A program made the position numbers and the translations under genes. Below the pieces are notes generated by a model that was not told the origin of the DNA, searched no databases, and worked only from the letters and a program-made list of their open reading frames with translations. Source: Candidatus Dormiibacterota bacterium (lineage in GTDB: Bacteria; Chloroflexota; Dormibacteria; Aeolococcales; Aeolococcaceae). From it: a stretch of 64,000 nt of DNA. The DNA is taken from the NCBI GenBank assembly GCA_035995545.1, contig DASYKI010000016.1:820335-884334 (forward strand), given 5' to 3'. Shown here in pieces: positions 1 to 64,000 of this stretch. Position 1 is the stretch's first letter; each line of letters starts with the position of its first letter.

Positions 1-1963
<1,963 letters not shown>

Positions 1964-1967
<4 letters not shown>

Positions 1968-2320
1968 CGGTCCTGAAGCAGCCCCAGGACGTTGCCGTCG
2001 GGGTCGGTGACGGTGGCCACCAGGCGGCCGCCACCGACGTCGCGCACGGGCTCCTTCAGGGTGGCACCGGCAGCGGTGACCTCGGCGAGCTTGGCCTCGA
2101 TGTCCGGCACGTGCCAGTAGGGCACCGGCGAGGTCATCTGCTGCGGTCCACCGCCCGGCACGAGCCCGATGTGCTGGTCGCCGGCGTCGAAGCCGACGTA
2201 GTAGGGCGCGTCGGCCTGCGGCGCGATGCCGAGCAGCGCGGTGTACATCGCCTTGGCGGTGGCGAGGTCGGAGACGGGAACCAGCACGGTCCTGATTCCC
2301 TGGGTGGGGGTGCCGGTCAT
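1964..2320 (-). CDS. VOC/glyoxalase-bleomycin-resistance family protein (118 aa)
   Basis: This is the C-terminal 118 codons of track ORF 1964..3076 (MTGTPTQGIRTVLVPVSDLATAKAMY..DPDGNVLGLLQ). AGGAG lies 5 nt upstream of ATG 2320. The stop TGA 1964-1966 overlaps the ATG of the UvrA-like gene (ATGA). Confidence 0.85.
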
Positions 2321-2352
2321 GGTCGCTCCTGAATCGGTGATGTCCATGCCGG

Positions 2353-2919
2353 TCACACTAGCTGCGGCTCGGTGAGGGGCGCTTCTCGATTCCTGACCGG
2401 TCTGGTCACCTGCTTGGACAGGCACGACGGCATCCCCGCCGTCGCCCGCGCCGCCAGGCGCCGGTAGGTGCTGGGCGGGACGCCGACCAGCGCGGTGAAG
2501 CGGGTGCTGAAGGTGCCCAGCGACGAGCAGCCCACCGCGAAGCAGGCGTCGGTGACGCTGACGTCGCCACGACGGAGCAGCGCCATGGCCCGCTCGATGC
2601 GCCGGGTCATCAGGTAGCCGTACGGCGCCTCGCCGTAGGCGAGCCGGAACTCGCGGCTGAGGTGCCCGGCCGACATGTGGGCACCCCGGGCGAGCGCCTC
2701 GACGTCCAGCGGCCGCGCGTACTCCCGGTCGATCCGGTCGCGGACGCGGCGCAGCCGGGCGAGGTCGCGCAGGTGCTGGTCCGCGGCCGGGCTGCTGGTC
2801 ACCTGCGAGATCGTGCCACGTCGCGGCGGAGGTGCGGGCGGCTTGGCGGCCGATCTGGAGGGGGCGGGTGGCCTTCGGTCCCGGAACCCACGCGGCGTGG
2901 GTGATTCCGTCGGAATCAC
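2353..2919 (-). CDS. AraC-family transcriptional regulator (small, HTH only)
   Basis: AraC-type double HTH: LDVEALARGAHMSAGHLSREFRLAYGEAPYGYLMTRRIERAMALL..VTDACFAVGCSSLGTFSTRFTALVGVPPSTYRR. The start is uncertain: 2919 is the longest GTG start, and an alternative GTG lies at 2802. Confidence 0.85.
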   Translation of the reverse strand: MIPTESPTPRGFRDRRPPAPSRSAAKPPAPPPRRGTISQVTSSPAADQHLRDLARLRRVRDRIDREYARPLDVEALARGAHMSAGHLSREFRLAYGEAPYGYLMTRRIERAMALLRRGDVSVTDACFAVGCSSLGTFSTRFTALVGVPPSTYRRLAARATAGMPSCLSKQVTRPVRNREAPLTEPQLV

Positions 2920-2957
2920 CGAAGGAGTGGCCGTTCGGCGCGAGTAAGGTCGGGGGC

Positions 2958-4409
2958 GTGAAGGGCTGGCATCCTCGTCGCGTCGCCTGGGCGGCGCTGG
3001 CCGCCGGGCTCGGAGCTGCGGCCGGAGCGATTCCCGCGCACGCCGCGCCCCTCCCGCCCGTGGTCGGGCTGCCCAACTACGGCGGGCCGAGCACCACCGG
3101 CACCGCCGCGATCCGGGCCGACGCCGCCAACGCCCAGCTGCGCGGCGCGGACGGGGCTCCCCTGGACGGGCGCGGGACGTCCGTCGCGATCATCGACACC
3201 GGCGTCGACCCCACCCATCCCGCCTTCGCGCTGCCCGACGGGTCGAGCAAGGTGGCGCTGAGCCTGTCGGCACTGCCCTGCCTGGCCCAGGAGTACACCG
3301 CGCCCACGGACGGATCGTGCATCAGCGCCCTGCCCGCGTCGGTGGACAGCGACACCGGGCACGGCGGGCACGGCAGCATGGTCGCGGGCGTTGCCGTCGG
3401 CACCCCGTACCTGCTGCCGGACGGGACCAGGGTGGGCGGCGTGGCGCCGGGCGCCCGGATCGTGATGATCTCGGCGACGGCGGCGCTGGTGGCCATCGAC
3501 AACGCGTTCTCCTGGGTGCTGCAGCACCACGCGGCGCCGTGCGGGGCCGGTGTGCCGGCGGCGGTCTGCCCGCCGATCCGCGTGCTCAGCTGCTCGTGGG
3601 GGGTGAACGACCCGGTGATCACCGCGCTGGAGGACAGGCTGGCGGCGGCGGGAGTGCTCACGGTGTGGGCCAACGGCAACCAGGGCGGCGACGGCACCAC
3701 CAGCCAGTCGAACCCAGGTCCGGCGGCGGATCCCACGCCGGGCGTGATGAGCGTGGCGTCGTTCGACGACGCCGGGACGGGCACGCGCGACGGCACCGTG
3801 TCCGCGACGTCGTCGCGCGGGGCGGCGGCGAAGCCCGCGACGTGGCCGGACATCTCGGCGCCGGGGGCGAACATCGTGTCGGCGTGCCGACCCTACCTGG
3901 CCATCTGCAACGCCATCGGCACCGGGCCCCGCAACGGGCCGGGGGCGGCCGATGTCGGTACCTACAACACCGCGTCGGGGACGTCCTTCTCGGCGCCCTC
4001 GCTGGCGGGGGTGATCGCCATGCTCTTTCAAGCCGATCCCGACGCAACCGCGGCGCGGATCGACGGCGCCCTGGTCGGGACGGCGTACAAGTACCGCGAC
4101 GGGGCGCCGTACCAGGCGGTCGGGTCGTACACGTCGAGCTTCGACAAGGGCGCCGGCCTGGTGGACGCGTTTGCCGCCGCGCTGGCCCTGGGCGCCAAGG
4201 GTGGCGGCGATCGCGTCGGCGATGTCGGGACCATTGGCCAACGTGTCGCGGCCGAAGCCGGTCCCGCGACGGTGACCGGGCTGCCGAACACCGCCGCCGG
4301 GTCTGGCCAGGCCACGCTTCCCGCGCTGCTCCTGGGTCTCGCTGCCGCGACCGGTGTGCGGCGCATCCGGCAGCGCAGAAACGTTGGCAGGGCTCGAGCG
4401 CGGCGATGA
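2958..4409 (+). CDS. Secreted subtilisin-like serine protease (peptidase S8) with a C-terminal cell-surface sorting-like signal
   Basis: Catalytic motifs IIDTGVD (Asp), HGGHGSMVAG (His) and SGTSFSAPSLAG (Ser). GTG 2958 gives a signal-peptide-like N-terminus (VKGWHPRRVAWAALAAGLGAAAGAIPAHA). The C-terminus has GLPNTAAG, then a hydrophobic stretch, then an Arg-rich tail. The track ORF is 2832..4409 and the start is uncertain. Confidence 0.9.
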   Translation: MKGWHPRRVAWAALAAGLGAAAGAIPAHAAPLPPVVGLPNYGGPSTTGTAAIRADAANAQLRGADGAPLDGRGTSVAIIDTGVDPTHPAFALPDGSSKVALSLSALPCLAQEYTAPTDGSCISALPASVDSDTGHGGHGSMVAGVAVGTPYLLPDGTRVGGVAPGARIVMISATAALVAIDNAFSWVLQHHAAPCGAGVPAAVCPPIRVLSCSWGVNDPVITALEDRLAAAGVLTVWANGNQGGDGTTSQSNPGPAADPTPGVMSVASFDDAGTGTRDGTVSATSSRGAAAKPATWPDISAPGANIVSACRPYLAICNAIGTGPRNGPGAADVGTYNTASGTSFSAPSLAGVIAMLFQADPDATAARIDGALVGTAYKYRDGAPYQAVGSYTSSFDKGAGLVDAFAAALALGAKGGGDRVGDVGTIGQRVAAEAGPATVTGLPNTAAGSGQATLPALLLGLAAATGVRRIRQRRNVGRARARR

Positions 4410-5812
4410 CTCTCGCAACCACTCCGGCCTTGGCCCTGCAGCAGCGACTCGACGAGCTCGCCGCGCGGCACAACGTCGTCGGTGCGTCGTTCGCGGTCCG
4501 GCACGGCGACGAGACCATCGAGGTCGCCACCGGCATCGCCAGCATGCGCACCGGCGCACCGGCAACGCCCGAGACACTCTTCCAGGTCGGCTCGATCACC
4601 AAGGTGTACACGGCGACACTGGTGATGCAGCTCGTAGAACGCGGCGTCCTCGACCTCGACGCGCCGGTGGCGCGCGCGCTGCCCGAGCTGCGTCTCAGCA
4701 CTCCGGACCTGCCCGAGCAGATCACCCTGCGACATCTGCTGACGCACACCAGCGGCATCGACGGCGACCACTTCGCCGACATGGGCCGCGGCGACGACGC
4801 GGTGGAGCGCTACGTCGCATCGTGCCGGCAGCTGCCGCAGATCTTCGCGCCCGGACGGATGTGCTCGTACTCCAACGCGGGGTACGTGATCCTCGGCCGC
4901 GTCCTCGAGGTGACACTGGGGACGACGTGGGACCGCGCGCTCGCGGAGAACGTGCTCAGGCCGCTGCAGTGCGCCGCGACGGTGACCCTGCCGGAGGACG
5001 CGATCCTGCACCCCGTCGCCATCGGGCACCTGCCCGGCGAGGGTGGCGACGTCACCGCGCCGCGTCCCACCCCGGTGTGGTCGCTGCCGCGCTCGGTGGG
5101 GCCGGCTGGACACGTCGTCGCCACGGCAGCGGACGTGCTGCGCTTCGCGCACATGCACCTCGACGGCGGCCGCGCCGCCGACGGCGCCCAGGTGCTCGAC
5201 GCGCAGACGGTGGCCGGCATGCGGCAGCCGCAGGTGGAGCTGATCGACCCCATGCTCGGCGACCACTGGGCGCTGGGCTGGTTCGGCTCGCACTGGGAGG
5301 GCGGCCGCACCGTCGGGCACGACGGCGCCACCATCGGCCAGGGCGCCTTCCTGCGCCTGCTGCCCGACCACCACCTCGCCGCCGTGCTGCTCACCAACGG
5401 CGGCTCGGTGCGCGCACTCTACGAGGACCTGTTCAGCGAGGTGCTCGCCGACCGCGCCGGCGTCGCCCTGCGGCGCACACCGGCGATCCCGCCGCCGGGA
5501 GGCGACACGCACCTCGACGTCGACCTCGATGCCCTCGAAGGCACGTACGAACGCTACGGGTTCCGCTACGAGATCGCCGCGCAGGACGACGGCACGCTGC
5601 AGCTGACGCCGTCGATCACCGTCGACGAGCCGCTGCTGGCCCTGGCCGCGCTGCCCACCCTGCGCATGGTGCCGTACCAGGGACTCACCGTCGTCTGCCA
5701 TCCGCCGGCGCTGCCGCAGGCGCGCGCGACGGGAACCTTCGCCGGCGTCGAGAACGGGCGCGCGCAGTGGCTGCACATCGGTGGCCGGGTGGCGCGCAGA
5801 GTGTCGCGTTGA
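4406..5812 (+). CDS. Serine hydrolase of the beta-lactamase/transpeptidase-like fold (class C / D-aminopeptidase / esterase type), cytoplasmic
   Basis: ATG 4406 overlaps the S8 stop (ATGA). Motifs are SxxK (SITK) and Y-S-N (SYSNAGY). There is no signal peptide, and there is an extra C-terminal domain of about 100 aa. Only the second part of track ORF 3317..5812 is real. Confidence 0.88.
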   Translation: MTLATTPALALQQRLDELAARHNVVGASFAVRHGDETIEVATGIASMRTGAPATPETLFQVGSITKVYTATLVMQLVERGVLDLDAPVARALPELRLSTPDLPEQITLRHLLTHTSGIDGDHFADMGRGDDAVERYVASCRQLPQIFAPGRMCSYSNAGYVILGRVLEVTLGTTWDRALAENVLRPLQCAATVTLPEDAILHPVAIGHLPGEGGDVTAPRPTPVWSLPRSVGPAGHVVATAADVLRFAHMHLDGGRAADGAQVLDAQTVAGMRQPQVELIDPMLGDHWALGWFGSHWEGGRTVGHDGATIGQGAFLRLLPDHHLAAVLLTNGGSVRALYEDLFSEVLADRAGVALRRTPAIPPPGGDTHLDVDLDALEGTYERYGFRYEIAAQDDGTLQLTPSITVDEPLLALAALPTLRMVPYQGLTVVCHPPALPQARATGTFAGVENGRAQWLHIGGRVARRVSR

Positions 5813-8021
5813 TCGAGGAACCGCAGGCCGGCATCGAGGCGGTGCGGGCGGCGGGACGCGCGGCCATGGGCGTCACCGGCCAGGACGTGCGCGAGTCGCT
5901 GCGCAGCGCGCTGCGCGCATCGCACGCGGGGTGGTACCCGCTGCTGGCGCTGGGCCTCCTGGCCATCATCGACACCTTCCAGCTCTACGCCTACGTCACC
6001 CTCGGGCCCGACATCAGCGCCTCGCTGGGAATCAGCAAGACCGCGGTGACCATGATCCTGGTGCTCGACCAGCTGGCCATCGTGCTGGCCAGCCTGGCCG
6101 CCGCGGGGCTCGTCCAGCGCGTGCCGCGGCGCGGCCTGGTGGCCAGCACCACGGGCATGGCCTGGAGCCTGATGACGTTGCTCACCGGACTGGTGACGTC
6201 GATCTGGCAGCTCGGCCTGGTGATGGTCGCCGACGGCGCCAGCAGCGGGTCGGTGCACGCGGTGCACAAGCCGCTGCTGCTGGACACCTATCCGGCCGCG
6301 ACGCGCGTGCGTGTGCTCAGTGCGTACCAGGTCGCCGCGGTGACGGGGACCATCCTCTCGCCGGCGCTGGTCGCGCTCCTCACCGGAGTCGTGCATCTGG
6401 GCTGGCGTGGCGTCTTCGTGGTCATGGGCCTGATCTGCGTGGCCAGCAGCCTGATCGCGGTGCGGCTGCGCGATCCCGGTTTCGGCGGCCAGGACACCGG
6501 CCGGCTGCGCGACGCCGTGCGCGCCGACGCGACCCGCCGCGACGGTGGCGGCAGCGCAGCGCCGGTTCCGCAGAGTGGCGATCCCGCAACCAGCCTGCGC
6601 GTGATGGAGATCGTGCAGCGCCTGATGATCATCCCCACCATGCGGCGCACCCTCGCCGTCGCCGCCGCGCTCGGCGTGGGACTGGTGCCGCTCAACAGCT
6701 ACTTCTCCTTCTTCCTCGAACAGCGCTGGGGCCTGGGGCCGACGCAGCGCGCGCTGTTCTTCGCCCTGGTGCCTGTGTTCACCGCGATCGCGCTGGTGGT
6801 CGGCTCGCGACACGGCGAGTCGCTGTACCGCCGTGACCCTGCCCGGCTGATGCGCCTCGGCGCGCTGCTCATCGGTGGCGCCGCGGTCAGCCTGATCGCG
6901 GTGGTGGCGGCGCCGGTGTTCTGGATGATGGCGCTCGCCTTCGCGCTGACCAGCGCGATGCTGGCCGGCGTGGTGCCCGCGCTGTACACCGGTGCGCTGT
7001 CGGTGGTGGCGCCGCGCATGCGGCCGCACGCGTCGGCGCTGCTCGGCGTCTTCCTGGTTGCCGTCGGCGGCATCCTGGGCCTGCTGGTGCTGGGCAGCGC
7101 CGATTCGCGCTACGGGCCGGCGGGGTCGGTGGTGGCGGTGTGCTTCCCGTGCATCGTGGCCGCGCTGCTGATGCGCTCGGCGGCGGGCAGCGTCAACACC
7201 GATCTCGACAACCTCATCGACGAGATCGTCGAGGCGGAGCAGCTGACCCGCCTCGACGCTCGCGGCGTGCAGCTCCCGCTGCTGAGCTGCCGGCGGGTGA
7301 GCTTCTCCTACGGCGCGCTGCAGGTGCTCTTCGACGTCGACTTCAGCGTCGAGGACGGCGAGATGGTGGCCCTGCTCGGCACCAACGGCGCGGGCAAGTC
7401 GACGTTGCTGCGCGTCATCGCCGGCACCGGCCTGCCCTTCAGCGGCAGCGTGCGCTATCGCGGCGCGGACATCACCTATCTCGACGCCGAGCGCCGCGTG
7501 CGGCTCGGCATCGCCCAGGTCCCGGGCGGGCGCGCCGTGTTCGGGCGCATGTCCGTCGTCGACAACATGCGCGTCTTCGGCTTCACCCACGGACGCGACC
7601 GCCGCGCCGTCGACCGCGGTATCGAGCGCAGCCTGGCCGCGTTCCCCCGTCTCGGCGAGCGGCGCAACCAGGCGGCGGGAACGCTGAGCGGCGGCGAGCA
7701 GCAGATGCTGGCTCTGTCCAAGGCGCTCATCCTCGAGCCGAGACTGCTGTGCATCGACGAGCTCTCGCTGGGACTGGCGCCCAAGGTGGTCGGCGAGCTG
7801 CTCACCATGGTGCGCGCCATCAACGCGACGGGCACCGCGGTGGTGCTGGTCGAGCAGTCGGTCAACGTCGCGCTGTCGCTGGTCGAGCGTGCCTATTTCA
7901 TGGAGAAGGGGGAGGTGCGCTTCCAGGGCCGCGCGTCGGAGCTGCTCGACCGCGACGACCTGCTGCGCTCGGTGTTCCTCGAAGGCGCGGCGCGCGGTCT
8001 CGCCGGCGCCGGGACCGGGCG

Positions 8022-8025
<4 letters not shown>
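5809..8025 (+). CDS. Fusion protein: MFS-like polytopic membrane domain plus LivF-like ABC ATPase
   Basis: This is the real part of track ORF 4354..8025. Start candidates are TTG 5809 (TTGA overlap with the upstream stop at 5810-5812), GTG 5842 and ATG 5866. About 12 hydrophobic helices are followed by Walker A GTNGAGKST, signature LSGGEQQM and Walker B LLCIDELS. Confidence 0.85.
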
Positions 8026-10847
<2,822 letters not shown>

Positions 10848-10858
10848 GGAGGACGACC

Positions 10859-13366
10859 GTGACCAACCACCGAGCCACCGTCGCGCCTCTCCGCGCGCTG
10901 CTCTGCGCCGCACTCGCCGTCGCCGCGTCGGCCGGTGCCGCACTCAGCTTCGTCCGCGCCGCCGGCGCCGAGGTGGCCGGCACCCCGATGAACCTCCACG
11001 TTGACGCGCAGGAGTACGCGGCGACGGCTCCCGCCGACCCGTACCAGCACGACGCGGCGGCCATCCACGTCAGCGTCGCCGGCGGCCAGGACACCACGCG
11101 CAGCTACGTCCACGTCGACCTGGCCGGGCTGGTCGGCGGCGCCATGCCGACCTCGGTCCTGCTCAGCCTGACTCCCAACGGCGACGCCGCCGCCAACGCC
11201 AACGGCAGCGCGGCGACGCTGCAGGCGTGTCCGCTGCTGGGATCGCTGGAGCCGTTCAACCCGACCTCGCCGCCCGGTTTCGACTGCACCAGCGCGGCGC
11301 ACGGCACGCCGGCCGCCGCGGGCACGTGGACCTTCGAGCTGGCCCCGCTGATGCAGCGCTGGCTGCTCGAAACCAACCGCGGCGTCGCCATCGTCGCCGA
11401 CCACAGCGCCGCGACCGCGACCTGGTTCACCGCCTTCGATAGGAGCAAGACACGGGCGATCGCGGTCGTGCCGGTGAGCGACTCGCCACCGCTGTCGACG
11501 TACACCTTCCCCGCGGTGCCGGCAGCGCCGCCACCCGCACCGCCGCCCGCGGCCGTGGCGCCGCCGTTCCTGTCAGTACCGGCCACAACTCCGGGGCCAC
11601 CGAGCGCGGCAACACCGGGGCCGTCGCCGTCGCCGAGCAGCGCCGCGAGTGCAGCCGGCGGAGCCGGCACCGGCACCCCACCCGCGCCGGGTGCCGCCAC
11701 CATGCACGTGGAACCCGCCAGCACCTGGCTGTGGTGGCTGCTCGGCTCCGTCCTGCTCGGCGCCGCAGCCGCGCTGGCCATGGTGGTGCAGCGCGCGGTG
11801 CGAGATGCCCACCGTCTTCCCGACGCCGCCGCGCTGCGCGCCGCCCTGCGCCATCCCGACCTGCGCCTCTCTCGCGCCGGCGCGCTGGTCATGATCGGCG
11901 CCGTCGTCGCCGTCGGCTTCTCCAACCGCCTCGCCGTCCAGGGCAGTCCCGCCGCAGCGGGCAGCTCCGGACCGCAGGCGGCTGCGGGCGCAACCCCCAG
12001 CAGCGGCGCAGCCGGCGGCGGCAACACCGGCGCCACGGCGCCACCACCCGGCGCAGCGAGCGGGCCCGCCGCCGCACAGAGCGCAGCCGCCGCCGCCCAG
12101 AGCGCCGCCGCCGCCGCAGCAGCAGCGGGAGCGCAGGCACCCACCGGCGACATCCCCGGCGTGACCGCCACCACCATCCGCATCGGCTTCATGACCGAGA
12201 CCAACCGCTCGGCGGGCAACGGCGCCATCGGAGCCAAGAACATCGGCGACTACGGCAACGTGCCCGCCCAGGCGCAGGCGATGGCCGACTGGCTCAACCG
12301 CAACGGGGGCATCGCCGGACGCCGGGTGATCCCGGTGATGGAGAACTTCGACGCCTCCAACACCGACCCCAACCAGGAGGCGGCGCTCTGCACCAAGTTC
12401 ACCCAGGACGACCACGTCTTCTCCGTCGTCGACATCGAGTCCAACCTCGACTACGGAGCGTGCTACGCGCACGCGCACACACTCGTGGTCGAGGCGCAGA
12501 CCTACCAGGGCGACACGCAATTGATGGACCACCTCGCCCCGTACGTGTTCGACTCGACCACGCCACCCAACGAGCGCGCCTTCCAGGTGCACGCCGACGG
12601 CCTTGCCCAGCAGGGATTCTTCGGCAAGACCGACAAGGTGGGCATCATCGTCGCCGACGATCCGCTGATCCGCCGCGACTTCACCGAGGTGGCCATGCCG
12701 CGCCTCGCCCGCGCCGGGGTGACCAATCCCGACCTCTACTACGTCAACCCCTACTCCGACACCGGCACCAAGGCGCGCGACCTGGGCACCGCGGTGACCC
12801 GCATGCACAGCAACGGCGACACCGAGGTCATGCTCTTCGGCGACTCCGGGGGCGGCGCCACCCTGATCACCATGGCCGCGGCCAAGGGCCAGGGCTGGTA
12901 CCCCAAGTGGGGTCTCGACACCAGCAGCGCACCCGGCGCGCTGGAGACCATCAGCCAGATCTCCGACGAGATGAAGACCGCGGTGGTGGTCGGCTACAAC
13001 CGCACCTACGACGCGGAGAGCGACAGGGGCGGCGAGCCGGTGCCGGCCTCGCCGCTGGAAAAGCTCTGCGTCGACACCTACAGGGCGGCGGGGATCAGCT
13101 TCGCCACCCGGCTCAACTCGGTGGTCGCCTACCGCTACTGCGACTACGCCTTCCTGCTGCACCAGGCCTCGCAGGGGCTCGGCGCCAACCTGAGCATCCA
13201 GACCCTGATGGCGCAGGCGTGGCACCTGGGCAGCTCGTACATGTCGGTCAACGCCTACCACGCCACCTTCAACGGCCGGCCCTACGGCACCGACGGCTAC
13301 CGCATGCTCGGCTACGACACCGGGTGCTCATGCTTCAAGTACAGCAGCCCGACCTACACGTTCTGA
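10859..13366 (+). CDS. Composite envelope protein: signal peptide + unknown beta-rich domain + Pro-rich linker + 2 TM helices + Ala/Gly linker + Liv-type (type I PBP) substrate-binding domain
   Basis: GTG 10859 is preceded by GAGGAGG (6-nt spacer) and lies 11 nt after the upstream stop. The signal peptide is LLCAALAVAASAGAALS. The TM helices are WLWWLLGSVLLGAAAALAMVV and ALVMIGAVVAVGF. The SBP-like part starts GVTATTIRIGF. Only the last 835 codons of track ORF 7889..13366 are real. Confidence 0.8.
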   Translation: MTNHRATVAPLRALLCAALAVAASAGAALSFVRAAGAEVAGTPMNLHVDAQEYAATAPADPYQHDAAAIHVSVAGGQDTTRSYVHVDLAGLVGGAMPTSVLLSLTPNGDAAANANGSAATLQACPLLGSLEPFNPTSPPGFDCTSAAHGTPAAAGTWTFELAPLMQRWLLETNRGVAIVADHSAATATWFTAFDRSKTRAIAVVPVSDSPPLSTYTFPAVPAAPPPAPPPAAVAPPFLSVPATTPGPPSAATPGPSPSPSSAASAAGGAGTGTPPAPGAATMHVEPASTWLWWLLGSVLLGAAAALAMVVQRAVRDAHRLPDAAALRAALRHPDLRLSRAGALVMIGAVVAVGFSNRLAVQGSPAAAGSSGPQAAAGATPSSGAAGGGNTGATAPPPGAASGPAAAQSAAAAAQSAAAAAAAAGAQAPTGDIPGVTATTIRIGFMTETNRSAGNGAIGAKNIGDYGNVPAQAQAMADWLNRNGGIAGRRVIPVMENFDASNTDPNQEAALCTKFTQDDHVFSVVDIESNLDYGACYAHAHTLVVEAQTYQGDTQLMDHLAPYVFDSTTPPNERAFQVHADGLAQQGFFGKTDKVGIIVADDPLIRRDFTEVAMPRLARAGVTNPDLYYVNPYSDTGTKARDLGTAVTRMHSNGDTEVMLFGDSGGGATLITMAAAKGQGWYPKWGLDTSSAPGALETISQISDEMKTAVVVGYNRTYDAESDRGGEPVPASPLEKLCVDTYRAAGISFATRLNSVVAYRYCDYAFLLHQASQGLGANLSIQTLMAQAWHLGSSYMSVNAYHATFNGRPYGTDGYRMLGYDTGCSCFKYSSPTYTF

Positions 13367-13404
13367 GCAGCGGCGCGGCCCCGGCGCCCGCCTATGCTGC
13401 CCAC

Positions 13405-14991
13405 GTGGTCACCCTGGAGCAGGTCCTCGACTCGCTCGGCGTCGACGTGCTGCGCCCGCTGGCCGCGCCGCAGGGGCTGCAGATGCCGGTGTCGGCGTTG
13501 AGCATCTTCGACCCCGACGATCCCACCCCGGCCGGCGAGGGCACGGTGGTTCTCGGCATCGGCCTGCGTCCCGACCGCGACCTGCGCCAGGTGATGGAGC
13601 GGCTGGCCGAGCAGGGCGCGGTGCTGGCCATCAAGGTTCCCGCCGGCGTGCAGGCGCGCCTGGCGGCCGACGCCGAGTCGCTCGGCCTCACCGTGCTGGC
13701 GGTTGCGCCGGGCGCGGCCTGGGTGCACCTCGTCGCCCTGCTGCGCTCGGTGATGGAGTCGGTGCCCGGCGAGCGGTCCGGCGAACGCCTCGGTGGCGCG
13801 GCGGCGGGCGACCTCTTCGCGGTGGCCAACGCGGTGGCCGCACTGGTCGACGCACCGGTGACCATCGAGGACGCGCAGTCGCGCGTGCTCGCCTACTCGG
13901 GCCGCCAGGACGAGGCCGACGAGGCGCGCAAGCTGACCATCCTCGGCCGCCAGATCCCCGAGGCCTACTACCGCAGGTTCCAGCGCGACGGCGTCTACCG
14001 CCGCCTCTCGAGCAGCCGTGAGCCGCTCTACCTCGACAGCCTCGGCCCCGACGTGCTGCCGCGCGTCGCCGTCGGTGTCACCGCGGGCGACGAGGTGCTC
14101 GGTTCCATCTGGGCAGCGGTGCGCACCAGGCCCAGCGACGCGCAGATGCGCGAGCTGGCCGAGGCGGCCAGCTTCGTCGCCATCCACCTGCTGCGCCACC
14201 GCCTCGCCGTCGACGTGCAGCGCAGCCTGCACACAGATCTGGTCGCTGTTGTCATCAACGGGGGCAGCCTCGCCGCCGACGCGGCCGGCCGGCTCGGCCT
14301 GGTGGGGGAGGGGTTTCGCGTCCTCGCCGTCGGCCTGCGTCCCGATGCCCAGGAGGACAACGAGCTGGCCCTGCTGCGCGCCTGGGACACGCTGTCGATG
14401 CACCTCTCGGTGGTGCACCGGCGCGCCGCCAGCGGCCTGGTCCAGGGTGTCGTCTACGCGGTGCTGCCCGCGCCGTCCGACCCCGCGCAGAGCCGCCGCG
14501 CCGCCGAGCAGGCGGCGGAGGGGTTCCTGGCGCGCATCCCCGCACCGCGCCGCGAGCAGCTCATCGTCGCCGCCGGCGGACACGCCGCCGACCTGGTAGC
14601 GCTGCCCCAGTCGCGGCGCGACGCCGACCGCGTGCTCCGCGTCCTGGGGTCTCGCACACCACGCGCGCAGTCGAGCGTCGGTGCCATCGACGACCTGCGC
14701 CTGCAGGTGCTGCTGCTCCGTCTCGCCGAGCTGGCCGACGAGGAGTCGATCTCCGAGACCGGCCCGCTGCACGACCTGGTCGAGCACGACCGCCGCCACC
14801 GCACCCACCACGTCGCCACCCTGCGCGCCTACCTCGACTGCTTCGGCGACGTCCTCGCCGCCGCGCGCTCCCTCGGCGTCCACCACAACACCTACCGCTA
14901 CCGGTTGCAGAAGCTGCGCCAGCTCCCCGGCATCGACCTCGACGACCCCGACCAGCGTCTCGCCCTGATGCTGCAGCTGCGGTTGACGTAG
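13405..14991 (+). CDS. PucR/CdaR-family transcriptional regulator
   Basis: The start is GTG 13405 (VVTLEQVLDSLG). There is a C-terminal PucR-type HTH (LRAYLDCFGDVLAAARSLGVHHNTYRYRLQKL). This is the real part of track ORF 11731..14991. Confidence 0.88.
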   Translation: MVTLEQVLDSLGVDVLRPLAAPQGLQMPVSALSIFDPDDPTPAGEGTVVLGIGLRPDRDLRQVMERLAEQGAVLAIKVPAGVQARLAADAESLGLTVLAVAPGAAWVHLVALLRSVMESVPGERSGERLGGAAAGDLFAVANAVAALVDAPVTIEDAQSRVLAYSGRQDEADEARKLTILGRQIPEAYYRRFQRDGVYRRLSSSREPLYLDSLGPDVLPRVAVGVTAGDEVLGSIWAAVRTRPSDAQMRELAEAASFVAIHLLRHRLAVDVQRSLHTDLVAVVINGGSLAADAAGRLGLVGEGFRVLAVGLRPDAQEDNELALLRAWDTLSMHLSVVHRRAASGLVQGVVYAVLPAPSDPAQSRRAAEQAAEGFLARIPAPRREQLIVAAGGHAADLVALPQSRRDADRVLRVLGSRTPRAQSSVGAIDDLRLQVLLLRLAELADEESISETGPLHDLVEHDRRHRTHHVATLRAYLDCFGDVLAAARSLGVHHNTYRYRLQKLRQLPGIDLDDPDQRLALMLQLRLT

Positions 14992-15023
14992 CAACCGCCA
15001 GCAGCGGGTATCGTCGTAGCGTT

Positions 15024-15338
15024 ATGAGCGACACCACCGACACCGCGTCCGCCTGCACCCACCTCGACGCCGTCGCCACCGACCTCACCCCCAGCGGCCA
15101 GGGCTGCAAGCAGTGCCTGGAGTCCGGAGGGCGCTGGCTGCACCTGCGCCTCTGCCTGGAGTGCGGGGAGGTGGGCTGCTGCGACGACTCGCCCAACCGC
15201 CACGCCACCGCGCACTTCCACGCCAGCGGCCATCCCCTGATCCGCTCCTACGAGCCCGGCGAGGACTGGTGGTGGTGCTTCGTCGACGAGATGGTCTTCG
15301 AGGTCGACGACGACCCCTTCAGCGGCCTCCACCACTGA
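15024..15338 (+). CDS. UBP-type zinc-finger domain protein
   Basis: The Cys/His pattern CKQCLESGGRWLHLRLCLECGEVGCCDDSPNRHATAHFHASGH is typical of small actinobacterial Znf-UBP proteins. Confidence 0.85.
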   Translation: MSDTTDTASACTHLDAVATDLTPSGQGCKQCLESGGRWLHLRLCLECGEVGCCDDSPNRHATAHFHASGHPLIRSYEPGEDWWWCFVDEMVFEVDDDPFSGLHH

Positions 15339-15750
15339 GCCAGGGCAGCGCCTCGGCCATGGGGGCGAGCAGCACGGCCCGGTGCGACCTGTCGAGCTGA
15401 GGCTGGGCGGTCAGGGCCAGGGCGGCCCCGAGCAGCGCGCTCTCGGCATGGTGGCCGGTCTCGCCGTGCTCCTGCCGCCAGGCCACCAGCGCCCCCCTGT
15501 TCTCGGTGAGGCCGAGGATGCGGTTGCGCAGCTCGTCCCACGCCATGGCGCGCAGCGTGGTCTCGACGACGTGCAGCGCCGCCTGCTCCGCCTCGTGCCA
15601 CGACTCGTGGGCGCCCGCGCCGGCGTGGGTCACCCATCCCTGGGCGGCGCGCTCGACGCCCAGCGGTGAGAGGGTGCGGGCGTCCTCGAGGAGCCGGTCG
15701 ATGTCGCTCTGTCCCTCGCGCGGGCCGTAGCCCTCTCTGTCGGTCGTCAT
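15319..15750 (-). CDS. Hypothetical protein (143 aa)
   Basis: This is the last 143 codons of track ORF 15319..17355, starting at ATG 15750 (MTTDREGYGPREGQSDIDRLLEDARTL). Its composition is balanced, unlike the Arg-rich upstream part. I recognise no domain. Its 3' end overlaps gene 15024..15338 by 20 nt (convergent). Confidence 0.55.
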   Translation of the reverse strand: MTTDREGYGPREGQSDIDRLLEDARTLSPLGVERAAQGWVTHAGAGAHESWHEAEQAALHVVETTLRAMAWDELRNRILGLTENRGALVAWRQEHGETGHHAESALLGAALALTAQPQLDRSHRAVLLAPMAEALPWLSGGGR

Positions 15751-15779
15751 GCGATGTCGTGCCTCTGCTCGTTGATGGG

Positions 15780-17414
15780 TCAGCCGTCGAAGCGGACGGT
15801 GGCGTTGGTGGTGCTGAGATGGGCGGCGCCGGTGCTGCTCACGTGCGTGCCGGCGATGCTCATGTTGCTGACGATCACGGTGACGCCGCGGACTGTGGAG
15901 TCCGACGGGCTGGGACTGTACGCGGTGTAGTCGGACACCGTGATCGGCGTCGCCTGCCCCGCGGTGACCTCGATCTCGATGAGCTTCTGCTTGGCGTCGC
16001 CGCCGACGGTCTCGGAGAAGTCGTTGCTGTAGGTGACGCTGCCGAGGTTGCCGCCGTCGCCCATGTACACCGCCAGGGCGCGGTCGGCGTGCACCACGTT
16101 GTTGTTGGCGAAGACCACGTTGGAGATGCTGTGCGTGCTCTCGGTGCCGATCTTGAGCGCCGACTTGTGCGTCCAGCAGACCGCGCCCTGGACGCGGATC
16201 CTGTCGGTGGGGCCGGCGCCCGACGATGTTGCCTTGACCGCGAAGCAGTCGTCGAAGGTGTACACGAAGGGGTTGGTGATGGTGACGTCGCTCGACGAGT
16301 CGGGGTCGATGCCGTCGAGTCCCGGTCCCAGGTTGAGGTTGTTGACCACGTGCACGTTGGACACGGTGACGTGCGATGCGCCCTGGATGTGCACCGTCCA
16401 CGACGCCGAGTCGCGGAGCAGCACGTCGTTGAGGGTCACGTTCTGCCCGCCCTCGATGCGCAGCAGCTTGGTCTTGCTGCCGGCGGGCCGCAGCACTGTG
16501 CCGTCGGTGTCGATGATGCCGTGGCCGGCGATGCCCACGTTGCTGGCGCCGCTGGTGCGCAGCAGCGATCCCGAGGTGTAGTCGGACGGCCTCGACGACC
16601 CCTGGATGCGCGCGCCGCTCTGCAGGTACAGGGTCATGTTGCTGCGCAGCTGCAGTGAACCGGTGAGGTAGACGCCGTTCGGCACGTAGAGCACACCGTG
16701 CCGTGTCGAGGCGGTGTCGATGGCGCTCTGGATGCGCGACGTCTGCATCGTCGTGCCGGTGTTGTCGGTGATGTAGCTGGCCAGGTTGATCACGCCGCTG
16801 CCGCCGATGCCCGGCGCGCTGGTCTCGGGTGCGTCGGCCATGATCAGCAGGCGGTGCAGGCCGTTGACGGTGACGATGAGGTTGCGCGGCATGCCGATGG
16901 CGAAGCTCAGCGTGGTGCCGCTGGCCGCGCCGTTGATGTTGTAGCTGCGCGGGCTGATGCTGAAGCTGCCCACCGGCTCCGCGGTGCCGACCACCGCGTT
17001 GACGCTCCCGGTGATGGCAAAGCGCGCGTAGGCCGCGTCGCCGAACTTGTCGACGGGGATCTTCTGCCCGTTGACGGTGAGTGTGTAGGCGGTGTCGTCG
17101 ACGGCGCCCGGCGTGCGGTCGTAGGCGACCACCGTGCCGGGTCCGGTGCTGATGCTGCCGCTGGCGGTGGCCGCGGCGCTGGACGTGCTGCTCGGCAGCG
17201 TCGCCAGGGGCGTCGGCGTGACGCCGGGCAGCCCGCCGGTGCCGGGGCCGGTCGAGCCGCCGCCCATGGCCCGCACCACCACCGTGGCGACCACGATCAC
17301 GACGAGCACCACGGCGACCATCGTCACCCGGGCTCGCGTTCCCGAGGCCCACCATCGCGTCACACCGTTCACCTCCATGGCCGTGGCAATCCGGCGCCTG
17401 CCCGCCGCAACCAT
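15780..17414 (-). CDS. Membrane-anchored glycoside hydrolase family 28-like (pectin-lyase-fold beta-helix) protein
   Basis: GH28-like blocks GIDPDSSSDV, FDDCFAVKA and CWTHKSALKIGTES. There is an N-terminal TM helix (MVAVVLVVIVVATVVV) and a Ser/Thr/Pro linker. The start could be 17414, 17378 or 17321. Confidence 0.8.
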   Translation of the reverse strand: MVAAGRRRIATAMEVNGVTRWWASGTRARVTMVAVVLVVIVVATVVVRAMGGGSTGPGTGGLPGVTPTPLATLPSSTSSAAATASGSISTGPGTVVAYDRTPGAVDDTAYTLTVNGQKIPVDKFGDAAYARFAITGSVNAVVGTAEPVGSFSISPRSYNINGAASGTTLSFAIGMPRNLIVTVNGLHRLLIMADAPETSAPGIGGSGVINLASYITDNTGTTMQTSRIQSAIDTASTRHGVLYVPNGVYLTGSLQLRSNMTLYLQSGARIQGSSRPSDYTSGSLLRTSGASNVGIAGHGIIDTDGTVLRPAGSKTKLLRIEGGQNVTLNDVLLRDSASWTVHIQGASHVTVSNVHVVNNLNLGPGLDGIDPDSSSDVTITNPFVYTFDDCFAVKATSSGAGPTDRIRVQGAVCWTHKSALKIGTESTHSISNVVFANNNVVHADRALAVYMGDGGNLGSVTYSNDFSETVGGDAKQKLIEIEVTAGQATPITVSDYTAYSPSPSDSTVRGVTVIVSNMSIAGTHVSSTGAAHLSTTNATVRFDG

Positions 17415-17463
17415 AGGGGAAGGGCGGCCGCGCGGCGTCCCGCCCGCGCGCCTGCCGAGCGGA

Positions 17464-18594
17464 TCAGCCCAGCAGGTCCTCGATCAGGCCGGCCACCAGC
17501 GCGGCGCGGTCGGGCATGGTCGCGGCGATGACGTGCTCGTCCTCGGCGTGGGCGCCGCCGCCGACGGCGCCGAGTCCATCGAGGGTCGGGGTGCCCTGGG
17601 CGGCGGTGAGGTTGCCGTCGGAGCCACCGCCCACCTCGACGCCGTCGAGCGCGTCCAGCCCCAGCCGTTCGGCGACCGACGTCGCGCGCTGGAAGAGGTC
17701 CTGGGCCATGCGCGACGGCAGCGGCGGCCGGTCGGGCCCGCCGCGCAGGCTGAGGCGCGCGCCGGGCAGCGTCGCGGCGAGGTCGTGCATCTCGTCGTCG
17801 ACGCGGCGCTGCTCCTCGGGGCTCAGCGCGCGCACGTCGACGTGCAGGTGCGCGGACGCGGGCACCACGTTGGTCGCCGTCCCGCTCGACGCCACCGTGG
17901 GCGTGACCGTTGTGCCCAGCTCCGGACGGGCGATGCGCGCCAGCCCCAGCACGGCGTGGGCCAGCTCGACGGTGGCGTTGACGCCCTTCTCCGGCTCCAG
18001 CCCCGCGTGCGACGCCCTGCCCTCGACGTCGAGCTGGTACGTCGACACGCCCTTGCGCGCGATCTTGAGGGCGGCGCCCTGGCTGGGTTCGAGGACGAGC
18101 ACGGCCTGCACCCGGCGGGCGGCGTCCTTGATGACGCCGCGCGACGTCGCCGAGCCGACCTCCTCGTCGGAGGTGAACAGGATCTCGACGCCCTCTCGGT
18201 GCCTGCCGGCGAGGGCCGCGACGGCGAAGAAGCCCTGCACGATGCCCGCCTTCATGTCGAAGACGCCGGGACCGGTGAGGCGGCCGTCCACCTCGGCGAA
18301 GGGGATGCGCTGCAGCGTGCCCAGCGGCCACACGGTGTCGAAGTGGCCGAGCAGCAGGACGCGTGGCTGCGCGCCGAGCCGCCAGTGCAGGTGGGGGAGA
18401 CCGCCGCTCTCGATCCACTCCGGGGCGGCGCCCATGACCTCCTCGCCGACGCGCGCGACGACGTCTGCGCAGGCGCGCAGGGCCGCCGCGTCGGACGAGG
18501 GCGATTCCATCTCGACCAGCGCGCGCACCGCGTCGCGCATCTGCGCCTGGCGGTCGCGGAGATCAGTTGTGGGCACGGTTGTCTCAATCTCCAT
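17464..18594 (-). CDS. M20-family metallopeptidase (carboxypeptidase G2 / N-acyl-L-amino-acid amidohydrolase type)
   Basis: M20 blocks LLLGHFDTVWP, GPGVFDMKAG and TSDEEVGS, a central dimerisation-domain-like segment, and a C-terminal GGSDGN..GGGAHAEDEH. Confidence 0.88.
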   Translation of the reverse strand: MEIETTVPTTDLRDRQAQMRDAVRALVEMESPSSDAAALRACADVVARVGEEVMGAAPEWIESGGLPHLHWRLGAQPRVLLLGHFDTVWPLGTLQRIPFAEVDGRLTGPGVFDMKAGIVQGFFAVAALAGRHREGVEILFTSDEEVGSATSRGVIKDAARRVQAVLVLEPSQGAALKIARKGVSTYQLDVEGRASHAGLEPEKGVNATVELAHAVLGLARIARPELGTTVTPTVASSGTATNVVPASAHLHVDVRALSPEEQRRVDDEMHDLAATLPGARLSLRGGPDRPPLPSRMAQDLFQRATSVAERLGLDALDGVEVGGGSDGNLTAAQGTPTLDGLGAVGGGAHAEDEHVIAATMPDRAALVAGLIEDLLG

Positions 18595-18606
18595 TGCGGC
18601 TGCGCT

Positions 18607-19596
18607 CTAGGCTTCGCGCAGCGCGTCGACGGCGAGGCGGGCGATGCTGCCGACGGCGCGGTCGGCATCGGGGTCGTGCAGCGCGGGAGCGGCGGCCGTG
18701 GTGAACACCGCCACCGCGTACCTTCCGCCGCCGGGATACTCGACGACGCCGGCCTCGTTGCGCACGAAGGGCAGCGTGCCCGTCTTGCCGCTCGTCCTCA
18801 CGCTGCCGGGAAACCCGGCGCGCAGGCGGTGCGGCCAGACCTGCTGCCCCATGATGCGGCGCACGAACGCGCAGGCATCCGGAGGCGCGGCCTGGTCCTT
18901 CCAGATCAGCTCCAGCAGGCGGGTGATCTCGCGTGGGGTCGAGCGGCTCGTCGCCGGCGGCTGCAGGTCGCGACAGCGCTGCCAGCGCACCGGTGCGATG
19001 GCGCTGAGCACGTCGTCGTCGCCCTGCTCCAGGCGGGCGCGCTCGGCGGGGGTGAGGTCGAGGTCGGCGACGAGGCGGCCGAGCAGGAAGGCGCAGTCGC
19101 CTTCGAGCACGGTGCGGTGCAGCCCCAGGCCCCGCATCGTGGCGTTGACGCTGTCGCGTCCGGCTCGCGCCATGACGACGTCGGTGGCGGCGTTGTCGCT
19201 GACGGCGATCATCAGCTGGGCGAGGTCGCGCAGCGACATCTCGACCGCGTCCTGCAGCGCCGACAGCCCCGTGCCGCCGCCGGTCCTGCCCTCGGCGGCG
19301 ACGCGGATGCGCTCGGTGGGCTGCAGTGTCCCGCTCTCGAACTGCCGGGTCAGCTCGACGGCGACGGGCACCTTGAAGACCGAGGCCAGCACCACCGGCT
19401 CGTCGGCGTCGACACCCGCCTCGGTGCCGCCGTCGAGGTCGCGCGCGTGGACCCAGGCGCGCAGCCCGAGGGGTTCGCACACGGCGGCGACGGCGTCCGA
19501 CAGGCCGGACACGGCGGTGCTCACCCGCGGAGTGTGGCACGTCGTGCCTTGGCGCCGAGTCCCAAATGCGCATGCCGAGTTGGGCTTCTCTGCCAA
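18607..19596 (-). CDS. Class-A-beta-lactamase-related serine hydrolase
   Basis: SxxK (SVFK), SDN (AVSDNAATD) and KTG (SGKTGTL) occur in class A order. No obvious signal peptide is visible. The start is uncertain (19596 or a downstream GTG near 19524). Confidence 0.8.
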   Translation of the reverse strand: MAEKPNSACAFGTRRQGTTCHTPRVSTAVSGLSDAVAAVCEPLGLRAWVHARDLDGGTEAGVDADEPVVLASVFKVPVAVELTRQFESGTLQPTERIRVAAEGRTGGGTGLSALQDAVEMSLRDLAQLMIAVSDNAATDVVMARAGRDSVNATMRGLGLHRTVLEGDCAFLLGRLVADLDLTPAERARLEQGDDDVLSAIAPVRWQRCRDLQPPATSRSTPREITRLLELIWKDQAAPPDACAFVRRIMGQQVWPHRLRAGFPGSVRTSGKTGTLPFVRNEAGVVEYPGGGRYAVAVFTTAAAPALHDPDADRAVGSIARLAVDALREA

Positions 19597-19614
19597 GGCA
19601 CTCGCGGCGGGGCG

Positions 19615-20517
19615 ATGCTACTGTCAGGGTGCCTCATGCGTGCACATGGCGCCGTTCTGCTCGACTCTGCGACTGCCGATGCCACCCTCGACGCGGCCCG
19701 CGCCGCGGCCGAGCGGGCGGCGCGGTCGGCCGGCGTGCGCATCGCGACGCCCACCGAGGTCGCCGACCTCGACCCCGCCGCCGCCCTCTGGCGGAAGGTG
19801 TGGAGCCCCGAGGCCGAGCCTCCCGTCTCCGGCGAGATGCTGCGCGCCCTCACCCACGCGGGCAACTACCTGAGCTGTGCCTACGACGGCGACCGCCTCG
19901 CCGGCGCGCTGCTCGGCTTCTTCGGCGGCGGCGCGCACGTCGACCACCTGCACTCGCACATCCTCGGCGTCGAGCCCGAGTTCGAAGGGCGCGGTGTCGC
20001 CTTCGCCCTCAAGCTGCACCAGCGCGCCTGGGCCCTGCAGCGCGGCATCGAGCGCATCAGCTGGACGTACGACCCGCTGGTGCGCCGCAACGGGCACTTC
20101 AACCTGGTCAAGCTGGGTTGCCGCGGCGTCGAGTACCTTGTCGACTTCTACGGCGTCATGCCCGACGCCATCAACGGTGGCGACCCCACCGACCGCATCC
20201 TGGTGGAGTGGGACGTGGCCGCCGGCGAGCGCGCTGCTGTTCCTGATGACGTCGACGCGTGGCTCGCCCGCGGTGCCGAGGTCGTGCTCGACGCCGACGC
20301 GGCGGGGTTGCCGCAGCGTCGCGATGTCTCGGGTGCAGGCGCGCTGCTGTGCGCGACGCCGTCCGACATCGTGGCGCTGCGTCGCAGCGATGCGGCGGCG
20401 GCGCGCGACTGGCGCCACGCGCTGCGTGACGTGGTGTGCGCCGCGTTCGGCAATGGGATGCGGCTGCGCACCATGGCGCGCGGCGGCTGGTACGTGCTGG
20501 CGCGCGACGGCGACTGA
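19615..20517 (+). CDS. GNAT-superfamily acyltransferase of the type found next to NSAR/OSBS genes (COG3375-like)
   Basis: This is the real part of track ORF 17134..20517. The start is ATG 19615 or 19636. The core reads HLHSHILGVEPEFEGRGVAFALKLHQRAWALQRGIERISWTYDPLVRRNGHFNLVKLG. Confidence 0.75.
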   Translation: MLLSGCLMRAHGAVLLDSATADATLDAARAAAERAARSAGVRIATPTEVADLDPAAALWRKVWSPEAEPPVSGEMLRALTHAGNYLSCAYDGDRLAGALLGFFGGGAHVDHLHSHILGVEPEFEGRGVAFALKLHQRAWALQRGIERISWTYDPLVRRNGHFNLVKLGCRGVEYLVDFYGVMPDAINGGDPTDRILVEWDVAAGERAAVPDDVDAWLARGAEVVLDADAAGLPQRRDVSGAGALLCATPSDIVALRRSDAAAARDWRHALRDVVCAAFGNGMRLRTMARGGWYVLARDGD

Positions 20518-20564
20518 GATCCGTTGTCCTGCAGCGTGCGGCCCTGTGCGGCCCGCTGCGGCCG

Positions 20565-21707
20565 TTACTCGCCGGGGCGCACGACCTGCGTCGAGGTGGC
20601 CAGCGCGTCGACCACATCGCGGTGCACGTCGACACCGATGCCGGGTCCCTGCGGTACGGCGATGGTGCCGTCGGGATCGAGCACGAAGGGCGCGGTGAGG
20701 TCCTGCTTGTAGTAGCGGTCTGACGCGGAGGTGTCGCCCGGCAGGGTGAAGCCGGGCAGCGCCGCGAGCGCGAGGTTGGCGGCGCGTCCCACGCCGGTCT
20801 CCAGCATGCCGCCGCACCACACCGGCACGCCGCGCTCCCGGCAGACGTCGTGGATGCGCACCGACTCCAGGTAGCCGCCGACGCGTCCCGGCTTGATGTT
20901 GACGATGCTGCACGCCTGCATCTCGATCGCCTCCTCGGCGACCACCGCGGACACGATGGACTCGTCGAGGCAGATCGGGGTGCGCACCTGGCGCGCCAGC
21001 ACGGCGTGGGCGAGGATCTGCTCCTCCGGCAGCGGCTGCTCGATGAGCAGCAGGCCGAACTCGTCGAGCCTGGCCAGCTGCGGCGCGTCGTCGAGGGTGT
21101 ACGCGGTGTTGGCGTCGACCTGCAGCAGCATGTCGTCGCCGAAGCGCCGGCGCACCGCGCCCACCGGCTCGACGTCCCAGCCCGGTTCGATCTTCAGCTT
21201 GATGCGCGCATATCCCTGGGCCACGTACTGGTCGACGGTGTCGAGCAGCTGCGCGATCGACGGCATGATGCCGACCGACACGCCGCTCGACACGCGGTCG
21301 TGCACCGCGCCCAGGTGGGCGGCCAGCGAACGCCCCGCACTGCGCAGCTCCGCGTCGAGCCACGCCGCCTCCAGCGCCGCCTTGGCCATGCGATGTCCCT
21401 TGACCGGGGCCAGGATCTCGGCGACCTGCTCGGCCGTCACCGGCTGCCTGAGCAGGCGGGGGAGGAGGTGCTCGGTGATCACCCGCTGCGCCGCGTCCAC
21501 GTACTCCGACGAGTACAGCGGCTCCTGCATGGCGACGCACTCGCCCCACCCCTCCGCGCCGCCCGCGATGACGTGCACCAGCAGCACGTCGCGCCGGGTC
21601 TCGGTCCCGAAGGAGGTCCGGAACGGCGCCACCAGGGGCAGCTCGACCCGGATCAGCTCCACCGCCTCGATGGCGACGGGCGCAGCCAGGGAATTCGCGG
21701 TTGCCAT
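20565..21707 (-). CDS. Enolase-superfamily o-succinylbenzoate synthase / N-succinylamino acid racemase-like enzyme
   Basis: The start is ATG 21707 (MATANSLAAPVAIEAVELIRV). MLE-subgroup catalytic blocks are KLKIEPGWD (KxK), VDANTAY, IEQPL, LDES and NIKPGRVGG. It encodes 380 aa. Confidence 0.9.
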   Translation of the reverse strand: MATANSLAAPVAIEAVELIRVELPLVAPFRTSFGTETRRDVLLVHVIAGGAEGWGECVAMQEPLYSSEYVDAAQRVITEHLLPRLLRQPVTAEQVAEILAPVKGHRMAKAALEAAWLDAELRSAGRSLAAHLGAVHDRVSSGVSVGIMPSIAQLLDTVDQYVAQGYARIKLKIEPGWDVEPVGAVRRRFGDDMLLQVDANTAYTLDDAPQLARLDEFGLLLIEQPLPEEQILAHAVLARQVRTPICLDESIVSAVVAEEAIEMQACSIVNIKPGRVGGYLESVRIHDVCRERGVPVWCGGMLETGVGRAANLALAALPGFTLPGDTSASDRYYKQDLTAPFVLDPDGTIAVPQGPGIGVDVHRDVVDALATSTQVVRPGE

Positions 21708-21867
21708 GCAGCCGAGTGTAGGCCGACGCCCGCCCCCCGACTTGTGCGGGGCGCCAAGTGACCGGCCGCAGCTTCGTCTGAATCTCTCTCGAATAATCCC
21801 ATTGTCAACGGACGGCGTGCCGGCGAGGTGCCGGTACTCTGGGAAGCGAGCCAGTTCCATGCCTTCC

Positions 21868-22524
21868 ATGACCACAAAACGCAATCCCCCCAAGCGCAGC
21901 AACCCCAAGCCCAAGCCGAAGCGCCGCAACCCCTGGATCTTCATCCTCCTCGGCGCCGTCATCGCCCTCGGGGCCGTCGTCACCGTCGTCAGGGCGACCA
22001 GCTCCTCCCCGACGACCCCGGCCGCCACGATCCAACCCCTGGCCGGTGTCGACACGGCCGCCACGGGCACCACCGTCGACGGCATCCAGTGTCAATCGTC
22101 CGAACAGGTCCTCTTCCACGTCCACTCCCACCTCGCCGTCTACGTCAACGGCGTGCAGCGCAGCATCCCCGAGGGGATCGGCGTCGCCCCGCCTCGCCAG
22201 ACGCAGCAGCAGGCCGACGGCACTCCCTTCGTCGTCTCCGGCTCGTGCTTCTACTGGCTGCACAGCCACACCGCCGACGGCATCATCCACGTCGAATCCC
22301 CGGTGCAGCGCACCTACACCCTGGGCAACTGGTTCGACATCTGGGGCCAGCCGCTCAGCGCCACCCAGGTGGGACCCGCGCGCGGCACGGTGATTGCCTA
22401 CGTCGACGGGCAGCGCTTCACCGGCAACCCGCGGGACATCCCGCTGGGCGATCACACGCTGATCCAGCTCGACGTCGGCAGTGACGTGGCGCCGCAGGGG
22501 TTCACGTTCCCGCCGGGGCTCTGA
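21868..22524 (+). CDS. Membrane-anchored extracytoplasmic protein of unknown function with His-rich motifs
   Basis: The start is ATG 21868. There is a Lys/Pro-rich N-terminus and one TM helix (WIFILLGAVIALGAVVTVV). The ectodomain carries HVHSH and WLHSH motifs and 2 Cys. I do not recognise a family name. Confidence 0.7.
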   Translation: MTTKRNPPKRSNPKPKPKRRNPWIFILLGAVIALGAVVTVVRATSSSPTTPAATIQPLAGVDTAATGTTVDGIQCQSSEQVLFHVHSHLAVYVNGVQRSIPEGIGVAPPRQTQQQADGTPFVVSGSCFYWLHSHTADGIIHVESPVQRTYTLGNWFDIWGQPLSATQVGPARGTVIAYVDGQRFTGNPRDIPLGDHTLIQLDVGSDVAPQGFTFPPGL

Positions 22525-22639
22525 GCGACAGGCACGCGGTCTCAAGTACCGGAGCTCCGGGGGGCACGGGGTACGAGAGATGGGGCATCATCTCCCTCCA
22601 GGAAGCGTTTTCGATCCTCTGCAGGGAGGCCCTTTGCAC

Positions 22640-24421
22640 ATGCAGCGTGCGAGCGTATTGCGACTTGGCGCGGCCATCGCCCTGGCCACGGCGATGGCCG
22701 CGGCAACCCCCCGCGGCCAGGCCAGCACCACGGCGCTCGACCCTGGGGCGGCGATCCCCGGCACGTCGTCGAACTTCACCCTGGTCGGCCACGAGTCCCT
22801 CTACAATCGCGGCGAGAACGCGGCGATGACGCTCTACGACCACTACGCCTACATCGGCAGCCGCACCGACTCGGAGCCGCACCACCTGCATCCCGGCGTC
22901 CTCGTCGTCGACACCGCCGACCCCGCGCAGCCCAGGGTGGTCAACGAGGTCAGCGTCACCACCGTCGACCCCCGCCTGGTCGACGGCTACACCTCGCGCG
23001 AGCTGCGCGTCTGGCCGCAGCAGAAGATGCTGATGGTGGTCTACATGACCTGCAGCGACATCCTGCACCAGTGCGCCGGCAACGGCGACGTCGGTGGTCC
23101 ACCCAACTTCCAGCAGATCGCCTTCTTCGACCTCACCGATCCCGCCGCGCCCAGGCTGGTCACCACCTTTGTCCCCACCGCGATGCCGCACGAGCTGTTC
23201 CTCTGGGTCGACCCGCACAACCCGTCAGGACGCGCGCTGATCTACTCGACGTCGCCCAACCAGTCGTCGAAGTCGATGTCGCTGTCGGTGTTCGACATCA
23301 GCAACTGGCGGCAATCGCACGTCAGCGAGCTGACCCACTTCGACATCGTGGCCCAGTTCGCCGCCAACCAGAAGAACTTCTGCCCGATTCCCGACGACGG
23401 CACCACGCCGTGCTTCGACGCGCGCATGCACTCGATCAGCCTCACCCCCGACGGGACCACGCTGTTCATGGCCCACCTCGGCGGCGGCTTCCTCATCGCC
23501 GACACCTCGCAGGTCGCCGGCAACCTGGCCAGCCCGAAGATCTCGCTGGTCACTCCGGTCGCCAACCGCGCCTACTGGGACAACCAGGGCGCGCACTCGG
23601 CGGTGAAGATCCCCGGCCGCCCCTACGTGTTCGCCACCGAGGAGATCTACGGCAAGCTCGGCTACGCGGGCACGCAGGCCTTCGGCCGCGCGCTGAGCGG
23701 CTGCCCGTGGGGTTGGGCGCGCGTCATCGACGTCCACGATCCCACCCATCCCGCCGTCGTCGCGCAGTACAAGATCGACAAGAACCAGCAGACGTCGTGC
23801 ACCGCGCCGACCAGCCCCGGCTACATCACCGTGATGGCCGAGGACTCCTTCAGCAGCTACGCCTCGCACAACCCCACCGTGCTGCCGGACGTCGCCCTGG
23901 TCACCTGGCACTCCGGCGGCCTGCGCGCGGTCGACCTCAGCGACCCCACCCGTCCCAGCGGCGCCGGCTTCTACCTCCCGACTCCCAACGCGTACTCGGT
24001 CACTCCCGACCCTGCGCTGGAACCGGGCAGCAACGGCGTCATCGCCTGGAGCTACCCGATCATCCGCAACGGGCTCATCTACTACATCGACATCCGCAAC
24101 GGGCTCTACATCGTGCGCTACAGCGGGCCCCACGCCAACCAGGTCCGCGGCGTCCGCTTCCTCGAAGGCAACTCCAACCTCGGCGACGCGTACCGGTTGG
24201 AGTACGGTGATCGCGAGGAGTCGCGCGTCGTCGAGGAGTCGCTGGGCGGCGCCAGCCCGGCGCAGCTCGCAGCGGCGGCCCCGGCCGCCCGTGCCGCGGC
24301 CGTCGGGTTGCCGTCAACCACGGCAGCAACGGCAACAGCGCAGGGCGCGGCCGCGGCCGCATTGGGACTTGCCGGTGCAAGCGTTGCAGCGCGCCACAGG
24401 CGAAGGCGCGGGCAACGCTGA
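22640..24421 (+). CDS. Secreted LVIVD-repeat beta-propeller protein with a C-terminal sorting-like signal
   Basis: ATG 22640 has GGGAGG upstream and is followed by a signal peptide (MQRASVLRLGAAIALATAMAAA). LVIVD-type repeats are VLVVDTADPAQP, FLIADTSQ, ARVIDVHDPTHP and LRAVDLSDPTRP. The C-terminus has GLPSTTAA, a hydrophobic stretch and an Arg-rich tail. Confidence 0.82.
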   Translation: MQRASVLRLGAAIALATAMAAATPRGQASTTALDPGAAIPGTSSNFTLVGHESLYNRGENAAMTLYDHYAYIGSRTDSEPHHLHPGVLVVDTADPAQPRVVNEVSVTTVDPRLVDGYTSRELRVWPQQKMLMVVYMTCSDILHQCAGNGDVGGPPNFQQIAFFDLTDPAAPRLVTTFVPTAMPHELFLWVDPHNPSGRALIYSTSPNQSSKSMSLSVFDISNWRQSHVSELTHFDIVAQFAANQKNFCPIPDDGTTPCFDARMHSISLTPDGTTLFMAHLGGGFLIADTSQVAGNLASPKISLVTPVANRAYWDNQGAHSAVKIPGRPYVFATEEIYGKLGYAGTQAFGRALSGCPWGWARVIDVHDPTHPAVVAQYKIDKNQQTSCTAPTSPGYITVMAEDSFSSYASHNPTVLPDVALVTWHSGGLRAVDLSDPTRPSGAGFYLPTPNAYSVTPDPALEPGSNGVIAWSYPIIRNGLIYYIDIRNGLYIVRYSGPHANQVRGVRFLEGNSNLGDAYRLEYGDREESRVVEESLGGASPAQLAAAAPAARAAAVGLPSTTAATATAQGAAAAALGLAGASVAARHRRRRGQR

Positions 24422-24425
24422 CTCC

Positions 24426-24742
24426 TCAGGTCGACTCGACGCTCAGCCGGCTGACGCCGCCCACGATCTCGATGACGTAGCGGTCTGCGTCCTCCGCGGC
24501 GGCGTGCCCTCCACGTGGGCGCGGTACAGCTCCGACATCGCGGTGTCGCTGTCGATGGTCGTGTTGGCGGTCATCGCCCCCGCGCTCATCACCACGGCGA
24601 GGCACTGCAGGTTCGGTGACGTTGATCTTGAGGCGGTCGGCGACGCCCAGCGGTGTCGCTGCTCTGGGCGGCGGGATTTGTCGCGGTGTTCGCACCGCTC
24701 GCCGTCGCCAGGTTCCGGCGCGGGTGAGCGCCGCAGCCTCGT
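24426..24742 (-). pseudogene. Possible frameshifted gene remnant (or sequencing-error-split small gene)
   Basis: A coding-like minus-strand peptide is split over two frames: ..PLGVADRLKINVTEP / NLQCLAVVMSAGAMTANTTIDSDTAMSELYRAHVEG / AAAEDADRYVIEIVGGVSRLSVEST(stop). I recognise no family. Confidence 0.25.
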
Positions 24743-25708
24743 CTAGCGCTCGACCTCTGACGCCGGGATGGTGCCCATGCGCCCGGCGCGGAAGTCGTCG
24801 AACGCCTGGCTCAGCTCCTCGCGGGTGTTCATCACGAACGGTCCGTACCAGGCCACCGGCTCGCCGATGGGCTGGCCGCCCAGCACCAGCACGTCGAGGT
24901 TGGGCGCGTTGGAGTCCTGCGACTGCTCGGCCGACACGGTGATGGCATCGCCCGAACCGAAGACGGCGAGCTGTCCCTTGTGCAGCGGCGCCCGCTGCGG
25001 TCCCGCGGTGCCGCGGCCGGCCAGCGCGTAGACCAGCGCGTTGTACTGGCGCGGCCAGGGCAGCACCAGCTCGGAGCCAGGCGCGAGTGTCGCGTGGACG
25101 AACGCCATCGGCGTGTTGGTGGATCCGGGGCCGGAGTGCCCGGCGACGTCACCGGCGATGACGCGCACCAGCGAGGCGCCGTCGTGCGACCCGAGCAGGG
25201 CGACGTTGCCGGCGCGGATGTCCTGGTACTGCGGCGCAACCAGCTTGCGCGCCGCCGGCAGGTTGACCCACAGCTGGATGCCGTGGAACAGTCCGCCGCT
25301 CATCACCAGCTGCTCGGGCGGACGCTCGATGTGCAGGATGCCCCCACCCGCCGTCATCCACTGCGTGTCGCCGTTGGTGATCATCCCGCCGCCACCGGTG
25401 GAATCGCGGTGCTGGAAGGTGCCGTCGATCATGTAGGTGACGGTCTCGAAGCCGCGATGGGGATGCCACGCGGTGCCCTTCGGCTCGCCGGGGGCGTACT
25501 CGACCTCGCCCATCTGGTCCATGTGGATGAAGGGGTCGAGGAGATTGGTGTCGACGCCGGCGAAGGCGCGGCGGACGGGAAATCCCTCCCCCTCGAAGCC
25601 CGACGGCGCGGTGGTGACGGAGACGACCGGGCGCTGCACGGTGGTGGCCTGGTCGGGACGCGGGATGCGCGGAAGGGCGAGCGGGTTGTCGACGGTGACT
25701 GCGGGCAT
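24743..25708 (-). CDS. Pirin-family protein (bicupin)
   Basis: ATG 25708 has AGGAGG 9 nt upstream. The pirin N-terminal motif WHPHRGFETVTYMIDG is present. It encodes 321 aa and is the real part of track ORF 24743..26737. Confidence 0.92.
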   Translation of the reverse strand: MPAVTVDNPLALPRIPRPDQATTVQRPVVSVTTAPSGFEGEGFPVRRAFAGVDTNLLDPFIHMDQMGEVEYAPGEPKGTAWHPHRGFETVTYMIDGTFQHRDSTGGGGMITNGDTQWMTAGGGILHIERPPEQLVMSGGLFHGIQLWVNLPAARKLVAPQYQDIRAGNVALLGSHDGASLVRVIAGDVAGHSGPGSTNTPMAFVHATLAPGSELVLPWPRQYNALVYALAGRGTAGPQRAPLHKGQLAVFGSGDAITVSAEQSQDSNAPNLDVLVLGGQPIGEPVAWYGPFVMNTREELSQAFDDFRAGRMGTIPASEVER

Positions 25709-25767
25709 AAGGGGGGACCTCCTGAGGGCAACGGTACCCGGGTGTGCGGGTCCGAAACCAGCCCGAC

Positions 25768-26877
25768 TCAGCGGCGGCCGCGGCGGCGCCGGGAGCGCCC
25801 GACGACCGGCCCGTCGCGATGGGGGAGATAGGAGCGATCCCCGATCCACGGCGCGGGCGGCATGAACAGCCGGCGGGTGAGCCGGTTGAGCCACGGCGCG
25901 TACGCCGACCGCACCTGGGTGAACTCCTGCCACGCCGCGTCCTCGGGGCGCATGCGGTACCCGGCCGCGCGCAGCCGCGCCCAGGCGTCGGCGAACTCCT
26001 CGCGCTCGACGAAGGCCTCGCGCTCGCCGCTGTAGCGGTAGTAGCGCCCCAGGTCCTCGATGAGGTGGTTGCCGACCTTGAGCATGAGATGCGCGGGTCC
26101 CTCCGGACCGCCCTCGATGGTGGTCGACACCAGCGCCGCCGCGTCCATGACGGCGCCGAACGAGTTGGGCCAGGCCTCGTTGTCGTGGCTGGACCGGAAG
26201 TACAGCAGCAGCGGGTAGGCGAGGTGGCTCTCCAGCACCTCGACGGTCCAGGTCCGCCACTCCAGGAAGGTGGTGGCGACCTGCTCGGGCATGTGGTACC
26301 GGGCGCAGTTCTCCAGCATCTGCACCCCCGACGGCGGCGCACCGGCGATGGCGTCGAGCGCGACCACCGCGGTCTCGCGGCGCTGGAAGGCGTTGAACAG
26401 CGCGAAGAGCAGGCTGATCACCAGGGCGAAGAGGGCGAACCCGGTGGCCGCCTCGAAGCCCACCAGGACGCGGGCGGCGTTGCCGGTCGGCTCCATGCCG
26501 TCGACGCCGAAGGACAGCATGTTTCCCACCGAAAAGAACAGCGTGGTGCCGAACGTCCCGGGCGTGGGACGGAGCTGGTCGCGCAGGCCGTGCAGCACCA
26601 GCGCATAGCCCGTGATCAGCGCGAACCCCCAGATGAGCAGCAGCACCACCACCATCAGCGGCCCGAAGGCGGCGAGCAGCCCCTCGCGCGTCTGCAGCCG
26701 TCGCGGCTGCGCGGCCACCGGCTGCCAGGCCATCCAAAGGTAGCGGACCAGGGTCGGGCTGAGGCGCACCCGCCCCACCGCGGGGCGCGGCAGCACCACC
26801 GACTGGAACAGGTCGTAGAAGGTGGCCGCGAGCAGCAGGCTGCCCACGCCGATCTCGATGCCGTCGCTGGCACTCAC
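25768..26877 (-). CDS. Ion-channel-like membrane protein (2TM/pore-loop, Ion_trans_2-like) with a large cytoplasmic C-terminal domain
   Basis: This is the real part of track ORF 25768..27696. The start is GTG 26877 and is uncertain. A pore-helix-like segment TLFFSVGNMLSFGVDG lies between hydrophobic helices, followed by a soluble tail of about 200 aa. Confidence 0.65.
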   Translation of the reverse strand: MSASDGIEIGVGSLLLAATFYDLFQSVVLPRPAVGRVRLSPTLVRYLWMAWQPVAAQPRRLQTREGLLAAFGPLMVVVLLLIWGFALITGYALVLHGLRDQLRPTPGTFGTTLFFSVGNMLSFGVDGMEPTGNAARVLVGFEAATGFALFALVISLLFALFNAFQRRETAVVALDAIAGAPPSGVQMLENCARYHMPEQVATTFLEWRTWTVEVLESHLAYPLLLYFRSSHDNEAWPNSFGAVMDAAALVSTTIEGGPEGPAHLMLKVGNHLIEDLGRYYRYSGEREAFVEREEFADAWARLRAAGYRMRPEDAAWQEFTQVRSAYAPWLNRLTRRLFMPPAPWIGDRSYLPHRDGPVVGRSRRRRGRR

Positions 26878-26985
26878 GTGGGCATCAGCGTAGCCGGGTG
26901 ACACCCAGGTTTTCTCAGCAATGCCAGGCGATTCCCAGCCGCCTGTGAGTGTGGCGCCGGGACTCGGGGCGTAGCGTGTGCTGCG

Positions 26986-27921
26986 ATGAGCCCGCTCGCT
27001 TGGGTGGACGACCGCGCCCTCGGCACCGGCGTGCGCGTGGTGGTGACGCGTCCCGACCGTCTCGGCGCGGCCAAGTCCGCCGTCGACACGGTGCTGCGCG
27101 ACATCGACATGGCCTGCAGCCGTTTTCGCGACGACAGCGAGCTCTCGCGCCTCAACGCGCGGCCGGGTGTGGAGACGCAGGTCAGCGAATTGCTGGCACG
27201 CGCGCTGGAGGAGGGGCTGCGCGGTGCCCGCCTCACCGGCGGCGACGTCGATCCCACCGTGGGCACGGCGATGCGCCTGGCCGGCTACGACGTCGACTTC
27301 GCCTCGGTGGCGCCGGACGCGGGGCCACTGGTGCTCACCGCCGCCGCGGTGCCGGGATGGCAGACGGTGCGGTTCAACCGGGTCACGCGCAGCGTGGTGT
27401 TTCCCGCGGGCGTCGAGATCGACCTGGGCGCGACCGCCAAGGCGCTCGCCGCCGACATGGCCGCGCGTGCAGGACTGGACGTGCTCGGCGAGGGTGCCGG
27501 CATCCTGGTCAGCCTCGGCGGTGACATTGCTCTCGCCGGCGTGGCGCCCGAGGGCGGCTGGATCGTTCAGGTCAGCGATGACAGCAACGATCCGATCGAC
27601 GCCGCGGCGGAGAGCATCGCGCTGCACGGTGGGGGAATCGCCAGCTCCAGCACGCGGGTGCGTCGCTGGCGGCGCGGCGGCGTCGAGCTGCACCACATCA
27701 TCGATCCGCGCACCGGCCTGCCCGCGCAGACACCGTGGCGGCTGGCCAGCGTCGTCGCCGACACCTGCGTCGACGCCAACATCGCGTCCACCGCCGCCAT
27801 CGTGCGCGGCGTGGCGGCGGTGGAGTGGCTGGAGGGACTCGGGCTGCCGGCGCGGCTGGTCAGCGGCGACGGCGAGGTGGTGCGCACCGTGCCCTGGCCG
27901 TCGCCGCCGCAGGCTCTGTAG
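26986..27921 (+). CDS. apbE: FAD:protein FMN transferase (ApbE family)
   Basis: ApbE blocks are DPTVGTAMRLAGYD, IDLGATAKALAAD, VSLGGDIA, IASSSTRVRRW and HHIIDPRTG. No signal peptide or lipobox is visible. Confidence 0.88.
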   Translation: MSPLAWVDDRALGTGVRVVVTRPDRLGAAKSAVDTVLRDIDMACSRFRDDSELSRLNARPGVETQVSELLARALEEGLRGARLTGGDVDPTVGTAMRLAGYDVDFASVAPDAGPLVLTAAAVPGWQTVRFNRVTRSVVFPAGVEIDLGATAKALAADMAARAGLDVLGEGAGILVSLGGDIALAGVAPEGGWIVQVSDDSNDPIDAAAESIALHGGGIASSSTRVRRWRRGGVELHHIIDPRTGLPAQTPWRLASVVADTCVDANIASTAAIVRGVAAVEWLEGLGLPARLVSGDGEVVRTVPWPSPPQAL

Positions 27922-28022
27922 CGCGGCTCACAGCAACCTCACAGCGGCGTCGCAGTGCGGGTGGAGCGGCGCGCCGCAGAGTGGGCACCGTCCCCCCAGC
28001 CCTGCAACGAGGTTCACCAGCG

Positions 28023-28367
28023 ATGCCCGGCACTCGGCCCACCCACACCGCCGGCGACCGCGACAGAGCCCTGCGCCGGCTGCGCCGGGTGACCGTGTCC
28101 GCCGCCCTCGGCGGCGTGGGCGCCGTCGGCCTGATCGGCTACGGGCTCGCCGCCGGCAGCCACGCGGCTGCGAGCACGGCGACGTCGTCCTCGACCGTGG
28201 CGACCAGCAGCGCCACCACCACGACCCTGCCCTCGACCGGCGGCACCACCACCGCGACCTCCTCGTCGTCGTCCACGTCGAGCTCGCTGAGCACCTCGCA
28301 GACGGTGACGTCGAGCAGCTCCAGCAGCGCGGCGCACGTGGTCAGCGGCGGCTCGGGACACGGGTGA
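28023..28367 (+). CDS. Small membrane protein with a Ser/Thr-rich low-complexity ectodomain
   Basis: The start is ATG 28023. There is one TM helix (VTVSAALGGVGAVGLIGYGLAA), then about 70 aa of Ser/Thr-rich sequence ending AAHVVSGGSGHG. This is the last 114 codons of track ORF 27735..28367. Confidence 0.5.
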   Translation: MPGTRPTHTAGDRDRALRRLRRVTVSAALGGVGAVGLIGYGLAAGSHAAASTATSSSTVATSSATTTTLPSTGGTTTATSSSSSTSSSLSTSQTVTSSSSSSAAHVVSGGSGHG

Positions 28368-28395
28368 GACCCGATGCGTCGCGCCGCCGGACCGG

Positions 28396-29148
28396 CTATC
28401 GCCGCTGCACCGCCGCCTGGTAGGCGCCCAGGAACAGCGCCGCCAGCGCCGCGTGTCCCCGCGGGCTGGGATGCAGCCCGTCCGGCGCGATGTTGGCGGG
28501 GTCGTTGGCGATGTCCGCGGCGTGCGCGGCGACGTCGACGAGCACCGCACCCTCGCGGGCGACCACGCGCGCCACCGCCGCGTTGTAGGCGTCGACCATC
28601 GCATTGACCGCGGCGGGTCCGGGCACGCTGAATCCCTTGGCCAGCGGGCAGAACGCACTTCCGGACAGACATGCCCGATACGCGGGCAGCTGGTCGATGT
28701 GCGGTGCGTTGCCCACCAGCACGATCGCCCGCCCACCCTGCCGCACCGCGTGCACGATGACCTCGAGGTTGGTCTCGTAGTCGGTTGCCGGCACGCCCGC
28801 CACCAGGTCGTCGATGGTGAAGAACACGGTGGCCACGGTGGGATGCAGCGTCAGCGCCGGTGCCACCTCGCTCTGCTGCGCCGCCGCCGTGGTGATGCCG
28901 GGGACGGCGAGGTTGTACATCGTCGCCGCCCGCGGCAGCGCCTCGTTGAAGAAGAGCTGTGCCCAGGTGTCGCGCAGCCGCAGCGCCTCGTCGTTGAGTC
29001 CGGTGCCCACCGTCTCGCTGGCGCCCAGCGCGACGTACACCTCGGCCCTGCCGGCGTCGCCCACCGCGGGCCCCGGATGCAGCGACCCCGGCGAGCTGGC
29101 GCCACAGGCCGCCAGCAGCAGCACCGCAGCGCCCGCAGTTGCTGCCAT
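28396..29148 (-). CDS. SGNH/GDSL-family hydrolase lipoprotein
   Basis: ATG 29148 gives MAATAGAAVLLLAAC-G (lipobox). SGNH block I is VALGASETVG and block V is PDGLHPSPRG. Confidence 0.82.
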   Translation of the reverse strand: MAATAGAAVLLLAACGASSPGSLHPGPAVGDAGRAEVYVALGASETVGTGLNDEALRLRDTWAQLFFNEALPRAATMYNLAVPGITTAAAQQSEVAPALTLHPTVATVFFTIDDLVAGVPATDYETNLEVIVHAVRQGGRAIVLVGNAPHIDQLPAYRACLSGSAFCPLAKGFSVPGPAAVNAMVDAYNAAVARVVAREGAVLVDVAAHAADIANDPANIAPDGLHPSPRGHAALAALFLGAYQAAVQRR

Positions 29149-29174
29149 CAGCGGCCGCAACGCACGACCGCGGG

Positions 29175-30518
29175 TCACAGCACGCCCACCGCTTCCCGCG
29201 CCGGCAGACGCGCCGCGCGCAGCGCCGGCCACGCCGCCGCCAGCAGCGCCAGCAGCGCCGACCCGCCGACGCCGATGAGCGCCGTCAGCAGCGGGATGCC
29301 ACCCAGGTCGATCCCGGCCAGTCCCTGCTGCACCAGGTAGCCGTTGACCACGGCACCGGTCGCCGCCACCGCGCCCAGGCCCGCCGCCGTGCCCAGCACA
29401 CCGCCCGCAACGCCGCTGAACAGCGCCTCGGCGAGGAACCAGCGCAGCACGTCGCGGTCGCGCGCGCCGATGGCCTTGAGCACCCCGATCTCGCGCCGCC
29501 GCTCGCGCACCGCGGCGAGCAGCGCGTTGGCGATGCCCAGCGCGGCGATGGTCAGCGCGATCAGCCCGATCGACCCCAGCACGATGTCGACGACGTGCAG
29601 GTAGCGCTGCACGGTGGCCACCAGGTGCTCGGGCGCGCTGGTCGAATATCCCAGCGTGGTGATCTCGGCGCGCACGGTGTGGATGTCGTCGAGGGAGCTG
29701 GCCACGACGATCACGCCGGAGTACTTGGTGCTCGGCAGCGGCAGCCCCACCGCGGTGCCGTCCACCCCGGAGGTCTGCCAGCTCCGCGCTGCCCCGACGA
29801 ACTGGCTGGACGCGAGGAACGTCCCCTCGCCCACCTGCTGGGCGACCACCCCGGTGATGGCCACCCGCGTCCAGCGGGCGCGGACGCGGATGTCGCCGGT
29901 GGCCTGCACCTGCGGCGTGCCCAGCTCGACCTCGCTGCCGAGCACCGCCTCGGGGCGCTTGACGTCGAGGTGCAGCCGGTCGAGGTAGTCGAGCCCGACC
30001 GCGACCTCGGTGACCGACCCGGCCGCGGGGATGCGGCCGGCCAGCAGGGTGACGGGCAGGCTGCCGACGGCGTTCAGATCCACCCCGACGGCCACCGCGT
30101 TGAAGGGCTGGACCAGCCCGCGGTCGGGATCGGTGCCGTCGAAGGCGGGAATCGACCGCCCCAGCGGCGGCGGCACCACGATCACCTGCTGGGCCAGCAC
30201 CGGCGTCGCCGACTGCACCGACGGCGCGCCGCGGATCGCCCGCAGCGCGGCGTCGTCCAGGGCACGGGGCGCTCCGGCGCGCGGTGTGTCGCTGTCCGGG
30301 GCGATCGGGTCGGGCGCGGCGGCGGCCACCTTGATCGCGGTGGCCGGGCCGCCCTTGCCCAGTTCGCCGATCACCCGGGTGTCGGCCACCTGGGCGATGG
30401 CCGCCAGGGCCACCAGCAGGCCGCTGCCCAGGGCCACGGCGAGCACGGTCAGCGCCGTGCGCGCCGGACGGCGAAGCACGCTGCGCAGCGCCAGCAGCAG
30501 GCCATCGCGCCAGCTCAT
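29175..30518 (-). CDS. ABC transporter permease, MacB/FtsX type
   Basis: ATG 30518 overlaps the stop of the upstream ATPase (ATGA). There is an N-terminal TM helix, an extracytoplasmic domain of about 260 aa, and a C-terminal FtsX bundle (RRREIGVLKAIGARD). Confidence 0.88.
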   Translation of the reverse strand: MSWRDGLLLALRSVLRRPARTALTVLAVALGSGLLVALAAIAQVADTRVIGELGKGGPATAIKVAAAAPDPIAPDSDTPRAGAPRALDDAALRAIRGAPSVQSATPVLAQQVIVVPPPLGRSIPAFDGTDPDRGLVQPFNAVAVGVDLNAVGSLPVTLLAGRIPAAGSVTEVAVGLDYLDRLHLDVKRPEAVLGSEVELGTPQVQATGDIRVRARWTRVAITGVVAQQVGEGTFLASSQFVGAARSWQTSGVDGTAVGLPLPSTKYSGVIVVASSLDDIHTVRAEITTLGYSTSAPEHLVATVQRYLHVVDIVLGSIGLIALTIAALGIANALLAAVRERRREIGVLKAIGARDRDVLRWFLAEALFSGVAGGVLGTAAGLGAVAATGAVVNGYLVQQGLAGIDLGGIPLLTALIGVGGSALLALLAAAWPALRAARLPAREAVGVL

Positions 30519-31252
30519 CCGTGCACCACCCCGTCGCGGAGGTGGAGCTGCACCCCCGCCCAGGCCGCCACCCGCGGGTTGTGGGTGACCACCACCAGGG
30601 TGCAGCCGCGCTCGGTGACCACCTCGTGGAGGAGGTCGAGGACCCGGTCCGTGGACTCCTCGTCGAGGTTGCCGGTGGGCTCGTCGGCGAGCAGCAGGCG
30701 GGGCTGGTTGGCCAGGGCCCGGGCGATGGCGACGCGCTGCTGCTCGCCGCCGCTGAGCTGGCCGGGCCGGTGGCCGGCGCGGTCGCCCAGGCCGACGGCG
30801 CCGAGCATCTCGTCGGCGCGACGCCGCCGCTGCCCGGGCGGGACTCCGGCCAGGCTCATCGCCAGCATCACGTTCTCGCGCGCGGTGAGCACCTCGACCA
30901 GCCCGAAGTGCTGGAAGACGAAGCCGACCACCTCGCGCCGGTAGGCGGCCAGCCGTGCGCCGCGCAGGCCCGGCAGGTCGACGCCGCCGACCCGCAGCTC
31001 GCCTCCGGTGGGAGGCTCCAGGCCGCCGAGCAGGCTGAGCAGGGTGCTCTTGCCCGCCCCCGACGGCCCCTGCAGCGCGACGTGGCTGCCCGGCTCGAGG
31101 TCGAGGTCGACGCCGCGGAGCACGGGGACGGCGCGCGCGCCGCGGCCGTAGGTGTGGGTCAGCCCCCGCGCCCGCACGGCCACTCCGGCGCCGGCCACGG
31201 CGCTGCCACCGCGGTGCGGCACGGACACGGGACGGCGGAGCACCTCGGACAT
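30515..31252 (-). CDS. ABC transporter ATP-binding protein (MacB/LolD type)
   Basis: The start is ATG 31252. Motifs are Walker A GPSGAGKST, signature LSGGEQQR and Walker B LLLADEPTGNLD. It encodes 245 aa. Confidence 0.92.
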   Translation of the reverse strand: MSEVLRRPVSVPHRGGSAVAGAGVAVRARGLTHTYGRGARAVPVLRGVDLDLEPGSHVALQGPSGAGKSTLLSLLGGLEPPTGGELRVGGVDLPGLRGARLAAYRREVVGFVFQHFGLVEVLTARENVMLAMSLAGVPPGQRRRRADEMLGAVGLGDRAGHRPGQLSGGEQQRVAIARALANQPRLLLADEPTGNLDEESTDRVLDLLHEVVTERGCTLVVVTHNPRVAAWAGVQLHLRDGVVHG

Positions 31253-31336
31253 CGGCGCCCATGGTGCACGGGAACCGATGAGTCGGCGCCCCCGCGCTCG
31301 TCTCACCACTACGCCATCCGTCACAGGAGACATGAC

Positions 31337-31714
31337 ATGGGCCAGCCGGTCGTTCACTTCGAGATCATGGGCAAGGACGGAGCCGCGCTCCGCGAGTACT
31401 ACGCATCGCTGTTCGGGTGGGCGTTCGACACCGCCAACCCGATGGACTACGGCACCGTCGACCCCAAGCAGAACCCCACCAACGACGGCCGGGTGGGCAG
31501 CATCGGCGGTGGGGTGGGGACCGCTCCGGAGGGATACGACGGCCACCTCACCTTCTACATCGCCGTGGACGACGTCGAGGCGGCGCTGGCCAGGGCCGAA
31601 AGCCTGGGCGGCAAGCGCCTGATGGGCCCGTTCACGGTCACCGAGGGCATCGAGATCGGCCAGTTCGCCGACCCCGAGGGGCACATGGTGGGTCTCGTTC
31701 GGGGAAGCATGTAG
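31337..31714 (+). CDS. VOC/glyoxalase family protein (125 aa)
   Basis: ATG 31337 has CAGGAGA upstream. The sequence reads MGQPVVHFEIMGKDGAALREYYASLFGW...FADPEGHMVGLV. Confidence 0.85.
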   Translation: MGQPVVHFEIMGKDGAALREYYASLFGWAFDTANPMDYGTVDPKQNPTNDGRVGSIGGGVGTAPEGYDGHLTFYIAVDDVEAALARAESLGGKRLMGPFTVTEGIEIGQFADPEGHMVGLVRGSM

Positions 31715-31734
31715 GCTTGGCGACCACGACGGCC

Positions 31735-32763
31735 ATGCCAGCGCAGACCATGGAGGCACCGGTGAGTCAGCTCGTCCGTGAGGGGGTGACTCCTCGGATC
31801 CCCCTGGCCGACCCGACCCAGCTCGACCTCGACGGCCATCGTGCCGAGCTGACCGGCTACTGCTACCGCATGCTGGGCTCGACCTTCGAGGCCGACGACG
31901 CGGTGCAGGAGACCCTGCTGCGCGCGTGGCAGGCGGTGGACCGCTTCGAGGGGCGCGCCTCGCTGCGTTCGTGGCTGTTCCGCATCGCCACCAACGTCTG
32001 CCTCGACGCCCTGCGCGGTCGCAAGCGCCGTGCCATCCCCATGGACCTCTCGTCGCCGGTGCCGTGCAGCACCGAGCCCGGCGACATCACCCCCGAGAAC
32101 GTCTGGGTGACTCCGATCGCGGACGCCGACGCGGGGCTCAGCGCCGCCGACCCCGCCGAGCGGGTGATCGCCCAGGACAGCATCCGGCTCGCCTTCGTCG
32201 CGGCGCTGCAGCACCTGCCACCGCGACAGCGCGCCGTGCTGCTGCTCCGCGAGGTGCTGCAGTGGTCGGCCGCCGAGGTCGCCGAGCTGCTCGACACCAG
32301 CGTGGCCTCGGTGAACAGCGCGCTGCAGCGGGCGCGCGCCACCATCGACGCGCGCAACGTCAGCGCCGACGACCCCACCGGCCCGCTCGGCGACCGCGAG
32401 CGCGAGCTCCTCGCCCGCTACGTGCAGCTCTTCGAGAGCTACGACATCGACGGCCTGGTCTCACTGATGCACCGCGACGCAAGCATCTCCATGCCGCCGT
32501 ACCCGTTCTGGCTGCGCGGCCGCGACGACCTGCGCGGCTGGTACCTCGGTCACGGTATCGGCTGCAAGGGTTCGCGCCTCGTCCCCATCGCCGTCAACGG
32601 CTCGCCCGGCTTCGCCCAGTACCGCGCCAGCGGGCCCAACGGCGAGCACGAGCCGTGGTCGATCCAGGTGCTGGAGATCAGCGACGGGCAGGTGGTGCAC
32701 GTGCACCACTTCCTCGATCCCGCGCTGTTCGCGCGGTTCGGCGTCCCGGCGCGGCTCAGCTAG
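31735..32763 (+). CDS. ECF-type sigma-70 factor with a fused C-terminal NTF2/SnoaL-like domain
   Basis: Region 2 is DDAVQETLLRAW..WLFRIATNVCLDALR. Region 4 is LPPRQRAVLLLREVLQWSAAEVAELLDTSVASVNSALQRAR. An extension of about 130 aa follows. The start is ATG 31735, with alternatives TTG 31717 and ATG 31750. Confidence 0.88.
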   Translation: MPAQTMEAPVSQLVREGVTPRIPLADPTQLDLDGHRAELTGYCYRMLGSTFEADDAVQETLLRAWQAVDRFEGRASLRSWLFRIATNVCLDALRGRKRRAIPMDLSSPVPCSTEPGDITPENVWVTPIADADAGLSAADPAERVIAQDSIRLAFVAALQHLPPRQRAVLLLREVLQWSAAEVAELLDTSVASVNSALQRARATIDARNVSADDPTGPLGDRERELLARYVQLFESYDIDGLVSLMHRDASISMPPYPFWLRGRDDLRGWYLGHGIGCKGSRLVPIAVNGSPGFAQYRASGPNGEHEPWSIQVLEISDGQVVHVHHFLDPALFARFGVPARLS

Positions 32764-33087
32764 CTAGCAGCCCGCCACCGCGCCCCGCAGCCCCAGCCAG
32801 CCCAGCAGCGACGCCAGCTCGGGGCTCATCGCCCAGAGCTGCAGGTCGGCGCCGAGACGGTGGGCGGCCAGGCGCAGTCGCGCCAGCGTGTTGACCACGG
32901 CGATGTCGGGCGCCACCAGGCGCGAGAGGTCGCAGACGATGACGCCGCCGCGCGTGTGCAGGGCGCAGACGCACTCACCGATGCGGGCCAGCTCGGCGGG
33001 CGTCGTCACGGTGCCGGAGACCAGCACCGACCAGCCGGCGGCTCGCCACAGCGGTGCAGCGGCGCCGGCCAGCGGTGCGGGGTCCAT
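32764..33087 (-). CDS. STAS-domain protein (anti-sigma-factor-antagonist-like)
   Basis: It encodes 107 aa. The STAS-like core is VLVSGTVTTPAELARIGECV..VIVCDLSRLVAPDIAVVNTLARLRL. Its stop abuts the stop of the sigma gene (tagcta). Confidence 0.6.
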   Translation of the reverse strand: MDPAPLAGAAAPLWRAAGWSVLVSGTVTTPAELARIGECVCALHTRGGVIVCDLSRLVAPDIAVVNTLARLRLAAHRLGADLQLWAMSPELASLLGWLGLRGAVAGC

Positions 33088-33207
33088 CGACGGGCGCCTC
33101 CTGCGCGCGGGAAATTCGTCCTCTGCGCCATCGGGCGCCGAGATGTTGGACGTTCGGGGCCGCGCGGACTCATCGGCGCGGAGCCCGCGCGGTTAACGTC
33201 TCGCGGC

Positions 33208-34638
33208 CTACGCCGCCGGCGTGAGTTCGACGGCGTCTTCGATTGCAGGCTCCTCAGGCTGCACCGGCGCGGCGGTGCGGCGCAGACGGGGCACGGCCAG
33301 GGCTGCGAAGCCACCCGCGGCGAGGACCGCCGCGCCCACGAAGATGGCGGGGATGACGCCGTCGGCGAAGATCTGCGGCGTCGCGTAGCCGCCGAAGTTG
33401 CTGAACACTGTGGCCAGAACTGCGACGCCGAGGACGCCGCCCAGCTCGCGGATGGCGTTGGTGGCGCCCGACGCCTGGCCCGCCTCCTCCGGCCGCACCG
33501 CGGCGAGCACCGCGTTGGCCGAGGGCGCGAAGACCAGGGCCATGCCGGTGCCGGCGAGGATGAACGGTCCCAGCAGGTCGACGTAGGGCGCGGTGGGCGC
33601 GAGCACCAGGCCCAGCCACCCCAGCGCGACGGCCTGCAACCCGAGACCGGCGACCATCAGCGGACGGCTGCCCACCCGGTCGCTGAGGATGCCCGCGACC
33701 GGCGCCACGAACATCGGCATGATCGTCCACGGCAGGGTGCGGATCCCCGCCTCCAGCGGCGAATAGTGCTGCGCCGTCTGGAAGAACTGGGCGAGCAGGA
33801 AGATCGAGCCGAACATCCCGAAGTACATCGCCAGCGACACCGCGTTGGTGGCGCTGAAGGCGCGGCTGCGGAAGAAGCGCAGCGGCAGCATCGGCGTCGC
33901 GGTACGCGTCTCCTGCACGGCGAAGGCGGCCAGCAGCGCAGCACCGCCGAGGCCGGCGCCGAGGACGGTGGCGCTGGTCCAGCCCAGCGCGCTGGCGCGA
34001 ACGATGGCGTAGACGATGCCGAACAGCCCGGCGCTGGCGAGGACGAGGCCGCGAAGGTCGAGATGGCGCGCGGTGCCGTGGCTCTCCCTGAGCCGGGCCA
34101 GTGCCAGCGGGACGACGACCATGCCGACGGGGACGTTGAGCCAGAAGATCCAGTGCCAGCTGAGCCCGTTGACCACCGCGCCGCCGACCACCGGGCCGAG
34201 GGCGACGCCGAGCCCGCTGATGCCCGCCCAGATGCCCAGCGCGACGCCGCGGCCGCCCTCGGGGAAGGCTTCGCTGAGCAGCGTCAGGGTGAGCGGTAGG
34301 ACCATGGCGGCACCGGCGCCCTGCAGCGCACGCGCGGCGATCAGTGCGGTGATCGACGGCGACAGCGCCGCCGCGGCCGATCCCAGCGTGAAGACGGAGA
34401 GGCCGATGGCGAACATGCGGCGGCGCCCGAAGCGGTCGCCGAGGGCGGCGCCGGTGAGCAGCAGGACGGCGAAGCTCAGCGTGTAGGCGTTGACCGTCCA
34501 CTCCAGCGAGTCGATCCCGCCACCGAGCTGCGCGCGGATGCTGGGCAGCGCGGTGGTGACCACCAGGTTGTCGAGGGTGACCATGAACAGCGCCGCCGAG
34601 ACCAGCGCCAGTGTCCATGCAGCTCGAGTTCTGGTCAT
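33208..34638 (-). CDS. MFS transporter, DHA2/EmrB-like (14 TM) drug:H+ antiporter family
   Basis: ATG 34638 has AAGGAG 6 nt upstream. The sequence contains LFMVTLDNLVVTTALPSI and GDRFGRRRMF, and about 14 hydrophobic helices. Confidence 0.9.
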   Translation of the reverse strand: MTRTRAAWTLALVSAALFMVTLDNLVVTTALPSIRAQLGGGIDSLEWTVNAYTLSFAVLLLTGAALGDRFGRRRMFAIGLSVFTLGSAAAALSPSITALIAARALQGAGAAMVLPLTLTLLSEAFPEGGRGVALGIWAGISGLGVALGPVVGGAVVNGLSWHWIFWLNVPVGMVVVPLALARLRESHGTARHLDLRGLVLASAGLFGIVYAIVRASALGWTSATVLGAGLGGAALLAAFAVQETRTATPMLPLRFFRSRAFSATNAVSLAMYFGMFGSIFLLAQFFQTAQHYSPLEAGIRTLPWTIMPMFVAPVAGILSDRVGSRPLMVAGLGLQAVALGWLGLVLAPTAPYVDLLGPFILAGTGMALVFAPSANAVLAAVRPEEAGQASGATNAIRELGGVLGVAVLATVFSNFGGYATPQIFADGVIPAIFVGAAVLAAGGFAALAVPRLRRTAAPVQPEEPAIEDAVELTPAA

Positions 34639-34667
34639 CTCTGTCTCCTTCTTGTCTTTGCAGTGAT

Positions 34668-34681
34668 TGATTGATCTATCA
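34668..34681. promoter_or_regulatory. Near-palindromic 14-mer TGATTGATCTATCA, candidate TetR operator between the tetR-like stop and the MFS start
   Basis: 12 of 14 positions are self-complementary. It sits in a visibly AT-richer 65-nt spacer directly upstream of the RBS of the MFS gene. Confidence 0.3.
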
Positions 34682-34703
34682 GTTGTCGGGGCAAAAAAGG
34701 GGG

Positions 34704-35264
34704 TCAGGCGCCGTGCGTCTTCTGCTCGAACAGCGGCCCGCACAGGTCGGCGAGGTCGAGCGCGGTGGTGACGTTGGCGAACATCCCGGCGGCGAAGAAC
34801 ATGGCCACCTCTTCGTGCGACGCCCCGCTGCGGCGCTGCACCTCGTCGAAGAGGGCGCGGTACTCGCGGGCGACGTGGGCTCGGATCTCGGGGTCGGCGA
34901 CCGCGTAGCTCTGCAGCTGGAGGAGCAGGGCGTAGCGGTCGGCGATCAGCCCCGGGTACTGCATGCCCATGCGGTGCAGCGCGTCCTCGGGAGAGGTCGC
35001 GCCCGTGACCGCCTCGCCGAAGGCCAGCCGGATCCGCTCGATGACGTGGTCGTGAACCGCCACGAAGAGCTCCTGCTTGTTGGGGAAGAGCGCGTAGATG
35101 TAGGGCTGGGAGATGCCGGCGCGGCGGGCGATGGCCGCGGTGCTGGCCGCCTGGTAGCCCTGCTCGGCGAACTCGCGCAGCGCCGCCAGGATCACCTGGT
35201 CGCGGCGGTCGGCGGCGCTCTGGCGCTGCCGGAGGGCGGTTCGCTGGGAGGGGGTCATCGCCAC
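34704..35264 (-). CDS. TetR/AcrR-family transcriptional regulator
   Basis: The N-terminal HTH is ILAALREFAEQGYQAASTAAIARRAGISQPYIYALFPNKQELF. It encodes 186 aa. Confidence 0.92.
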   Translation of the reverse strand: MAMTPSQRTALRQRQSAADRRDQVILAALREFAEQGYQAASTAAIARRAGISQPYIYALFPNKQELFVAVHDHVIERIRLAFGEAVTGATSPEDALHRMGMQYPGLIADRYALLLQLQSYAVADPEIRAHVAREYRALFDEVQRRSGASHEEVAMFFAAGMFANVTTALDLADLCGPLFEQKTHGA

Positions 35265-35282
35265 TGATTATTGGTTGACCGA

Positions 35283-36566
35283 TCAGAAGATGTCAAGGGG
35301 GGCATCCTGGCGCGGGACGGGCTCGGCAGCTACCAACGCCATGCTGCTCAGCCGTCCCAGCGGAGTCGCGAAGACGGTCACGCTGCTGGCCAGCGCGATC
35401 ATCCCGCCGAGGATCAGCGTCTGCGCGTGTCCCCACGTCGACGCCAGCAGGCCGCCGAGCACCGACGCCACCGGCTGCACGCCCCAGAAGAAGGCGCGGA
35501 AGGTGGCGTTCATGCGGCCTTGCAGCCGCGCCGGCGTCAGCAGCTGGCGCAGGCTCACCTGGTTGACGTCGTACGCCACGGCCGCCAGGCCGAGCAGGAA
35601 GGACAGGATGGCCAGCGTCGGCACCGCGGGAGTGAGCAGCGTGAGTGGCAGGCCCGCCACGGTCAGCGCGGTGAGCGCCTGCATCACCGCCAGGGTGGGC
35701 CCCAGGCGGAGCAGACGCACCAAGCGTGCGGCGAGCAGCGCGCCGAGCAGCTGGCCGATGCCTTCGAGGGCGAAGACCAGGCCCGCGGTGGCCGGCGCCA
35801 GGTGCAGGTCCTCGTAGATGAAGATGAGCATGATCGGCAGGGCGAGATACAGGCCCAGGCAGGCGCCGGTGCTGGTGAGCAGCAGGCTGCGCAGGATCTC
35901 GTGCCCGAAGACGAGGCGAACGCCTTCGCCCAGCTCGCTGCGCATGCCGCGGCGCGGGTGCGCCGCATCGCTCGCGGTGGCTTGTTCCGGTGTTCTGATC
36001 AGCAGCAGCGCGGCGACGGACACCACGTAGGAGACGGCGTCGGCGAGCATCGACCTGGCGGCACCGAAGCCCTGGATCAGCACGCCGGCAAGGCTCGGTC
36101 CCAGCAGCCCCGAGATCGAATAGCTGATCTGCAGCTTGGTGTTTCCCTCGACCAGGTCACGGGACTCGACGAGCGACGGCAGGTAGGCGAGATAGCTGAC
36201 GTCGAAGGCGACGCTGAAGGTGCCGAGCAGCACGGCGACCGCGTACAGGTGGGTGAGCGTCAGGTCACCCCCCATCGCTGCCACCGGGATCGAGGCCACC
36301 GCCAGCGCCCGGCCGACGTTGGCGGCGATCATGATCGGCCTGCGTCGCACGCGATCCACCCAGACGCCGGCGAACAGCGCGAGCAGCGGAAAGGGAATGC
36401 GCTGCACCGCCGCGAGCAGACCGACGTGCAACGGGCTGGCGTGCAGCACCAGGATCGCGATCGTGGGCAGGGCCAGCATGGTCACCGCCGTTCCCACCAG
36501 GCTGACCGTCTGCCCCGCCCAGAGCTTGAGAAAGTCGGTCTGCCGCCACAGCCGCCCCGCGAACAT
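35283..36566 (-). CDS. MFS transporter (EntS/MFS_3-like, 12 TM)
   Basis: The start is ATG 36566 (MFAGRLWRQTDFLKLWAGQTVSLVGT), 2 nt after the stop of the upstream ArsR-like gene. This is the real part of track ORF 35283..36746. Confidence 0.88.
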   Translation of the reverse strand: MFAGRLWRQTDFLKLWAGQTVSLVGTAVTMLALPTIAILVLHASPLHVGLLAAVQRIPFPLLALFAGVWVDRVRRRPIMIAANVGRALAVASIPVAAMGGDLTLTHLYAVAVLLGTFSVAFDVSYLAYLPSLVESRDLVEGNTKLQISYSISGLLGPSLAGVLIQGFGAARSMLADAVSYVVSVAALLLIRTPEQATASDAAHPRRGMRSELGEGVRLVFGHEILRSLLLTSTGACLGLYLALPIMLIFIYEDLHLAPATAGLVFALEGIGQLLGALLAARLVRLLRLGPTLAVMQALTALTVAGLPLTLLTPAVPTLAILSFLLGLAAVAYDVNQVSLRQLLTPARLQGRMNATFRAFFWGVQPVASVLGGLLASTWGHAQTLILGGMIALASSVTVFATPLGRLSSMALVAAEPVPRQDAPLDIF

Positions 36567-36568
36567 GG

Positions 36569-37177
36569 CTACACCACGGGCAGCGTGCGGATCGACACGT
36601 GGCACTGCCGCGCACCCGCGGGGCGCGCGCTCTTGTCCTGGCGCACGTACGGCGCGACGATCTCGGCCATGCGGCGGCCGATGTCGCGGAGCTCCTCGGC
36701 GGTTGCGTGGATGCCGGTGTCGTCGAGCAGCGACGCGGCCAGCCACGCCTCCTCGACCTCACCGCGCTCCGCCGCGTCGAGGAAGGCCAGGGCCACGTCG
36801 GTCCCGTCACGCAGCGAGGCTGCCGCCACCGCGATCGCCGGCGTCCGCGTCGCCGGGGCCAGAAACGCGCCGGCCTCGATCCGCGTCCCCCGCTGCCCGG
36901 CCCGCCACCAACGCTCGCGGCCGACCCCCCGATCGGGCACCTCCTCGACCAGCCCGTGGGCGCCAAGCTGCCGGAGGTGGTAGCTGGCCGACGCCGGGCT
37001 CTGCCGGGTGGCCTCGCCGAGCATCGTCGCCGTCGCCGGCCCCTCGGCACGAAGCCGGCGGAGCAGCTCGAGCCGCCGCGGATGGGCCAGCGCCCGCATC
37101 ACCCGAGGGTCGTGGACGGCCGGCGCGGCGGTGCTCTCGCTGGTCCGGGCACGCCGGCTGCGCTTCTCGAAAGACAT
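36569..37177 (-). CDS. ArsR-like winged-helix transcriptional regulator
   Basis: The start is ATG 37177 (MSFEKRSRRARTSE). The wHTH is VMRALAHPRRLELLRRLRAEGPATATMLGEATRQSPASASYHLRQLGAHGLV. Confidence 0.8.
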   Translation of the reverse strand: MSFEKRSRRARTSESTAAPAVHDPRVMRALAHPRRLELLRRLRAEGPATATMLGEATRQSPASASYHLRQLGAHGLVEEVPDRGVGRERWWRAGQRGTRIEAGAFLAPATRTPAIAVAAASLRDGTDVALAFLDAAERGEVEEAWLAASLLDDTGIHATAEELRDIGRRMAEIVAPYVRQDKSARPAGARQCHVSIRTLPVV

Positions 37178-37226
37178 GTTGCGAAAGATATCTTGCGAGA
37201 GAACCGGCGTCAAGCGGGCTCCAGGC

Positions 37227-37817
37227 CTACCTGCCGCTCGCGTCGCGGGCCGCCTGCTCCACCCGGAGGCGATGGGCCTCCCACCAGTCCCGGTCGCCCT
37301 CGGGCAGGTTGGACACACCCTCGCGCAGGCCCACCGCCCCGTCGATGAGCTCGCGGACGATGTCGGCATGCCCGGCGTGGCGGTTGGTCTCGGCGACGAC
37401 GTGGACGAGGACGCGGTGCAGCGGTGTCTCGCGCCGGTCCGGCGGCCACCACGGCACGGTGCCCATGGTGTCGAGGGGTAGCTCGGTGATGGTCACGTCG
37501 GCGTGGGCCCAGACGCGCCGGTAGAGGCCGGCGATGTCCGCCCCGGATTCCTCGGGCGTGGCCCACAGGTCGGCGTTGGGCTCGGCCCCCTCGTCGGACC
37601 ACGGCATCGGCTCGGGGAAGGGGCGCCCGAAGGTCGCGCCGAAGTAGCCGGCCTCGACGCCGGCGAGGTGCTTGACCAGGCCGAGCACGTTGGTGCCCGT
37701 GGGGGTGAGCGGCCGCCGCGCGTCGTACTCGCTCAGCCCGTCGAGCTTCCACAGCATGGTCTCGCGAGCGGTCTGCAGGTAGCGGTGGAGGTCCGACTTG
37801 GGGTCGTGGGCAGCCAT
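37227..37817 (-). CDS. DinB/DUF664-family protein
   Basis: The sequence reads DLHRYLQTARETMLWKLDGLSEYDARRPLTPTGTNVLGLVKHLAGVE...HVVAETNRHAGHADIVRE. The start is 37817, with the longer option at 37862. Confidence 0.85.
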   Translation of the reverse strand: MAAHDPKSDLHRYLQTARETMLWKLDGLSEYDARRPLTPTGTNVLGLVKHLAGVEAGYFGATFGRPFPEPMPWSDEGAEPNADLWATPEESGADIAGLYRRVWAHADVTITELPLDTMGTVPWWPPDRRETPLHRVLVHVVAETNRHAGHADIVRELIDGAVGLREGVSNLPEGDRDWWEAHRLRVEQAARDASGR

Positions 37818-37916
37818 GGCCCGAGCATGCCACGCGGCCGGCCATGCGCACTGGCTCCGCATCGCTCACAATCGCGGCGAGCGGTGCCCGCCGCACAGGT
37901 CACACCAGGGGGTCGC

Positions 37917-40118
37917 ATGCCAGGCAGGCCGGGTGGGTCGCGGCGCCGTCTTCTCGCCGCCGTGCTCGGCGCGGCCTTCGCGGCCGCCCTGGTGCCGCTG
38001 CCGGCCGGGGCGGCGACCCCGTCGCCCTCGGCGTCGCCGACGGTCGCGCCCACGCCGGACACCGCACCGCCTCCCAGCGGCGCCGGCTCGATCACCCGGC
38101 TCAAGCTCGGCGGGGCCAACGAGGTGGTGACCCGCTGCCTGGCGAGAACCGCCGACGGCGCCGTCTGGGCGCTCATCGCCGGCCCCAGGTACCGGCTGGT
38201 GCGGGTTGGGACCGACCAGTCGGTCAGCTCGTTCGCGCTGCCGGGGCCGGGAGCCTCGCCGGGCCTCGTCAACCAGTGCATGGCGGTGTCGAGCGACGGC
38301 GGCATCTGGCTGGCCGGCACCGACCCAACGTCGGTGGTGCGCTTCGACCCGGCGACGCACGCCACCAGGCGGCTGGCCACGCCCACCGCCGCCGCGAGAC
38401 CCACCGAGATCGCCGCAAGTCCTGACGGGACGGTGTGGTTCGACGAGTCGGCGCCGCACAACGTGGCCCACGTCGACGCAGCAGGACGCGTCACCGAGTA
38501 CGCGCTGCCGGGTGCCAACTTCGGCCCCTACACACTGACGGTGACTCCCGACGGCCACGTGTGGGCGGGCGCCAACGGCGGCAGCGCAACCGACCCGGCA
38601 ACCGGCAACACGGTGCGAGAATCCATCTTCGAGCTGGATGCGCGGGGCACCGTGCTGCACCAGCTGGCCGCCGCCCAGAGCGTCGTCGGCGCCATCTCCA
38701 TCGGGCTCCACGTCTACGCCGTCGCCGCGGGTCCGGGCGCCCGTCCGTACTTCAGCTGGGGCCCATACCCGTACGGGCTCGGTGTGGTGCAACCCGGCCC
38801 ATCGGTCAAGCAGATCGGCTGGCCGGTGGGCGACATCCCCTCGGTGCTCGCCAGGGGCGACGACGACCGCCTCTGGTTCGTCGTCCCGCCGACGTTGAAC
38901 TACGGGTACTTCGACCCGAAAACCCAGGCGGTGCGGGCATTTCACGCGCCCAAGGGGGTGCAGCCCGCGGGGCTCACCGCGGGGCCCGGTGGCAGCATGT
39001 CCTTCACCGCCGACGACGCCTTCCTCTACCGCGTCGAGACCGGCGTCGCCTCGGGCAACGCGCCGCTTGCGACGGTGGCGCCGTCGTCGACCGCCACCTC
39101 GCTGCCGACTCCGGCCCGCGCCTTCGGCAACGCGGCGGTGGTGGTCACCAGCGTCGCCCTCGCCGTCGGCGGCACGCTGTTCATCACCTTCCCGGCGCAG
39201 CTCTTCAACCTCACCTTCCAGGAGAACTACCCGACCATCGCCGCCTGGCTGGCACGGCGCCGGGGGCGCCGCCGCGGCAGGGCGGCGACGCCGAGACGCA
39301 GGCGCCTCACCTTCGCCGCGGTGATCGCGGTCGGCGCCCTCTTCGGCGCGCTGCTCGACCCGGGCTTCGGACGCAGCTGGAGCTCGGCGACGAGCTGGCT
39401 GGCCACCGCGCTGGCGCTGCTCGCGGCCGCATCGGTGATCGGCGCGGTCACCAGCGTGTATCACCGCCGCGCCGGCCACCCCGAGCGACCCTACCCGCTG
39501 GCGCTGCCGCTGGGTCTCGCCGTCGCCGCGGCCTGCGTGCTGGTCTCGCGACTCGCGTCCTTCCAGCCGGGGTATCTCTACGGCGTCGTCTGCGTCTTCG
39601 CCTTCCGCCGCACGTTGACCACGCGCGAGCAGGGACACGTGGCCACCGTGTCGACGCTCACCACCCTGGTGGTCAGCGTGATCGCATGGCTGCTGTGGCT
39701 GCCGGTCAGCCACGCCGCCACGCAACCGGGGGCATGGTTCGGCGCGGTGCTCGTGGACGACTTCCTCGCCGCGATCTTCGTCTCGGGCCTGGTGGGCAGC
39801 GCCATCGGCCTGCTGCCACTGCGATTTCTGGCCGGCGGCGCGATCCGGCAGTGGCGGCCGGTGGTGTGGGCGTCGCTGTTCTCGCTGGCGATGTTCGGCG
39901 TCATCGACGTGCTGCTGCGCTCACCGGTGTCGCCCGGGGCAGGCCATGCACCGCTGCTCACCACCGTCGTGCTCTTCGTCGTCTTCGGCGGCGTCGCCGT
40001 CGCCTTCCGCGAGTACTTCGCGCGGCGCTGGCGCGCCGAGCACGGGGTTACTGTGCGCGGGTTCCGGGCGTGGGCACGCGACCTGTTGTCGTCACATGTG
40101 GCTCCAACTCCGCGATAG
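37917..40118 (+). CDS. Secreted Vgb/streptogramin-lyase-like beta-propeller fused to a C-terminal polytopic membrane domain
   Basis: ATG 37917 is followed by a signal peptide (RRRLLAAVLGAAFAAALVPLPAGA). Propeller-like repeats include PTEIAASPDGTVWFDESAPHNVAHVDAAGRVTEYALP and TLTVTPDGHVWAG. The last roughly 330 aa contain about 7-8 hydrophobic helices. Confidence 0.75.
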   Translation: MPGRPGGSRRRLLAAVLGAAFAAALVPLPAGAATPSPSASPTVAPTPDTAPPPSGAGSITRLKLGGANEVVTRCLARTADGAVWALIAGPRYRLVRVGTDQSVSSFALPGPGASPGLVNQCMAVSSDGGIWLAGTDPTSVVRFDPATHATRRLATPTAAARPTEIAASPDGTVWFDESAPHNVAHVDAAGRVTEYALPGANFGPYTLTVTPDGHVWAGANGGSATDPATGNTVRESIFELDARGTVLHQLAAAQSVVGAISIGLHVYAVAAGPGARPYFSWGPYPYGLGVVQPGPSVKQIGWPVGDIPSVLARGDDDRLWFVVPPTLNYGYFDPKTQAVRAFHAPKGVQPAGLTAGPGGSMSFTADDAFLYRVETGVASGNAPLATVAPSSTATSLPTPARAFGNAAVVVTSVALAVGGTLFITFPAQLFNLTFQENYPTIAAWLARRRGRRRGRAATPRRRRLTFAAVIAVGALFGALLDPGFGRSWSSATSWLATALALLAAASVIGAVTSVYHRRAGHPERPYPLALPLGLAVAAACVLVSRLASFQPGYLYGVVCVFAFRRTLTTREQGHVATVSTLTTLVVSVIAWLLWLPVSHAATQPGAWFGAVLVDDFLAAIFVSGLVGSAIGLLPLRFLAGGAIRQWRPVVWASLFSLAMFGVIDVLLRSPVSPGAGHAPLLTTVVLFVVFGGVAVAFREYFARRWRAEHGVTVRGFRAWARDLLSSHVAPTPR

Positions 40119-40299
40119 CGCCGCGGATCAGTCGCATGGTCGCGTCGAGCTCGTCGAGCGCCTCGTGCAGGCCGGCCGCAACGCCGGCGTCGCTCACCTT
40201 GGCCGCCGCCACCTGGATGGCCAGGCCGGTGGCGAAGAGCCGCTGCAGCACCACGTCGAAGAGGTCCTGCGCGGCGCCCGTCTGGTTCACGGCGACCAT
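40048..40299 (-). CDS. Stand-alone HisKA_3-like DHp mini-protein lacking the phospho-acceptor His (or a kinase remnant)
   Basis: AAQDLFDVVLQRLFATGLAIQ...LDELDATMRLIRGAIAEL matches the HisKA_3 helix pair but reads DLFD where DLHD is expected. There is no ATPase domain. The start is ATG 40299 or the longest-ORF start at 40323. The 3' 71 nt overlap the end of gene 37917..40118. Confidence 0.5.
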   Translation of the reverse strand: MVAVNQTGAAQDLFDVVLQRLFATGLAIQVAAAKVSDAGVAAGLHEALDELDATMRLIRGAIAELEPHVTTTGRVPTPGTRAQ

Positions 40300-40379
40300 C
40301 GTGCCGCAGCGTCCCCGGGGCAAACCAGGGCCGAACGTCTCGACCAGGGGAGTGCTGTTCGGCCCGGAGCGGCCGTTCG

Positions 40380-41306
40380 TCAGCGGGCCGGAGGCGCCGG
40401 CGCGGCTTCCAGGGCGGCGCGATCCCAGTGGCCGAGCTCGGCGGCCGCCTCGTAGGTGCTCTGCAGGAAGTTCAGGACAGTCCTGTCAGGATCGGGCGAG
40501 CGCCGCACCTCGGCATAGGGAAGGAGGAACTCGCGCATGGCGGCGTCGTAGTACGCGGGCGCGGCCACCGGCCAGCCGCCGAACCCCTCCGGCTCCGGAT
40601 ACGCGTAGGCGTAGAAGGCGCCCTCGCCGCCGGCGCCCGGCCAGAAGCCCGCGCTCGACAGCTCGTGGCTGTAGGCCAGCTCCTGCACCCAGTCCGGGCA
40701 GTTGGGAACTCCCCCCGGGTGCCTGGGCGCGGGCCGGCCGGAGAAGCGCGTGGCGGCCATGTCCGCGCCGCCCCAGAAGAAGTGCACCGGGCTGGCCTTG
40801 CCGATGAAACCGGAGCGGAACTGCGTCAGCAGCCGGTGGGTCTGCAGCAGGGCCTGCCAGAAGCGCCGCGCCGCGCCGGCATCGTAGGCGCGTTCGGCGA
40901 CGTCCTCGGGGAAGGGGATGGCCACCATCACCTCCTGAGGGCGCGGGTAGATGCTCACGTGCACGCCGACGTCGTCGAGCGCCGCCATCACGGCGGCGTA
41001 GAAGCTGGCCACCGAGCGCGGCTGCAGCGCCACCGTGCGCCGCTGCCCGTCGCTGGTGCGCACCACCAGCACGTCGTCGAGGAAGTCGAACTCCAGCTCG
41101 ACGCCGCGGTCGCCCGCGGGCATCGTCGACGTGGTCAGCCCGCGCGCCGACACGTACAGGGTGACGTGCCACCAGTGGTTGACCATCGGCGCCAGGGCCA
41201 TGCGCACCTTGCCGGCGATCTGCGTCCAGAGGTGCAGGGTGTCGCGCGTGTCCGCCCAGCGCGACAGGGTCAGGTCCGGCCAGGCGCTCACGTCGACGCT
41301 TGCCAT
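40380..41306 (-). CDS. DUF5996-family protein
   Basis: The start is ATG 41306. The sequence reads WPDLTLSRWADTRDTLHLWTQIAGKVRMALAPMVNHWWHVTLYVSARGLTTS, which I recognise as characteristic of DUF5996. Confidence 0.8.
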   Translation of the reverse strand: MASVDVSAWPDLTLSRWADTRDTLHLWTQIAGKVRMALAPMVNHWWHVTLYVSARGLTTSTMPAGDRGVELEFDFLDDVLVVRTSDGQRRTVALQPRSVASFYAAVMAALDDVGVHVSIYPRPQEVMVAIPFPEDVAERAYDAGAARRFWQALLQTHRLLTQFRSGFIGKASPVHFFWGGADMAATRFSGRPAPRHPGGVPNCPDWVQELAYSHELSSAGFWPGAGGEGAFYAYAYPEPEGFGGWPVAAPAYYDAAMREFLLPYAEVRRSPDPDRTVLNFLQSTYEAAAELGHWDRAALEAAPAPPAR

Positions 41307-41376
41307 GCCTGCGATGATGACAGCCCGGACGGTGCTCAGCGACCCGGAACGGGCGTGCGCACGGAGCCGATCCGCA

Positions 41377-42342
41377 TCATTCGCGGGGCACGTCGTCGGT
41401 GGAGACGATGCCGACCAGCCGGTCACCGTCGACCACGAGCACGCGCGTTGCCGGGTACCGGTCCACGCGTCCGAGCAGCTCCACCAGCGGCTCGTCGGGA
41501 CTCGCGACGGCGTACTCATCGGGCCACGACATCACGTCGCGCACGCGGAGATCGCCAGGGGCGCGCACCGCAACCGGCTGGGGTGCCATGGCACGCGCCA
41601 GCGGCATGCCGCGCAGCGTGTCTCGCAATATCGACTGGGTCGCCTCGGCGCGCGCCGCACCGGCGAGGAACCAGCCCAGGAAGATCAGCCAGATGCCGCC
41701 CAGGCTGCCGGTGGCCAGCAGCTCCACCACGCCGCCGACTCCCAGCAGCCAGCCGAAGAAGTAGCCGGCGCGGGCGGCGGTGCGGGTTGCCGCGATGCGA
41801 TCGCGGCGGCGGCGCCAGAGGATGGCGCGCAGCACGCGCCCGCCGTCGAGCGGAAAGGCGGGCAGCAGGTTGAAGACGGCCAGCAGTGCGTTGACCCACG
41901 CCAACCAGGCGGGCACGGCCACGATGAGCGCGGGAACGTGCAGCGCCGACAGCACGAACGCGAGCACTCCCATCACTACCGCGATGACAAAGCTGGTGGC
42001 CGGTCCGACGATCGCGATGCGCAGCTCGGAGCGCGGATCGCGCGGGTCGCCCTGCAGCCGCGAGACCCCGCCGAACAGCCACAGCGTGATTCCCTCGACG
42101 GCCATGCCCCGCCGCCGCGCCACCAGCGAATGGGCGATCTCGTGGGCCAGCAGGGACACGTAGAAGATCAGTGCGGCAAGGACGGCGGCACCCCAGTACG
42201 CGGCGCTCCCCGCGCCCGGCGCGGCGTTGGGAAAGACGGTCTGGGCGAGGCTCCACGACACCAGCCAGAAGACGAAGATCAGGCTCCAGTTGAGCCCGAC
42301 ACGGATACCGAAGATGCGTCCCAGCGGCACGCTCTCGCCCAT
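41377..42342 (-). CDS. Site-2 protease (peptidase M50) with a C-terminal CBS domain
   Basis: Motifs are the HEIAH zinc motif, [11 protein letters not shown], and a C-terminal CBS-like segment [25 protein letters not shown]. Confidence 0.9.
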
Positions 42343-42351
42343 ATCAACCCA

Positions 42352-45012
42352 TCATCCACCGATGTCCTGCGCCGTGTGGGGCGATGAGCCGGCGTCGCCG
42401 TGAATCGCCGCGGCCACCCCGGCCACCAGGGTGCGCTCGTCGAACGGCTTCTGGATCAGGGTCAATCCCGGTGCCAGCTCGCCCTGCGGACCGAGCACAC
42501 CCTCGCTGTATCCCGACATGTACACCACGGGCACGCCTGGCCGCCGCTGGCGGATGCGCTCCGCCACCTCGCGGCCGGACATCTGCGGCATCAGCACGTC
42601 GGTGAGCAGCAGGGCGAACTCGTTGCTGGCGGCGAGTGCGAGCGCCTCCTCGGCGGTCCCCGCCTCCAGCACTCGATACCCGTTGCGCCGCAGCATGCGC
42701 ACCGTCACGGTGCGCACGGCGTCGTCGTCCTCGAGGACGAGCAGTGTCTCGCCACTGGACTGGTGCGGCGCGGGCAGTGCCGTGTCGGCCGCGGCGATGG
42801 CCTCCTCGTCGGCCACCGGGAGGTGGACGCGGATCGTCGTGCCCAGCCCGTTCTCCGAGTAGATGCCCACGTGGCCGCCCGCCGCCGACACGATGCCGTA
42901 GACGGTGGCAAGCCCGAGGCCGGTGCCGAATCCCTTTGGCTTGGTGGTGAAGAAGGGCTCGAAGGCGTGGGCGATGACCTCGGCGCTCATGCCGGTGCCG
43001 GTGTCGCTCACCATCAGCCGCGCGTAGGCGCCGGGCTGGACGTCGCGCTGGGTGCTCGCCTGCTCGTCGTCGATGACCACCGCGCCGGTCTCGATGGTCA
43101 GCGTGCCGCCGTTGCGCATGGCGTCACGCGCGTTGACGGCGAGGTTGACCAGGATCTGCTCCATGCGTCCCCGGTCGGCGCGCACCGGCGGCGCCGACGA
43201 GTCGGTGTGCACCACCAGCTCGATGTGCTCACCCAGGGTGCGCTGCAGCAGCGAGTGCATGTCGGACACCACGCCGTTGATGTCGAGGATCTCGGCGTCG
43301 ACGGAGTCCTGGCGCCCGAAGATGAGCAGCTGCCGGGTCAGGCGCGCGGCGCGTTCCGCCGCCTTGCGGATCTCCTCGGCGTCGCGCCGCACCGACTCCT
43401 CGGTGGCGCCCTCGACGACGAACTGCGCGTAGTTGAGGATCACCGCCAGCAGGTTGTTGAAGTCGTGGGCGACGCCGCCGGCGAGCTGGCCGAGGCTCTG
43501 CAGCCGTTCCGAGCGTCGCAGCCGCCGCTCGATCTCCTCGCGCTCGCGCTCGGCACGGACTCGCTCGGTGACGTCGACGGCCACGGTGACGATGCCGTCG
43601 GGGTTGCCCGCCTGGTCGCGCAGCGGGCTGTAGCGGACGTCGAGAATGCGGCCGTACGCCTCCACCTCGGCGGTCATCGCCTCGCCGGCGAGGACGCGCC
43701 GCATGCGGTCCGCGTGTCCCGGGTAGGCGGTGAACAGCTCGTCGATCGACCGGCCCACCAGCCCCTGCGGTCCGAAGCCCTCGCCGAGGCTGCGGCCGAC
43801 CTGGATGTAGGTCATCACGCCGGCGTCGTCGTAGGCGCTGAGCCCGACGGGGGCGTTCTCGAGCACGGCCTGCATGCGCGCCTCGGCGGCACGGCGGGCG
43901 TCCTCGGCCTCGACGACGTCGGTGATGTCGCGCGCGATCCTGGAGATGCCGGTGACCCTGCCGTCGACGTCCGCGATGGGCGACGCCGACACCGAGACGT
44001 GCACCGAACGCCCGCTGCGGTGGACGCGCGTGGTCCGGTACGGCGGGATGGTTGCCCCGCCCGCGACGGCGGCGCGCATCTCGACCTCCGCGGTGAGTCC
44101 TTCGGGGGGCACCAGCGCGTCGATGCTGCGTCCCAGCACCTCGGATTCCGCATAGCCGTAGAGCGACTGCGCGGCGCGGTTCCAGCTGGTGATGTCGCCG
44201 TCCAGCGTGGTGGCGATGATGGCATCGCCGGAGGAGGTGACGATCGCCGCCTGCCGCTCGGTGCGTTCCTGCTCGCTGAGGTCGCGGATCACGGTGGCGA
44301 CGCCGGTGATGCTGCCGCTCTGGTCGCGGATCGGTGAGACGGTGAGCGACACGTTGACCGTCGTCCCGTCCTTGCGCATGCGCTGGGCGTGATGCTCCTC
44401 GACGCGCTCACCGGCCTGGACGCGGCGCAGCAGCTCGCTGCCACCGCTGCGCTCGGCGGGGAGCAGCAGGAACTCGCCGCGGGTGCCGAGCACCTCCTCC
44501 GCCGCGTACCCGAAGATGCGCTCGGCGGAGCGATTCCAGCTGGTGATGACGCCGTCGCCGATGCCGATGATGGCGTCGTACGACGACTGCACGATGGCGG
44601 CGAGGCGCGCCTGCGCCTCCTCGGCCAGCTTGCGCGCGGTGATGTCGACGACGACCACCTGCATGTAGTCGGGCTCGCCGTTGCCGCTGTGCACCATCCG
44701 CGCGGAGATGTCGCCCCAGACGATGCTCCCGTCGGGGCGCAGGAACCGCCGCTCCACGCGCACGTCCTGCAGCGTCCCATCGTCGAGGGCGCGCCGCGTC
44801 GCCGTCGAGTCCACCCTGTCGTTGGCGGCGAGGAGGTCGCCGTGGGTGGCCTGCAGCAGCTCCTCCTCGGTGCGGCCGAGCATGTCGCACAGAGCGCGGT
44901 TGACGGCGAGGACCTCGCCCTCCAGCCTGGCGAAGGCCATGCCCACCGGCGAATCGGCGAACAGCGTGCGCAACCGCTGCACCATGGGATCCGTCATCGG
45001 CGTGCCGTTCAC
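42352..45012 (-). CDS. Hybrid sensor histidine kinase: 4 PAS-like domains + HisKA + HATPase_c + receiver
   Basis: There are four PAS-like repeats. The H-box is GVAHDFNNLL, the N box is NLAVNARDAM, and the G boxes are DTGTGM and GTGLGLA. The C-terminal REC is LLVLEDDD..TDVLMPQMSG. No TM helix is visible. Confidence 0.92.
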   Translation of the reverse strand: MNGTPMTDPMVQRLRTLFADSPVGMAFARLEGEVLAVNRALCDMLGRTEEELLQATHGDLLAANDRVDSTATRRALDDGTLQDVRVERRFLRPDGSIVWGDISARMVHSGNGEPDYMQVVVVDITARKLAEEAQARLAAIVQSSYDAIIGIGDGVITSWNRSAERIFGYAAEEVLGTRGEFLLLPAERSGGSELLRRVQAGERVEEHHAQRMRKDGTTVNVSLTVSPIRDQSGSITGVATVIRDLSEQERTERQAAIVTSSGDAIIATTLDGDITSWNRAAQSLYGYAESEVLGRSIDALVPPEGLTAEVEMRAAVAGGATIPPYRTTRVHRSGRSVHVSVSASPIADVDGRVTGISRIARDITDVVEAEDARRAAEARMQAVLENAPVGLSAYDDAGVMTYIQVGRSLGEGFGPQGLVGRSIDELFTAYPGHADRMRRVLAGEAMTAEVEAYGRILDVRYSPLRDQAGNPDGIVTVAVDVTERVRAEREREEIERRLRRSERLQSLGQLAGGVAHDFNNLLAVILNYAQFVVEGATEESVRRDAEEIRKAAERAARLTRQLLIFGRQDSVDAEILDINGVVSDMHSLLQRTLGEHIELVVHTDSSAPPVRADRGRMEQILVNLAVNARDAMRNGGTLTIETGAVVIDDEQASTQRDVQPGAYARLMVSDTGTGMSAEVIAHAFEPFFTTKPKGFGTGLGLATVYGIVSAAGGHVGIYSENGLGTTIRVHLPVADEEAIAAADTALPAPHQSSGETLLVLEDDDAVRTVTVRMLRRNGYRVLEAGTAEEALALAASNEFALLLTDVLMPQMSGREVAERIRQRRPGVPVVYMSGYSEGVLGPQGELAPGLTLIQKPFDERTLVAGVAAAIHGDAGSSPHTAQDIGG

Positions 45013-45030
45013 CTTCTTCGTACAGACCGA

Positions 45031-46227
45031 TCAGTCAGGAGGCTTGGCGGCGGTCAGTGGCTGGGGCCGTCCGAGCAGGTACCCCTGCCCGCGGCTCACC
45101 CCCAGTTCGAGCAGGGTGTCGAGCTCCTCCTCGGTCTCGATGCCCTCGGCGATGATCTCCTTGCCCGTGCGCGAGGCGAAGCTGATCATCGCCGCGGCCA
45201 GCGCCTGCAGGGAGGGATCGGCGTCGATGCCGCGGGTCAGCGCGATGTCCAGCTTGATGATGTCCGGGCCCAGCTTGACGATGTGGCGCAGGCTGGCGAA
45301 GCCGGCGCCGACGTCGTCGACGGCGAGACGCACGCCGCGCGCGGCCAGCGGTGCCAGGGCGTCGCGGAGGCGGTCGTAGTCCTCGACCGGGGCGTGCTCT
45401 GTGACCTCGACCACCACCACGCCGGCGCCGGCGAGGTGGTCGAGCACCTCCTGGGCGCTGCGGTTCATGACCGTCGCCGGGGAGGCGTTGACGGCGAGGA
45501 AGACACCCCGGGGGAGCAGTGGGTGGAGCTCGGCGGCGGTGCGGAGCGCGGCCACCTCCAGCTCGGTGCCGCGGCCCAGCGCCGCGGCCTCGGCGAACCA
45601 GTGGTCGGGCGGCCGCTCCGGGGTCATCGCGAAGCGGCTCAGCGCCTCGTAGCCGACCACGCGCCGGGTGGTCAGCTCCACGACGGGCTGGAACACCATG
45701 TGCAGCGCCCCACTCAGCGCCTGCTCGATCAGCCCCAGCCGCTCGCGTCGCACCTCCATCTCGGCGGTGTCCGCCTGAAGGCGCGCGCTGAGGTCGCGGA
45801 CCACGCCGTGGGCGATCTCGTCGGAGAGCGGCGAGCGTCCCTTGGCGACGCGATGGATCGCCTCCAGGATCGCCGAGGGCATCTCGCCCTTGACCAGGTA
45901 GCCGACCGCCCCGGCGCGGAGCATGTCGAGCACGCTGTCGGCGCTGCCGGAGGCGGACAGGGCGACGATGCGGGTGCGCGGTGAGCGGATGCGGATCGCC
46001 CGCGCCGCCTCGACGCCGCCACCGGGCATGCGCACGTCGAGCAGGGCGACGTCGGGCAGGGTGCTCTCGGCCAGGTCGGCGGCCTCGCGGGCGTCGGCGC
46101 CCTTGGCGACCAGCTCCAGGGAGGGGTCGCTGCGGATCAGGTCGCCGAGGGCGTCGCGCACGGTGTCCTCGTCGTCGGCGATGAGGACCCGGACGCGGGG
46201 GCCTCCGGCCGGATTGTCGGCCGTCAT
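45031..46227 (-). CDS. Response regulator with an EAL (c-di-GMP phosphodiesterase) output domain
   Basis: ATG 46227 overlaps the upstream stop (ATGA). The REC is VLIADDEDTVRD..LLDVRMPGGG. EAL blocks are GYEALSRF, AVDDVGAGF, IKLD, EGIETEEE and QGYLLGRP. Confidence 0.9.
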   Translation of the reverse strand: MTADNPAGGPRVRVLIADDEDTVRDALGDLIRSDPSLELVAKGADAREAADLAESTLPDVALLDVRMPGGGVEAARAIRIRSPRTRIVALSASGSADSVLDMLRAGAVGYLVKGEMPSAILEAIHRVAKGRSPLSDEIAHGVVRDLSARLQADTAEMEVRRERLGLIEQALSGALHMVFQPVVELTTRRVVGYEALSRFAMTPERPPDHWFAEAAALGRGTELEVAALRTAAELHPLLPRGVFLAVNASPATVMNRSAQEVLDHLAGAGVVVVEVTEHAPVEDYDRLRDALAPLAARGVRLAVDDVGAGFASLRHIVKLGPDIIKLDIALTRGIDADPSLQALAAAMISFASRTGKEIIAEGIETEEELDTLLELGVSRGQGYLLGRPQPLTAAKPPD

Positions 46228-47354
46228 CGCCCCGCGGCCGCGGCCACTGGAGCGGCGGGGACCCACACCTCGACCACCGTGCCGCGCCCCGGCGCGCTGC
46301 TCACCGTGCACCAGCCGCCAGCCATGGAGGCCCGCTCGCGCATGCCCGAGAGGCCGAGATGGCCCGCCTCGGCGACGGCGAGCACCGCGGGGTCGCAGCC
46401 CTGCCCGGTGTCGCTGACCTGGAGCAGGACGCCGCCGTCGCGCTCGTCGACCATGACCACCACCAGGCACGGGCCGGCGTGCTTGCGCACGTTGATCAGG
46501 GCCTCCTGGGCGACCCGGTAGAGGAGCGTGCGGACCGACTCGGGGGGCTGCTCGGCGAGGCGCTCGACCAGCTCCCACTCCATGCCCCAGTCCTTGCCCT
46601 GCTGGTCCAGGTAGGCGCGCAGCGCAGCGCCCAGTCCGCTGGTGGCCAGCGCGGGCGGGCTGAGGTCGAAGAGCAGCCCGCGCAGGCGGCTGATCGAGAG
46701 CGACACCGACTCCTCCAGCTTGAGCGCGGCCGCCGCCTGCTCTGGGTCGGAGAGGCCGCGGCGCAGCACCTCGAGACGGAAGTTGACCGCGGTCATCACC
46801 TGCACGGCGTCGTCGTGGACGTCGCCGGCGATGCGGCGGCGCTCCTCCTCCTGGGCGTCGACGAGGCGGGCAAGCAGCCGGCGGCGGCGCTCGTCGGAGA
46901 CCTGCAGCGAGCGCAGCGCGTCGGCCAGCGCCGCGGTGCGCTCGGCGACGCGCGCCTCCAGCTGGCTCTGGTTGGCCCGGTTCTCCGCCTCCAGCCGGGC
47001 GCGGCGCAGGGCGTTGGCCACGGCGATCAGCACCTGGTTGCTGTCGAAGGGCTTGGTGACGTAGCCGTAGGCGCCGTAGTCGATGGCCGCCGCCGCCAAG
47101 TAGGGATCGCCGATGCCCGACACCATGACGATGGGCAGGTCGGGATGCACGGCGCGCACGTGGCGCAGCAGGCTGATGCCAGTCTCGTCAGGCATGTTCA
47201 CGTCGGAGATGACCAATTCCCAATCATTGGCCTGCTGCAAGGCCTCACGCGCCTGGGCGCCGCCCTTTGCCTCCACGCAGCGGTACTCGTGCCGCTCCAG
47301 GATGCGGCGCAGCAGCGCGCGCACGTGGGGATCGTCGTCGACGATCAGAATCAT
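46224..47354 (-). CDS. Receiver-domain-fused HisKA_3-type histidine kinase (REC + DHp + HATPase_c)
   Basis: The REC is ILIVDDDPHVR..ISDVNMPDETG. The HisKA_3 H-box is EERRRIAGDVHDDAVQ. The ATPase has LINVRKHAG, DTGQG and GLSGMRERA. Confidence 0.9.
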   Translation of the reverse strand: MILIVDDDPHVRALLRRILERHEYRCVEAKGGAQAREALQQANDWELVISDVNMPDETGISLLRHVRAVHPDLPIVMVSGIGDPYLAAAAIDYGAYGYVTKPFDSNQVLIAVANALRRARLEAENRANQSQLEARVAERTAALADALRSLQVSDERRRRLLARLVDAQEEERRRIAGDVHDDAVQVMTAVNFRLEVLRRGLSDPEQAAAALKLEESVSLSISRLRGLLFDLSPPALATSGLGAALRAYLDQQGKDWGMEWELVERLAEQPPESVRTLLYRVAQEALINVRKHAGPCLVVVMVDERDGGVLLQVSDTGQGCDPAVLAVAEAGHLGLSGMRERASMAGGWCTVSSAPGRGTVVEVWVPAAPVAAAAGR

Positions 47355-47662
47355 CGGCGCCTGCCGCGCACGTTGTGAACCGCCATGTCGTCCTCAACCA
47401 ACGCCTGTCCCCGCTCGCCGATTATGCGCGCTTTCCGGCGTGTGCAAGCCTGCAAACACATGGGGGATGCAACGAAGCTGCAACGCTCGACGCGTTGACC
47501 GGCGGTTGATTCACAAAGGCTTCACCGGCTGCCGTCCGCGAAATGCGGGCGCGTCGCTGGACGTTTCGTCTAGCTTGCGGCCCGACGGTACGGGGCGGCG
47601 CCGCGCTTGCGGCGGAGCGGCCGGCGGCCCCATCATGTCGCCCCGGAACGGGTTGGATCGGG

Positions 47663-49204
47663 TTGGAGGAGCCTGCCATCAGCAACATCGCCGAGCTGTT
47701 CGACGACGGCCTGCGCCGTCACGGCGAGCATCCCTCGCTCTGGTTCGAGGGACGCTGGTACGGCAGCACCGAGCTCAACCGCGCCGGCCACGGCCTCGCC
47801 GGCGGGCTGCGCGACCTCGGCCTCCAGCCGGGCGAGCGCGTCGTGGTGACGATGATGAACTGCCCCGAGGTGGGCATCAGCTACATGGGCGCCTGGACCG
47901 CGGGGCTCGCCGTCGTGCCGGTGCTCTTCCTGCTCACCGCCGAAGAGCTGCGCATGATCGCCGAGGACTCCGGCGCCACCGCCATCGTCACCACGCCGGA
48001 GCTGCTGCCCAAGGTGCGCGAGGTGGCCGCGGCGGTGCCGTCGCTGCGCCACGTGATCTGCGCCGGCGGTGGCGCCGGCGACGGCGTGCTCGACTTCGCC
48101 GAGCTCTGCGACACCGCTGCCGTCGACACGCCCCTGCCCGTCGACGACGGCGAGGCCGCGGTGATCCTCTACACGTCCGGCACCACCGGGCGTCCCAAGG
48201 GCGTGATGCTCACCCACGGCAACCTGCACGCCATGGCCGAGAACGTGCACGCGGCCTGGGACCCGGGTGACGGCCACGTCGGCCTGGCCTGCCTGCCCCT
48301 CTCGCACGTCTACGGGTTGAGCACGACTCTGGCAGGAACCTACCGCCGCGGCCAGGCGGTGCTGATGCGGTGGTTCGACCCCACGCAGGTGCTGCAGCTC
48401 ATCGAGGAGCACCGCGTCACCATGACCGCGCTGGTGCCGGCGATGATGGTCGGGCTGCTCGACCATCCCGACCGGCCGTCGCGCGACCTCTCGTCGCTGC
48501 AGTTCGTCATCAGCGGCGCGGCGCCGTTGCCACTCGACCTGCTGCAGCGCTTCGAAAGCGCCTTCGGCTGCACCGTCCTGCAGGGCTACGGGCTCAGCGA
48601 GAGCGCGGCCCAGTGCGCGCTGAACACGCCGCAGGCCAACCGTCCCGGCTCGGTGGGGCGGCCGGTGCCCGGTGTCGAGGTGGCCATCCTCGGCAGCGAC
48701 GGCGCGCCGCTCGCCGCCGGTGAGGACGGCGAGATCGCCATGCGCGGCGCCAACGTGATGCGCGGCTACCACGGCATGCCCGAGGAGTCGGCGAAGACCG
48801 TCGTCGACGGCTGGCTGCGCACCGGCGACGTCGGCCACCTCGACGCCGACGGCTTCCTCTACGTGCTCGACCGCAGCAAGGACCTGATCATCCGCGGCGG
48901 GTTCAACATCATCCCGCGCGACGTCGAGGAGGTGCTGGTGGCCCATCCCGCGGTGTCGCAGGCGGCGGTGATCGGCTTGCCGCACGAGCGACTCGGCGAG
49001 GTGGTGCACGCAGTCGTCGTCCTGACACCCGGCGCCAGTGCCACGGACGAGGAGCTGATCGCCCACTGCCGCGAGCGGCTCGCCTCGTACAAGTGCCCGC
49101 AGAGCCTGGAGCTTCGCGGCGGGCTGCCGACCAACAGCACCGGCAAGGTGCTCAAGCGCCAGCTGCGCGAGGAGCACGTCGCAGCGGCCGCCACGGCCTC
49201 ATGA
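47663..49204 (+). CDS. AMP-dependent acyl-CoA synthetase/ligase (FadD-like)
   Basis: The AMP-binding motif is ILYTSGTTGRPKGVMLTHGN. Other blocks are GYGLSE and TGDVGHLDADGFLYVLDRSKDLIIRGGFNI. The start is uncertain: TTG 47663 is assumed, and a perfect GGAGGAG sits 6 nt before ATC 47678. Confidence 0.88.
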   Translation: MEEPAISNIAELFDDGLRRHGEHPSLWFEGRWYGSTELNRAGHGLAGGLRDLGLQPGERVVVTMMNCPEVGISYMGAWTAGLAVVPVLFLLTAEELRMIAEDSGATAIVTTPELLPKVREVAAAVPSLRHVICAGGGAGDGVLDFAELCDTAAVDTPLPVDDGEAAVILYTSGTTGRPKGVMLTHGNLHAMAENVHAAWDPGDGHVGLACLPLSHVYGLSTTLAGTYRRGQAVLMRWFDPTQVLQLIEEHRVTMTALVPAMMVGLLDHPDRPSRDLSSLQFVISGAAPLPLDLLQRFESAFGCTVLQGYGLSESAAQCALNTPQANRPGSVGRPVPGVEVAILGSDGAPLAAGEDGEIAMRGANVMRGYHGMPEESAKTVVDGWLRTGDVGHLDADGFLYVLDRSKDLIIRGGFNIIPRDVEEVLVAHPAVSQAAVIGLPHERLGEVVHAVVVLTPGASATDEELIAHCRERLASYKCPQSLELRGGLPTNSTGKVLKRQLREEHVAAAATAS

Positions 49205-49376
49205 CTTGCAAAATCCACAAACGCACCAACTAGTGCAATAGCAACGAAAATCAGGCTCCGGTTGGAGGCCGCGACGCCACTTCGCGCTTGACAGTCGGGG
49301 TGCGCCCTTCGACACTTCCGGTCGGAAGGTCTTGTGGGAACACATCCCGCACCTCGTCGGTTGGAGGCTTGCCACC

Positions 49377-51203
49377 ATGCGCATCCTGCTGTCCACTCTC
49401 GGACGTTATGCGCCTGTCGGTGTGCTGGCGGGCATCCAGCTTGCGGTGATCGCCATGGCGCCCTCGGTGGCGCCGTCCAACCTGGCCGAGGCGCCGGCGG
49501 CGATCGGCAGCAGCGCCGACGCCGGCACGGGAGCCGGTGGCGCCGGCGGCGCGGGCGGTGCTGCATCCGGTGGCGCCGCGGGTGCGGTCACCGGACCGGT
49601 GACGGGAGGCGCGGTCGCCGGAGGGGCCGCTGCGGCCGGCGGCCCGGCCGCGGCGCACGCCGCCGCGGCGGGACCGGTGGCGGCCAGCGGCGACACCTCG
49701 CACTGCGTCGGCGGCCGGGAGTTCGACGTGGCCCTTGCCTGGTTCGCGCCGCCGTGCGTGGCGGGGACGCCCGGCGGCACCGACATCGCCAACGGCGGCG
49801 CGACCTACCGCAGCGGGGTGACCGGCAACACCATCGAGATCGTCGACTACATCACCAACTACGGCGCCGAGATCAACGCCATCCTGGCGGCGCAGCACCA
49901 GCTGGTGACCGCCGAGGAGGCCACCAAGTACGACGCCGCCGTCCAGAACTTCCTCAACAAGAAGTTCGTGCTCTGGGGCCGGAAGATCCACATCGACACC
50001 GTCGCCGGCCAGTGCAACTACCAGGACGACAACTGCATGATCCCCGAGCTCGAAGGGGTGATCAAGAACTACCACCCGTACATGATGTTGTGGTTCACCA
50101 CGGTGTGCCCCGAGTGCTTCAGCTACATCGCCAGCCGCGGTGTCATCGCCGTCGGTGGGCTGGGCTTCAGCGGCGACTTCGCCAAGGCCAATGCGCCGTT
50201 CTACTACTCGGCGACGGGCTCCTCGACGCTCATCGAGGAGGCCTTCGCGGAGTGGTGGTGCTCGAGCATGTCGAGCGCCAACTCCAGCCGGGTGGTGACC
50301 TACACGGGCGACCAGAACGTCAGCCAGAAGATGAACGGCCGAAAACGCGTCCTCGGCTTCATCTCGCCCAACAAGCCGGACAACGAGAACACCATCCAGA
50401 ACTACCTCTGGCCGCGCCTCAAACAGCTCTGCGGTGAGGATCCCAGCACCTTTCACCACTACTGGTACGCCCAGGACATCAACACCGCGGCGCAGCAGGT
50501 GCAGGCCGGCAACGCGCAGATGGACACGCCGACCAACCCGGCCACCTCGGTGGTCTGCATCTGCGACGTGGTCGCGCCCGAGTTCACCTACCAGGGCGAG
50601 CAGAACAACAACTACTGGCCGGAGAACATCATCGCCGACGTGCAGGGCATGGGCCAGGACCCCTCGGCGCAGCCCTACGACGCCGCCTTCTCCTGTCCCA
50701 ACGGCAACGCCAGCAATCCCTGCTCCTTCGACGACGCGGTGGGAGTCACCGTCGCCGATCCCCCGGAGGACCAGAACAACGACCCCGGCATCCGCATCTG
50801 GCACGAGGGCGGCGGCACCGGGCCGCTTCCCGGCGACTCCCAGGGTGACCAGCTCAGCGGGATCCTCGCCTCGTCGCTGTCCGCACAGTGGGTGATGATG
50901 GCCACCCTGATCGAGAACGCGGGACCGCGCTTGGAGCCCTACTCGATGCAGAAGGCGGCGCTGCAGATCCCGCCGATCAGCGGTGGCAACCACCCGGTGC
51001 TGCAGTTCAGCGCCGACGACTGGCACTGGACGCGAAGCGTGCGCGTGGTGTGGTGGGACGCGCATCGCAAGTCGTCGTACAACAACCAGAACGGCACCTG
51101 GGTGAGCTGGCCGAGCCCGACCACCTGGTTCACCATGCGCAGCTTCCCCGACGAACCGGGCGGGCCGCCAGGCATCCCGCCGGCGCGGCAGCGAACCTCG
51201 TGA
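49377..51203 (+). CDS. TM-anchored, Cys-rich divergent Liv-type (type I PBP-like) substrate-binding protein
   Basis: ATG 49377 has GGAGG 9 nt upstream. There is an N-terminal TM helix (VGVLAGIQLAVIAMAPSV), a Gly/Ala-rich linker, then GVTGNTIEIVDYI, the same kind of start as in SBP 10859..13366. I count 12 Cys in the ectodomain. Confidence 0.7.
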   Translation: MRILLSTLGRYAPVGVLAGIQLAVIAMAPSVAPSNLAEAPAAIGSSADAGTGAGGAGGAGGAASGGAAGAVTGPVTGGAVAGGAAAAGGPAAAHAAAAGPVAASGDTSHCVGGREFDVALAWFAPPCVAGTPGGTDIANGGATYRSGVTGNTIEIVDYITNYGAEINAILAAQHQLVTAEEATKYDAAVQNFLNKKFVLWGRKIHIDTVAGQCNYQDDNCMIPELEGVIKNYHPYMMLWFTTVCPECFSYIASRGVIAVGGLGFSGDFAKANAPFYYSATGSSTLIEEAFAEWWCSSMSSANSSRVVTYTGDQNVSQKMNGRKRVLGFISPNKPDNENTIQNYLWPRLKQLCGEDPSTFHHYWYAQDINTAAQQVQAGNAQMDTPTNPATSVVCICDVVAPEFTYQGEQNNNYWPENIIADVQGMGQDPSAQPYDAAFSCPNGNASNPCSFDDAVGVTVADPPEDQNNDPGIRIWHEGGGTGPLPGDSQGDQLSGILASSLSAQWVMMATLIENAGPRLEPYSMQKAALQIPPISGGNHPVLQFSADDWHWTRSVRVVWWDAHRKSSYNNQNGTWVSWPSPTTWFTMRSFPDEPGGPPGIPPARQRTS

Positions 51204-53521
51204 TGCCGGCCGCGCTCCGGGGCCTGGAGCCACAGCTCCAGCGCCTGCAGCGCCTCCGCGACGCGCCGCAGCTCCGCCCTGCCCCGGTGCGCTGGGCGGC
51301 GGTGGGGGTGATCTTCCTGCTCGTCTTCCAGTCGATCTTCCACCTCACCGTCGGCAACTACATCAACGGGCTCATGCTCGGCGCCCTCTACGGCGTCCTG
51401 GCGGTGGGCATCATCCTCATCTACCGGGCGCTGCGGATCATCAACTTCGCGGCGGCGGCGGTCGGCTCGGTGCCGGCCATCTTCGCGTTCATGGCGGACA
51501 TCAAGGGCTGGATCAACTACGTCGAGGCGCTGCCCATCGCGTTGATCGGCGGCGCGCTCGCCGGGCTGCTGACCGACGTGGTGGTGATGCGGCGTTTCGC
51601 GCGCGGCTCGCGGCTGATCGCCACCGTCGCCACCATCGGCGTCGCCCAGAGCTTCGCCATCCTCGCCTTCTTCATCCCCATCTGGATGGGCAAGGACGCG
51701 GCCACCCCCTCGTACGTGCCGACACCGTGGAGTGAGTGGCGCATCACCGACGGGCGCGGCGCGCCGCTGCTCACCGGCAACCAGGTCTTCGCCCTGGTGT
51801 CGGTGCTGGTCGCCTCGGTCGCGGTCTGGGCCTTCCTGCGCTACAGCCGCATCGGCATCGGCCTGCGCGCCGCGTCGGAGAACGCCGACCGCGCAGGGCT
51901 GCTGGGCATCCCCGTGCGCACCGTGCAGACGGTGGCATGGACGCTGGCCGGTGCGCTCGCCGCGCTGGCCATCTACGGCCAGGGTCCGTTGATCGGCGTG
52001 CCGCGTGACACCACGCTGGGCTTCAACACGCTGCTGTACGGGCTCGCCGCCGCCGTGATCGCGGGCATGGAGGGGATCTGGACAGCGCTCGCCGCCGGCC
52101 TGGCCATCGGCCTGGTGATCTTCGGGTCGGTGGCCAACTACGGCGAATCCGACCTCGCCTCGGCGCTGATGCTGGTGATCATCATCGCGGCGCTGCTGGC
52201 ACGGCGCAGCCAGCTGGCGCGCGCCTACACCACCGGCGTGGCGACGTGGCGCGAGGTCAAGATCTTCCGTCGCGTCCCGTCGCAGCTGGTCCACCTGCCC
52301 GAGGTGTGGGGCGCCAAGCTGGGCATCGGCGTCGCCTTCCTGGCGCTGGCACTGCTGCTGCCGCTCAAGCTGGTCGGCGCCGCCGACGTGCCCATGCTGA
52401 CCATCCTGCCGGTGTACGGGATCATCGCCGTGTCGCTGGTGGTCCTGACCGGCTGGGCCGGCCAGATCTCGCTGGGACAGTTCGGCATCGTGGGCATGGC
52501 GGCGGGCGTGTCCGGTGGACTTGTGGCCAACCATGGCATCGACTTCTTCGCCGCCCTGGCCATTGCCGTTCTGGTGGGCGCGCTGTCGGCGGTGGTCATC
52601 GGGCTGCCGGCGCTGCGCATCCAGGGCCTGTACCTGGCGGTGACCACGCTGGCCTTCGGCTTCGTCGTTCCCGACTTCATGCTCAACAATCACTACGCTG
52701 TCGGGGCGCACATCATGCCCACGGGCTACGCGGCGCAGATCCGGCGGCCCCTGCTCTACGGCCGCTTCGACCTCAACGACGACACCATCTTCTATTTCGT
52801 CTGTTTGGGATTGCTGGTGCTGGCGATGGCGGCCGCGGCGGCGTTCCGCCGCTTTCGCAGCGGGCGCATCCTGCTCGCCGCGCGCGACAACCAGCGCGCC
52901 GCCATGGTCTACGGCATCCACGTCACCCGGGCACGCCTGGCCGCCTTCGCCGTGTCCGGCGCCATCGCCGGCCTGGCCGGAGTGATGATCCCGTACGCCC
53001 ATCACACGGTGATCCCCGCCGACTACAGCGCGCAGTACGGCATCGGCATCTTCCTCGCCGCCGCCATCGGCGGTCTCGGCTCCCTGCCCACCGCGGTCGC
53101 CGGCGCCATGCTGCTGGAGGCGACGGTGGTCTTCGGTCCGCGGCTGTACACGCTGCTCGGTCCAACCTGGGCGACCGTGCTGCCGCTGATGGTGACCGGA
53201 CCCCTGCTGGTGCTGCAGCTCACCTTCTACCCCGGCGGCCTCGCCCAGCAGGTCCACGACGTGCGCGACCGGTTCCTGCGCTGGGTGGCGCGGCGGCGGG
53301 GGATCGAGGTCCCCTCACTGCTGGCCGACCGCGCGGCCACCGAACAGCAGCCGGCCTTCAGCGAGGCGCTGGGCGGCGCCACCGAGGAGCTGGAGCGCAC
53401 CCACACGTACGACATCGTCTGCCCGGTGTGCTCGGAGGGATTGTCGATGGAGCAGGCGCGATTGCATCCGCACCTGCGCGTGCCGCAGGAGACCGCCGCG
53501 GTCGCCGGCGGGGGAGGGTGA
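51200..53521 (+). CDS. Fused LivH-like + LivM-like ABC permease
   Basis: GTG 51200 or ATG 51203 overlaps the SBP stop (GTGATG). The LivH-like block is LYGVLAVGIILIYRALRIINFAAAAVG. The LivM-like block is VVLTGWAGQISLGQFGIVGMAAG. There is a soluble C-terminal tail with CPVCSEG. Confidence 0.88.
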   Translation: MMPAALRGLEPQLQRLQRLRDAPQLRPAPVRWAAVGVIFLLVFQSIFHLTVGNYINGLMLGALYGVLAVGIILIYRALRIINFAAAAVGSVPAIFAFMADIKGWINYVEALPIALIGGALAGLLTDVVVMRRFARGSRLIATVATIGVAQSFAILAFFIPIWMGKDAATPSYVPTPWSEWRITDGRGAPLLTGNQVFALVSVLVASVAVWAFLRYSRIGIGLRAASENADRAGLLGIPVRTVQTVAWTLAGALAALAIYGQGPLIGVPRDTTLGFNTLLYGLAAAVIAGMEGIWTALAAGLAIGLVIFGSVANYGESDLASALMLVIIIAALLARRSQLARAYTTGVATWREVKIFRRVPSQLVHLPEVWGAKLGIGVAFLALALLLPLKLVGAADVPMLTILPVYGIIAVSLVVLTGWAGQISLGQFGIVGMAAGVSGGLVANHGIDFFAALAIAVLVGALSAVVIGLPALRIQGLYLAVTTLAFGFVVPDFMLNNHYAVGAHIMPTGYAAQIRRPLLYGRFDLNDDTIFYFVCLGLLVLAMAAAAAFRRFRSGRILLAARDNQRAAMVYGIHVTRARLAAFAVSGAIAGLAGVMIPYAHHTVIPADYSAQYGIGIFLAAAIGGLGSLPTAVAGAMLLEATVVFGPRLYTLLGPTWATVLPLMVTGPLLVLQLTFYPGGLAQQVHDVRDRFLRWVARRRGIEVPSLLADRAATEQQPAFSEALGGATEELERTHTYDIVCPVCSEGLSMEQARLHPHLRVPQETAAVAGGGG

Positions 53522-53523
53522 CC

Positions 53524-55149
53524 GTGGAGCCCGGCCCGTTCCTCAGCTGCCGCACACTCGACGTCGGCTACGCAGGGGTGCAGGTGCTGTTCGGCGTCGA
53601 CTTCGACGTGGAGCGCGGCGAGATCGTCGCCCTGCTCGGCACCAACGGCGCCGGCAAGTCCACGCTCCTGCGCGCCATCTCGGGGCTGGTGCATCCCAGC
53701 AGTGGCACCATCGTCTTCGACGGCAGGGTGATCACGGAAGCCGAGCCGCACCAGACCGCGCGCATGGGCATCGTGCACGTCCCCGGCGGCCGCTCCGTGT
53801 TCCCGACGATGACCGTCTCCGACCATTTCAAGGCGGCCAGCTGGCTGCTCGGCGGCGACTGTCCCGACGTCAGCGCGCGCACCGACGAGGTGCTGCAGCG
53901 CTTCCCGCACCTGCAGCGGCGCCAGCACACCATGGCCGGCAACCTCAGCGGCGGTGAGCAGCAGATGCTGGGGCTGGGCATGGCGTTCCTGGCCCGTCCC
54001 AAGCTGCTGGTCATCGACGAGCTCTCGCTGGGACTTGCGCCCGCGGTGGTCGAGCTGCTGCTCGACATGGTGCGGGCCATCCACACCGAGGGGTCGACCA
54101 TCGTGCTCGTCGAGCAGTCGGTCAACCTCGCCCTCACCCTGGCGCAGCGCGCCTACTTCATGGAGAAGGGCGAGGTGCGATTCCAGGGCCCCGCCCCGCA
54201 GCTGCTCGAACAGCGCGAGCTGCTGCGCTCCGTCTTCCTCGAAGGCGCCGCCGCCGCGCTGCCGGGTGCTGCGCCGAGTCGCGACGTCAGCCTGCGCGGG
54301 CGCGACGCGCGCACCGCCGATGCCGATGCCGATGCCGCACAACCTCCGCTGCTCGAAGTGCGCGGCCTGAGCCGCAGCTTCGGTGGCGTCGTCGCCGTCG
54401 ACGGCGTCAGCTTCGCCCTGCAGCCGCACGGCATCCTCGGCTTCATCGGACCCAACGGCGCCGGCAAGACGACGCTGTTCGACATGATCAGCGGCCTGCT
54501 GCCCGTCGGCGCCGGCGAGATTCGCCTGCGCGACCGCGACATCACCCGCTGGTCGGCGCCGCGACGTGCCATGGCGGGGCTCGGTCGCTCGTTCCAGGAT
54601 GCGCAGCTCTTCCCCTCACTGACGGTGGCCGAGAACCTGGCCATCGGCCTGGAGCGCCACGTCGCGGTGCGCGACCACCTCGCCGCCATGCTGGCGCTGC
54701 CCGCCATCCAGGAGTCCGAGCGCCAGGTCGCCTTCGCCGTCGGTGACCTGGTCGAGCTCTTCGGCCTCGGCAACTACCGCGACAAGTTCGTCGGCGAACT
54801 GTCGACCGGCTCCCGGCGCATCGTCGACCTGGCCATGGCGCTGGCCCACGACCCCGACGTGCTGCTCCTCGACGAGCCCTCGTCCGGCATCGCCCAGCGC
54901 GAGACGGAGGCGCTGGTGCCGCTGCTGCGTCGCGTGCGCAGCGAGACGGGATGCGCGCTGCTGGTGATCGAGCACGACATGCCGCTGATCACCACCCTCG
55001 CCGACGAGCTGATCGCGCTCGACCTCGGCCGTGTCATTGCCCGCGGCCGTCCCGACCAGGTGGTCAACGACCGCGAGGTGGTGCGGGCCTACCTCGGCGG
55101 GGACGTCGCCGCCATCCAGCGCTCCGGCGTGTTGGGAGGAATCGCATGA
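53524..55149 (+). CDS. Fused LivF-like + LivG-like tandem ABC ATPase
   Basis: The start is GTG 53524 (GGGGGAGGG upstream), with GTG 53518 as an alternative. Domain 1 has GTNGAGKST, LSGGEQQM and LVIDELS. Domain 2 has GPNGAGKTT, LSTGSRR and LLLDEPS. There are long identical peptide blocks with genes 5809..8025 and 8022..10847. Confidence 0.9.
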   Translation: MEPGPFLSCRTLDVGYAGVQVLFGVDFDVERGEIVALLGTNGAGKSTLLRAISGLVHPSSGTIVFDGRVITEAEPHQTARMGIVHVPGGRSVFPTMTVSDHFKAASWLLGGDCPDVSARTDEVLQRFPHLQRRQHTMAGNLSGGEQQMLGLGMAFLARPKLLVIDELSLGLAPAVVELLLDMVRAIHTEGSTIVLVEQSVNLALTLAQRAYFMEKGEVRFQGPAPQLLEQRELLRSVFLEGAAAALPGAAPSRDVSLRGRDARTADADADAAQPPLLEVRGLSRSFGGVVAVDGVSFALQPHGILGFIGPNGAGKTTLFDMISGLLPVGAGEIRLRDRDITRWSAPRRAMAGLGRSFQDAQLFPSLTVAENLAIGLERHVAVRDHLAAMLALPAIQESERQVAFAVGDLVELFGLGNYRDKFVGELSTGSRRIVDLAMALAHDPDVLLLDEPSSGIAQRETEALVPLLRRVRSETGCALLVIEHDMPLITTLADELIALDLGRVIARGRPDQVVNDREVVRAYLGGDVAAIQRSGVLGGIA

Positions 55150-56195
55150 ACAGCCGCGCTCTGCGACGCGCCATCTACGCGCCGCTGCTCGCCCTGGTCG
55201 CGCTGCTCGCCCTGGGCTCGGCAACGCCGGCGCGGGCCGCCGCCGCAACGCTGGTCCAGTACGGCTGGTGGACCGAGGCGAACTACGTCAACGGCGTCAA
55301 CGGTCCAACCGACCAGACGCCCGACAAGGCCGACCTGCACGCATCGATCGGGCCCATGGTCTACGACGACCCCTACTCGCTCCAGAACGACAGCAAGACC
55401 GGGACCACCGAGGTCTCGGCGGTGATGTTCAACCTGCCGCAAGCCGTGCCCACCACGGTCGACCCGGCCGCGCCGGTGGCCAACCTCCGGCTGACCGTCG
55501 ACCCCGCCTACCCGCCGGCCGGCACGGTGACCGTGCTCGCCTGCCGGACCCTGGAGGGCTGGTCCGCCGAGCTGGGTGGCAACTGGACCCAGCGCGCCTC
55601 CTACCAGAGCGGCTGCGCGGTTGGCGTCACCAACGACGGCGGCAAGAGCTACGACTTCACCGTCCTGGCCAGCCAGGTCAAGGGTGGCCGCACCGTCGAC
55701 ATGGCCATCGCACCGACGCTGGATCCCACCGCCCTGCCCTTCAAGGTGTGGTTCAAGCCGCCCACCGGCGCCGATCTCACCACCCTGGCACTGCCGGTGG
55801 CGGCGCCCGACACCTTCGGGGTGCCCCAGCAGCAGGCCGACACGCAGATCACGGCACTGGCGGACACCGGCAGCGGCTACCCGGTGACCGCGTTCTCATC
55901 CGGCGGCGGCGCCCTACCGGCTCCCCCCGCCGCCGTGCCCCCGGCCGCGGCACCGCCGGCGCCGGCGGCACCGCCCGCAGCGATTCCCCGAGCGGCGACG
56001 CCGCAGCTCGCCGGGGCCCGACAGGTCCTCGACACCGGGGCACGCATCCTCGCCGGCGTGCTGTTGCTGGCCGTCGTGCTGGCGGTGATGTCAGCGGCGG
56101 GCCTCGACCTGCAGCGGCTGCTCACCCCCGCTGGACAGGTCGGTGGCGTGGGCCGGTTCCGCCGCCAGCGAACGGGACCTCCGCTGCCGCTCTGA
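55146..56195 (+). CDS. Secreted unknown-domain protein with a Pro-rich linker and a C-terminal TM anchor (paralog of the N-terminal half of 10859..13366)
   Basis: ATG 55146 overlaps the upstream stop (ATGA). The signal peptide is LLALVALLALGSATPARA. A beta-rich domain of about 200 aa with 2 Cys (VLACRTL, QSGCAVG) is followed by a Pro/Ala-rich linker and the TM helix ILAGVLLLAVVLAVMSAAGL. Confidence 0.75.
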   Translation: MNSRALRRAIYAPLLALVALLALGSATPARAAAATLVQYGWWTEANYVNGVNGPTDQTPDKADLHASIGPMVYDDPYSLQNDSKTGTTEVSAVMFNLPQAVPTTVDPAAPVANLRLTVDPAYPPAGTVTVLACRTLEGWSAELGGNWTQRASYQSGCAVGVTNDGGKSYDFTVLASQVKGGRTVDMAIAPTLDPTALPFKVWFKPPTGADLTTLALPVAAPDTFGVPQQQADTQITALADTGSGYPVTAFSSGGGALPAPPAAVPPAAAPPAPAAPPAAIPRAATPQLAGARQVLDTGARILAGVLLLAVVLAVMSAAGLDLQRLLTPAGQVGGVGRFRRQRTGPPLPL

Positions 56196-56304
56196 CCGCG
56201 CCACGTCGGCGCCTCAGCCCGCCGCTGACCCGCCCCTGCGGCGCGGCGCGCGTCTGCGGCATCCTTCTCGGGGCTGCCGGACGCAGACGGTGTGGAGGAC
56301 GCTG

Positions 56305-57078
56305 ATGGACGCAGTCGACACCGGGGTGCGCGTCGAGCGCCGCGGCGGCGTGCTCTGGCTGCGCCTGCACCGCCCCGAGTCGCGCAACGCGCTGACCCTG
56401 GGGGACATGCACGCGCTGGCCACGGCGCTGCGCGACGTGGACGCCGGCGAGGACCGCTGCGCGGTGATCACCGGGCACGAGCCGGGCACCTTCTGCTCGG
56501 GGTTCCGGCTCGACGAGGGCGCCGCCGGCGACATGGCCTCGGGGCGCGCCAAGCAGGCCGCCGACGATCTCTTCGCCCTCCTGCCCGTCGCCCCCATCCC
56601 GGTGATCGCGGTCGTCGACGGCCCCGCACGGGGCGCCGGCTGCGAGCTCGCCCTGCGCTGCGACCTGCGCATCGCCTCCGACCGGGCCAGCTTTGGCATT
56701 CCCGCCGCCCGCCTGGGCGTGCCCTACACACCGCCGAGCATCGCCTTCCTGGTGCGCCGCTACGGCCAGGGACCGGTGGCGCAGCTCTTCTACGCCGCCT
56801 CGATCCTCGACGGCGACGCGGCGCTCCGCAGCGGGCTGGTGCACGAGCTGGTCGGCGCTCGCAAGCTGCCGTCCCGTGTCGCCGAGCTGACCGAGCGCAT
56901 CGCCGCGTCGGCGCCACTGGTGCAGCGCTTCTTCAAGGCGGCCGTCGCCGCCGCCGAGGGAGTGGGGGAGGAGGCCGCCATCGACGCCGCCCTCGCCCGG
57001 GTCACCGCCAGCGAGGACTTCGCCGAGACGCTGCGCGCCATCGGCGAGCGCCGCGAGCCGCGCTTCACCGGGGGCTAG
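56305..57078 (+). CDS. Enoyl-CoA hydratase/isomerase (crotonase) family protein
   Basis: ATG 56305 has GGAGGA upstream. The sequence reads LHRPESRNALT..FCSGFRL..VIAVVDGPARGAGCELALRCDLRIA. The 3' end overlaps the GT39 gene by 14 nt (convergent). Confidence 0.88.
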   Translation: MDAVDTGVRVERRGGVLWLRLHRPESRNALTLGDMHALATALRDVDAGEDRCAVITGHEPGTFCSGFRLDEGAAGDMASGRAKQAADDLFALLPVAPIPVIAVVDGPARGAGCELALRCDLRIASDRASFGIPAARLGVPYTPPSIAFLVRRYGQGPVAQLFYAASILDGDAALRSGLVHELVGARKLPSRVAELTERIAASAPLVQRFFKAAVAAAEGVGEEAAIDAALARVTASEDFAETLRAIGERREPRFTGG

Positions 57079-59128
57079 TCAGGTCGTAGAGCGTCACCCC
57101 ACCCACGGTGGTGCTGCTGAACGTCGCCTGCACCCAGGCCGTGATCGCGCTCGACACACTCGACGTCGCTGCTCCTGGACCGCCGGGGCCTCCCCGCCCG
57201 CCGGCGATGAACCAGTGGATGCTGCCCTGGGCGACGAGCTGCTGGAACTGCGCCAGCGTCGGCGCCGGATCGGTGCCGTTGAACCCGCCGATGGCCAGCA
57301 CGGGATCACCGGTGGCCAGCTGGTACCCCGCCGCCGAGTTCGCGCCCACAGTGGCCGCAACCCACGTGTAGCGGCTCGCGCCCGCGCCCAGCGTCTGGGT
57401 GAGCTGCGCACTCGGCGTGCTCCCGTTGAGCAATCCGCCCGCCCCGCCTCGGGGACCGCCGCCCGGCAGCGCGCCGCCGCCGAACCTCGGAATCCCGCCG
57501 TTGAATCCCGGGGCGCCGCCGGGCAGCCCACCGGGGCCGCCGCCGCCCGCAAACGGTGTCGCGGCGGCGGGGCCGGCACTCGGAATCGCCCCCGCGTGCG
57601 CCGTGACCACCGTGTCGAGCGTGTACGCCGCCGGCCCCGCCAGCGCGGCCAGCACCGCGACGGCGGCGACGGCGTTCACCGCGTACCGGGGGCGAATCCA
57701 CGGCAGCGCCACCAGCCCCACCGCACCCACGATGCCGCCGCCGAGCACGAGCACCTGCAACCAAGGCGTCCACCCCGCGCTGCGCTCGAGCAACACCCAG
57801 GCCCACACAGCGGTGGCCAGCAGCACACCGCCCAGCAGCAATCGCGCCCACAGTGCCTCCCGCCGCGCCCACAGCATCGCGGCGCCGATGCCAGCGATCC
57901 CGCCGACGGCCGGCGCCAGCGCCACCGTGTAGTAGGGATGAATGATCCCCGCCGCATAGCTGAACACCACCCCGGTGACGATCAGCCACAAGCCCCACAG
58001 CAGCAGCGCCGCCCGCGTCCGATCGGTCCGCGGTGAACCCCGCCGCATCCACAATCCGACCGCGAGCAACGCCAGCGCCGCGGGCAGCAGCCACGAGATC
58101 TGGCCACCCATGTCCGCAAGGAAGAGCCGGTCCCACCCCGTCGGCCCCCAGCGCGACCCCGCCGCGGCGGCGCCGAAGCCACCGACGCTGCCGGTCTCAT
58201 TGCCACTCAGCCGCCCAAGCCCGTTGTATCCGAAGATCAGGTTGAGCAGGCTGTTGTCCTGCGACCCGCCGATGTAGGGTCGTTGCGACGCCGGCACCAG
58301 CTGCACGGCCGCAACCCACCAGCCCGATGCCATCAGCAGCGCGCCCGTCGCGGCCAGCAGGTGCAGCAGGCGGCGCCGCAACGGCACCGGTGCCGCCAGC
58401 AGGTACACCCCCGCGAGTGCCGGCAGCACCAGGAACGCCTGCAGCATCTTGGTGATGAACCCGGTGCCCACCAGCGCCGCCGCGAACATCAGCCACCGCA
58501 TGCTGCCCCGCTCCAGGGCACGCACCGTCGCGTAGGCGGCGGCAACGAGCAGCAGCACCAGCAGTGCATCGGGATTGTTGAAGCGGAACATCAGCGCCGC
58601 CACCGGAGTCAGCGCCAGCACCGCGCCCGCGGTCAGTGCGGCACCCGGCGAGAACCACCGCCGCACCGTTGCATACAGCAGCGCCACCGCCGCCACGCCC
58701 TCCAGCGCCTGCGGCACCAGGATGCTCCACGCGTTGACGCCGAAGATGCGCGCCGAGATGTCCATCACCCACAGCGCCGCGGGTGGCTTGTCCACGGTGA
58801 TGAAGCTGGCCGCGTCGAAGGAGCCGAAGAAGAACGCCTTCCAGCTGCTGCTGCCCGCCTGCACCGCGGCGGAGTAGAACGAGTTCGCCCACCCCGACGC
58901 ACCCAGGTCCCACAGGTAGAGCAGGGCCGTGACGGCGAGCAGCGCGATCAGGCTGGGCCGCACCCATGCCGGGTCGGCGACCCGGCCGCGCAGCAGGCCG
59001 CGCAGCCGCCCTCCGAAGCGAGAGCGCACCGGAGCGGTGTGGCGCTGGACCTCGACCGGCGCCTCCGGAGTCTGCAGGGTTGCGGTCATGAACGGCAGTT
59101 TCGCCGAGCCCGCTGGGACCCGTTGCAA
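57065..59128 (-). CDS. Glycosyltransferase family 39 (ArnT/PMT-like GT-C) membrane protein
   Basis: Multiple TM helices are present. N-terminal blocks are YLWDLGASGWANSFYSAAVQAG..FFGSFDAASFITVDKPP. There is a Gly-rich segment and a soluble C-terminal domain. The start is 59128 or ATG 59089. Confidence 0.88.
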   Translation of the reverse strand: MQRVPAGSAKLPFMTATLQTPEAPVEVQRHTAPVRSRFGGRLRGLLRGRVADPAWVRPSLIALLAVTALLYLWDLGASGWANSFYSAAVQAGSSSWKAFFFGSFDAASFITVDKPPAALWVMDISARIFGVNAWSILVPQALEGVAAVALLYATVRRWFSPGAALTAGAVLALTPVAALMFRFNNPDALLVLLLVAAAYATVRALERGSMRWLMFAAALVGTGFITKMLQAFLVLPALAGVYLLAAPVPLRRRLLHLLAATGALLMASGWWVAAVQLVPASQRPYIGGSQDNSLLNLIFGYNGLGRLSGNETGSVGGFGAAAAGSRWGPTGWDRLFLADMGGQISWLLPAALALLAVGLWMRRGSPRTDRTRAALLLWGLWLIVTGVVFSYAAGIIHPYYTVALAPAVGGIAGIGAAMLWARREALWARLLLGGVLLATAVWAWVLLERSAGWTPWLQVLVLGGGIVGAVGLVALPWIRPRYAVNAVAAVAVLAALAGPAAYTLDTVVTAHAGAIPSAGPAAATPFAGGGGPGGLPGGAPGFNGGIPRFGGGALPGGGPRGGAGGLLNGSTPSAQLTQTLGAGASRYTWVAATVGANSAAGYQLATGDPVLAIGGFNGTDPAPTLAQFQQLVAQGSIHWFIAGGRGGPGGPGAATSSVSSAITAWVQATFSSTTVGGVTLYDLTSPR

Positions 59129-59181
59129 TGCCCGCTGGGAGGTGGCTGGGAAACCCCGCGCCGAGCCGGCCGGGCCGTCGC

Positions 59182-59934
59182 TCAGCCGTGCCGCAGGTGC
59201 AGGTCGAACTCCATGGTCGCCTGGTCGGTGACGCTGACGAACCCGCCCACGTTGGGCACCCGCATGCCGAAGTCACCCCACGGGAAGGTGATCGATCCGA
59301 CCACCTCGACCTCCGTGGCGGACAGGTGCGCCTGGGCGGGGATGGTCTCCAGCTTGGTGACGCCGTGGATGGTGAGATTGCCGCTCAGGTCCACCTTCAC
59401 CGTCTGGCCGCCCGCGGCGGTTGCCGCCAGTGTCGCCGGCTGGGTGAGCACGAAGCCGGCGGTGGGAAACCGGCTCGACTCCAGGCCGATCGAGTGGATG
59501 CGGTCATCGCGCATGGTGCGGTCGCTGCTCAGCGTCGAGACGTCGGCCTGGAACGACGCGGCGGTCACCGTCAGCGCGTCCGTCGTGCCGCCCAGGGTCG
59601 CCGAGCCGCTCACCTTCGACGTGCGTCCCACGGCGTCGCTCGGCGCCGAGAGGAAGGCGAGCTGCTCGCGCACCCGGTAGCCCACGACCGATCCGCTGCT
59701 GGAACTCCACGTTCCGGGCAGCTGCGACGCATCGACCGGTGACGCCTGCGCGCTGCCGCTCGGCGTCGCGGTGCTGAGCGTCAGTGGCGGGGGCGACGAG
59801 GTGCCGAACACCACGAACCACAGGAAGGCGAATGCCGCCGCGCCCAGCAGCAGCACGGCAGCAACCGCGCTGAGGATCCAGCTGCGAAGCGTGTGGGGGA
59901 CCAGGCGTCGCAGCACGTGCATCAGGGCCAGCAT
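59182..59934 (-). CDS. YceI-family protein with an N-terminal membrane anchor
   Basis: There is a TM helix (ILSAVAAVLLLGAAAFAFLWFVVF). The YceI-like core is SGSVVGYRVREQ..VDLSGNLTIHGVTK. Confidence 0.85.
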   Translation of the reverse strand: MLALMHVLRRLVPHTLRSWILSAVAAVLLLGAAAFAFLWFVVFGTSSPPPLTLSTATPSGSAQASPVDASQLPGTWSSSSGSVVGYRVREQLAFLSAPSDAVGRTSKVSGSATLGGTTDALTVTAASFQADVSTLSSDRTMRDDRIHSIGLESSRFPTAGFVLTQPATLAATAAGGQTVKVDLSGNLTIHGVTKLETIPAQAHLSATEVEVVGSITFPWGDFGMRVPNVGGFVSVTDQATMEFDLHLRHG

Positions 59935-59979
59935 CCTCGCGATTGCTGGGAATCTGCTGAGGGTTGGCTCAGAGCTAGC

Positions 59980-61182
59980 CTAGGCGCCGCGGTAGATGTG
60001 GGCGGTGTCCGACCAGTACAGGGCATGGTCGGGGCCCTGCTTGACGTCGAGCCTGCACGTCGAGGGACCGCCGGCCACCGAGCCGTGCGGGGTTCCCGCC
60101 GTGAAGATCTTCATGCCGGCCGTGAACGTGCAGAAGACGATGTGGCCCGCATACGCGCTCGGACCCGACGCGTCGACGAAGCTGACGCCGGTGGGGACAA
60201 CGGTGCCCGTCTCGCTGCTCCAGTCGGGCTCGGGCTGCCCGGCGGGACAGGATGCGGTGGCCAGCGGATGGCTGTAGCCATAGCAGTCGGGCCACTGGTA
60301 GCCGGTGCCACGCCGCACGGCGGCGTACAGCTCGTCGTAGCCGGTGGTCGGCGAGCCGGCGTCGCCGGATGGGCCGTTGCTGGTCACCGCCATCTGCCCC
60401 GTCGCCGAGAAGGCGATGCCGAAGGGGTTGCGAAACCCGTATGCCCACACGGGATTGGCGGCGCCGAAGGGGTTGTCGGTGGGGACGCTGCCGTCGGGCC
60501 TGTAGCGCAGGATCTTGCCGCGCACGTCGCCGGTGTCCTGGGCGAGCTGCGAGCTGTGCTCCTCGCCGAGGGTGACGTAGAGCATGCCGTCGCTGCCGAA
60601 GCCGAGCCGTCCACCCTTGTGGCAGCAGTCGTTTCCGGCGGGAAGGGTGACGATCACCTGCGCCTCCGAGCTGACCCCCTTGCAGTCGCGCCAGCGGATG
60701 ACGTGCTGCTGGGTGCGGTTGGTGTCGGAGTAGAAGGCGTAGACGTAGCGATCGGTGGCGAAGCCGGGGCCGATGGCAATGCCGAGCAGGCCGCGTTCGC
60801 TGTAGTTGCCGTTCGCCTCGGTGGTCACCGTGGCCACGCTGGCGAAGTCGTGCGCGCCGCCGTCCTGCCAGACCTTCACAGTTCCGGTCCGCTCTGTCCA
60901 GAACAGCCGGCCGTCGGGGGCGAAGGCGAGCGCCGTGGCGTAGCTGGCCGCAATGGTGCCCTGCGGTGGCGTCTGCGGCCCGACGGCGCAGGGCGACGCT
61001 GTGGTGGTGGCCGTGGCGCTCGCGGTCGGCGCCGTGGGTGTCGCGGTGGCCGGCGCTGTCGGCGTGCTGTGTGGAGTTGCCGTCGGCGCTGGCGACGGAG
61101 TGCCGCCGCAGGCGACGGCGACGGCCGCGAGGACGAGGGCACCGGCGAGCCGGGGGACACGATGCAAGGGGGGCCGGGTCAC
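59980..61182 (-). CDS. PQQ-dependent sugar (glucose/sorbosone) dehydrogenase-like beta-propeller lipoprotein
   Basis: The lipobox is LAAVAVAC-G, followed by a Thr/Pro/Ala-rich linker. Blocks are GLLGIAIGPGF, CCHKGGRLGFGSDGMLYVTLGE, GKILRYRPDGSVPTDNPF and YGFRNPFGIAF. Confidence 0.88.
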   Translation of the reverse strand: MTRPPLHRVPRLAGALVLAAVAVACGGTPSPAPTATPHSTPTAPATATPTAPTASATATTTASPCAVGPQTPPQGTIAASYATALAFAPDGRLFWTERTGTVKVWQDGGAHDFASVATVTTEANGNYSERGLLGIAIGPGFATDRYVYAFYSDTNRTQQHVIRWRDCKGVSSEAQVIVTLPAGNDCCHKGGRLGFGSDGMLYVTLGEEHSSQLAQDTGDVRGKILRYRPDGSVPTDNPFGAANPVWAYGFRNPFGIAFSATGQMAVTSNGPSGDAGSPTTGYDELYAAVRRGTGYQWPDCYGYSHPLATASCPAGQPEPDWSSETGTVVPTGVSFVDASGPSAYAGHIVFCTFTAGMKIFTAGTPHGSVAGGPSTCRLDVKQGPDHALYWSDTAHIYRGA

Positions 61183-61264
61183 GCCAGGCAGGGTAGCGTC
61201 GGTGCCCTCGCCTCCGTCGCGAACGTGCGGAGAGGCCGTCTCGGCTGCGCGGGCGGTGCGCGAC

Positions 61265-62098
61265 TCATGGCAACGCCGCCGCGTGGCGCGGCGCCCAGGC
61301 GAGACGCCAGATGCCGCGCAGGTCCTCGATGGCGGTGGGCAGGATGTCGACGCGCGAATCGGCGTCGTCCACCCAGTCCACCGCGACCTCGTGGACGCGC
61401 AGGCCGCTGCGCCGGGCCAGGGTGAGCAGCTCGGTGTCGAAGAACCAGGAGTTGTCGCGCACCTGGGGCAGCAGCACGCGGGCGGCCGGTGCCGTCACCG
61501 CCTTGAAGCCGCACTGCGCGTCGCGCACGCCGGTGCGCAGGATGCTGCGCACCAGCAGGTTGTAGCCGCGCGAGATCACCTCGCGGCGGGCGCCGCGGAC
61601 CACGCGCGCGCCCGCCGCCAGGCGGCTGCCGATGGCGGCGTCGCTGTGTCCGGAGATGAGTGGCGCCACCAGGGGAAGCAGCGCGTCCAGCCCGGTCGAC
61701 AGGTCGACGTCCATGTAGGCGAGCACCGGCGAGTCGCTGAGCATCCAGGCGGTGCGCAGCGCCAGGCCGCGGCCCTTTTCCTCCACGCGCACGGCGCGGA
61801 CGTCGCACAGCTGCCGCCCCAGCCACCGAGCTGTCGCCCAGGTGCGGTCGGTGCTGGCGTTGTCGACGATGGTGATGCGCGCGCTGAAGGGGAAGCGATC
61901 GCCCAGGTAGGCGTGCAGGCGACGCACGCTGGGCTCGAGGTCGGCCTCCTCGTTGTGCACCGGGATGGCCACGTCCACCAGCGGCGGCACGGCGCGTCCG
62001 GTTGTGGCCATCTGCGGCACCAACGTGGCGTCCGGCAGCGTCCGCGCCGCTCGCGGCGGGGCTGCCACCAGGGGGCGGGGGAGGAGCTGCGGTGCCAT
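61265..62098 (-). CDS. GT2-family polyprenyl-phosphate glycosyltransferase (dolichyl-phosphate glucosyl/mannosyl-transferase-like)
   Basis: The sequence reads VDVAIPVHNEEADLE..ITIVDNASTDRT..YMDVDLST..DAQCGFKA. The start is 62098 or ATG 62011. Confidence 0.88.
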   Translation of the reverse strand: MAPQLLPRPLVAAPPRAARTLPDATLVPQMATTGRAVPPLVDVAIPVHNEEADLEPSVRRLHAYLGDRFPFSARITIVDNASTDRTWATARWLGRQLCDVRAVRVEEKGRGLALRTAWMLSDSPVLAYMDVDLSTGLDALLPLVAPLISGHSDAAIGSRLAAGARVVRGARREVISRGYNLLVRSILRTGVRDAQCGFKAVTAPAARVLLPQVRDNSWFFDTELLTLARRSGLRVHEVAVDWVDDADSRVDILPTAIEDLRGIWRLAWAPRHAAALP

Positions 62099-62198
62099 GT
62101 CACCACTCTCGCGCCGCCGTCTCAGACCGCTCCGATGGTCTGCTCAGAGTTTGCTGGGGGCCTCCAGCGCGCTACTGTCCGTCGCGGAGGACGCCTGC

Positions 62199-63086
62199 AT
62201 GACCGTGACCACCGCGATGCCCTTCGCCCGCCGCGCCTGGACCTGCTACGAGCCTGTCCACGCCCTGGTCTACTTCGCTCCGGAGAAGAAGGACGCCTAC
62301 GACGCCGCCGGACTGCGCGGCGGCTGGATGGGGTACTTCGCCTCCCGCTCGGCGGCGATGGGCGCGGTCGAGCCGGCGGTTGTGGCCGCAACCTTCCACA
62401 ACTTCCAGCCTGCCATGGTGGCGCGCGCCATCCCCGACGCCTGGACCTTCTCGACCCCCGCGCGCGTGCTGCAGGCGCGCCACGACGCCGTCGACCGCGC
62501 CCTGCGCCGCCTGTGGGGCGACGCCGTCGACGCCGGCTCGACCGCCGAGGCCGCCGACCTCGCCCTGCTCGTCGCGCGGGTGGCGAACGTCGCGGGCCGG
62601 CCCATCTTCGCGGCACACGCGGCGCTCCCGGTGCCGCCCGCGGATGCGCCGCACATGCGCCTCTGGCATGCCTGCACCCTGCTCCGCGAGCACCGCTTCG
62701 ACGGGCACGTCGCCACCCTGACCCGGCACGGCCTCGACGGCTGCGAGACCCTGGTCACCGCCGTCCTGGCCGGCGGCGGCGCGCCCGACGCCGAGGGCCT
62801 GCGCTCGGTCCGCGGCTGGACCGCCGAGGAATGGGCGGCCGCCGAGCGCCGCCTCCGCGACCGCGGCCTGGTCGGCGACGGCGGCCTGACCCCGCGCGGC
62901 GCCGCCCTCCGCGCCGAGGTGGAGGCGGAGACCGACGAGCTCGCCGCCGCGCCGTGGCAGGTCCTCTCCGCCGGCGAGCAGGAACGCCTGCTGGCCGTGC
63001 TGCGCCGCCTGGTGGACCTCCTGGACGCGCCCGACGGCGTGCCCTACCCCAACCCCGTCGGGGTTCCACGGCCGCTCACCGGGTGA
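62199..63086 (+). CDS. Conserved actinobacterial hypothetical protein (resembles the SCO6745 family)
   Basis: ATG 62199 has GGAGGA 7 nt upstream. The sequence reads ARRAWTCYEPVHALVYFAPEKKDAYDAAGLRGGWMGYFASRSAAMGAV. The family name is from memory and is not verified. Confidence 0.7.
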   Translation: MTVTTAMPFARRAWTCYEPVHALVYFAPEKKDAYDAAGLRGGWMGYFASRSAAMGAVEPAVVAATFHNFQPAMVARAIPDAWTFSTPARVLQARHDAVDRALRRLWGDAVDAGSTAEAADLALLVARVANVAGRPIFAAHAALPVPPADAPHMRLWHACTLLREHRFDGHVATLTRHGLDGCETLVTAVLAGGGAPDAEGLRSVRGWTAEEWAAAERRLRDRGLVGDGGLTPRGAALRAEVEAETDELAAAPWQVLSAGEQERLLAVLRRLVDLLDAPDGVPYPNPVGVPRPLTG

Positions 63087-63116
63087 GGCAGCCCTTTCGG
63101 GTATCCTCCTCCGCCT

Positions 63117-63190
63117 CCCAGGGTGGCCAAGTGGTCTAAGGCAACGGTCTGTAAAACCGTGTATCGGTGGTTCGAATCCACCCCCTGGGA
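63117..63190 (+). tRNA. tRNA with anticodon GTA (Tyr); 74 nt, short 5-nt variable loop, C1-G72, A73, no encoded CCA
   Basis: Hand fold: acceptor CCCAGGG/CCCTGGG; T8 G9; D stem GCC/GGC with an 11-nt loop containing GG; anticodon stem ACGGT/ACCGT with loop CTGTAAA; variable GTATC; T arm GGTGG-TTCGAAT-CCACC; discriminator A. A TATCCT -10-like hexamer lies at 63102-63107. Confidence 0.8.
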
Positions 63191-63229
63191 CGCTCTAAGC
63201 ACGAATCCATAGGCCGTCTCCGGCCTGCG

Positions 63230-63252
63230 GAGGCCACCTAGGGCCTCATTTT
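63230..63252 (+). terminator. Candidate intrinsic terminator downstream of the tRNA
   Basis: A 6-bp GC-rich stem GAGGCC (63230-35) / GGCCTC (63242-47) with a 6-nt loop is followed by ATTTT (63248-52). Confidence 0.4.
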
Positions 63253-63291
63253 GGCGGTTGATTACCCCAAAATTTACCCCACGTCTAGAGC

Positions 63292-63681
63292 TCAGTGGCG
63301 GAAGGCGGCGCACCCGGTATTGGTGGCTCCAGCCGGCCCGATCTGACCGGCGTACGCCTGGAGATTGACCACCACGCCGGACGCGAAAGTGGCCAGCAGA
63401 ATCGTGGCGTCATGGTCCCACTCGGCGTACGTGTAGCCGGGCGGCAGCCCTAGGTTCTTGAGGTAGGAGTCGGCCTGATGACCATTGGCCGAGCCCATGG
63501 CGCTCATAGCCGCCTGTTCCGACTCGCCGATGACGAGGGCGCACCAGCGGGCGTCAAGGCTGACCGCCGGGCTTGCGGACTGAGGCGGCGGGGTCGCGGT
63601 GGTACTAGTGCTGACAGCGGCTCCACTGCCGCAGGCAGCCAAAAGGAGTGCCGCAGCCGCGATGGCTGGCGTCGCCTTCAT
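63292..63681 (-). CDS. Small lipoprotein of unknown function
   Basis: ATG 63681 gives MKATPAIAAAALLLAAC-G (lipobox). This is the last 129 codons of track ORF 63292..63750. The ATG overlaps the stop of the upstream ORF (ATGA at 63678-63681). Confidence 0.65.
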   Translation of the reverse strand: MKATPAIAAAALLLAACGSGAAVSTSTTATPPPQSASPAVSLDARWCALVIGESEQAAMSAMGSANGHQADSYLKNLGLPPGYTYAEWDHDATILLATFASGVVVNLQAYAGQIGPAGATNTGCAAFRH

Positions 63682-63962
63682 GGCTTGCAATTCGGTTCGT
63701 AGGAGTAAGTGCAGGGCGGCAACGTCGGCGTCGGTTGCGGCGTGGAGCACGCAGAACAGCCAGGGTCGCAGCTCGGATTACCGCCCTGCCCGCAACGCCA
63801 ACCGGGGTCCGGGTACTGAGTCGGGGTCGGGGCGGGGGTCGAAGGTGCGGCGCTAGGCGCCGCGGGCGCGGTAGCCGCGCGGGGAGCGCTCGTACGCGCG
63901 GGCTGAGGTGCAACCGATGACGGCGCGGCCACTGAGGAGGGCGGAAGCGTGATCACGACCAC
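63678..63962 (-). CDS. Pro-rich protein with a Cys-rich C-terminus; the 5' end may lie beyond the window
   Basis: The track ORF is 63678..63962. The C-terminus reads WRCGQGGNPSCDPGCSACSTPQPTPTLPPCTYSYEPNCKP. It is translationally coupled to the lipoprotein gene. No signal peptide appears in the visible part. Confidence 0.35.
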   Translation of the reverse strand: MVVITLPPSSVAAPSSVAPQPARTSAPRAATAPAAPSAAPSTPAPTPTQYPDPGWRCGQGGNPSCDPGCSACSTPQPTPTLPPCTYSYEPNCKP

Positions 63963-64000
63963 AGGCGACGCTGTAACGGTCTCTACGGCCCCAGTCCCGG

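What the first reader, a model, noticed from the sequence alone, without database searches (positions are those of the whole stretch)
49377..56195. Second, paralogous Liv-like system built from the same parts in a different fusion pattern
Seen in sequence: system 2 consists of SBP (49377), LivH::LivM (51200, overlapping the SBP stop), LivF::LivG (53524, 2 nt after the stop) and the unknown-domain protein (55146, ATGA overlap). System 1 (5809-13366) consists of MFS::LivF, LivH::LivM::LivG and unknown-domain::SBP. The ATPase domains share long identical peptide blocks (RAYFMEKGEVRFQG and LLRSVFLEGAA in the LivF parts; RSFQDAQLF in the LivG parts; the tails AYLGGDAVAIARSG and AYLGGDVAAIQRSG differ at three positions). 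They also share the unusual LSTG(T/S)RR signature. Every component thus occurs twice, but is fused to different partners. This is classical Rosetta-stone evidence that all of them, including the unknown secreted domain, form one machine. System 2 is flanked by an acyl-CoA synthetase and a crotonase. System 1 is flanked by a protease and a hydrolase. Inference: this is a distinct subfamily of HAAT-type importers with an obligatory extracytoplasmic accessory domain.
Basis: partly seen in the sequence, partly recalled or inferred. Interest (0 to 1): 0.8.

Follow-up and report, generated by a model that had tools for sequence, protein, structure and literature searches.

The report
LIV-type importer with a CBM-like fourth subunit
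The window holds two ancient paralogues of an unannotated branched-chain-amino-acid-type ABC importer whose binding protein is tethered to the membrane and which carries an extra, membrane-anchored, carbohydrate-binding-module-like domain outside the cell; this extra part is common in the subfamily but not universal, and its role and the transported substrate are unknown.

Summary
Genes, junctions, quoted peptide blocks and Liv-type domains are all as described.

- **The "SBPs".** Neither matches Pfam, NCBIfam or PDB sequences. An AlphaFold2 model of the system-2 protein is a type-I periplasmic binding protein (Foldseek 4kv7, E 4.5e-12). The two SBP domains are remote homologues (hhalign 94.9%).
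- **The "unknown" domains.** They show no BLAST similarity. A 48-sequence family profile links them (hhalign 96.8%, E 2.8e-10). The model is a beta-sandwich closest to a chondroitin-sulfate CBM (8wab) and the CBM96/DNRLRE alginate module (7vbo).
- **The fusion.** System 1's last protein is exactly accessory plus SBP, joined through their two membrane helices. This is a topologically consistent Rosetta stone.
- **Conservation.** The order SBP, LivHM, LivFG, accessory recurs in metagenome-assembled genomes of Acidimicrobiales, Mycobacteriales/Frankiaceae, Dormibacterota and Chloroflexi.
- **"Obligatory" fails.** Of 50 testable operons, 37 have the accessory gene adjacent. The 13 without form one clade.
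- **"Every component twice" fails.** The MFS domain occurs only in system 1.

Verdict: a new variant of a known kind. Substrate and accessory function remain inferred.

The parts
49377..51203 (+). System 2 receptor gene. It encodes an N-terminal TM anchor (aa 14-32, nt 49416-49472), an Ala/Gly-rich stalk (nt 49473-49691) and a type-I periplasmic-binding-protein domain with 12 Cys (nt 49692-51176).
   Evidence: No Pfam, NCBIfam or PDB sequence hit. AF2 pLDDT 80.6, pTM 0.80. Foldseek 4kv7, 3eaf, 4mpt, 4evs and 4n03, E 1e-12 to 1e-9, target-normalised TM-score 0.66-0.70. Hydropathy and Cys positions. At least 143 homologues, none with a functional name: labelled 'hypothetical protein' or unnamed.
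51200..53521 (+). System 2 permease, a LivH::LivM fusion (LivH-like nt 51332-52219, LivM-like nt 52307-53269). It has a cytoplasmic C-terminal tail carrying CPVC-x12-HPH (nt 53420-53473).
   Evidence: BPD_transp_2 in two stretches, E 1e-50. Partial LivH, LivM, UrtB and UrtC hits. 34% identical to the system 1 permease over 666 aa. Tail motif.
53524..55149 (+). System 2 ATPase, a LivF::LivG fusion (LivF half nt 53524-54258 with LSGGEQQ; LivG half nt 54340-55146 with LSTGSRR and a BCA_ABC_TP_C tail).
   Evidence: ABC_tran twice and BCA_ABC_TP_C. UrtE, UrtD, LivG and LivF models. 57% and 53% identity to the system 1 halves. Signature counts.
55146..56195 (+). System 2 accessory protein. It has a Sec-type signal peptide (nt 55146-55244), a CBM96/DNRLRE-like beta-sandwich with invariant GWW and a Cys133/Cys157 pair (nt 55248-55784), a Pro/Ala stalk (nt 55785-56033), a TM helix (nt 56034-56123) and a conserved cytoplasmic tail ...GVGRFRRQRTGPPLPL (nt 56124-56192).
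   Evidence: AF2 core pLDDT above 90. Foldseek 8wab E 1.3e-5 and 7vbo E 1.4e-4. Family alignments. 72 cluster representatives found. ATGA overlap with the ATPase gene.
5809..8025 (+). System 1 MFS::LivF fusion (MFS about nt 5926-7188, LivF nt 7270-8022). Its TTG start overlaps the stop of the upstream PF00144 gene.
   Evidence: MFS_1 E 1.4e-25 and ABC_tran. LivF model E 3.7e-57. The fusion is conserved in L080 and L081. Junction.
8022..10847 (+). System 1 LivH::LivM::LivG triple fusion (LivG nt 10035-10844, signature LSTGTRR).
   Evidence: BPD_transp_2 twice, ABC_tran and BCA_ABC_TP_C. LivG model E 8e-61. Conserved in L080 and L081.
10859..13366 (+). System 1 accessory::SBP fusion. It has a signal peptide, a DNRLRE-like beta-sandwich (nt 11030-11473, Cys124/Cys143), a Pro-rich stalk, TM1 (nt 11726-11788), a conserved cytoplasmic loop, TM2 (nt 11870-11926), an Ala-rich stalk and a PBP domain (nt 12137-13363).
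   Evidence: hhalign to the accessory family 96.8%, aa 68-210. hhalign to the SBP family 94.9%, aa 433-792. Weak DNRLRE_dom hits in 5 of 11 members. Hydropathy. The fusion is kept in all full-length homologues.
47543..49204 (+). Acyl-CoA synthetase immediately upstream of system 2. It is context only and a possible substrate hint.
   Evidence: AMP-binding and AMP-binding_C. Best PDB match is feruloyl-CoA synthetase 8wev, E 1.7e-88, followed by FadD5 and FadD13. A homologue lies within 10 kb in 13 of 79 loci.
56305..57078 (+). Crotonase-family enoyl-CoA hydratase downstream of system 2. Context only.
   Evidence: ECH_1 E 9e-38. PDB matches are generic enoyl-CoA hydratases. A homologue lies within 10 kb in 11 of 79 loci.
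4421..5812 (+). Beta-lactamase-family (PF00144) serine hydrolase without a signal peptide, translationally coupled to the first system 1 gene. Context only.
   Evidence: PF00144 E 2.3e-67. Same position in L080; same position with a 4-nt overlap in L081.

Best explanation
System 2 (49377-56195) is a translationally coupled four-gene operon for a divergent HAAT/LIV-type (TC 3.A.1.4-like) binding-protein-dependent ABC importer.

**Shown**
- A fused LivH-LivM permease.
- A fused LivF-LivG ATPase with one canonical signature (LSGGEQQ) and one family-specific signature (LSTGxRR).
- A receptor that folds as a type-I periplasmic binding protein. It is held on the membrane by an N-terminal helix and an Ala/Gly stalk of about 75 residues.
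- A fourth protein made of a secreted CBM96/DNRLRE-like beta-sandwich on a Pro/Ala stalk of about 80 residues, one membrane helix and a conserved 23-residue cytoplasmic tail.
- System 1 (5809-13366) is an ancient paralogue of the same machine. There the accessory protein and the receptor are one polypeptide joined through their two membrane helices, and the ATPases are fused to an MFS domain and to the permease.

**Inferred**
- The beta-sandwich works outside the cell, beside the tethered binding protein, as a stoichiometric subunit of the transporter.
- It most likely acts as a co-receptor or docking module. It would bind a glycan or other polymer, either envelope or substrate source, and keep receptor and ligand close to the permease.
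- Its membrane helix and tail would hold it on the transporter.
- The accessory was probably present before systems 1 and 2 split and was lost once in one Acidimicrobiales clade.
- The substrate is unknown. The neighbouring acyl-CoA synthetase and crotonase weakly suggest an organic acid, fatty or hydroxycinnamate-like, for system 2. The coupled PF00144 hydrolase suggests an amide, ester or peptide-like compound for system 1.
For: - **Domain identities:**
- **Paralogy of ATPases and permeases:**
- **PBP fold:** AF2 and Foldseek (338 PDB hits at E<=1e-3, led by LIV-binding, aromatic-acid and fatty-acid SBPs and ANF receptors).
- **Homology of the two PBP domains:** hhalign 94.9%, E 4e-8, 326 columns.
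- **Homology of the two accessory domains:** hhalign 96.8%, E 2.8e-10, 130 columns, with the Cys pair aligned. The control against the SBP profile gave 0.3%.
- **Beta-sandwich fold:** AF2. Foldseek 8wab and 7vbo at probability 1.00. There are independent weak DNRLRE_dom hits in the system 1 family (5 of 11 members) and in one system 2 family member. CBM96 is itself related to DNRLRE domains (PMC9971899).
- **Topology:** hydropathy, stalk composition and 12 Cys in the PBP.
- **Linkage to the transporter:** the ATGA overlap. Gene order SBP-HM-FG-accessory across the 79 loci, with the accessory present in 37 of 50 testable operons. In the gene-called relatives the accessory gene follows an ABC ATPase gene with a 4-nt overlap. 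The accessory::SBP fusion is conserved in all full-length system 1 homologues. A further ABC_tran::accessory fusion exists, P0197.
- **Ancient split and single loss:**
Against: - No experiment bears on transport, substrate or subunit association.
- 13 of 50 operons work, presumably, without an adjacent accessory gene. It is therefore dispensable in at least one clade, or replaced by something unrecognised or encoded elsewhere.
- The accessory fails the DNRLRE_dom score cut-off (16 bits against 34). Its fold match is moderate (target-normalised TM-score 0.51-0.58, rmsd 6-7 A), so carbohydrate binding is only an analogy.
- System 1's beta-sandwich lacks the GWW motif, and its cytoplasmic loop lacks the GxGRF tail motif.
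- Neighbourhood hints for the substrate are weak. The acyl-CoA synthetase lies nearby in 13 of 79 loci and the crotonase in 11 of 79.
- The system 1 protein itself was not modelled.
- P0197 and the L033 fusion could be frameshift artefacts of noisy assemblies.
- The genomic context of divergent accessory-family members outside the fetched loci could not be examined.
Confidence: 0.7

Rival explanations
1. The accessory is an envelope anchor or spacer rather than a co-receptor. Its CBM-like domain would bind the cell's own wall glycan, and with its long stalk it would fix or position the transporter and its tethered binding protein within the thick actinobacterial envelope. It would have no contact with the substrate.
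For: CBM-like fold. Long Pro/Ala stalks on both extracytoplasmic parts. A clade that lacks it still keeps the other three genes, so transport itself does not need it.
Against: Nothing distinguishes this from the co-receptor idea with present data. The strongly conserved cytoplasmic tail and the covalent fusion to the PBP in system 1 argue for a tight functional coupling to the transporter rather than general wall anchoring.
Confidence: 0.2
2. The accessory is a regulatory subunit. The ectodomain would sense an external cue, and the conserved cytoplasmic tail (GxGRFxRxRxGxPP.L) would bind the nucleotide-binding domains or the permease tail to gate ATPase activity.
For: The tail is among the most conserved parts of the family across roughly 25-30% identical members (G334, G336, R337, F338 and R342 nearly invariant). 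An ABC_tran::accessory fusion exists.
Against: The system 1 fusion has a different cytoplasmic loop without this motif. The permease C-terminal CPVC...HxH tail does not co-vary strictly with the accessory: it is present in about 21 of 37 operons that have the accessory and in 0 of 13 without it. There is no known precedent in HAAT systems.
Confidence: 0.15
3. The accessory gene is only a conserved neighbour, an unrelated secreted membrane protein, and not part of the transporter. The system 1 'fusion' would be a gene-call artefact.
For: None specific. Function is unknown, and 13 of 50 operons lack it.
Against: The fusion ORF is uninterrupted in the window and in eight or more homologues from independent assemblies. 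Its topology is self-consistent. Stop-start overlaps are present in the window and in the gene-called relatives. All 41 accessory hits in the fetched loci sit next to LivFG-type genes.
Confidence: 0.04

Closest known systems
LivJ/K-LivHMGF of E. coli and the HAAT family (TC 3.A.1.4), including UrtABCDE
   Same: Two BPD_transp_2 permease domains. A LivG-type ATPase with the BCA_ABC_TP_C tail plus a LivF-type ATPase. A type-I (cluster B) binding-protein receptor.
   Different: The permeases and ATPases are each fused. The receptor is about 500 residues, Cys-rich, TM-tethered on a long stalk and unrecognised by Peripla_BP_6/ANF_receptor models. The LivG-half signature is LSTGxRR. There is a fourth, extracytoplasmic CBM-like subunit, and an MFS fusion in system 1.
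CouPSTU of Rhodopseudomonas palustris (HAAT-type uptake of lignin-derived hydroxycinnamates, PMC3610893) and related aromatic-acid SBPs (4evs, 4q6w, 4eyg)
   Same: A Liv-type ABC system encoded beside a CoA ligase and an enoyl-CoA hydratase. SBPs of this group are among the best fold matches. The window's synthetase is closest to a feruloyl-CoA synthetase structure.
   Different: No detectable sequence relation of the receptor. The crotonase here is generic, not a demonstrated hydratase/lyase. The neighbourhood is conserved in only a minority of loci. CouPSTU has no accessory beta-sandwich.
CBM96 / DNRLRE domain (alginate-binding module TM6-N4, PDB 7vbo; NF033679) and the chondroitin-sulfate-binding CBM 8wab
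   Same: Beta-sandwich fold (Foldseek probability 1.00). Weak sequence signal to DNRLRE_dom in both window families.
   Different: Below the family's score cut-off. It is not attached to a glycan-degrading enzyme but to a membrane helix, or to a binding protein, in an ABC transporter operon. It has its own conserved features: GWW, a Cys pair and the GxGRF tail. Ligand untested.
ABC importers with tethered or fused substrate-binding domains (GlnPQ and OpuA of Gram-positives, TM-anchored SBPs of archaea); from general knowledge, not tested here
   Same: The receptor is kept at the membrane next to its permease instead of diffusing.
   Different: Those belong to other ABC families (PAAT, QAT) with type-II binding domains. 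None carries an additional CBM-like ectodomain subunit.

Membership tests
HAAT / LIV-type ABC importer (TC 3.A.1.4) | Two membrane domains of the BPD_transp_2 (LivH and LivM) type | tested here: met
   PF02653 in two stretches in 51200-53521 (E 1e-50) and in 8022-10847 (E 3e-54). Partial LivH, LivM, UrtB and UrtC matches, all below the equivalog cut-offs.
HAAT / LIV-type ABC importer (TC 3.A.1.4) | A LivG-type plus a LivF-type ATPase, the former with the BCA_ABC_TP_C tail | tested here: met
   PF00005 twice and PF12399. UrtE model 309 bits (cut-off 285.8). UrtD 301.5 (cut-off 304.1). LivG 296 (cut-off 362). LivF 258 (cut-off 441). This is family-level membership, not an equivalog of any named system.
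HAAT / LIV-type ABC importer (TC 3.A.1.4) | Receptor recognised by sequence as Peripla_BP_6 / ANF_receptor | tested here: not met
   No Pfam or NCBIfam family at E<=0.01. No PDB sequence relative, even with family profiles.
HAAT / LIV-type ABC importer (TC 3.A.1.4) | Receptor with the type-I (two Rossmann-like lobes) periplasmic-binding-protein fold | tested here: met
   AF2 pTM 0.80. Foldseek 4kv7 E 4.5e-12, target-normalised TM-score 0.68, and hundreds of LIV-BP and ANF-receptor-type hits. The system 1 domain is linked by hhalign at 94.9%.
HAAT / LIV-type ABC importer (TC 3.A.1.4) | ATP-driven uptake of amino acids, urea, amides or organic acids | not testable with these tools
   Needs uptake assays and ligand screening.
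CBM96 / DNRLRE domain | Sequence match to NF033679 above its cut-off (34 bits) | tested here: not met
   System 1 protein 16.1 bits, E 0.0087. Best family member E 0.0026. One of 48 system 2 family members at E 0.0014.
CBM96 / DNRLRE domain | Beta-sandwich fold of 7vbo | tested here: met
   Foldseek 7vbo E 1.4e-4, probability 1.00, target-normalised TM-score 0.51. 8wab E 1.3e-5, target-normalised TM-score 0.53-0.58. Only the system 2 protein was modelled.
CBM96 / DNRLRE domain | Binds an acidic polysaccharide; appended to a carbohydrate-active enzyme | not testable with these tools
   Binding is untested. The architecture differs: the domain stands alone as a membrane protein or is fused to a PBP.
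Rosetta-stone (domain-fusion) functional linkage | Two separate proteins in one system occur as a single polypeptide in a homologous system, with compatible topology | tested here: met
   The system 1 fusion equals the accessory (hhalign 96.8%) plus TM-loop-TM plus the PBP (94.9%). Topology. Conserved in homologues.

The most novel reading that the evidence does not exclude
The CBM-like subunit is a second, polymer-binding receptor. It would capture an acidic glycan, humic or lignin-derived polymer or its breakdown products at the cell surface and hand ligands to the tethered binding protein. This would make the system a 'two-receptor' ABC importer, a Gram-positive functional counterpart of surface glycan-binding proteins that feed transporters. 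It would be widespread in uncultured soil and peat Acidimicrobiia, Mycobacteriales and Dormibacterota.
Probability: 0.2. Interest if true: 0.75.

Novelty: new variant of a known kind. Interest (0 to 1): 0.58.

Why it matters
- LIV/HAAT-type importers are textbook five-component systems, and an additional conserved extracytoplasmic subunit has not been described for them as far as the searches here show.
- Two protein families are placed into a functional frame. One is the roughly 600-residue tethered binding protein, with at least 143 homologues. The other is the roughly 340-residue accessory, with 72 cluster representatives. Both currently have no Pfam or NCBIfam model; the receptor homologues that carry a label are called 'hypothetical protein'.
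- The systems are common in uncultured soil and peat Actinomycetota, often in several copies per genome. Knowing their substrate would therefore improve metabolic reading of those metagenome-assembled genomes.
- The natural fusions give ready-made constructs for structural work on how an accessory ectodomain cooperates with a binding protein.

Tried and rejected
- **Pairwise BLASTP.** The two unknown domains and the two SBPs gave nothing.
- **Shallow profile.** An 11-sequence profile of the accessory family against the system 1 family matched only the TM segment (22%). The link appeared only after adding distant representatives.
- **PDB sequence searches.** Single sequences and profiles gave only low-complexity or DARPin-repeat noise.
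- **Locus scans for divergent accessory-family members.** A4 was rejected in genome contigs, and A5 and A7 in metagenome contigs, as too divergent. Two metagenome scans, with A6 and P0161, found no relatives. Whether distant accessory relatives always sit beside Liv genes is therefore untested outside the 79 loci.
- **Permease tail co-variation.** I tested whether the permease's C-terminal CPVC...HxH tail co-varies with the accessory, as a hint of tail-tail contact. It is absent from all 13 accessory-less operons but also from about 16 of 37 operons with the accessory, so it is not diagnostic.
- **Substrate from neighbours.** The acyl-CoA synthetase and crotonase are generic by NCBIfam and conserved nearby in only 13 and 11 of 79 loci. 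I rejected this as a firm assignment.
- **LivG signature.** A PDB search with the LivG half gave no informative comparison for the signature motif.
- **RNA and promoter scans.** Rfam found no riboswitch near either system, only a tRNA at 63117-63190. The promoter and terminator scan was uninformative.
- **Literature.** Searches for a described HAAT accessory subunit found nothing relevant.


Full report
**1. What is in the sequence**

The window is 72% G+C. At 49377-56195 four + strand genes are packed without gaps:
- a 608-aa protein (49377-51203);
- a 773-aa protein whose GTG/ATG start overlaps the previous stop (51200-53521);
- a 541-aa protein that starts 2 nt after the stop (53524-55149);
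- a 349-aa protein with an ATGA overlap (55146-56195).

At 5809-13366 lie three larger genes: 5809-8025, 8022-10847 (ATGA overlap) and 10859-13366.

Pfam and NCBIfam give these domains:
- 51200-53521: two BPD_transp_2 domains (LivH-like and LivM-like).
- 53524-55149: two ABC_tran domains, the first LivF/UrtE-like, the second LivG/UrtD-like with the BCA_ABC_TP_C tail.
- 5809-8025: MFS_1 plus a LivF-like ATPase.
- 8022-10847: two BPD_transp_2 domains plus a LivG-like ATPase.

The LivF parts are 57% identical, the LivG parts 53% and the permeases 34%.

**2.

Neither 'SBP' and neither 'unknown domain' matches any Pfam or NCBIfam model at a significant level. None matches a PDB sequence. BLASTP finds nothing between the two SBPs or between the two unknown domains. 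Their identity and homology had to be established.

*(a) The SBP*
- The system-2 protein has at least 143 homologues of about 600 aa. Those that carry a label are called hypothetical; none has a functional name.
- A 42-sequence alignment (A3) gave an AlphaFold2 model with pLDDT 80.6 and pTM 0.80. Residues 1-100 are disordered behind an N-terminal helix. Residues 106-600 form an alternating beta/alpha two-lobe domain.
- Foldseek against the PDB returns 338 hits at E<=1e-3, all of the type-I periplasmic-binding-protein / ANF-receptor class. The best is the Leu/Ile/Val-binding protein 4kv7 (E 4.5e-12, target-normalised TM-score 0.68). Other hits are 3eaf, 4mpt, the aromatic-acid SBPs 4evs/4q6w/4eyg and the fatty-acid SBP 4n03.
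- The A3 profile aligns to residues 433-792 of the system-1 protein family (A2) with hhalign probability 94.9%, E 4e-8, over 326 columns.
- Both are therefore divergent type-I binding proteins and remote homologues at about 18% identity.

*(b) The unknown domain*
- The word-indexed search found only 11 close relatives. Their shallow profile did not reach system 1.
- A full HMMER scan of 1.84 billion cluster representatives with that profile found 72 representatives. Nearly all are 310-360 aa and match end to end.
- A 48-sequence alignment (A4) shows the family plan:
  - a signal peptide;
  - an invariant GWW;
  - a domain of about 180 residues with a conserved 'AC...W...G.W..RP...C' core;
  - a Pro/Ala-rich linker;
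  - one TM helix;
  - a C-terminal G.GRF.R.R.G.PP.L motif.
- This profile matches residues 68-210 of the system-1 protein at 96.8%, E 2.8e-10, over 130 columns. The Cys pair aligns (Cys133/157 with Cys124/143).
- The same profile against the SBP family, used as a control, gives 0.3%.
- The AlphaFold2 model (pLDDT 78, core above 90) is a beta-sandwich spanning residues 35-213.
- Its only significant PDB neighbours are a chondroitin-sulfate-binding CBM (8wab, E 1.3e-5) and the alginate-binding CBM96 module 7vbo (E 1.4e-4). Both have probability 1.00 and target-normalised TM-scores of 0.51-0.58.
- CBM96 is itself about 30% identical to DNRLRE domains (PMC9971899).
- Independently, 5 of 11 system-1 family members give weak DNRLRE_dom hits (best E 0.0026, below the cut-off). 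One system-2 family member does too (E 0.0014).
- The 'unknown secreted domain' is thus a distant CBM96/DNRLRE-like beta-sandwich, homologous in both systems.

**3. Topology and the fusion**

- The accessory protein has a Sec-type signal peptide (…ARA/AAA), the ectodomain, a stalk of about 80 residues (20% Pro, 28% Ala), a TM helix and a 23-residue tail.
- The SBP has a conserved N-terminal TM helix, a stalk of about 75 residues (40% Ala, 28% Gly) and the binding domain with 12 cysteines.
- The system-1 protein reads: signal peptide, beta-sandwich, Pro-rich stalk, TM1, conserved 27-residue loop, TM2, Ala-rich stalk, binding domain.
- That is exactly accessory plus SBP joined tail to head, with both ectodomains outside. 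The fusion is topologically meaningful.
- It is kept in all full-length homologues and in the gene calls of two other assemblies.

**4. Occurrence elsewhere**

A scan of one genome per GTDB species with the SBP profile returned 79 loci. All are metagenome-assembled genomes, mainly Acidimicrobiales, Mycobacteriales/Frankiaceae and unclassified Actinomycetota. One each is labelled Dormibacterota, Chloroflexi and Acidobacteriota.

Six-frame ORFs were searched with the family HMMs and the window proteins:
- The order SBP, LivH::LivM, LivF::LivG, accessory recurs throughout.
- All 41 accessory hits lie next to a LivFG-type gene. These include second, convergent copies in L033, L048 and L072.
- At least four loci carry an SBP-like gene with no transporter genes beside it (L011, L012, L014, L018).

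Among 50 operons, counting the window, with an intact ATPase gene and at least 1 kb downstream, 37 have the accessory and 13 do not:
- In a neighbour-joining tree of the ATPase, the 13 form one clade nested among accessory-bearing lineages.
- System 1's ATPase domains are 48-53% identical to every system-2-type ATPase. Those are 59-82% identical to the window's system-2 ATPase.
- This puts system 1 outside the whole system-2-type family in that comparison.
- Since both sides carry the beta-sandwich, the simplest reading is an ancestral accessory lost once. This is an inference from a simple distance tree.

Gene calls in public assemblies show the accessory gene overlapping the ATPase stop by 4 nt in Dormibacterota, Mycobacteriales and closer relatives.

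One representative, P0197 (664 aa), is an ABC_tran::accessory fusion. L033 shows the same in one frame. These may be real or frameshift artefacts.

**5. How it most likely works**

*Shown:* a Liv-type permease and ATPase set, a tethered type-I binding protein, and a tethered CBM-like ectodomain. These are genetically and, in system 1, covalently linked.

*Inferred:*
- It is a binding-protein-dependent importer. This follows from established knowledge of HAAT systems.
- The accessory is a stoichiometric extracytoplasmic subunit. I consider a co-receptor or docking role most likely. Such a module would bind a glycan or polymer and keep the receptor and ligand source near the permease.
- The rivals are a pure envelope anchor or spacer, and a regulatory subunit acting through the conserved tail. 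Present data cannot separate these three.

*Substrate:*
- System 2 sits between an acyl-CoA synthetase and a crotonase. The synthetase's best PDB match is feruloyl-CoA synthetase 8wev, E 1.7e-88, followed by FadD5 and FadD13.
- This is the same enzyme pairing (CoA ligase plus enoyl-CoA hydratase) as in the cluster linked to the hydroxycinnamate importer CouPSTU (PMC3610893).
- However, these neighbours recur in only 13 and 11 of 79 loci and are generic by NCBIfam. An organic-acid substrate is a hint, not a finding.
- System 1 is translationally coupled to a cytoplasmic PF00144 serine hydrolase and preceded by a subtilase. Both are conserved in relatives. This suggests a different, amide-, ester- or peptide-like substrate.

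**6. Comparison with known systems and novelty**

- The permease and ATPase parts pass family-level tests for HAAT/LIV systems, though not the equivalog cut-offs of LivHMGF or UrtBCDE.
- The receptor passes by fold but fails by sequence.
- The accessory passes the CBM96/DNRLRE test by fold only.
- I found no description of a fourth, extracytoplasmic subunit in Liv-type transporters. The families have no Pfam or NCBIfam model, and the receptor homologues have no functional name in public records.
- I therefore class this as a new variant of a known kind: real, conserved and unannotated, with function still to be shown.

Three of its statements need correction: 'obligatory', 'every component twice' and 'unknown domain'.

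**7. Limits**

- Only two structures could be predicted, and the system-1 protein was not one of them.
- The models rest on 42-48 sequences.
- Loci are metagenome-assembled genomes, some with frameshifts.
- Accessory absence was judged on 10-kb flanks only.
- The tree is a BLOSUM-distance NJ tree without support values.
- Divergent accessory relatives outside the fetched loci could not be placed in genomic context.

Noticed in passing
window 5809-8025 (MFS about 5926-7188, LivF 7270-8022); also L080 4954-7179, L081 4948-7152, L086 end: An MFS_1 transporter domain with about 9-12 predicted helices is fused N-terminally to the LivF-type ATPase. The fusion is conserved in two other assemblies. 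L086 encodes a 972-aa MFS+ABC_tran+ABC_tran protein. An MFS domain covalently tied to an ABC importer's ATPase is unusual, and its role is unexplained.
   Followed up: partly
window 53420-53473 (aa 741-758 of the LivH::LivM protein): The permease ends in a cytoplasmic tail with a CPVC-x12-HPH motif, a possible small zinc site. The motif (C-P-[VTA]-C...H-x-H-L) is conserved in about 21 of 37 accessory-bearing operons and in none of the 13 accessory-less ones. It is also absent from the Frankiaceae-type operons.
   Followed up: partly
P0197 (664 aa); L033 13719-16610: An ABC_tran (LivG-like) domain is fused in frame to a full accessory protein. The former signal peptide would then act as a membrane helix. 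This could be a third genuine fusion pattern or a frameshift in a noisy assembly.
   Followed up: partly
window 4421-5812 and 2832-4409: A Beta-lactamase-family (PF00144, SxxK 'SITK') protein without a signal peptide has its TGA stop overlapping the TTG start of the first system-1 gene. A Peptidase_S8 subtilase lies just upstream. The PF00144 gene is in the same position in L080 and L081, and the subtilase in L081, which suggests a hydrolase-importer unit.
   Followed up: partly
window 13450-14991 (+): A PucR-type regulator (C-terminal HTH_30, E 1e-21) lies directly downstream of system 1. It is a candidate regulator of that operon.
   Followed up: no
window 46224-47354 (-): A hybrid Response_reg-HisKA_3-HATPase_c protein lies upstream of the system-2 neighbourhood. 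The same gene, next to a Response_reg-EAL protein, occupies this position in L082.
   Followed up: no
window 57065-59128 (-): A PMT_2/YkcB-like membrane glycosyltransferase lies two genes downstream of the accessory. Pro/Ala/Thr/Ser-rich stalks such as those of the accessory and the SBP are typical O-mannosylation targets in Actinobacteria (general knowledge). The gene is not conserved at this position in L082.
   Followed up: no
L011, L012, L014, L018; L017 4307-6133 and 9599-11461; L021 2254-4050: SBP-like paralogues occur without adjacent transporter genes, or in tandem upstream of an operon. Several metagenome-assembled genomes contribute two loci. The receptor family is multi-copy, and some copies may be orphan receptors that share a transporter.
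   Followed up: no
L081 1-1933: In the assembly that carries close relatives of both window systems (CAZCJX01), a further LivH::LivM::LivG-type triple fusion (962 aa) ends just upstream of the subtilase that precedes the system-1 orthologue. That genome therefore has at least three such systems.
   Followed up: no
window 30518-32086 (-) and 63117-63190 (+): Another ABC ATPase-like ORF gives a weak hit with the LivG half (E 2.5e-20). A tRNA gene is the only Rfam match in the window.
   Followed up: no

What the first reader, a model, noticed from the sequence alone, without database searches (positions are those of the whole stretch)
63117..63190. tRNA(GUA) with archaeal/eukaryotic-type tRNA-Tyr features (short variable loop, C1-G72) in a bacterial context
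Seen in sequence: a clean 74-nt cloverleaf has anticodon loop CTGTAAA (GTA = Tyr), a variable region of only 5 nt (GTATC), first pair C1-G72 and discriminator A73. The 3-bp D stem with an 11-nt D loop (GCC-AAGTGGTCTAA-GGC) is the kind usually seen in long-arm tRNAs. No CCA is encoded. Established knowledge: bacterial tRNA-Tyr is class II (long variable arm) with G1-C72. Archaeal and eukaryotic cytosolic tRNA-Tyr is class I with C1-G72. That base pair is the key identity element that makes the two TyrRS/tRNA systems orthogonal. From memory, the D arm also resembles that of eukaryotic cytosolic tRNA-Tyr. All surrounding genes are clearly bacterial (ECF sigma, EAL, sortase-like signals). Inference: there are several possibilities. 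The lineage may have an unusual Tyr system. The tRNA may have been horizontally acquired or be charged by something other than a standard bacterial TyrRS. It may be used outside translation, or it may be a degenerate tRNA kept as an integration site.
Basis: partly seen in the sequence, partly recalled or inferred. Interest (0 to 1): 0.7.

Follow-up and report, generated by a model that had tools for sequence, protein, structure and literature searches.

The report
Archaeal-type tyrosine tRNA in a bacterium
This is a genuine tyrosine tRNA from a soil bacterium of the Dormibacterota group, whose relatives pair it with a tyrosine-charging enzyme of archaeal rather than bacterial type, and here a prophage has inserted right at the end of the tRNA gene.

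Summary
Window 63117-63190 (+) is a clean 74-nt class I tRNA(GUA) with C1-G72, A73, a 5-nt variable loop and no encoded CCA (ARAGORN; Rfam 66.8 bits).

It is typical of its lineage. The window is part of a 158.9-kb soil metagenome contig from a likely Dormibacterota bacterium. Near-identical tRNAs occur in dozens of Dormibacterota and many Chloroflexota MAGs. They often sit 14-220 nt upstream of a TyrRS gene of archaeal type (NF006330, 375-415 bits; best solved structure 2CYC, E 5e-123). That enzyme keeps the three residues that read C1-G72 in the M. jannaschii enzyme.

Two relatives (L160, L230) share the window's upstream genes at 78-85% nucleotide identity and have tRNA followed by tyrS. 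In the window the homology stops exactly after ...CCCTGGGAC. Lower-GC phage DNA follows (tail, capsid, portal and terminase genes). So a prophage sits at the 3' end of the tRNA and separates it from tyrS.

Archaeal Tyr identity in bacteria is published only for CPR bacteria (Mukai 2017), so this is a new member of a known kind.

Untested: whether this genome also keeps a bacterial Tyr system, where the far end of the prophage lies, and whether the tRNA is charged.

The parts
63117..63190 (+). tRNA-Tyr(GUA) gene, class I. It has C1-G72, A73, a 5-nt variable loop, and the anticodon at 63151-63153. No CCA is encoded.
   Evidence: ARAGORN; Rfam RF00005 at 66.8 bits; sequence. It is 73/74 identical to the tRNA of L230, differing only at position 9 (G instead of A). 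Covariation across 42 distinct relatives.
63191..63191 (+). Last base (C74) shared with the syntenic loci L230 and L160. Homology ends here, so this is the right-hand edge of the inferred attachment core.
   Evidence: Alignment A1. The window reads ...CCCTGGGAC|GCTCTAAGC. L230 and L160 read ...GGGAC|CAGACT..ATG(tyrS).
63192..64000 (.). End of a siphovirus-like prophage. It continues at least 19 kb past the window end. GC is about 0.60-0.65 over most of the prophage, against 0.71-0.80 for the host; within the window it rises from 0.62 just after the tRNA back to about 0.70 by 63550-64000.
   Evidence: Source contig L111. It is 100% identical to IMG/VR provirus UViG_3300035673_000163 (L113). PHROGs hits: large terminase, portal, protease, major head protein, adaptor, tail tube, tape measure, Dit, minor tail proteins. 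GC profiles.
63292..63681 (-). 129-aa ORF with a lipoprotein-type signal (MKATPAIAAAALLLAACGS...). It is the outermost called gene of the provirus.
   Evidence: Gene call in L111 at 11094-11483; translation; phrog_8241, unknown function, E 3e-5. The IMG/VR provirus boundary starts at this gene.
62199..63086 (+). Host gene for a 295-aa HTH_67 (PF21863) protein that ends 30 nt before the tRNA. It is absent from the syntenic loci L160 and L230.
   Evidence: GC is about 0.79, like the host.
57065..62011 (-). Host gene block: PMT_2 glycosyltransferase (57065-59089), YceI (59182-59934, specific to the window), GSDH (59980-61167) and GT2 (61265-62011). In relatives this block lies upstream of the tRNA-Tyr-tyrS pair.
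   Evidence: Gene calls and Pfam in L111. blastn identity of 78-85% to L160 50-3475 and L230 1-2583.

Best explanation
The gene at 63117-63190 is the chromosomal, functional tRNA-Tyr of a bacterium most likely of the Dormibacterota lineage.

This lineage, and many Chloroflexota, use an archaeal-type Tyr system. The TyrRS is of the Pyrococcus/DPANN kind. At about 381 aa it aligns end to end with archaeal TyrRS, which leaves no room for the bacterial C-terminal arm-binding domain (no Pfam scan for S4 was run). It reads C1-G72, A73 and the GUA anticodon. Its tRNA has accordingly lost the long variable arm and flipped its first base pair, while keeping the D arm of a bacterial tRNA-Tyr. In relatives the tRNA and tyrS form a tRNA-tyrS pair.

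The inferred working sequence is: the tRNA is transcribed, trimmed, given CCA by a CCA-adding enzyme (none is encoded here), charged with tyrosine by the archaeal-type TyrRS, and used to decode UAY.

At this locus the tRNA gene has also served as the attachment site of a temperate siphovirus-like phage. Integration rebuilt a full-length tRNA. It replaced everything after base 74, including the encoded CCA and the tyrS leader, with phage DNA. tyrS should therefore now lie at the far end of the prophage, behind a duplicated 3' piece of the tRNA.

Shown here: the tRNA, its conservation, the adjacent archaeal-type tyrS in syntenic relatives, the break in synteny and the phage genes. Inferred: charging, sole use of this system, the location of tyrS and the far attachment site.
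For: - tRNA. Covariation: 99.2% of pair cells are standard pairs, 13 of 20 pairs are compensatory, 0 of 500 shuffles reach this.
- Family: a class I, C1-G72, A73 tRNA(GUA) recurs in Dormibacterota and Chloroflexota genomes.
- Adjacent enzyme: an archaeal-type TyrRS lies downstream on the same strand in L149, L160, L182, L224 and L230. The same holds in at least 11 of the 80 loci, in 18 of 65 metagenome loci and in many loci.
- Enzyme type: NF006330 scores 375-415 bits (cut-off 220), while bacterial TIGR00234 falls below its cut-off. PDB 2CYC matches at E 5e-123 over the full length, against E 8e-9 for bacterial 1H3E.
- Readers of C1-G72: residues matching M. jannaschii R132, R174 and K175 are conserved (roles taken from PMC1934993). 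So are Y32, D158, H283, D286 and KMSKS (the roles of these are from my own knowledge).
- Synteny: 78-85% nucleotide identity with L160 and L230, ending exactly after C74.
- Prophage.
- Attachment-site use elsewhere: 12 loci hold only the 3' half of this tRNA, and one has a tyrosine integrase about 300 nt away.
- Enzyme phylogeny: the Dormibacterota and Chloroflexota TyrRS form one clade in a rough NJ tree.
Against: - The contig ends inside the prophage. No integrase, no duplicated attachment site and no tyrS could be seen for this genome.
- No free-phage copy of the attachment sequence was found in IMG/VR.
- Whether a bacterial-type TyrRS or a class II tRNA-Tyr also exists in this genome, or anywhere in Dormibacterota, could not be tested. 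Only about 84 kb of the genome was readable.
- The upstream flank also differs from relatives right up to the tRNA 5' end, because of the HTH_67 gene, and no promoter-like site was detected.
- Several MAG taxon labels are inconsistent. L230 is labelled 'Ca. Angelobacter'.
- There is no aminoacylation or expression data.
Confidence: 0.82

Rival explanations
1. The tRNA and the archaeal-type TyrRS are real and work together, but they are a second, accessory Tyr system. They coexist with a canonical bacterial TyrRS and class II tRNA-Tyr elsewhere in the genome.
For: The rest of this genome could not be inspected. Mukai 2017 reports such coexistence for the Trp system in CPR bacteria: TrpRS-A beside a bacterial TrpRS, and both G73 and A73 tRNA-Trp in one genome. 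Chloroflexota is mixed at the phylum level, since Anaerolinea MAGs have class II G1-C72 tRNA-Tyr.
Against: No E. coli-type TyrRS hit appeared in the roughly 2.1 Mb of fetched loci searched, nor in the 97 further loci. Every Dormibacterota hit to a D-arm pattern that also catches class II tRNA-Tyr was class I. The pair sits in a conserved chromosomal position. The TyrRS tree roughly follows the taxonomy, as expected for a vertically inherited essential gene.
Confidence: 0.12
2. The tRNA is carried by the prophage as a phage-encoded tRNA and is not a host gene.
For: It lies directly next to phage DNA. Phages often carry odd tRNAs, and the nearest phage matches are tRNA-Asn and tRNA-Gln at 75-90% identity.
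Against: The same tRNA (73/74 identical) sits after the same host genes in L230 and L160, which have no phage. No tRNA lies inside the 19.4 kb of provirus. The provirus boundary called by IMG/VR excludes it.
Confidence: 0.03
3. It is a hybrid or mistranslating tRNA. For example, ProRS might charge it through C1-G72 and A73, as with the Streptomyces tRNAProX family, or it might serve outside translation.
For: C1-G72 plus A73 is also the bacterial tRNA-Pro acceptor signature (PMC13433404; the link to ProRS charging and to the Streptomyces tRNAProX family is my own knowledge). The D arm is shared with phage tRNA-Cys, tRNA-Met and tRNA-Gln.
Against: A cognate enzyme that reads C1-G72 is encoded right next to the tRNA in relatives. 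The anticodon GUA is invariant across the family. The family is conserved across a phylum as a single-copy gene.
Confidence: 0.02
4. It is a pseudogene, a leftover attachment site or an assembly chimera joined at a tRNA.
For: No CCA is encoded, no promoter-like site was found, and the junction coincides with the tRNA end.
Against: The cloverleaf is perfect at 66.8 bits. An independent read-set assembly (Logan, L112) confirms the upstream gene joined to the first 57 nt of the tRNA. The phage side recurs 100% identical in an IMG/VR provirus from a second JGI metagenome, cut at the outermost phage gene, which implies flanking non-viral sequence in its parent contig. Other Dormibacterota tRNA-Tyr genes also lack an encoded CCA. 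A break exactly at the tRNA 3' end is what integrases produce.
Confidence: 0.01

Closest known systems
Archaeal-type tRNA-Tyr identity with archaeal/eukaryal-type TyrRS in CPR bacteria (Mukai, Reynolds, Crnkovic and Soll 2017, Life 7:8; PMC5370408)
   Same: A bacterium with a C1-G72 tRNA-Tyr and a TyrRS of archaeal type. The tRNA body appears to be of bacterial descent. tRNA-tyrS adjacency is also seen in the CPR loci fetched here (L126, L296, L310, L312).
   Different: The paper names only Parcubacteria, Microgenomates, Dojkabacteria and Katanobacteria, and it does not contain the word Chloroflexi. Many CPR tRNAs keep the long variable arm. Here the hosts are free-living, large-genome soil bacteria (Dormibacterota and Chloroflexota). 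The arm is gone throughout, and the TyrRS form a clade of their own.
Archaeal TyrRS-tRNA-Tyr pairs (M. jannaschii 1J1U; P. horikoshii 2CYC)
   Same: The identity set is C1-G72, A73 and GUA. The variable loop is short. The enzyme has no C-terminal arm-binding domain. R132, R174 and K175 are conserved.
   Different: The D arm is GCC-AAGYGGNCNAA-GGC, with a 3-bp stem as in bacterial tRNA-Tyr. It is not the 4-bp type seen in M. jannaschii. The enzyme is only 33-38% identical to the M. jannaschii enzyme.
Canonical bacterial class II tRNA-Tyr with bacterial TyrRS (T. thermophilus 1H3E; E. coli tyrS)
   Same: The same D-arm architecture, and in Anaerolineae nearly the same D and anticodon arms. The anticodon and A73 are also shared.
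   Different: There is no long variable arm, and the first pair is C1-G72 instead of G1-C72. The partner enzyme scores below the cut-off for bacterial tyrS.
tRNA genes as attachment sites for temperate phages and islands (tyrosine-integrase elements; general knowledge)
   Same: The prophage abuts the tRNA 3' end, the tRNA is rebuilt intact, and half-tRNA remnants occur in relatives, one of them next to a PF00589 integrase.
   Different: The integrase and the second repeat for this prophage were not visible. The end next to the intact tRNA is the tail-gene end, not the integrase end.

Membership tests
tRNA (Rfam RF00005) | Cloverleaf and conserved core that score above the family gathering threshold | tested here: met
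   66.8 bits against a threshold of 29, with model positions 1-71 all matched. ARAGORN agrees.
Archaeal/eukaryal-type tRNA-Tyr identity set | C1-G72 first base pair and A73 discriminator | tested here: met
   Read directly from the sequence. Invariant in the 42 aligned relatives, although I selected those for CC...GA ends.
Archaeal/eukaryal-type tRNA-Tyr identity set | GUA anticodon and a short (class I) variable loop | tested here: met
   Anticodon at 63151-63153; variable loop GTATC.
Archaeal/eukaryal-type tRNA-Tyr identity set | Cognate archaeal-type TyrRS encoded in the same genome | tested here: inconclusive
   Not present in the window or in the 84 kb that could be read. Present directly downstream of the same tRNA in the syntenic loci L160 and L230.
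Archaeal/eukaryal-type tRNA-Tyr identity set | Tyrosylation that depends on C1-G72 | not testable with these tools
   Only indirect evidence: the residues that read C1-G72 are conserved in the neighbouring TyrRS of relatives.
Bacterial class II tRNA-Tyr | Long variable arm and G1-C72 | tested here: not met
   The variable loop is 5 nt and the first pair is C1-G72. Genuine class II examples with the same D arm are shown for contrast.
tRNA-gene attachment site occupied by a prophage | Phage genes directly flank the tRNA 3' end, and synteny with empty sites breaks there | tested here: met
tRNA-gene attachment site occupied by a prophage | Direct repeat of the tRNA 3' part at the other end, and an integrase gene | tested here: inconclusive
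   No repeat in the first 10 kb of the prophage (L111), the only stretch searched for one. No integrase in the 19.4 kb of prophage that could be read. The contig ends before the other end, and the metagenome scan did not recover it.
Phage-encoded tRNA | The gene lies within the phage genome and travels with it | tested here: not met
   The same tRNA sits in the same host context without any phage in L160 and L230.

The most novel reading that the evidence does not exclude
Dormibacterota as a whole, and large parts of Chloroflexota, may have completely replaced the bacterial tyrosine system. They would have taken one archaeal-derived TyrRS and remodelled their own class II tRNA-Tyr to fit it, by losing the variable arm and flipping the 1-72 pair. 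Other lineages would preserve natural intermediates: a C1-G72 tRNA-Tyr that still has the long arm (CPR and Omnitrophota), and both types side by side within Anaerolineae. This would be the first case of an identity-set swap fixed in a major free-living bacterial phylum. It would also supply ready-made tRNA-tyrS modules that may be orthogonal in ordinary bacteria.
Probability: 0.6. Interest if true: 0.72.

Novelty: new member of a known kind. Interest (0 to 1): 0.6.

Why it matters
The first base pair of tRNA-Tyr and its long arm are the textbook example of a tRNA identity rule that separates Bacteria from Archaea and Eukarya. That rule is the basis of the most widely used orthogonal pair in genetic-code expansion. 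A review from 2023 and a paper from 2026 still state the rule without exception. The only published bacterial exception I found concerns CPR bacteria.

A whole lineage of abundant, free-living soil bacteria on the archaeal rule would matter in three ways:
- It would show that identity sets can be exchanged in complex bacteria.
- Together with the mixed Anaerolineae and the C1-G72 long-arm forms, it would give a series of natural intermediates for studying how enzyme and tRNA co-adapt.
- It is a caution for annotation pipelines that judge tRNA isotype with domain-specific models.

The locus also shows a phage splitting a tRNA-synthetase pair, which may affect tyrS expression in lysogens.

Tried and rejected
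- First pattern, GGCCAAGTGGTCTAAGGC..CTGTAAA..GTTCGAATCC: 0 genome hits. It included the window-specific G9 and one particular T loop, so it was too strict.
- D-arm motif in IMG/VR: it hits phage tRNA-Cys, tRNA-Met, tRNA-Gln and others, so the motif alone says nothing about isotype.
- blastn against phage records: only generic tRNA similarity to tRNA-Asn and tRNA-Gln.
- Synteny through the upstream HTH_67 protein: its Dormibacterota homologues are not next to this tRNA. The gene later proved to be a window-specific insertion.
- The look-up of encoding contigs with two ORFs at their longest starts found nothing.
- Search for the attachment repeat inside L111: none.
- IMG/VR searches for the tRNA 3' half and for TyrRS: none.
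- The single metagenome scan with TyrRS gave many tRNA-tyrS loci but not the far end of this prophage.
- Promoter and terminator scan around the tRNA: nothing.
- The 10-kb interval between the intact tRNA and its remnant in OY969567.1 holds no integrase.
- I considered a ProRS-type or mistranslating tRNA (because of C1-G72 and A73) and a tRNA-Cys derivative (because of the D arm, and GCA to GUA is one change). I dropped both once the cognate archaeal-type TyrRS was found next to the tRNA.
- Literature: seven searches found no report of an archaeal Tyr system in Chloroflexota or Dormibacterota. Subscription-only papers are not covered.

Full report
**Observation.** The window holds one tRNA. 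ARAGORN places tRNA-Tyr(gta) at 63117-63191. Rfam RF00005 matches 63117-63190 over the whole model at 66.8 bits, E 2.3e-12. The sequence reads CCCAGGG-TG-GCC-AAGTGGTCTAA-GGC-A-ACGGT-CTGTAAA-ACCGT-GTATC-GGTGG-TTCGAAT-CCACC-CCCTGGG-A, followed by CGCT. This gives C1-G72, A73, a 5-nt variable loop, a 3-bp D stem with an 11-nt loop, and no encoded CCA.

**Where the window comes from.** The gene just upstream (62199-63086, HTH_67) was found exactly on JGI metagenome contig Ga0395523_00000111, which is 158,904 bp. Its closest relatives are Dormibacterota MAGs at about 60% protein identity. Host GC is 0.71-0.80.

**What lies downstream.** Beyond the tRNA the contig carries phage structural genes on the minus strand. 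An IMG/VR provirus, UViG_3300035673_000163, is 100% identical to this region and extends it. PHROGs identify the large terminase, portal, head protease, major head protein, adaptor, tail tube, tape measure, Dit, minor tail proteins and two DNA methyltransferases. Provirus GC is about 0.60-0.65. There is no tRNA inside it and no integrase in the 19.4 kb that could be read.

**The tRNA is typical of its lineage.** A strict pattern found nothing. It had included the window-specific G9.
- A looser pattern (CTGTAAA, 13 nt, GGTTCGAATCC) returned 112 loci. Most of them are Chloroflexota (Dehalococcoidia, Chloroflexia, Anaerolineae) and Dormibacterota MAGs. They carry near-identical class I tRNAs such as CCCAGGGTAGCCAAGTGGCCTAAGGCAACGGTCTGTAAAACCGTGTATCGGTGGTTCGAATCCACCCCCTGGGACCA.
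- The tRNA of L230 differs from the window's only at position 9.
- On 42 distinct family members, the cloverleaf is kept in 99.2% of pair cells, and 13 of 20 pairs show compensatory change. No shuffle or slid control comes close.
- C1-G72, C2-G71 and A73 never vary. I had selected for CC...GA ends, so this invariance is partly built in.

**The partner enzyme.** I ran tblastn with the M. jannaschii TyrRS (my recalled sequence, checked against PDB 1J1U) and with E. coli TyrS against all fetched loci.
- An archaeal-type TyrRS lies immediately downstream of the tRNA, on the same strand, in L149, L160, L182, L224, L230 and four other loci. There was no E. coli-type hit anywhere.
- These proteins are 368-382 aa. 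They score 375-415 bits on NF006330, the archaeal-type equivalog (cut-off 220). They fall below the cut-off of bacterial tyrS, TIGR00234.
- The best solved structure is P. horikoshii TyrRS 2CYC at E 5e-123 over the full length. Bacterial 1H3E reaches only E 8e-9.
- According to Tsunoda et al. 2007 (PMC1934993), M. jannaschii Arg174, Lys175 and Arg132 read C1-G72. All three are conserved in these proteins. So are Y32, D158, H283, D286 and KMSKS.

**Distribution.** A genome scan with the TyrRS alignment gave more than 587 relatives.
- The closest, at 59-70% identity, are about 20 Dormibacterota MAGs and several Chloroflexota MAGs. These include three MAGs whose class I tRNA lies on another contig.
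- Next come DPANN, Asgard and Thermococci archaea at 50-59%, and then CPR bacteria.
- Eleven of the Dormibacterota and Chloroflexota loci have the class I tRNA 34-220 nt upstream of tyrS. In metagenomes, 18 of 65 loci with upstream DNA do so.
- A rough NJ tree puts all Dormibacterota and Chloroflexota enzymes in one clade, apart from the archaeal and CPR clades. This suggests one old transfer followed by vertical descent.
Every Dormibacterota locus in which a tRNA was called was class I, including the complete chromosome OY970355.1.
- The same pattern also caught ordinary class II, G1-C72 tRNA-Tyr in Anaerolinea, Aquificota, Caldisericum and Bacteroidota.

So this D arm is simply the bacterial tRNA-Tyr D arm. 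Within Anaerolineae, the class I and class II tRNAs are almost identical up to the variable region. This points to remodelling of the resident tRNA, not import of an archaeal one.

**This locus.** blastn shows that window 57698-62026 (PMT_2, GSDH and GT2 genes) matches L160 and L230 at 78-85% nucleotide identity, in the same order, followed by the tRNA.
- In L160 and L230, the tyrS start codon lies 11-12 nt after the encoded CCA, or 14-15 nt after C74, the last base shared with the window.
- In the window, homology ends exactly after ...CCCTGGGAC (63191), and phage DNA follows.
- This is the footprint of site-specific integration into the 3' part of a tRNA gene. The tRNA is rebuilt but loses its encoded CCA and its downstream neighbour.
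- Twelve related loci contain only the 3' half of this tRNA, from the anticodon loop onward, next to foreign DNA. One has a PF00589 integrase about 300 nt away. The tRNA is therefore a habitual attachment site.
- The HTH_67 and YceI genes are extra in the window relative to L160 and L230.

**What could not be shown.**
- The contig ends inside the prophage. The integrase, the second repeat and tyrS of this genome were not seen, and neither IMG/VR nor the metagenome scan recovered them.
- I could not scan any whole genome. The absence of a bacterial Tyr system rests only on negative results in a few Mb of loci.
- No promoter-like site was found upstream.
- Charging and expression are untested.

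**Literature.** Mukai et al. 2017 (PMC5370408) described archaeal Tyr identity with archaeal-type TyrRS in CPR bacteria and called it the first such evidence. That paper does not mention Chloroflexi. Seven searches found no report for Chloroflexota or Dormibacterota. A 2026 paper still gives class II with G1-C72 as the bacterial rule, and a 2023 review of tRNA identity does not mention the CPR exception.

**Verdict.** The feature is real and functional-looking, and it is explained. It is one instance of an archaeal-type Tyr system that appears to be general in Dormibacterota and widespread in Chloroflexota, and here it doubles as a prophage attachment site. It is a new member of a known kind, of moderate to high interest.

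Noticed in passing
L145, L151, L162, L165, L166, L186, L191, L199, L202, L213, L223, L227 (coordinates): Twelve Chloroflexota loci hold only the 3' half of this tRNA-Tyr (CTGTAAAACCGT...GGGACCA). It is preceded by non-tRNA DNA, which often carries a shared motif such as CGGACGGC..GGAYGAACG..ACGAC. These look like leftover attachment sites of a recurring element family. L213 has a PF00589 integrase about 300 nt away. The 10-kb interval in OY969567.1 has none.
   Followed up: partly
window 62199-63086 and 59182-59934: The HTH_67 gene and the YceI gene are absent from the otherwise syntenic loci L160 and L230. The HTH_67 stop codon is only 30 nt from the tRNA 5' end, which leaves almost no room for a tRNA promoter.
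   Followed up: partly
window 63100-63108; L230 and L160 about 55 nt upstream of the tRNA: A shared GTATCCTCC motif lies upstream of the tRNA in the window and in both relatives, although the flanks are otherwise unrelated. It may be a -10-like promoter element.
   Followed up: no
L136 4670-4745 (Kitasatospora sp. NPDC049285): A 74-nt class I tRNA(GUA) with a G-start acceptor stem lies 13 nt after a tRNA-Ala(cgc). It is unrelated to the family studied here. It might belong with the hybrid, mistranslating tRNAs described from Streptomyces and Kitasatospora.
   Followed up: no
L168 5101-5177 (uncultured Eubacterium MAG): A tRNA-Tyr with the bacterial G1-C72 pair and the CCCGAGCGGCCAAAGGG D arm, but only a 5-nt variable region. 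It is a bacterial-identity tRNA-Tyr without the long arm.
   Followed up: no
L284, L285 (Omnitrophota), L290, L296, L310, L312, L314: A C1-G72 tRNA-Tyr that still has a long variable arm lies just upstream of an archaeal-type tyrS. This form, reported for CPR bacteria, also occurs in an Omnitrophota MAG.
   Followed up: partly
L399, L402, L440, L457, L479 compared with L124, L127, L129, L149, L189, L208, L218: Anaerolineae MAGs split into two groups: those with a class II G1-C72 tRNA-Tyr and those with a class I C1-G72 tRNA-Tyr. The D and anticodon arms are nearly identical between the groups, so both systems exist within one class.
   Followed up: partly
L113 3026-4203 (prophage, beyond the window end): Two adjacent DNA methyltransferase genes (phrog_359 and phrog_363) lie upstream of the terminase gene.
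   Followed up: no
L130 4890-7787 (Planctomycetota MAG): A dense array of 23 tRNA genes in 2.9 kb, ending with a class I tRNA(GUA). It may be a mobile or phage-derived tRNA array.
   Followed up: no
L230, L173, L243, L257 (SMAG_* MAGs): The record titles (Ca. Angelobacter, Acidiferrales, Saccharimonadales, Binatia) disagree with the content. The tRNAs of all four are the Dormibacterota type. The TyrRS of L230, L243 and L257 fall inside the Dormibacterota clade. L230 also shares synteny with the window. This suggests mislabelled or mis-binned contigs.
   Followed up: partly
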